From contig JBEWZL010000066.1 of assembly GCA_045837725.1 (NCBI GenBank), positions 492,183 to 512,182 on the forward strand: a stretch of 20,000 nt of DNA, read 5' to 3'. Shown here piece after piece: positions 1 through 20,000 of the stretch. Below the pieces are notes generated by a model. The model was not told where the DNA came from and did not search any database. It was given only the letters and a program-made list of their open reading frames with translations. Position 1 is the first letter of the stretch. Each line of letters begins with the position of its first letter. This stretch comes from Vermamoeba vermiformis (taxonomy: Eukaryota). The translations under genes and the position numbers were made by a program.

Positions 1-3000
1 CGCGAGCTCAATTTGAACCAATCAACGCTATTAAATCTTAAACCGAGGCAATTGAAGCGCCTGCTAAAGATTTGCCCCAAGTTAGAGACGCTGTTCGTTG
101 CTGGTTTGTCCTTGGATGCGAGCAGTGCAGATATTTTAATCAAATACGGCAAAAAACTAAAGTCCCTCGATCTTACGAGCAGTGCCGCTTCGAATGCCCA
201 TTTGGTTCGAGAATTGCCGGATCTGACCTTGCTCATAAGTACGTCGTAGCTTTTACATCCTAACGTTACTGACTCTTACAGACATGAAAAATGAATGGGA
301 AGCGAATAGACTGCCCAGTGAAGATTTTTCCAGCATACGAGAAAACATTACCGTTGTGACTAACCCTAATTTGAGGTAAATATTACTTCATGGTCTTCAC
401 GACGATTTTAACTAATTCAATTCCTACTCGTAGAAACTCGATTTGGAAGGCCAGTACGGCAGAGATTACGGGCATTATTCCGGCCATTAAGAACTTGACC
501 TTTTGCGATGTGTTCGGCTCAACGTTATTCCACAAATTTGTCGACGCAGATACCTCTCTGAACACGTCTGCTCTCTTAGAACATCTCGTTAGAAATCTTG
601 GCTTCAACGTTAATGTATCGTAAGTAGTACCGTCTATCAAAGCACAAAATACTTAGTCAAATGTAGCGTGGTTGATCGTGATCGCGTGAGAATTAACCCG
701 TGGGTCTCGAACTTCCCGTACGACACTGCCCACGACAACATGTACGGCGATGTTAACTGGAATCATGCTACCGCTAAGACTCTCGAAGTGGTAAGTCTAG
801 TGACCTATGTTGGTGGCATTGTGCTTATTTGTATCAGGGCGACACCGCGTTACATAAAGCCGTAAAAATGAATCGCATTTGGCACGCAAAATAGCTTGAT
901 TTCTGTGGGTGCTAATGTCAATGCACGCAACAAGTACGTCCTACATCGGTCCGTTACACTTGTAAATAACGTTAACATTCGATGTTTTAGGGAGGGCCGA
1001 ACACCTCTGTGTTACGCGAACCACGAAGAGGCAGTCCATGAGTTGCTCAAGGCAGGTGCTGATGTGAAAGTTATTGATAGACACGGCTGGTCTGTCGTGA
1101 TGAATTTCATCGCTAACAAGTCCCGACTGCCAAATCGTAAGTGAATCTATTGTCCATCATTTCATTAATTATTTGCACGCAGCCCAAGTGCCTGCTGCCG
1201 CCAGAGCTCGAATTGTCGACGATTTAATTAAGGCTGGTGTTGCTGTTGAACATCGTGCCAAATCGGGACTTTCGGCCCTCGAGGTAAGAACATCAACAAG
1301 GAAATGGAGGCTTTACTTAATGAGTCTTCAGATTGCTTTGCTGAGCGCTGATTGGTCGATGGCCGAGTCGATGTTGAAGCATTCAATACCTCCTAGCAAA
1401 GACGTTCCCAAGAACAGTTTAGGTCCGCTGCACTGTCTCTGTTTAGCAAAGGTTGCAGACGATGGAGTACAAGCCCAACACCAGACTGTGAGTATTAATA
1501 GCTGCCACAAAAGGGCGAGCATTAACAATTGTCCTAGTTGGCGGCGTTGCTCAACTCCGAGTCAGCTGAATTGTTCCGCACCGACGACCAAGGTCAAACT
1601 GCCATGCACGTAGCTTGCATCATCAAGCGATATGACCTCGCTAATAGAATGTTGGTGTAAGTCTTTGGCTTGGAAAACTAACGCGACATTCACTGACCGG
1701 AACAGACACGCGAGTTCAGAAGAGGCAGTCAAGTTGTTCTCAATGCCTGACAAATCGGGCTATACTGCACTGCACTACGCGTTCTTGCCAGAATTGAAAG
1801 AAGAAGCTCCCGATCGCAATCTGCCCTCGTACAGCAGAAGCATGTTGGTGAACGGCAAAGACACGTGGGTGAAGAATTTGAAGCAAGTCAAAGCAAAGCT
1901 GCCTTCGTTAGTTGTGGAGCACGAAGAATTTTTCGTGAATCTGATGCAAGTCACCGGTCTCGATGTGAACGTCAAGTCGCAACACAATGAGACCCCGTTG
2001 TTGCTCTTGTGCAAGTCAATTTGCTCGGACGAAGTCGCTTCTAAATTAGCGCGTCGATTGCTCGAATGCAGCGCCGATCCAAACATTGCTGTAAGCTCTC
2101 ACCACTTGTTTATATTTCGCTAGTTTACTGACGGCAGTATCAAGGATGATCAAGGCACAACGCCGTTACAATTAGCAGCGTACGCCCAAAAAGAAGAATT
2201 AGTCAAGTTGCTGCTCAAGCACAATGCCGATGCCAATTTATCAGATCGCAAAGGAATCAACGCGTTACTTGCCGCTACCATCGGGTGTTTGAAGGTGACA
2301 GAAGAATTTGCCGAGCAGCGCAAGAGAATTGACCAATATAACTCTAACAACGACGAGATCGGCGCTCAAATCGACGATAAGTCGGAGAGGGCTATTCAAA
2401 AGGTCCATGGCATCTTGGATGCGTTGTTGCCTGTGACAAAGGACGTGAACAAGCCCGAGGACGTAAGTTCTACCATCATTCGATGATGAGTTAAATTGAC
2501 ATCTTATTGACGCAGGTTTTGGGCAAAACGGCGTTACACTACTTGTGCGCGTGTACTTCTGTCACCGAAGACATCAAAAAGTTTGTCCAGGAGTACGGAG
2601 CAAGCATGGAGGTCCGAGACATCATCGGCGAAACACCAATCCACGATACGCTGCGAAAGTCTAACTGGCAGAATTTGAAGACCTTGATTGACTTGGGTTG
2701 TGACGTGAACTCTGTAGGCTCACGCGGTTGTTCACGTACGTATATCATACAACATTACAGCTGTGGTCATTCGATTAATGATTGGTTCAACGCAGCTCTC
2801 CACAAAGCACTTTCAACATCCGAAATCTACCGATTGTCACGAGTCGAAGGAGATATATTTGCTGAGGGCTACAAGATTGTCGGGTAAGCACAACACGCCC
2901 TTTGAAAGTCTTGTCTTAACGGTGTTGGCAGTCACTCTTTGGTCTTCTATCCCTCGTGGCTTTGGGTGAGCATTGAAGAGGACGAAACAACAGTTAACAA

Positions 3001-4450
3001 CAACAATCGCGTGTATCGCAACGATTGGGAGTACTACGAGCAAATGTATCGACTGATCTTCGTGTTGTTTACCGTAGCTGACAAGCTGGACTTCAACCTC
3101 GTGAATAGCCGTGGTGAATTGCCACTTCATTTGGTAATATCGGTAAAGCCTGGCTTAAGGTTGTATCTGACATTCTATATTTAGGCTTGGTTCTTTGACG
3201 AGGAAGAACGAGTTTGGGTCGACACCGTGTTCGCTGACTTCCCGTACGTACCCGAAGAACGTGAGCAAACAAGACCTCGCGTGGGTCATTCCTTTGTTGA
3301 TGTTGGAGCACGCTACAAAAGAGCAGCTCAATACGCTCGACAAAACTGGTCAGAGTCCATTCCACGCTTTACTGTGCACCAACTACGTGCGCCCAAGTTA
3401 TTACTCAACGCGATCACCGACGTTCAAACCAGGGTATGTGACATGTATTCTGTAAATGAGCAGTATTAACTCCTGCGTAGTGTGACAAAGATCGTCAAGA
3501 TGTGCTTGGACAAAGGTGCCGATATTGCAGTTACGACTTCAGACGACGAGAACAGTCTCACTATGGCTTGCAGGAACAATGTTTACAGTGATATTCTAGA
3601 GCTTTTGCTTAACCACAGCACCAGCGGTAAGTCACTCTTCCGAAGTCTTTTATCTTCTAATTATGGCTCAGAAGCGTTGGGCAACACGGTTGACAGCAGC
3701 GGTGACACGCTGTTGCATAAAATCCTCAGTGTCAATCGCGATACCCGCGACGAAAATGACGCTGCCGTTACTCTGCTTCTAGAGCGGTTTCCGGAGCTCA
3801 TCAACGAGTACAATAATGAAGGCTTTACACCGCTGATGGTCTTTATCAAGGATTTCGATTACAGCAGTTACAACAGGGTACGAGAGACTATTCGCAATCC
3901 TTAACAGGACCCTAACAATTGGCACAGGGAACTCCACCCAAGTCGAAAGTCAGCGAAACTCTGTTGAAGTTCAAAGGCATCGATGTCAATGCACGCAGCC
4001 AGAGCACGGGTGAAACTGCACTGCATTTATTGTGCTCGTGGTGGTTCCCGTTCAGCATTTTTGGTGCATTCTACAACAACTCTGATTTGTTTTACCACCT
4101 CGGAAATGATAACATGCTCGTTCAACTGATTGAGGGTAAGTCACTTAAAGTTTTGGCAGAGCATCTAACAATTCGACGTAGCCGGTGCCGATCCGTCTAT
4201 TCAGGATAATTCCGGAAGAACTTGCTATGATATTTTACCAAACCTTCGCCAGATTGTAGATAAATATGGACAATTCATGCTTCGGAAGGCAAAATTATCC
4301 GCTCTTCCCAAGCTGGAGCAAGAACTGGGTGAGAATCAACAAACGAGAATCTTGGACATGCTTCAAGTTACATTTGCACATCCCCAACATGGTGCCAATA
4401 ATGATCAGAATGATGACGATAATGATCTTGGATTTGGTTTGTTTGACTGA
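1..4450 (+). CDS. Multi-exon LRR (RNI/F-box-associated type) + ankyrin-repeat protein, 5' end outside the window
   Basis: Successive + ORFs are joined by ~45-55 nt GT..AG introns (e.g. 239-281, 4136-4181). LRR-like CPKLETLFV and KLKSLDLT occur at the start. Many ankyrin motifs follow (GRTPLCYA..LLKAGADV, SGYTALHYA, NETPLLLLC, GKTALHYLC, GETPIHD, GDTLLHKI, GETALHLLC). The last exon 4182-4450 ends ...NDDDNDLGFGLFD-TGA. Confidence 0.9.
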
Positions 4451-4525
4451 AAATGGAGGGTTTGTTGGGTCATTTTATAATAAATATTGGGGCTTGTTTT
4501 ACATAATTAGAAATATATATATTAT

Positions 4526-6100
4526 CTACAGGTCGGCAGATTGACTGGTGCTTGTATGCGTGTTAACCCCAGCGAGCGACTGACGCGTCTGACGATTCTT
4601 GGACGCGTTGTTCGATTTGTCCGTGGAGGAGTTACTGGAACCATTCTTGCGGAAGAAGATCAACGACTGCATCAAGTCGAGAGTGTCCAACACTACGAAG
4701 ATACAGAACCAGAGAGAGCCGCGACCTGAAGGTGAGGACAGGCCAGTGATAACTACAGCCAGGAACAGTGCTGCATTAGCGATCAAACAGATTCCAACAC
4801 CGATAGCCCTGAACGTGATCTGTTATTTGCTAGTCAGTACTTTCATCAATAGAGGCAATACTACAGAAGAACTTACGCGTTCAAGTCGCTTCTTGGTGCT
4901 TTTTTTATGTTTTAAAATGACGATGATCTTTCCTGCGGTGACCAAGTAGAATATGGCGAGACCAAGGGAGACTGCTGCGTTGAAAGACCCGTTGACTTGA
5001 GTCCAAGTGGTTGTCGGCACCGCTACAGAATGTTTAATTCAAACTGCTAAATTGTACTTTTTCTTGCAGCTACGTACTAATTGGATAAACGAAAGCAATG
5101 GCACGGAGTGTTCCGAATGCGATCTCACAACCAAACAACAGGCCGATAATGATGAAGAAAGGCACTTTGAATTTACCCACGAGTTGGTTGACATTGAGTG
5201 ACATGCCGTGGATGACATCGTGCCTAATAAAGGCATCGTTAATATCAAACCAAGAACCGGACGATAGAGTTAACTTACCAATAGAAGGTGATGAGAATAG
5301 TGACCGTTAGTGTGAACGGTTGCGACAAAGTCCATAATGCATGGCCAGCTGAATACGGGTAAATTTGCCGAGAAAACAGTGGATCCACTACAAGAAGATG
5401 GTTAAGACCAAATAGTTATATTCGACAACGTAGCACCGCAATGTTACAAAAATGAAATCTAAAAATACTCACCGGCAACGTAAGCAAAGCGAACTAAAAA
5501 AATAGTTGGTTAATAAATAACTCACCTTGATCGTTTAAAGATCAGACTGACTTATATTTCCCGAAATGATCAACACCAAGCAAATAATAGGCAATTTTCG
5601 GCGTGTTCCGTGCGCCAACAAGTTAAGCATAAGGTTCACTGCGCTAAATACAATCAAGAAAGCGGAGTAGGTGCCCAAAAACGCCGAGAAGAATGGCATA
5701 AAGGTTTCGTTCCATATTAACCAAGGATTATTGCCTAATAAAAATATTGAATTTAGCAAAATTTATACAGTCGAAAATTAATCTAAAAAAGGGTTTTCTG
5801 AATTAAACGTGAATTAAGTGCCCGCTTATTACCTAGTGGGTCGACAGTCGCATTTACTGGAAAAGATCCGTTGGCTAATATTCCGGCAATTCGTGAAAAG
5901 TTTGCGCTCGAGATCTGCCACGCACTTAAATAAATGCCGTCAAGAGATGTTCCGTCGAGGATAAAGTTTGCGCTTCCGGGAGGTCGAGCTATATTAGAAT
6001 AACCAATTAATACTGAACTATGATTAGATTGAGCGCTGTCCCATGTCGTCGAAATTTCACCTAAGGATAAATCGCAACGGCAAAGGCGTATTAATGACAT
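4526..6100 (-). CDS. Multi-exon 7-TM-like membrane protein with an extracellular N-terminal region (start codon uncertain)
   Basis: Minus-strand exons give an N-terminal region with N-x-S/T sites (NHS, NFS, NGS, NAT). About seven hydrophobic segments follow (FFSAFLGTYSAFLIVF; LPIICLVLII; DPLFSRQ..LTVTILITFYW; VPFFIIIGLLF; VSLGLAIFYLV; IANAALFLAVV; LWFCIFVV), then a Ser/Thr-rich tail ending QSADL-TAG. Confidence 0.75.
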
Positions 6101-6729
6101 TAAAGCAACAATAGGATTTAACTCAATGTACGTGACGAGTTATGTTTGAGGCAAAGGAAATCAATTTCAGTTGAAACGTAATAATAATACTAACGGATAT
6201 GAGCGTCGCCGATGATGACACCTAGCGCTCCTCGTGACTGCTGCGATCTGATTTGTGACACGTACATGCCACGATCGTACGCCATTAGCACGAGCATGCC
6301 AGTGACATCCGGTGCTTTTTCGGAGACGATTAAGGCCGTGATAGTCTCGTTGCGGAAGTTGTTCGGGTAAATGATTGGAAAGGCGACGTAAGTGCCTGCA
6401 GCGGGTGACGAGTGAATGACGAGTGTGGCTTGAATACCAATTAAGCAAGCGAGCAGAAGTATAGCGAATGAACCTTAAGGACAATTAGTAACGGATCGAA
6501 ACACCAAAATATCTTGATGTACTTTTCAAATGCAGCATTGTGTCCGTTAGTGGATCCTTCTCGGGAGTACTAATTGAAGATTAATGACGTCTTTCGTTCT
6601 TTTATATTTTACTGGGCTAATTTTGTCGTCCTACTAAAATAGCTATTCCTAATTTAGAATAATACCGTTTTGCGTACGCCGGGTCGGCTAATTATAACCG
6701 CGAGAAATTGTAGTATATAGTGATTAAAT

Positions 6730-8610
6730 TAATGTAAAAATAGAACCGGAAAATAGCCGAAGAGGTATTCGAAACCTGGATCCCATGCAATTAATTTCTA
6801 AATTGGTTATTCAGCCGAACCTTTTGCATTCCATCGATCGTCCATATATTTTAACCGAATATCGTGATGCTCATCTTCATAAGGCAAAGCGTAGGCTGAT
6901 TGAGAATCAAAAGTCGTTGCATCATCTTTAGCAATAATAAATAATCAATTAGTTCAGCGCCGAAAAACTCTATTCATAGTAACAACGTATCTTCTTGACA
7001 ATAGGATAACTTACTTGAAGGATTCCTGAGCGAAGTCCAAGAGGCGCCGATCTGCGGTCCATTCGCAACAAATAGCTTCGCGGGATTAGGATCCCAATCT
7101 AAACGGTAAATGTGAGATGTATGCAATATATTTACCGTATAATAAGCTTAGTTATTCTGAGTAAGCACGTACTAGTCCAGATGCGATGACCACACGGTTC
7201 AGTCGCGCTGCCGAATGTAGGTCACTTTAGATGGCGCGGTACGGCATGTACGACTTGAACTCTTTGAACTCTTTGCTCTCCGTGCTTGACGACCCAGTAG
7301 CAGTGCACGCTGAGTTTCTACGACATTATTGTTAGCGACGGAAATTCCGTATTTTAATACGTCATACCCTAGGCAGTTTGCGGTACGTTGAACTGCGAGA
7401 CAATATGCCAAATTCCTCCCGTCACTCCGAGCACAGCAAACCGCTTGCGAATGGTGGTGGGGATCAACCAGCTGTGAACTATGTTAGCAAAGCTCTCGTA
7501 TCAAAAAAACAAATCTCGTACCTAAAAACACGCCACCCAGCGCAGCACTTCCCGCCCCGCTCGCAATACCCATGCCGAGTGGCACGGCGGTCTTGCAGCG
7601 AAAGATATGATATCTTTTTCGAGATTGACGTGCGAAGCACTTACTTGGCGAGTTCTATTCAATCTTCGACGCCTCGTTCCACAGCCAGTGCGAACTTCAA
7701 TTTCTTTTTGCGCAAAGTCGAACAGCTTTTGTCGCTCTTTTCTAGCCATGAGAACGCGACCGAGATTTAATTCGCAAATTCTTAGGTATTTTAATACGTC
7801 TTCGAATGCATCTTATTTTTAAAATAATTAATATCGCTGATCAATAAGTGTAATTATTTGATGAGCTACCTTCAAGCGCCCTTTTGCTTTTCAATTTCCA
7901 CGCGATTGTCTTTAAATCCCTCTCGCAAATTCGGCACGAATACGACGTCGCCGCCGCACACGATTTGATTTTTAAACATTAAAAGTTTTTCCTTTTTTTT
8001 TTGTTTGGGGGGTGGGGGATGGTATTTTAGGGGCCCCCCGTAAAAAAACCAGGACTGCATAATTATTAGTTAAATAATTAAGGTAGTGGTATAATGGCTT
8101 ACCAGTCAATTAACGCAATGCCTGAATGCTCGATCCGTTCGAACAAAAGACGGCGTAATCGGACTTCGCGACTAAGAGGCACCTGTTTCGTGTTAATAAA
8201 CGTTGAAACTATATCTAAATATAATATTACCTCGGGTAGTCTCGGTGGAGTCAATAATCAACGGCAGTGTCTCGCGCAAATTGTCTTTCGCTGATCCAAG
8301 GATTATTTACGAGCTCTGACAACGCTGTTTTGCGAGGCTCGTCATTAAAGTCGAACGCGTCTAAATAGAGGCAATTAATTTTATTAAGCAGTTATTATGA
8401 GGTGGCTTACCGAACGTCGTGTTGGTGAACCAGCAATTGCCAAGTACTTTTGCCGGCCCTTTTCTCACCGTACAATGAGATGAATAATATTGAATTTTCG
8501 ACGTCGGCGAGTTGCTGGCGGACAGTAATTGGAGTTGCTTGCGAAAGGAGAGTCGGATTTGAATTTTAACGATTTTTCGATTTTACCAATCTCTTCTTGT
8601 TCCATAAATG
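6730..8610 (-). pseudogene. Degenerate or mis-assembled P-loop GTPase gene (dynamin-like/TRAFAC type), boundaries approximate
   Basis: G1 motif ILFISLY-GEKRAGKST at 8469-8443. G3 motif GIALIDCPGF forms across intron 8055-8102 (GTAAGC..CTAAT..TGCAG). Downstream exons join in frame (KRALE|DAFEDVLKY). Frameshifts and stops intervene, especially in the homopolymer-rich stretch 7975-8050. Confidence 0.55.
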
Positions 8611-9281
8611 TCTGATATCTTCGAATTAGTACGAAGGAGTATTTGGAATCGGAACGGCTTGATAATCGTCATTTTCAAATAAAGAAATAAATCGCTCTTT
8701 TAACGCAAAAATAGTCTTCTAAAATATTACTAATAATATGGTTAATAGATAATTTACGATAAAGAATTATTTGAAATTATTTCAGTGCAAAATTCGGACT
8801 GAAAAAATGAATTACTTTGTATTGCGGACACCACCGGGCTGCTCTGCTAATAACGTTATCATTATTATCTGCCTTCATTCAATCTTGCAGTAACTCGGCG
8901 TGGCTGCTTTGGCTCGAGCTGAGCGATACTGAATCCCGCTCCATCCGTTCAATTTCAAATATCACAATACAAGGATCGTCGTTATTTTGTTTTCATCGAC
9001 GCTCGTCTTGGTGTCTAAAACAGGCTTTACTGTTGTCTGAAAAAAAACGTTATCTCTCGCGGCAATTTTTTGATTCAAAATTTCGTGGATTTGGGAACGC
9101 GAGTCTGTAAGTCTGTTCATAGCTTGTTGGGGGTAGGAGCGATGACTATTAAAGATGATTGGCGCCAAGGGACAGAAAAATGCATGAACGTCACGTGTCA
9201 GTCACCAGTCAGAGTTTTGGAACAAGCGAAAGCAATTTTTTTTCAACTTCTGTCGAAGTTACCACAAAATTAACCTCAACA

Positions 9282-9520
9282 ATGTCGTCAATCATTGAAA
9301 AATATTGGAAACGATTTGATTCGCATCCAGCTGAATCGCAGGTAAGGATAATAAATTAAGACGTTTTACGCTACAACGCCAACACATGCCATGGCCTACC
9401 ATACATAATAATAATATGATTAAAATTGTATTACAGTAATTAAATAATGCAGTTGATGATGTAATTTTGACTTTCAGTGGTGTTTCTAGCGCGATCTAGT
9501 TCGTAACATTATTTTCAAAG
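9282..9520 (+). CDS. Putative 5' exons (9282-9341, 9490-9520) of the homeodomain-Ulp1 gene interrupted by the transposon
   Basis: ACAATG start gives MSSIIEKYWKRFDSHPAESQ|GTAAGG. Acceptor TCTAG at 9489 gives RDLVRNIIFK-g|GT. The phase-1 join to 16659 gives ...IIFKEYFEWLITITQIKRH. Confidence 0.5.
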
Positions 9521-9543
9521 GTTACCAAATAGGACACACAAAG

Positions 9544-9580
9544 ATCGAAAGGTATTGTAAAAGTGCATTTGGGTACATTT
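9544..9580 (+). repeat. Left terminal inverted repeat
   Basis: ATCGAAAGGTATTGTAAAAGTGCATTTGGGTACATTT matches the reverse complement of 16585-16621 (ATCGAAAAGTATTGTAAAAACGCATTTGAGTAAATTT) at 32/37 positions. Confidence 0.85.
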
Positions 9581-9583
9581 AGT

Positions 9584-10627
9584 TTATTTACGGTACATAA
9601 ACTTTTGCTTTGCTCTTCTATTATTGTATTGAGGGCGGCCCAGGCTTGGTCTTCCAATAGAGTTGCGTATCACTCTAGGTCGTCCACGCTTTCCTTTGCG
9701 CACTGCATAGTGAAGAGCTTGCTTGTCCTGGTGAGTAATTTCAGTTTGTTCCAGCTCCATTGCCCATCCACTATAAGGACCAACAGATTCTTTGGATACA
9801 TCTTCTGTTGGTACATAGGGAAGCTGTCCCCCTGGTCCTTTCCACCAAATCTTCTTTCCACTGGAGTCAAAGGCACGTTGGGAGTCTTGTTTGCCATACA
9901 CCTTCAGGAAATCATTCTCAAACCAAGTTTTCATTTGAGCATCTTGCATGTTGTAGTGATCTGGTAACTTGGCAATGAATTCCATCACAATTGCATGTAG
10001 AGCATCCAACAGAGTTTGCAAAAACTGAGGTTCGTTCAGGAGGCTAGCAGGAGTGAAAGGTGGAATGTTTGCCTTATGGAGAGTTTCAGCACGCAGATAG
10101 TTTCCAACTCCAGGAAAGAAGTCTTGATCCAGCATCAATACACAGAGAGGAGTAGTAGCCAGGTTCTTGCGGGTAGCTTTCAACTTCTGTTGCAGGTGCT
10201 TTTTGAATGCTGATGGTTCAAGGAAGAAGTCATGTGAAAGAGTGTCAGGCTTGTAATCCACATATATAACAATGTGGTTGCTGGGCTTGTGGAAGAGTCC
10301 AATGACCAAGCCATCTGCACGATGGAAAGCAATAGCCACAAATTTGCTTTCAGCTTCATACTGTTCAGGGGTAAGAAACACAACTTGTCCTTTCATGCTG
10401 AGAGAGATGTAGAGAGTGTGCTTAAGTTGACGTTTTTGCCGCAGCTTGATAATAAGCCACTTTCCAATGGCAGAGGCAGAGAGAGTATACTGTCCATTCA
10501 TGGTAGGTAGGGGCTCTGAAGAAGTAGGTACTTTGTATGGACCAGTGGAGATTGAGTTGAACTTGTGGCCCTTTGCTTTGGCATTGATGGCACTTGCATC
10601 TAGCTTGTTTTCAAGGTATTCTGGCAT
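9584..10627 (-). CDS. NEIL1-like Fpg/Nei DNA glycosylase/AP lyase, intronless, 347 aa, basic AT-hook-like C-tail
   Basis: True start is M-P-E at 10627 (catalytic Pro2/Glu3). It has the conserved GK (SAIGKWL), the H2TH motif LMLDQDFFPGVGNYLRAETLHKANIPPF, and a NEIL1-type zincless-finger region LKVYGK..DSSGKKIWWKG. The tail contains KRGRPR and LGRP. Confidence 0.88.
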   Translation of the reverse strand: MPEYLENKLDASAINAKAKGHKFNSISTGPYKVPTSSEPLPTMNGQYTLSASAIGKWLIIKLRQKRQLKHTLYISLSMKGQVVFLTPEQYEAESKFVAIAFHRADGLVIGLFHKPSNHIVIYVDYKPDTLSHDFFLEPSAFKKHLQQKLKATRKNLATTPLCVLMLDQDFFPGVGNYLRAETLHKANIPPFTPASLLNEPQFLQTLLDALHAIVMEFIAKLPDHYNMQDAQMKTWFENDFLKVYGKQDSQRAFDSSGKKIWWKGPGGQLPYVPTEDVSKESVGPYSGWAMELEQTEITHQDKQALHYAVRKGKRGRPRVIRNSIGRPSLGRPQYNNRRAKQKFMYRK

Positions 10628-10801
10628 TTGTTGTGTTGTCTTTAGAATCAATTTAAAAATGACAGTTTGCTAAGAATTCTCCTTTTATACCCTACTATTT
10701 TAGAAATTCAGCGAAATTTTGACAAAAAATCAACGAAATCTATTACTTCTAGAAGTTTCTCATTTTATTTAACTAGCAAGAATTTCGCAGAACGTCAGGA
10801 A

Positions 10802-12260
10802 CTAATTATTTAATTTCGAGAAGGTTTGCACTACTGCACTGAATGCCTCTTGAGACTCAGCTTGCTGTTGCTGTTGTAACAACAACATGAAATTAGCCTG
10901 TTGTTGTGCCATTGCATGCCGATGGTGCACTTGTTGAAGCTCTAGTAGTTTTTGAAGCTGGAATGGTACGTTGAACAGTTGAGTGACATTGTGCGTGGCA
11001 GGTTCCAAAGCAATCGGATTTGGAGAACAATCTTGATTAGAAAGAGACGGTGCATTTTGAAGAGCACTATCAATCAATGGTTGGGTTGGTTTGAGCAGCG
11101 TCTCTGGCTTGAGCTTTGGAGCCTCCATCACTTTCTTTTGTTGCTTTGGCTTTGGCTTGACACTAACAGAGCTCTCCGAGTCAGAGGATGAGGAGTCAGG
11201 TAATATCTTTGGAGCTGGCTTGCGCTCCTTTCTTCGACGCAGTGCCTGAGGGATTGCTTGCTTTAGCTCTAAGTTCAAGGTTATTAGACAATACTACTGA
11301 TGTTTTTGATTATACCTTTTTTGATTACTGGCACACTCTTCACAGGAGGAGAACGAGAAGAACGAGGTGGTTGGGTACGAGTTGCACTCTTTGGATGCAT
11401 TTCTTTGGGCTTTAATTTGGACTTTGCCGGAGATAACTTTTTTTTCTACAAGGTGAATAAGCTTTTATCTTGATAGATAGCTAGGTTACCTTTGCACTGA
11501 TGTACTCCTTGAATAATATGTCCAGTTGGGGCTGTTGCCCAGAGCTTGTTTTGCCGTGGATTGTCAGGACCTCGCTGAACTTGACCTCGATGACCTTTGC
11601 TAGAGTTGGGTCGGCAAGAAGGACTTTGTTGTATTGTTTGTTTCTCTTAATGAGAAGGACAGTGTGGAGCCCAGCATTTGATTTCAAGGCAACCAAGTCT
11701 CCTGCCTCGATGCAGAAGTTGTCCACTCTTCGAGTCACTTTATAATAACACTTCTTTTCCCAAGGCTCTCCGAAGTAAATGAAGTACTCAGTGATGTCCT
11801 CTGCAGTGAGAGTTAACTATTGTAGAAGTGTACAAACAGTAGGACTTACTCTTGTCTTGTTCGGATGAAACTGGATCGGCGACAGGCTTTTCTTGGCCGT
11901 CCAAGCTAATGGCTTTATCTTCTATAATAATGCATTATAATATTATATTTTAGATAGTAGTGTAATTATTTATTACCTATAGTATTGAGGAGTTGATCTG
12001 AGCTTTTTTCTTTGGATCGAGCTAGATTTGAATCATCGGCAGAATTGTCAGCTATTGAAAAATGAAATTAAGCTTACATTAAGCTAATGTATATTATTTT
12101 ACTATTATATCCTAATTATTAAAGGTAATATCTCATACCTAATGACTTCCGAGATGGATTCAGATCTGAGGAATCAGTTTCAGTCTTTTGCTCGGGAGGG
12201 CTTGCATCTTCAGGGGGTTGTTGGTACTTCAATAATAGAGTTTTCTGGGTTATTAGCCAT
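10802..12260 (-). CDS. Six-exon transposon cargo protein: acidic N-terminus, small beta-barrel (BAH/SH3/Tudor-like?), basic Pro/Ser linker, Gln-rich C-terminal helix; first exon uncertain
   Basis: Exons 12139-12260?, 11977-12051, 11850-11921, 11490-11800, 11316-11445 and 10802-11268 have canonical GT/AG junctions and splice in frame from exon 2 onward. Core: YYKVTRRVDNFCIEAGDLVALKS..TVLLIK..VLLAD..IEVKFSEVLTIHG. Confidence 0.7.
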
Positions 12261-12515
12261 TGTTGTGGTTATCTAATGACTTCCGAGCAACTTCTGATTT
12301 TGTTCTCCCAAAAAAGGAAGTTACCAGGGCTTTGGGCACGAGCCAATTTACCAAGCCATTTTCTTATTACTATCAACAAGATAACCCACAACTACTACAG
12401 CTACTATTAATAATAACATCAATATCATTGGTCATTTTATTCAAAACACTATGGAGATTAATTCAAGGTAAGCCGGGTCAGATTTGATTTTCCTCCCTCT
12501 TCGGAAGTCATTAGA
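12139..12515. repeat. Three copies of CTAATGACTTCCGA (two direct, one inverted)
   Basis: Direct copies at 12139-12153 and 12273-12287 (CTAATGACTTCCGAG); inverted copy at 12501-12515 (TCGGAAGTCATTAGA). Confidence 0.8.
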
Positions 12516-12781
12516 AATTATTCTTTTGAGTTATTAATAATTAAAAGGGCTTTAAAGTACAGCTCTAATAATATCCTAATGAAGGAATTGACAATTTAAT
12601 GAAAAAAGTGATCGGCACAATTTCATATCTGCCTCGCAAGTCATTTCTAATAATTATTCAGTGCTGTTAATATTATATGATGATATTAATATAGTATATA
12701 ATGCACTTATGGGCTTTGTTTTGTTTATGCTTTGTTTATAGCTTATCTTTAATGCCAACTACCCCGTGCCCTCAGTAAAAT

Positions 12782-13242
12782 GTTCGGCAACCAAGTTAAA
12801 TGCACTTGTAACTCCATATACAGCAATCAGATAACTCAGAAAAGATAGATAAATGAATATATTGTCCTATTTGACATTTGTAGCCTTTGCATGGCTTACT
12901 GTGGAATACAAGTTCTGCCGGCAGTCAGATCCAACTTTAACCACTTTCCAACACTACTTTGCCGAACTTCCTAAAGAGTAATTATATGAAGTATTAATTG
13001 TGCATAATATAAACGTGCAATTACTTATCAAATGAAAAATCTTGACTGGTAGTTACAGTTCGGTTGTTGAGTCCTCCCATTGCGCAACTGTTTGCCGAAC
13101 AAAACTAACTTAATATATGCACTTAATACACCACATTATGCCTAATTCAATGATATTCGACTGTCTGAAAAATGACTCAGCGATGATGTCGAAACAAACT
13201 TTGCACCAACTTTTGCACCTCTGGTCTACGACTTTGCCGAAC
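12782..13242. repeat. Dispersed TTTGCCGAAC motif in the divergent intergenic region
   Basis: Exact copies at 12958-12967, 13091-13100 and 13233-13242; inverted GTTCGGCAA at 12782-12790; palindrome CTGCCGGCAG at 12915-12924. Confidence 0.75.
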
Positions 13243-13351
13243 ACTATTTCATTGATAATTGAATATTGTTAATCATTTATAGTTTATATATTATATTGTT
13301 GGCTCGTTGAAAAATCACTGCTCAAGTTAGTGACTGACTTGTCTTTTTTAG

Positions 13352-16300
13352 ATTTCAAGGATTCCTGTGGGGCTCAGCTGGTAGGACTTGGTGAGCTTCC
13401 TCATTAGTAGTACTAACCTAGAAACTAGGAATGAAAGATCTGTGCACTATTGAAACTGTTGCCCTGGTGCTTCGCCTAACACTGCAGTGTATTCCTGATT
13501 TGCAGCTGACTAGTAATTTCTTTCGCTTGCTTGCAACCTGGATTCAATTTGCACCATTATCAAGCTCAGCATTACATCAATTGAAAGTTGATTTAATTGA
13601 AGCTCTTGGACCAGTAGCTGGATGGACTCCGTGCCAATCATACGTTTCTATTGGAGCAATACTGTCTGCTGCTATCAAAACCTTGCCCACAGCTGAAGCA
13701 ACCCTTTTTTGCACTTCTGAAGAGCACAGATCAAATTGCCGCTGCCCCTTAACTATCAAACAATTCAACAACCCAACTGTTTATGTTGCTGAGAAACTTT
13801 CTGACAGTACACTCTCCGTTCAGGCTTCAATTCACCATTTGATAGACTATTGCCAAAAAATGCCTATGCCGTGTGAATTTTGTGGAGAATTTGCAGTGGA
13901 ACATCGTAAGAAACTCCAGTGATGTCAAAGATATATTCTTACAAATGTGTTAGGAACAATGCACCTTCCAACCGTTCTCACAGTGGAGTTGGGCAGATAT
14001 AAGAGACAGTTCACCAATATTAATTTACAAATTGAACCAACTCTCCACTTTGGAGATAGCTCATATAGTCTACTAAGTGCTTTGATGTGTGATGGGGTGC
14101 ACACCACGTGTTACTTTCTTAACAACAACACCACATACTTTTATGATGGGATGCAAAACAATGGTATAGCCTATCGAGTGAATGAAGATATCAATGTTAG
14201 CAAAAACAAACAATACATTGATCATTTGGTGTACATTAAGCAGCAGGTCTGTTGACATTTGTCTGTATTCCAGTATTGACAATCTAAATAGGACCTGGCA
14301 ACTAAGAAAGAAGTTAATGGAATTGCATTGTTTCAATCCATTATATCAAAAGCTGAAGAGGAGCCACTCATCTCTCGCTCATTTTTCAGAGAGCTCACAG
14401 CCGTGAAAGTTCCCTCTCAGAAAGCCCAACATGCAAAGAAAGACAAACTAGTGAGTGAACAGTCAATAACAAAGGGTATGTTTTCGCTTCTAAAAAAACA
14501 CCTCTAACTTGTTTACACCAGTTCAACAAGATAGCTGTTGTAATGCAAGGTGCACTTCATTGTTTACGTATCAACAGATTCTCAAATGTCGCAAAATGGT
14601 AGCTGACATGAATGAAAGTGAAAAAACAACTTGGCTATTGAAATTTATGGGAACCAACATGAATATATCAGATCCTTCAGTTGTGTTTTTGATCAATGGA
14701 ATGTCAGTTTGTCAGTTGGCTTTCTGTCGGATCTATGGTGTAGCCGTTCAGAAAGTGATTCACTGCAAGCAAATGCACCTTAATGGCAGTACTGCAACTC
14801 TACATGGTAATTACTTTCGAGTATATGATACTCCAAAGAGAGACTCTGTTGCAGCATGGATTTCAGCTTATTGTGAAACCTATGGAGACTATGTTCCTAC
14901 AAAGGATGAAATTCACTTACCATCTCATTTAACGTAAGTTTGTGTATAAAATAGAATATGGTTGTAATTGCTAGCTTCAGAAACAAAGAGTGGTACAAAC
15001 TTTTTGCAGAAGAGTGCAAACTGCAACGGCCAACTGAAGATATTCCCAGTTTTGAGACATTCAAGCAAGTGAGGCACAAGCAATTTAAGGTACATTAACT
15101 TGAATCCTATTAATACTAATTATCAATTTAGAATGTTAAAAGACCGAAAGAAACCAGACTGGGAAAGTGCTCAACATGCCTATTAATTAAACAGAAGCGA
15201 CTTCAATCTGGTCTGTGTGAAAAAACTCTTTCAGCTCTTAAGCAACAAATGCAAGATCATATAGCCTATATTACCAGAGATAGACAAGGTTATCGAGTTC
15301 GAACAGATATTGCTATCAAGCAGCCTCACCTCAAGATGAGTGTCATTACGGACAAAAGTGGCTCATTTTGGTTGCCTCATTTTCATCCAATGCCAAAAGA
15401 ATGGACAAATGTAACTTTCCTACCTGTCAGTTTTGTTGGCTTCATCAACCATGGTCTGAACAAGAGAGAATTGGTGTTTTTCAAGGAAACAGATTATGTA
15501 GCAGATTCAGACTTTTACATTTCACTGCTTTTCCATCACCTAAAAGAGTCACTTCTCACTCTAGACCCAGGCAAGAGACCAAGAACTCTTTACTTGCAAG
15601 TAGATAACAGTGCCGCAGAAGGAAAGAACCAGTATCTGCTACAGTTTGCAGCAGCTTTAGTGCACCATAACTGGTTCGATGAAATATTCATTCACTACCT
15701 TCAACCTGGACATACCCATGAAGACATTGATAGATTGTTTCAGTTATTCCACACTTACTTTCGATGGAAAGTTATAGAAACTATGGACCAAGCAGTGGAA
15801 TTTGCCAGAGCCATCTATCCAAAAGACATTCTCATTCGTGAATTACAATGGCCAGTATATTCATGGAAGAAATGGTTTCTTGGCTTTTCACAGTCAATAA
15901 GTGGACATAAGGACAAGTATGCATTTTGGATCAAACCTGGACTTGACAACACTCCTTCTCTTTTGTATAAGAAACAGTCACTGGATAATGAATGGACAGA
16001 AGTTAAAGATGAACTTTTCAGCGCAGCTCCATCTGGTCAGCCTTCTGTGATACAACCCACTTGCCCTTCTGCCGATTTGATTCAAACTATTGTTAGCAAG
16101 GCTCAGAAATTCTTGTCAAAACAAGTAAGCTTTCAACTTTGAAACCGTTTCTTAAGGCTAGTTTAGGCAATTGAATATTTTGAAGCTCTGGCACAATACG
16201 AACCGATTCAAAGTTCTGAAGCAATGTTCTCCATTGGGCAAGTGAAACCAGAAGTGCCTGCCCCAATAATTAGTACTAGCTCAAAACCAGAGGTAGAAGT

Positions 16301-16562
16301 GTTAACCAAAAAGCGCAAACGAGATTTCACTCAGGGTATGCTGTTGGCAACTATTTGAACCAATACTAATTCTTTTCAAGACCAAGAGGAATGGATTGTC
16401 AAAAGAGTAGTTGACCATAGGAAGAATGGAAACAGATTAGAATGGTTGGTTCTGTGGGAAAATGGAGAGCAATCGTGGGAACCACGAAATTGCTTCATTG
16501 ATGCTGACCAAAGCAAAAACCAGGAATGGGCAGAGTATGAACAGAAAAGAAGGAAAAAATAA
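13352..16562 (+). CDS. USP-like cysteine protease - Cys-rich region - Sola1/DUF7869-like DDD transposase - chromodomain fusion (~950 aa; first exon/ATG not located)
   Basis: Exons 13352-13380, 13429-13905, 13954-14246, 14292-14475, 14522-14933, 14975-15089, 15132-16124, 16167-16335 and 16381-16562 splice in frame via 41-48 nt GT-AG introns. Transposase motifs: CCxxxC, VCxxAF..YGV, HGN, GDxxP..LP, KCSTC..H, then acidic residues in VITDKS, QVDNSAAEGKN and GHTHEDIDRLF. Confidence 0.85.
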
Positions 16563-16584
16563 CCAGTTGTCTTATAAAAGTGCG

Positions 16585-16621
16585 AAATTTACTCAAATGC
16601 GTTTTTACAATACTTTTCGAT
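16585..16621 (-). repeat. Right terminal inverted repeat
   Basis: Reverse complement of 9544-9580 at 32/37 positions, followed immediately by AAAG. Confidence 0.85.
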
Positions 16622-16658
16622 AAAGAGTATTACACTAATAATTATTTATTGTTTAAAG

Positions 16659-19600
16659 AGTACTTTGAATGGCTGATAACAATAACACAAATCAAGCGTC
16701 ACGTAAGTTCGAAGACATCCATATCTGGGTGCCAAAACTTTTTTGTTCAAAATTAGGCCTGATAATAGGGCCAATAATAACATACTATTTAATAACATTG
16801 TTATGTGCAAGAGTTTTATTTTTTAAATTTTTTTGGGGCTACATCCAAAATTACATCTGGTCCGATGGGAGCGGGGGTTATAGGGCATATTGTAGCTTAT
16901 CTGTAGACCTTCCTATTGCACGGAATATTGTCATTTTTGGTATGCAAGCAGTTCCTGCCTAGTTCTTGCTGCGTACCAAATTTCGATCCGATCCGTGCAG
17001 GGGTAACTGCAGGCGATGTGCTGAAAACCCCCGCCCAGCAGCCGCACACATCGGAAACCATTCAACTAGTTGTTTGCTAATGTAATCAACTACACTAGGT
17101 CATCCTAAGCTTTATTCCAAGGAGACAAGTAAGTACCTTGTTGCTGCTGTTAATGCACCTGGCTGATTGACTCTTTAGGGCAGCGAGGTCGCGAGGTTCG
17201 TGTAAGTGTTGCCTGATGAGCTTGTAGTTGTATTGTTCATAAACTCCCCGCGATGGGGCATTTACTCCGCGATGGGGTTGCAGCAATTACCTCCGCGATG
17301 GAGTTTTATTCCGAGATGGAATTTTGTAATACCGCGATGGGTTTATTTCCGCGATGGAAGTGCTGTCTTTGTGATGAAGACTGTTTAATTAAAATAAATA
17401 GAAATTAATGTTTATTTTAGAAAAAGCGCCGTGAAAGAGATAATATGTTGGCTCGGGAGAAGGAAATGGAGTGGCTTCGACAACTTGAAGCGCGAGTGGG
17501 GTATGTTCTACTCTTTAGTTCAAACTCAAATCTAATTGCTGTAGTCCTGTTGTATGCAATCTGTTAACTGCTGTGGCTCATCCTCATGCATTAAACAAAA
17601 GAGTGCAGCGAGCTTTTGCTGTGCAAACGGCACAGAATATGGTGTACTTCACACTAGATGTTATAACGAAGACAAAGTGGGATTCTTTTTTCGTTGTTGC
17701 AACTGTTCTACCATCAATTCGCAGTTATGCTATTGATAATGGACTTGGAGACCTTTATCCACTTACTCAACCATTGACGGTCACTGGCAATGTCAAGTTT
17801 AGTCTTGGACCGGCAACTCTAATGAATGCCGTTGGCTGCAGCACTGTTAATTTACCACGACTTACTCCAGAAGATCAAGATCGTTTTGATGCGGTACGTT
17901 TCTATTACTCTTTAATTAATGTCTAATTGTTAAATAGATACACAATGAGATTGAATTGATCAAAAACTCTGTTCAGAATCAAAATTTCAAAATTAATGGA
18001 GCTGTGACAGAAGCAGCGGATGCAACAAAAGCTGCCAAGTCGATGGATAAAAAGATAATGGATGTAAGCTACTATGCTGCTGGTGTTAAACAATTGGTAT
18101 GGTACATTGGCATTTAGGACCACTGCTAACTTTCGCTTAGGTGGACACTGTTATTGAGAAGCAAAAGCACGACAGAAGATTTGCTGAAACAATGGCAGCT
18201 GAGAGCCACAGACATATACCAGTGAAATACATTGAGACTCTGCTCCTCTTGGCTCGAGACCTGCCAAAGCCAAAGCCCACAGCTCCTAAAACTCCTGCAC
18301 CCACTCGTCCTTCTCCCAGACCTGCTGCTCCTGCTCCTAATAATGCTAACAACACTAATAATAACAATAATCAATAAGTTGTATCTGTTTTTCATCGTAT
18401 TGACATTTTTTTACATTAAAGATCTCAATAAACGAAGTTGATATTCAAGACAAAGGTAGATCTGCAGTGCTGCACTTAAAGAATAAATTCTAAATTCTCC
18501 TGTTTAGGAGCTGCTTTGTTAGAAGAAAGTATTGCCCTAAGCAAGCTATTGGATTCTATGCAGCCCTCTATGCATTCAATGGCAATGGACGAAACTACCG
18601 AAGAGCAACAATATTCTGAGCACGTAGCAGAAATTCTGCAATCATTCCTGCATATGAAAGGTAAAGAACTAATGTTACAATCTCTTTCTTACTTTACTAT
18701 GTAGAATACCTTGAAGCGTCTAAAAGCGCAACAGACGACTCAATGGATTTTGAAGTTAGCACCAATGTTGAAACCTTGGCACAAGATGAGTGCAAAGCAT
18801 GCTCTGTTGACAAAGAGGGTCTATCAGAGTTCTTAACAAAAGGCCCGACAGAATCAGGATTTAAAAGTTTCAATATTAACGGAAAAGCTCAAGCTGAAGT
18901 GGATCGTGGTAAGTAATAGTTTTTCAATCACCAAGTGATTAATGTTGTGCAGAGGACTATTTGAGCAAGAAAGAGTGGGTTGCACTGCACAACTTTTATA
19001 AAACTGTTACTCACCCTACAAAATTTGAATGTGAGTTGATGGCTTCTGCACTAGGAAGATATTGGACTGCAGCAAAAGTACAAAATTGGTTTCAACATGA
19101 AAGAAGTCGCAAGCATCCATCCAAATATAATTCCTCAATTATCGAAGAGAAGGATAATCAGATTTGGAATGATTTTTGCTCAAGTTATGCCTTTGAGCCA
19201 GATATGTTGCTACTTCAGCAAATTCAAAGCGCAAAGCAAAGATGCGCTGCTTTCCTTGCTGGTTCTGACACAAAGAAATTCTTGATCAGCATTGACTATG
19301 CTGTTGGAGGCAAATCTGTGGAGTTGATGAATTTATTACAAGCAGTATATGAAGACAAGCATACCCCAGATTACAACTCAAAGCAGGAGGCAGCAGTTAT
19401 TTCACAGCTTTTTGACTGCAACATAACAGACTTGCCAATCCATGTCCCTGTAAAGGAATTACGCAAACGTAAGTCATTTCTTTTTGCTACTTTAGCTAAT
19501 TTAACTCAGAGGTTAAAGTGACGAAAACTTATCCTGTTGTAAACAACTGTGCCTGGACAGCTGGTTCTTTTTTACTTTGTACTTGCAAGCCTCAAAATCC

Positions 19601-20000
19601 AACTCACTGTACCCCAACTCCCTTAGAAGGAACAGATGATGATGAAATATTCCATGTAATTGAAGGATCCAAGTGGCGAAATGATATTGTGCACACCAAG
19701 CACATGAAGTTGTTGCTCTGCATTACAGAACCAGATGCCGGAAGCAAAAAGAATCCAAATCCCACCTACATTGACGACGTCGTAATTGACACAATAATGT
19801 TGAACCTTAATGCTGTTCGAAAACGTCCCATCTATTTTCTATCCGCAAAAACGTTGGCCTTTTATGCACAACACGGGCATACTCAGTACCTAATGGACAA
19901 GTTTGATCAAGCAAGCATGTTGAATTCAAACTCTCTATTTGTGCCAGTAAATTATCATAATAATCACTGGCAATTATTGGAGGCAGATTTTGTAGCTGAA
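16659..20000 (+). CDS. Homeodomain + Ulp1/SENP-like (C48) protease gene, 3' exons; runs off the window; in-frame TAA at 18375-18377
   Basis: Exons 16659-16702, 17421-17500, 17545-17893, 17938-18096, 18141-18374, 18422-18455, 18508-18660, 18705-18908, 18953-19468 and 19510->20000. Homeodomain LSKKEWVALHNFY..HP..LMASALG..KVQNWFQHERSRK at ~18961-19115. Ulp1-like YIDDVVIDTIM..YFLS..LFVPVNYHNNHWQLLEAD at ~19765-20000. Confidence 0.75.
17246..17359. repeat. Array of six CCG(C/A)GATGG units, each a mini inverted repeat
   Basis: Core starts at 17248, 17267, 17293, 17311, 17332 and 17349 (spacing 17-26 nt). Confidence 0.9.

Follow-up and report, generated by a model that had tools for sequence, protein, structure and literature searches.

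Sola, reportedly described by Bao et al. in 2009, is a superfamily of eukaryotic DNA transposons with the members Sola1-3. Other mobile elements have acquired chromatin-related parts: the integrases of chromoviruses and of Maverick/Polinton elements bear a C-terminal chromodomain, believed to direct insertion towards chromatin with particular marks, and MULE and other DNA transposons carry Ulp1 (C48) or OTU proteases. NEIL1-type enzymes are known mainly for acting on oxidised bases, not on 5-methylcytosine. The published description of Sola takes in a DDD transposase and a 4-bp TSD, with TIRs of 11-1124 bp and an element size of 2-9 kb (PMC10741241). Fungal DNA transposons encode TET/JBP dioxygenases, and the authors of that study speculate that silencing marks are thereby removed from the transposon (PMC12730594). 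The VANC proteins of Arabidopsis VANDAL transposons reportedly counter the epigenetic silencing of their own family (PMC5735166).

We analysed 20,000 nt of Vermamoeba vermiformis DNA (GCA_045837725.1, JBEWZL010000066.1, 492,183-512,182, forward strand), called here the window, in whose coordinates all positions are given. Positions 9544-16621 (7078 bp) hold a single copy of a cut-and-paste DNA transposon that is autonomous, multi-copy and recently mobile; its limits are as follows.

9540-9543, no strand: left TSD copy, AAAG (read from the sequence; the empty-site contig has a single AAAG)
9544-9580, plus strand: left TIR, 37 nt (repeat search; homology with an X4 contig, L001 and L004 ends there)
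16585-16621, minus strand: right TIR, 37 nt (repeat search; the match with an X4 contig ends at 16621)
16622-16625, no strand: right TSD copy, AAAG (sequence and empty-site contig)

The TIR arms are imperfect, being 86% complementary, and form the longest inverted pair within 9000-17200. By a binomial estimate, ~8e-7 such pairs are expected by chance in 8.2 kb, and ~4e-9 with identical 4-mer flanks. The window was compared with DNA contigs labelled organism A, i.e. the source organism (X1; 711 contigs placed on the whole 20 kb), and with contigs of two metagenomes, X4 and X7. Four metagenome contigs that contain a glycosylase relative (L001-L004) have ~68-72% DNA identity to the element. An empty site was found in X1, where a joint from 9539 to 16622 omits 7082 bases (7078 + 4) and leaves a single AAAG; it is supported by 2 contigs with a summed depth of 866, a shorter side of 138 and 5 shared letters. 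Because the empty-site contig differs from the window flanks at ~10% of positions (15/143 and 13/138), it is a diverged allele or a paralogue, of a haplotype other than that of the window. The summed X1 depth is 5267-13880 within the element and ~500-700 in the flanks, a 10-20x difference. The copies are near-identical, because 465 of the 711 X1 contigs over the window are at least 99% alike and, by depth, lie mostly within the element. In the metagenome contigs the match stops at precisely 9544 and 16621, where other sequence takes over: an X4 contig has 219 other letters before a match starting at 9544, and an X4 contig has 1014 other letters after a match ending at 16621. The left TIR sequence is also conserved in L001 and L004, whose homology stops there. 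An earlier sequence-only reading had proposed 37-nt TIRs, an AAAG TSD and a complete mobile element, and had named 9544 and 16621 as the places where other copies should part from the window. All of this holds: both repeats are present, the ends are true ends, and the empty site and further insertion sites were seen. We regard the structural claims on the element, taken together, as highly probable.

Three genes occupy the element, two on the minus strand and one on the plus strand, on either side of a 1.17-kb central region. The gene nearest the left TIR is described by the following features.

9584-10630, minus strand: NEIL1-like Fpg/Nei DNA glycosylase/AP-lyase gene, single exon, 348 aa (Pfam, profile match)
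10683-10689, minus strand: TATAAAA box ~55 nt 5' of the glycosylase ATG (sequence reading; putative promoter)

The protein begins with MPEY and ends in a tail of GRP (AT-hook-like) repeats before a TAA stop at 9584-9586. Pfam recognises Fapy_DNA_glyco (1.3e-5) and H2TH (1e-7; 32.2 bits, slightly below the cut-off of 34.7), and the family profile matches human NEIL1 (PDB 5itx, 1tdh) with an E value of 4.9e-33 over positions 1-279. In this alignment MPE is paired with MPE and 'aiGK' with 'aRGK', so that the lysine of the 'GK' position is kept. The MPE start is found in 7/7 rows with a complete N-terminus (the window protein and 6 relatives), homologs at 67-70% identity share the MPEY start, and the H2TH block LDQxFFxGxGNYxRxE is conserved in 9/9 aligned rows. 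A conserved Arg of the zinc or 'zincless' finger is generally required in NEIL1-like Fpg/Nei enzymes. The NEIL1 alignment spans this region, and the window protein has Lys-Lys at the position of the Arg in P0006, the nearest cellular-type relative seen (~25-30% identity). Nei-like relatives at 23-28% identity are encoded in 336 stretches of viral contigs. The protein is a NEIL1-like member of the Fpg/Nei family, and we predict it to be a glycosylase/AP lyase with its catalytic residues kept. Like NEIL1 and other Fpg/Nei proteins, it has an N-terminal Pro-Glu, the GK lysine and the H2TH motif; unlike NEIL1, its C-terminal tail consists of GRP repeats and its gene lies inside a transposon.

The second gene on the minus strand is less readily assigned.

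10764-10769, minus strand: AATAAA signal right after the middle-gene stop (sequence reading; presumed function)
10802-12051, minus strand: middle accessory gene, predicted 351-aa open frame (splice model, open frame checked by script)
11490-11800, minus strand: conserved globular-domain exon, a small beta-barrel, BAH/Tudor-like at low confidence (homologs, AF2 model)
12139-12260, minus strand: putative first exon of the middle gene (script check; the ATG at 12260 is one base out of frame here)

The splice model predicts exons at 12051-11977, 11921-11850, 11800-11490, 11445-11316 and 11268-10802 with GT..AG introns, and a product with a basic, Q-rich tail. As for the possible first exon, 2 X1 contigs (depth 3157 of 15118), as well as the X4 contig, have a form shorter by one base at 12212. 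The beta-barrel exon has homologs at 61-70% identity and no Pfam match. Its AF2 model (pLDDT 53) consists of five strands and one helix and had no Foldseek match at E<=0.001. A VIA wide comparison of the same pLDDT-53 model placed BAH domains (AIPP3, EBS, Rsc2) first, third and fourth and MET1, aligned over residues 714-887, second, all with Z scores of 6.8-7.0, below the caution line of 8. Several further BAH entries appeared among the 50 matches listed, and KOW, MazF and Tudor barrels had similar scores. These modelled structures weakly suggest a BAH-like domain.

The gene on the plus strand encodes the transposase.

12261-13430, no strand: AT-rich non-coding centre that separates the divergent genes (GC 0.32-0.37)
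13431-16562, plus strand: predicted transposase gene, 8 exons, 940 aa (splice model: single open frame, no internal stop)
13431-14246, plus strand: extra N-terminal module, 256 aa, USP/UCH-like as a lead (protein-embedding comparison)
15132-16124, plus strand: catalytic exon, DUF7869 (Pfam DUF7869, 4.7e-39)
15351-15353, 15603-15605 and 15729-15731, plus strand: D-D-D triad (aligned relatives)
16381-16562, plus strand: C-terminal chromodomain exon with TAA stop at 16560-16562 (Pfam Chromo, PDB matches)

The model places exons 1-4 at 13431-13905, 13954-14246, 14292-14475 and 14522-14933, and exons 5-8 at 14975-15089, 15132-16124, 16167-16335 and 16381-16562, with predicted introns of 41-48 nt. 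Homologs align without a gap across the exon 5/6 junction in 51/56 cases and across the exon 4/5 junction in just 2/54, so the acceptor of the latter may be 14974 or 14980. A search with the DUF7869 core found 2406 library proteins at E<=0.001. The core is DUF7869 and RNase-H-like, and its three Asp residues, spaced 84 and 42 residues apart, are invariant in 140/140, 148/148 and 146/147 aligned relatives. The DDD-type transposase that had been read from the letters is thereby supported. So is the chromodomain: proteins of this family (cpSRP43, HP1, CDY, CBX; best 4e-4) make up 27/30 PDB matches at E<=1, with Pfam Chromo at E 0.0016 and 18.8 bits, under its cut-off of 25.1. Among the transposase relatives seen, P0039 alone aligns through this part. 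By eye, Trp residues of the chromodomain lie at the expected places of an aromatic cage, and methyl-lysine binding is putative. A C-terminal chromodomain on a DDE/D-type DNA-inserting enzyme recalls the integrases of chromoviruses and Maverick/Polinton, but here it is attached to a DUF7869 cut-and-paste transposase.

The N-terminal module is taken as USP/UCH-like deubiquitinase only as a lead. In an Atlas embedding comparison UCH clusters made up 3/4 of the matches listed (0.87-0.89, under the 0.9 line), and rank 2 (0.88) was a hypothetical protein without a common family. The order Cys5, CxC, CxxC, LPxxL, His box and YDG was read by eye against what we take to be the USP motifs. Pfam gave no UCH match to the module even at E<=10, and no USP was found in the PDB profile search or in phmmer of exon 2; the AF2 model has a pLDDT of 38. 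No alignment to the module was obtained with any of the 150 nearest relatives of the transposase; homologs of the module at 52-56% identity exist. Among 62 long DUF7869 relatives no Chromo, UCH or Fpg Pfam domain was found, and one DUF7869 relative has Peptidase_C48. The element would resemble MULE-type elements in having a putative ubiquitin-like-protein protease module joined to the transposase, and differ from them in that the module is USP/C19-like at best. The sequence-only reading had listed a deubiquitinase-like domain and a chromodomain among the parts of its proposed module; under the splice model these and DUF7869 would form one gene. It had also described the three genes as transcribed divergently from an AT-rich centre; the three genes and the 1.17-kb centre stand, whereas the glycosylase, with its own TATA-like box, is not centre-driven.

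As with Sola, the element has a D-D-D triad, a 4-bp TSD, TIRs of 37 nt and a size of 7078 bp, the last two within the published ranges. Unlike Sola, it also has a gene for a glycosylase, another accessory gene, and the chromodomain and N-terminal fusions. The label 'Sola' is set by these shared features and the description alone, not by sequence kinship to Sola1-3.

The accessory genes recur in relatives. The beta-barrel exon lies upstream of the glycosylase in L001-L003, and the glycosylase adjoins the same conserved TIR terminus in L001 and L004. P0001 and P0159, which match the glycosylase (70% identity) and the N-terminal module (55%) respectively, are recorded on one 7139-nt contig, as P0002 and P0160 are on one of 7167 nt, and from this coincidence in size we infer an element-like linkage. 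Against relatives, the glycosylase has a dN/dS of 0.07-0.16 and the beta-barrel exon one of 0.11, values that are rough, since dS is saturated (at least 1.5). The glycosylase cargo is old and selected because the relatives have ~68-72% DNA identity and its dN/dS is 0.07-0.16. Comparison of the sequences shows that both accessory genes have travelled with such elements, under purifying selection, until synonymous sites were saturated. The linkage and the dN/dS of the glycosylase support the earlier reading of its gene as cargo: it is conserved and no stray host gene.

With the flanks inside the window taken as the host for base composition, the element has a CpG o/e of 0.41, compared with 1.26 for the left flank and 0.61 for the right, with TpG and CpA elevated; in relatives CpG o/e is 0.22-0.36. 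The depletion could be a footprint of past methylation, or else stem from descent through another genome or from selection. It is the sole new circumstantial support for the targeting or anti-silencing module that we infer from the domain identities.

Taking the locus as a whole, we consider a mobile element with selected glycosylase and beta-barrel cargo and the following mechanism to be the best explanation, and a moderately probable one. The chromodomain, perhaps together with the beta-barrel protein, would tether the machinery to methyl-lysine chromatin, and the DDD core would cut and paste at the TIRs. The glycosylase would work on bases within the element itself, whose DNA would have been CpG-methylated in the past, and by removing methylation-derived, oxidised or deaminated cytosine products might counter silencing or mutational decay. 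The counter-silencing role specifically is a tentative proposal that falls somewhat short of an even chance. In its fullest form, a self-contained system in which chromatin readers and the AT-hook-tailed glycosylase find the methylated heterochromatic copies of the element and base-excise cytosine methylation or its products, the proposal is doubtful; the ubiquitin-protease-like module may additionally reverse histone ubiquitin marks. If such a system were true, this would be the first known transposon with its own base-excision 'demethylase'. A transposon with its own NEIL1-like enzyme and a second accessory gene is unusual in any case, and may be a jumping gene that benefits from editing or repairing DNA bases. 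The likeness to the fungal TET/JBP transposons lies in a cut-and-paste element with an enzyme acting on DNA bases; the enzyme here is a glycosylase, not a dioxygenase, and would act one step later in the pathway, and the transposase family and host group differ. VANC offers a functional analogy as a transposon-encoded anti-silencing factor, with no sequence or domain relation and with a mechanism that is hypothetical here.

Several other explanations must be weighed. That the TIRs and AAAG arose by chance around ordinary adjacent host genes is practically negligible, being at odds with the ~4e-9 expectation and refuted by the precise empty site, the depth step and the different flanks at the same two bases. 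The element may lie outside Sola1, Sola2 and Sola3, in another or undescribed DDD/E superfamily with 4-bp duplications. Superfamilies besides Sola also make such duplications, and Pfam names the core just DUF7869, a name that a full-text search did not find in the literature. Against this, the element agrees with the Sola description (PMC10741241) in its DDD triad, its 4-bp TSD, the length of its TIRs and its size, and we think such an outside placement rather unlikely. A very improbable alternative makes the accessory genes passengers, captured host gene fragments useless to the transposon. DNA transposons from several superfamilies do capture host genes, but the same gene order beside the same TIR in relatives at 68-72% identity, the low dN/dS of the glycosylase, and its frame, intact from the catalytic MPE and preceded by its own TATA-like box, all speak against useless fragments.

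Another explanation, in our judgement unlikely, is that the glycosylase serves simply to repair or maintain the element and has no epigenetic role. It might remove oxidised or deaminated bases, including damage by host mutagenic defence, or alternatively process abasic or damaged ends around excision and integration. The closest solved relative is indeed NEIL1, a base-excision enzyme; the viral-contig relatives indicate that selfish or autonomous genomes carry this enzyme class, and the kept catalytic residues and strong selection are as expected of a working enzyme. However, it is hard to see how a diffusible enzyme would favour one element in particular over the host DNA around it, and targeting to chromatin is what the AT-hook-like tail, taken with the chromodomain and the reader-like protein, suggests. 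CpG depletion fits a methylation history, but fits repair of deamination products equally.

Within the central region, 12261-13430, lie the highest X1 depth bin and several break points of X4 contigs. A 15-nt motif occurs three times within 12139-12514.

12139-12153, minus strand: CTCGGAAGTCATTAG
12273-12287, minus strand: second copy
12500-12514, plus strand: third copy, 1 mismatch

These 3 matches compare with 0.01 expected, and 0/200 shuffles attained 3. L001 contains the motif twice and L003 once.

The longest inverted pair found when 9000-17200 was searched for inverted repeats consists of two terminal inverted repeat (TIR) arms, and AAAG is read directly from the sequence immediately outside both of them. 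By a binomial estimate, about 8e-7 such pairs are expected by chance in 8.2 kb, or about 4e-9 with identical 4-mer flanks. The arms are given below with the other features of the element.

Features of the element, in window coordinates
9544-9580 and 16585-16621: TIR arms, 37 nt, 86% complementary (inverted-repeat search)
10630-9584, minus strand: predicted glycosylase gene, single exon, 348 aa, starting MPEY
About 55 nt upstream of the glycosylase gene, minus strand: TATAAAA box, read from the sequence
12051-10802, minus strand: middle gene, five exons, open frame of 351 aa (predicted splice model)
11800-11490, minus strand: conserved, putative beta-barrel domain exon of the middle gene, five strands and a helix (AF2 model, pLDDT 53)
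13431-16562, plus strand: transposase gene, 940 aa in one open frame, seven introns of 41-48 nt (predicted splice model)
15351-15353, 15603-15605 and 15729-15731, plus strand: D-D-D triad (alignment with 149 relatives)

A stronger test of insertion than the chance estimate is provided by public sequencing runs aligned to the whole window. In X1, a set of DNA contigs assigned by label to the organism of the window, there is a joint from 9539 to 16622 that skips 7082 bases (two contigs, summed depth 866, shorter side 138, five letters common to both sides), and this joint is the exact removal of the element plus one AAAG. The empty-site contig that is listed, 281 nt long, carries 15 differences in 143 positions of one window flank and 13 in 138 of the other, and is a diverged allele or paralogue in which the insertion never took place. 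Summed depth in X1, which cannot be read as copy number, lies at about 500-700 in the majority of flank bins as compared with 5267-13880 in the element bins, with a step at both ends. One contig of the water metagenome X4 starts to match at 9544, after 219 other letters, and another matches up to 16621 and then continues with 1014 other letters. The match of one contig of the aquifer metagenome X7 likewise begins at 9544 after unrelated letters, and an X7 contig that matches from 16622 has in front of the match letters similar to the left flank of the window's element, suggestive of a second empty site. The sequence-only reading had proposed TIRs with an AAAG target-site duplication and had called for a search for empty sites; the repeat search, the chance estimate and the X1 site that retains a single AAAG confirm the proposal, and homology in X4 and X7 breaks at 9544 and 16621 rather than running through them. 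The element is demonstrably a DDD cut-and-paste transposon with 37-nt ends and 4-bp duplications. One further X7 contig matches only the TIR at 9544-9580 and then carries 255 other letters; a short, non-autonomous derivative and a member of another family that shares the end are both possible sources.

The main exon of the transposase gene encodes a DUF7869 domain (Pfam, E 4.7e-39), for which 2406 relatives were found at E<=0.001 in a library clustered at 50%. The closest foreign full-length relative, P0008, shows 40% identity, as compared with 74% for a 178-aa fragment, P0009; named relatives include an amoebozoan transcriptome entry, a nemertean protein and XP_011683946.1 ('PREDICTED: uncharacterized protein'). 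When 149 of the relatives were aligned with the exon, three Asp residues proved invariant (140/140, 148/148 and 146/147), as were a CxxC pair, a His and a GHTH motif. The last exon matched Pfam Chromo at E 0.0016, under the cut-off, and chromodomains make up 27 of its 30 PDB matches at E<=1, the best at 4e-4; the transposase relative P0039 can be aligned through this exon. The invariant aspartates and the PDB matches thus bear out both the DDD transposase and the chromodomain of the sequence-only reading. Pfam found no Chromo, UCH or Fpg domain in any of 62 long DUF7869 relatives. A Ulp1 (C48) peptidase domain is present in one of the 62 and a protein kinase domain in another, P0045, so odd fusions recur in the DUF7869 transposase family.

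In-frame TGA codons in the plus-strand gene had raised the possibility of an alternative genetic code. This was rejected: each TGA lies inside a GT..AG intron of 41-48 nt, and the host is therefore taken to use the standard code. The junction of exons 5 and 6 is ungapped in 51 of 56 homolog alignments, as compared with only 2 of 54 for the junction of exons 4 and 5, at which the acceptor may be either 14974 or 14980, both of which keep the frame. The RNA run X17, in which depth over the element was close to zero but only 3 of 411 aligned reads were at least 99% alike and 380 were partial, is uninformative on expression and splicing. Its joint from 8006 to 16814 was considered as a splice and dismissed as an artefact of poly-T/poly-G reads, which make up most of the aligned reads of the run and are drawn to the low-complexity stretches 7986-8018 and 16814-16834.

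The first 256 aa of the transposase aligned to none of the 150 closest relatives. Three homologs of this N-terminal module are known besides the window's own protein, at 52-56% identity. In Atlas, a comparison of protein clusters by embedding, three of the four matches listed for the module are UCH clusters at 0.87-0.89, below the 0.9 line, and the second-ranked match (0.88) is a hypothetical protein without a common family. The order of motifs, read by eye, is USP-like. Against a USP assignment, Pfam gave no USP or UCH match to the module at E<=0.1 or at E<=10, USP was absent among its PDB matches (phmmer of exon 2 and a profile search), and its AF2 model, with a pLDDT of 38, was unusable.

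The beta-barrel exon of the middle gene was compared by structure in VIA wide, where ranks 1, 3 and 4 were BAH domains and rank 2 was MET1 over residues 714-887, all with Z scores of 6.8-7.0; a Z under 8 may reflect merely a common arrangement. Further BAH entries occur among the 50 matches listed, and KOW, MazF and Tudor barrels score alike. Foldseek with the exon model (pLDDT 53) returned nothing at E<=0.001, and phmmer against the PDB gave chance-level matches only. Atlas placed the exon among mixed hypothetical and NlpC/P60-like clusters (0.86-0.90); the peptidase reading was ruled out, as there is no conserved Cys. A candidate 5' exon of the middle gene begins at an ATG at 12260 that is one base out of frame in the window copy, and a -1 form at 12212 is found in two X1 contigs (depth 3157 of 15118) and in an X4 contig. 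Other variants are an additional G after 10811, which accounts for about a fifth of X1 depth, occurs also in X4 and X7 contigs and alters only the last residues of the protein, and an additional A after 11449 among copies in X1 and X7. In 12139-12514, a 15-nt motif, CTCGGAAGTCATTAG, occurs three times as against 0.01 expected, recurs in relatives and may serve as a binding site or promoter element.

Both Fpg domains were found weakly in the glycosylase by Pfam. A profile built from the protein and its relatives matched human NEIL1 at E 4.9e-33 over positions 1-279, aligning the MPE of the family with that of NEIL1 and the GK lysine motif as well. The earlier assignment as a glycosylase is upheld by this match and by the retained catalytic MPE. 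The tail carries GRP repeats, which we take to be AT-hooks from their consensus. The TATAAAA box upstream of the gene, together with an AATAAA just after the stop of the preceding middle gene, predicts that the glycosylase is a separate transcription unit. Nei-like proteins are also encoded by 336 stretches in viral contigs (IMG/VR), at 23-28% identity to the glycosylase family, and none of the 80 such loci retrieved contained a match to DUF7869, the N-terminal module, the beta-barrel exon or the chromodomain.

A scan of metagenome contigs for glycosylase homologs found four loci, L001-L004, with about 68-72% DNA identity to the window. The beta-barrel exon lies upstream of the glycosylase in L001, L002 and L003 (61-69% protein identity). 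L001 and L004 extend past the element end, where homology stops at the same base with the TIR conserved; beyond that base, L001 continues with the four bases CTTT, as does the window on the same strand, and L004 with TATG. A single 7139-nt contig is the recorded source of both P0001, a glycosylase homolog, and P0159, a homolog of the N-terminal module, and a single 7167-nt contig is that of both P0002 and P0160; we infer that these two contigs are whole related elements. Comparison of the window with these relatives gave a dN/dS of 0.07-0.16 for the glycosylase and of 0.11 for the beta-barrel exon; dS was 1.5 or more and thus saturated. The cargo is accordingly old, linked and under selection.

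CpG has an observed/expected ratio of 0.41 within the element, as compared with 1.26 in the left and 0.61 in the right flank, whereas GpC is about 1.2-1.4 throughout the window. The element is enriched in TpG and CpA, and its relatives L001-L004 have CpG ratios of 0.22-0.36. Long-term CpG methylation and deamination classically leave such CpG depletion with raised TpG and CpA. Judged against 20 kb of host sequence, the depletion could instead stem from foreign ancestry or selection. In 1-kb steps, the ratio was 0.93-1.56 in the left flank (window 1-9000), 0.27-0.50 in the element and 0.43-0.45 in the single-copy right end at 18001-20000, which carries a homeodomain ORF. The contrast between the two flanks could point to a mosaic pattern of CpG methylation in the host.

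One could envision a model in which the chromodomain, and possibly the beta-barrel protein, would tie the machinery to methyl-lysine chromatin, while the glycosylase, with its catalytic residues kept, would act on bases of the element's DNA that are modified or damaged. Transposons are known to counter silencing with dedicated proteins. We tentatively favor a counter-silencing role for the glycosylase, a role we infer with somewhat less than even confidence, over a plain repair role, in which the enzyme would serve in repair only and which we regard as rather unlikely. The nearest functional precedent for the element is that of fungal transposons with TET/JBP dioxygenases (PMC12730594). No report of a transposon-borne Fpg/Nei glycosylase was found in open-access full text. 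If it counters silencing, a base-excision glycosylase that is catalytically intact, as judged by sequence, and kept under selection by a cut-and-paste element would be a new enzyme class in the anti-silencing repertoire. The finding also opens a direct route, by experiment, to the question of whether base excision can serve mobile DNA in erasing methylation or in resisting mutational decay.

Sola elements, as described in PMC10741241, are characterized by a DDD transposase, a 4-bp duplication, a TIR range and a size, all of which the present element shares, making it a candidate Sola member by its features. The first two of these traits had already been named as Sola traits in the sequence-only reading, and both are present. 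The family, which is apparently active, is compact and has defined 37-nt ends, making it a tractable system for transposition assays in which each accessory gene is either present or removed.

In the host flanks, a head-to-tail series of ankyrin-repeat ORFs occupies a single frame at 1104-3904 (plus strand), with single in-frame stops (TAG, TAG, TGA, TAA) between the ORFs; the series could be a decayed gene or a gene with short in-frame introns. Summed X1 depth at 4670-6670 is about 930-1100, as compared with about 500-650 on either side, possibly owing to duplication of this stretch at low copy number. The ORF at 18943-19518 (plus strand), which lies on the right-hand side of the element and has a homeodomain match at E 1.6e-5, is a predicted host gene.

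Follow-up and report, generated by a model that had tools for sequence, protein, structure and literature searches.

A NEIL1-like glycosylase gene as the probable core cargo of a multi-copy DNA transposon in Vermamoeba vermiformis

An intronless gene encoding a NEIL1-like glycosylase of the Fpg/Nei family (P0001) lies at one end of a TIR-bounded element in Vermamoeba vermiformis. Very probably, this ORF is no host NEIL1 locus but belongs, as a core accessory gene, to an active DNA transposon of the TIR/DDE type, and its product, with a two-domain fold of the NEIL1 type and a zincless-finger hairpin, represents a separate deep branch of the Fpg/Nei family. The element was analysed within a stretch of 20,000 nt (hereafter the window; GenBank assembly GCA_045837725.1, contig JBEWZL010000066.1, positions 492,183 to 512,182 of the forward strand), and positions given below are window positions (Table 1). 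The two TIR arms are 86% complementary and bound an element of 7,078 bp.

Table 1. Features of the element, with positions and strands in the window
Feature	Position	Strand	Remarks
Candidate 4-bp target-site duplication AAAG, left copy	9540..9543	.	Abuts outer end of TIR
Left TIR	9544..9580	+	37 nt; homology of L001 and L004 stops here; X1 flanks diverge exactly at 9544
AATAAA, possible poly(A) signal overlapping the P0001 stop	9583..9588	-	Read directly; putative function
Intronless NEIL1-like Fpg/Nei-family glycosylase gene P0001	9584..10627	-	347 aa
ORF2 downstream exon, K/S-rich, with Q-rich C-terminal helix	10805..11293	-	C-terminal part conserved in L001-L003
ORF2 conserved ~110-aa domain, family unassigned	11484..11816	-	60-66% amino acid identity to L001, L002 and L003 (tblastx)
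Central A+T-rich region between divergent gene sets, presumed promoter region	11817..13421	.	GC 0.34-0.39; putative promoter role
ORF3, or exons lying upstream in the + strand gene	13422..14252	+	Two same-frame ORFs with TGA at 13920 between them
Additional transposase exons (predicted), with introns of 41-63 nt between them	14292..15095	+	Prediction only
Transposase catalytic exon (Pfam DUF7869)	15132..16139	+	PF25273, E 4.7e-39
Chromodomain-like exon at the C-terminal end of the transposase gene	16359..16559	+	Pfam Chromo E 0.0016, weak
Right TIR	16585..16621	-	TIR of L004 matches it too; divergence of the X1 flanks sets in at 16621 and 16623
Candidate target-site duplication AAAG, right copy	16622..16625	.	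Abuts outer end of TIR

Run X1, made from DNA of the same organism, yielded a 7,066-nt contig that covers the element exactly from TIR to TIR (9544-16621) and is ~99.7% identical to the window copy, from which it differs by 24 substitutions and 12 gapped letters; the six indel events that separate the X1 consensus from the window copy all fall within 12004-12908. At a word depth of 15.4, this contig exceeds the junction contigs (2.8-4.6), and different flanks, at least two per end, branch at both element ends. Because a contig ~99.7% identical to the window copy is joined to divergent flanks at either end, the element is multi-copy and young. Homology to related loci also ends at the TIR, beyond which the related locus L001 carries an unrelated LRR gene. 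The earlier note, made from the window sequence, had regarded the gene as transposon cargo, which is borne out by the TIR-bounded multi-copy unit; this context and the end of homology at its border also speak against a syntenic single-copy host locus. The sequence AAAG occurs on the + strand at both outer TIR ends; with one copy to judge by, a chance match (1 in 256) or a preferred target sequence could also explain it. L001 likewise has CAAAG outside its TIR and the related locus L004 does not, and the flanks of the other X1 copies are too short or too mixed to bear on this candidate duplication.

The P0001 ORF is translated without interruption into 347 aa that begin with MPEY. No ORF of the whole window is longer than its 361 codons from stop to stop. 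Between its stop codon (9584-9586) and the left TIR lie 3 nt (9581-9583), essentially the 4 bp reported before. The AATAAA at the stop is also found in L001 and reads AATAAT in L004. The gene had further been called the only long intronless one in an intron-dense window. The intron density refers to bridging GT..AG introns that are predicted from sequence for the + strand ORFs. The lack of introns in P0001 is real, but the second-longest ORF of the window, a transposase exon, also reaches 336 codons, and an origin of the gene by retroposition or from a virus is no more than a possibility.

Residues of the protein were called from an alignment of five family members and from a 93-row Fpg/Nei alignment. 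M1-P2-E3, E6, G55-K56 and M78 are invariant in all five members; conservation begins exactly at M1, and the in-frame residues upstream vary between lineages. G55-K56 aligns with the RGKE consensus of the 93-row alignment in the local sequence IGKW, and the H2TH core is present as GVGNY(L/M)RAE, with G173, N176 and P190 invariant over the 93 rows. The N-terminal Fapy_DNA_glyco domain of Pfam scores 26.3 bits, above the cut-off of 25.5, and its match ends at profile position 103 of 117; the H2TH domain (E 9.9e-8, 32.3 bits) falls just below its cut-off of 34.7. No match to Neil1-DNA_bind (PF09292) was found at E<=0.1, although the homologous hairpin is present in both structure and alignment, where GxxIWW aligns with the NEIL1 finger. 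The DxRRFGxW consensus of the 93-row alignment is absent from all five members; an invariant HKPSNHIV hairpin stands in its place, and ~15 residues, including RGPDP, are missing. The lesion loop carries a family-specific invariant motif, YNMQD. At the position of the Arg in 'GRTIW' of NEIL1, four members have Lys and one (P0005) has Arg, and a tail with KRGRP and GRP is likewise found in four of the five. These alignments uphold what the earlier note had said of the retained Pro2/Glu3, GK lysine and H2TH and of the replaced NEIL1 DxRRFG loop; the change from Arg to Lys in the zincless finger and the AT-hook-like KRGRPR tail hold for four members and fail for P0005, in whose lineage a stop codon removes the tail.

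The AF2 model of P0001 (pLDDT 83.7) places the protein closest to human NEIL1. This enzyme is the best PDB sequence match (E 9.5e-11), it accounts for all of the best 50 matches listed by Foldseek, and it superimposes on the model with Z 25.9 and an rmsd of 2.5 Å over 254 aa at 26-27% identity. Against the ten best solved family chains, Z ranges from 17.7 to 25.9; the other full Fpg/Nei-family chains give 17.7-20.0, and Nei2 of M. smegmatis gives 16.1. With human NEIL1 (PDB 5itr, 4nrv and others), the model shares the two-domain Fpg/Nei fold, the H2TH, the zincless-finger hairpin (strands 250-253 and 259-262), the Pro-Glu N-terminus, the lysine of the GK motif and Met as the first void-filling residue; Tyr244 of NEIL1 is aligned with a Tyr. 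By contrast, P0001 lacks the second void-filling loop (Arg118, Phe120, DxRRFG), has IGKW for RGKE and FPG for FNG, differs in the finger Arg (in four of five members) and in the lesion loop, and adds a conserved helix and AT hooks in the C-terminal tail; the sequence match covers residues 155-269 only, and the gene is encoded by a transposon. The second loop of NEIL2 and NEIL3 also lacks the Arg/aromatic pair, which in these two accompanies a preference for AP sites or single-stranded DNA, according to the excerpted text of PMC10711445. Those enzymes, however, have zinc fingers and inserts of their own, and the loop in P0001 is a different conserved hairpin and not merely a shortened one; their Z scores are 18.0 (NEIL3) and 10.4 (NEIL2, 6vji, rmsd 14.2).

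Mimivirus Nei1 (MvNei1) and L720 are NEIL1-like proteins with a zincless finger. As Fpg/Nei enzymes on selfish genomes, these two (PDB 3a42 and 4mb7) resemble P0001, but they lie further from it than human NEIL1 does, with Z of 18.7 and 19.1 and profile E values of 1.4e-4 and 1.7e-7 compared with 1e-12. Judged from the model and from sequence, P0001 has its nearer counterpart in human NEIL1 and not in either of these mimivirus proteins. The Pfam matches, the PDB sequence match and the model support the description of a divergent NEIL1-like glycosylase in the earlier note. In a maximum-likelihood tree of 73 rows, a quick tree without taxon labels and with long branches, the P0001 family forms a clade with 100% support on a stem of 1.57 changes per site; it lies outside the 57-row canonical clade bearing RRFG (SH-aLRT 89) and joins a basal unresolved group with other tail-bearing sequences. 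A protein-language-model search placed viral Nei clusters nearest to P0001, a lead only, and no close relative was found among the IMG/VR viral contigs or the GTDB genome contigs. That the gene is the host's NEIL1 orthologue, or was recently and passively captured between inverted repeats, is barely credible to us. The NEIL1-like fold would suit such an origin, but the exact TIR boundaries of a multi-copy unit, the relatives that end at the same TIR beside unrelated flanks, the separate long-stemmed clade and a dS between lineages that is saturated while the gene stays intact all speak against it, and the host-orthologue explanation is largely refuted.

The relatives of P0001 are 63-70% identical. 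In six of the seven pairs for which dN/dS figures are given (of 10 family pairs), dN/dS is 0.067-0.194 at a dS of 1.5-3.2; the seventh pair is saturated, and the loci L002, L003 and L004 represent one lineage. Set against the X1 consensus, the window copy shows seven synonymous and no non-synonymous changes over the glycosylase gene (two), the ORF2 domain (two) and the DUF7869 exon (three). These comparisons of coding sequence support the view that the gene has been kept by purifying selection in related elements, the outcome of the dN/dS comparison that the earlier note had suggested. In the lineage of P0005, P0011, P0012 and L004, however, a stop codon lies just ahead of the AT-hook tail, and L004 is frameshifted as well; the tail, or the gene, is therefore dispensable or decaying there. 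Outside organism A, the linkage of glycosylase and transposase genes is indicated solely by the contigs of P0003 and P0163 both being 7,167 nt long.

Retention of the catalytic residues bears on whether the protein is an enzyme at all. The loss of RRFG, the change of FNG to FPG in the H2TH motif, the Lys in the finger and the added AT-hook tail would all suit a non-catalytic protein that binds DNA or AP sites and acts as a chromatin or DNA tether through its AT hooks and H2TH, perhaps for the recruitment of host factors, base excision having been lost. We nevertheless regard such a protein as very unlikely, for Pro2, Glu3, Glu6 and Lys56 are invariant in all five members despite an identity of only 67-70% elsewhere, and the conserved position of the start codon keeps Pro2 N-terminal, all of which matters only for catalysis.

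An active glycosylase might serve general oxidative-damage repair as a NEIL1-type base-excision enzyme, selected because it protects the DNA of the element or benefits the host cell, for instance under stress. The same has been proposed for the Nei enzymes that viruses encode. The kept catalytic residues, the NEIL1-like fold, the strong purifying selection and the lead to virus-borne Nei clusters are consistent with general repair. However, an enzyme that works in trans throughout the genome would bring little gain specific to the element's copies, and both the orphan-base loop and the lesion loop have been replaced by family-specific invariant motifs. A changed specificity is therefore favoured over the standard one, and we consider general repair quite unlikely.

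Alternatively, the protein could assist transposition, as an AP/dRP-type lyase or an end-processing enzyme acting on gapped target-site duplications, damaged or single-stranded ends or the excision site. Academ transposons, which carry XPG, provide a precedent for nuclease cargo. Other DNA transposons also carry nucleases, such as the His-Me endonuclease of KolobokP (excerpted text of PMC9587614). The glycosylase gene is an integral terminal gene conserved with its element, and its remodelled second void-filling loop may be compared with the truncated loop of NEIL2 and NEIL3, two enzymes whose preference is for AP sites or non-duplex DNA. Against a helper role, a lyase would leave blocked 3′ ends that require further host enzymes, and the sequence offers no link between the enzyme and the TIRs. 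We know of no DDE cut-and-paste pathway that needs a glycosylase or a beta,delta-lyase, and we judge the helper role unlikely.

The base composition of the element points in another direction. The element has an observed/expected CpG ratio of 0.41 and the gene one of 0.25, with 0.22-0.36 in L001-L004, compared with 1.26 in the left flank, and the 1-kb CpG profile falls at the element border. Given this strong depletion beside CpG-rich host DNA, we propose a role for the enzyme at a cytosine mark. Removal of the initial Met would free Pro2, which together with Glu3, Glu6 and Lys56 could carry out Schiff-base glycosylase and beta,delta-lyase chemistry. In NEIL1, Arg118 and Phe120 of the second loop hold the orphan base, and NEIL2 and NEIL3, whose loop is truncated, favour AP sites or non-duplex DNA (excerpted text of PMC10711445). 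With Met78 retained as the first void-filling residue and the second loop replaced, P0001 might behave like NEIL2 or NEIL3 in preferring AP sites or non-duplex DNA; the YNMQD loop probably sets a new base preference, and the tail with its AT hooks probably serves as an anchor to A+T-rich DNA and the nucleus. The enzyme would then remove modified, oxidised or deaminated cytosine derivatives, or cleave the AP sites derived from them, in the element's own chromatin, and would thereby counter methylation-linked silencing or mutational decay. NEIL1 has been connected with 5caC excision and TDG turnover in the excerpted text of PMC5566547.

We put this cytosine-directed activity at somewhat short of an even chance. 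The CpG depletion persists despite the enzyme and could instead reflect a deaminase-type defence, an earlier host or a dinucleotide bias; loss of the RRFG loop and the change from finger Arg to Lys could weaken or abolish glycosylase activity on duplex DNA. Rather doubtful, in our estimation, is the further proposal of an element-encoded 'eraser' of a host DNA-modification mark, in which a re-tuned glycosylase/lyase, tethered by its AT hooks, would excise modified cytosine, or process the oxidised or deaminated products of it, at element copies together with a chromodomain transposase and a chromatin-facing ORF2. To our knowledge, the NEIL glycosylase fold is not known to erase silencing marks made by DNA modification; the tail is lost in the lineage of P0005, and the Chromo match lies below the Pfam cut-off. 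If the proposal were true, the element would carry a system of active demethylation or counter-mutagenesis outside plants and fungi.

A few accessory enzymes are known from DNA transposons, among them nucleases, helicases, proteases and TET/JBP dioxygenases. A parallel for a conserved modification or repair enzyme beside a transposase is offered by fungal TET/JBP-carrying transposons (KDZ, EnSpm, Helitron and other lineages), which the excerpted text of PMC12730594 proposes to erase silencing marks. The enzyme class of those elements is a dioxygenase, compared with a base-excision glycosylase/lyase here, their transposase families and hosts differ, and the same excerpt describes no glycosylase cargo. 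A full-text literature search, which covered the excerpted text of PMC12730594, did not find a transposon described as keeping a base-excision glycosylase among its conserved genes. Should the enzyme prove active, it would represent a natural experiment in which the lesion and orphan-base loops of NEIL1 have been re-engineered, could be considered as a tool or probe for modified bases, and would give a handle on how mobile elements respond to genome defence based on cytosine modification.

Single in-frame stops separate the + strand ORFs of the element. Each stop can be bridged by a predicted, frame-keeping GT..AG intron of 41-63 nt; for the ORF3 pieces, this would be a 48-nt GTAAGA..TAG intron (13906-13953). 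An alternative genetic code was rejected because the separating stops mix TAG and TGA and each is bridgeable in this way. In three RNA runs labelled as the same organism, whose presence in them is not demonstrable, the counts for 9001-17000 were 0, 0 and 1; the one read fell in bins 16477-17000, at the right end of that stretch. ORF2 and ORF3, which may bear some resemblance to Tudor/chromo-barrel and USP proteins, respectively, matched no Pfam family and no PDB sequence better than E 0.18. A Pfam search of a region of ULP1-like appearance at 19500-20000 gave no match.

The transposase is predicted to be a multi-exon DUF7869 protein of RNase-H/DDE-like type with a chromodomain-like C-terminus. 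The DUF7869 match is nearly full length (positions 2-190 of 192), transposase relatives are 68-72% identical, and the Chromo match scores 18.8 bits, below its cut-off of 25.1. The AF2 model of the DUF7869 exon, with a pLDDT of only 63.6, has DDE transposase and integrase cores as its best matches at Z 7.3-8.9, where values near 8 are borderline (Mos1 and Metnase 8.9, SIV integrase 8.6, IstA 8.0, with Sleeping Beauty also among the top matches), and the order of strands and helices in this low-confidence model fits an RNase-H-like fold. A full-text literature search on 'DUF7869' returned no paper, and literature look-ups gave no transposon superfamily for the element. The closest atlas clusters to the exon are eukaryotic DUF7869 proteins, which share the domain (PF25273); here, by contrast, it is followed by a chromodomain-like tail and belongs to a complete TIR element that has two accessory genes besides. 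The element supplies genomic context, in the form of TIRs, accessory genes and recent activity, for a domain that is uncharacterised and widespread in eukaryotes. Candidate catalytic motifs in its exon, in which D, DN and HTHEDID are conserved, are ITDKSG, QVDNS and GHTHEDID.

Our analysis shows that a NEIL-fold gene that is conserved, under selection and catalytically plausible belongs integrally to a TIR transposon that was active recently. No longer ORF exists across the 20-kb window than that of the glycosylase (361 codons from stop to stop), and the left TIR arm lies 3 nt from its stop codon (9584–9586). The coordinates and anatomy that the earlier note had assigned to this uninterrupted ORF are correct.

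Coordinates of the main features of the transposon
Feature	Position	Strand or orientation	Description
Glycosylase ORF	9584–10627	−	347 codons without interruption, begins MPEY
TIR pair	9544–9580 / 16585–16621	inverted	37 nt, 86% complementary
ORF2, second conserved gene of the element	11484–11816 and 10805–11293; 417–1664 in locus L001	−	upstream of the glycosylase gene
Last transposase exon, weakly chromodomain-like	16359–16559	+	Pfam Chromo E 0.0016, below cut-off

Relatives of the glycosylase, 63–69% identical, are encoded at four metagenomic loci (L001–L004), where DNA and protein similarity covers the glycosylase gene and ends at window position 9539–9544, where the TIR has its outer limit; the right TIR is also matched by that of L004. 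Outside its TIR, L001 carries an unrelated leucine-rich-repeat gene, and beyond the left TIR of the window lie ankyrin-repeat ORFs (Pfam matches between 1614 and 3901). In a DNA run of the same organism (X1), a 7,066-nt contig covers exactly 9544–16621 and is about 99.7% identical to the window copy (24 substitutions, 12 gapped letters). Its word depth is 15.4, versus 2.8–4.6 for short junction contigs, and exactly at 9544 and at 16621/16623 the element gives way to two or more different flanks. Because the relatives stop at the TIR, and given the contig, depth and differing flanks in X1, the element is repeated, TIR-bounded and young; that its glycosylase gene is simply a host orthologue is highly improbable. 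Near-identical copies occur in water and aquifer metagenomes (0.54–0.71 of sampled words present). The AAAG found at both ends of the window copy, and seen for this copy alone, is a candidate 4-bp target-site duplication.

The transposase gene (+ strand) is predicted to be multi-exon, with ORFs joinable by GT..AG introns of 41–63 nt. Its 336-codon exon matches Pfam DUF7869 (E 4.7e-39), and an AF2 model of this exon (shallow alignment, pLDDT 63.6) displays the strand–helix order of an RNase-H-like core. The best structural matches of the model, Mos1, Metnase, retroviral integrases, IstA and Sleeping Beauty (Z 7.3–8.9), are borderline but consistent with such a core, and the conserved ITDKSG, QVDNS and GHTHEDID motifs are candidate catalytic positions. 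The weakly chromodomain-like end of the gene hints at chromatin-guided integration. ORF2 contains a domain of about 110 aa, 60–66% identical in L001–L003, and a Q-rich C-terminal helix (LLELQQ.HHR...); Pfam and PDB sequence searches returned no match, placing the domain in no known family. The relatives P0163 (transposase, 72% identity) and P0003 (glycosylase) each lie on a 7,167-nt Logan contig, and this equal length suggests another lineage with the same gene set. We class the element with DNA transposons that carry an accessory DNA-repair or modification enzyme, a known kind. In searches of full-text literature, no account of a transposon-encoded Fpg/Nei glycosylase came up.

By Pfam, the glycosylase contains a Fapy_DNA_glyco N-terminal domain (26.3 bits versus a cut-off of 25.5) and an H2TH region below cut-off (32.3 versus 34.7 bits). 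The best PDB sequence match is human NEIL1 (E 9.5e-11; profile 1e-12), over residues 155–269 only. HMMER, run exhaustively over 1.84 billion representatives, produced 315 matches at E ≤ 1e-3, with a single one below 1e-30, the protein's own cluster, followed by 1e-24 and 5e-17. The AF2 model (93 sequences) has a pLDDT of 83.7, exceeding 90 across most of residues 1–270, and human NEIL1 is the target in all Foldseek matches listed (to rank 50, additional chains of an entry being omitted; TM 0.77–0.85 on target). In a structure search independent of Foldseek, human NEIL1 scored Z 25.9 (r.m.s.d. 2.5 Å over 254 aa), followed by E. coli Fpg (20.0), mimivirus L720 (19.1), Arabidopsis FPG (18.9), MvNei1 (18.7), NEIL3 (18.0) and Nei (17.7). 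Both solved mimivirus enzymes, L720 and MvNei1, are farther from the glycosylase than human NEIL1 is. Viral Nei clusters are nearest in a language-model atlas (0.95), and no close relatives were found in IMG/VR or GTDB contigs. A quick maximum-likelihood tree was built from 73 of the 93 aligned rows: every row that had 200 or more core residues, and three partial ones bearing the tail (20 dropped). In it, the glycosylase and its close relatives (hereafter the family, with five aligned members) form a clade with 100% support on a stem of 1.57, outside a clade of 57 canonical rows that bear RRFG (SH-aLRT 89) and within a poorly resolved basal group alongside other tail-bearing sequences. As the rows carry no taxon labels, the tree does not separate host capture from viral origin.

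Family-invariant positions include P2, E3, E6, G55–K56, M78, the GNY(L/M)RAE core and Y225, which aligns to NEIL1 Y244; the retention of Pro2/Glu3 and the GK lysine, read earlier from one sequence, thus extends to the family. So does the replacement of the DxRRFG loop: the DxRRFGxW consensus is absent from all five members, which share an invariant HKPSNHIV hairpin. About 15 residues including RGPDP are missing, RGKE has become IGKW and FNG has become FPG, and the lesion loop is invariably YNMQD. According to PMC10711445, the strand 7–8 loop supplies Arg118 and Phe120 in NEIL1 and is truncated in NEIL2, mainly an AP lyase, and in NEIL3, which favours single-stranded DNA. The proposed substitution of the finger Arg by Lys holds for four of the five members, the other having Arg. 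We infer that the protein is a Schiff-base glycosylase/lyase with rebuilt orphan-base and lesion loops; a DNA binder devoid of catalysis is quite unlikely.

The AT-hook-like tail noted earlier is part of a C-terminal extension (VGPxSGW, a helix at 299–311, then KRGRP and GRP AT-hook-like repeats) kept in four of five members; in the P0005 lineage (P0005, P0011, P0012; L004 820–830), a stop codon directly precedes the tail, which is readable downstream. L004 is also frameshifted near its position 400, within the glycosylase of this lineage, and the two lesions reflect either recent decay or tolerated truncation. More distantly related metagenomic proteins also carry this extension: P0013 (35% identity, E 3e-34), P0022 (E 4e-20) and P0167 (E 2e-20). 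Together with P0029, grouped with P0167, these NEIL-like proteins (24–35% identity) have a common VGPxxGW...GRP extension, which, at the sequence level, suggests a wider uncharacterised clade.

Selection among related elements, a check raised in the earlier note, was assessed by Nei–Gojobori comparison between lineages for seven of ten glycosylase pairs. Six gave dN/dS of 0.067–0.194 at dS of 1.5–3.2, and one was saturated (pN/pS 0.26). When the window copy is compared with the X1 consensus, synonymous and non-synonymous differences number 2 and 0 in the glycosylase gene, 3 and 0 in the DUF7869 exon, 2 and 0 in the ORF2 domain, and 3 and 8 in the more weakly conserved regions (ORF2b, ORF3 and small exons). 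The stop codon of the P0005 lineage and the L004 frameshift weigh against selective maintenance of the glycosylase.

The CpG observed/expected ratio falls from 1.26 across the 9.5-kb left flank to 0.41 within the element, and the glycosylase gene has a value of 0.25; the depletion is accompanied by an excess of TpG and CpA. In 1-kb steps, the ratio is 0.93–1.56 over 1–9000, falls at the element border and is 0.27–0.61 inside; in L001–L004, it is 0.22–0.36. Germline CpG methylation and deamination, or a deaminase-type defence, classically leave such a pattern, here on the element lineage and not on the host DNA next to it. Our leading, still tentative, proposal is that the enzyme would excise modified or damaged bases derived from cytosine within the chromatin of the element itself, and that this excision would counter silencing or decay of the element. 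Fungal transposons bearing TET/JBP offer an analogy (PMC12730594), and a role of NEIL1 in 5caC/TDG demethylation has been reported (PMC5566547). Processing of transposition intermediates by the glycosylase is a less probable function, and ordinary oxidative base-excision repair is somewhat less probable again.

The stretch 18001–20000 is likewise CpG-depleted (0.43–0.45). At 18943–20000 (+), an ORF with a homeodomain (Pfam E 1.6e-5) precedes an open-ended ORF that gave no match in a Pfam search; the 'HW..L' motif of the latter is reminiscent of ULP1 proteases. Because it is CpG-depleted like the element, this region may be a second mobile element. On the other side, at 1104–2123 (+), two successive same-frame 510-nt ORFs, parted only by an in-frame TAG (1611; again 2121), lie just upstream of clear ankyrin-repeat ORFs (2124–3901); 1614–2120 itself has a weak Ank_2 match below cut-off. 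Direct repeats of 16–20 nt with a consensus near TTACCTCCGCGATGGA occur as three to four copies clustered just outside the right TIR (17260–17360) and as one copy within the element (12143–12158).
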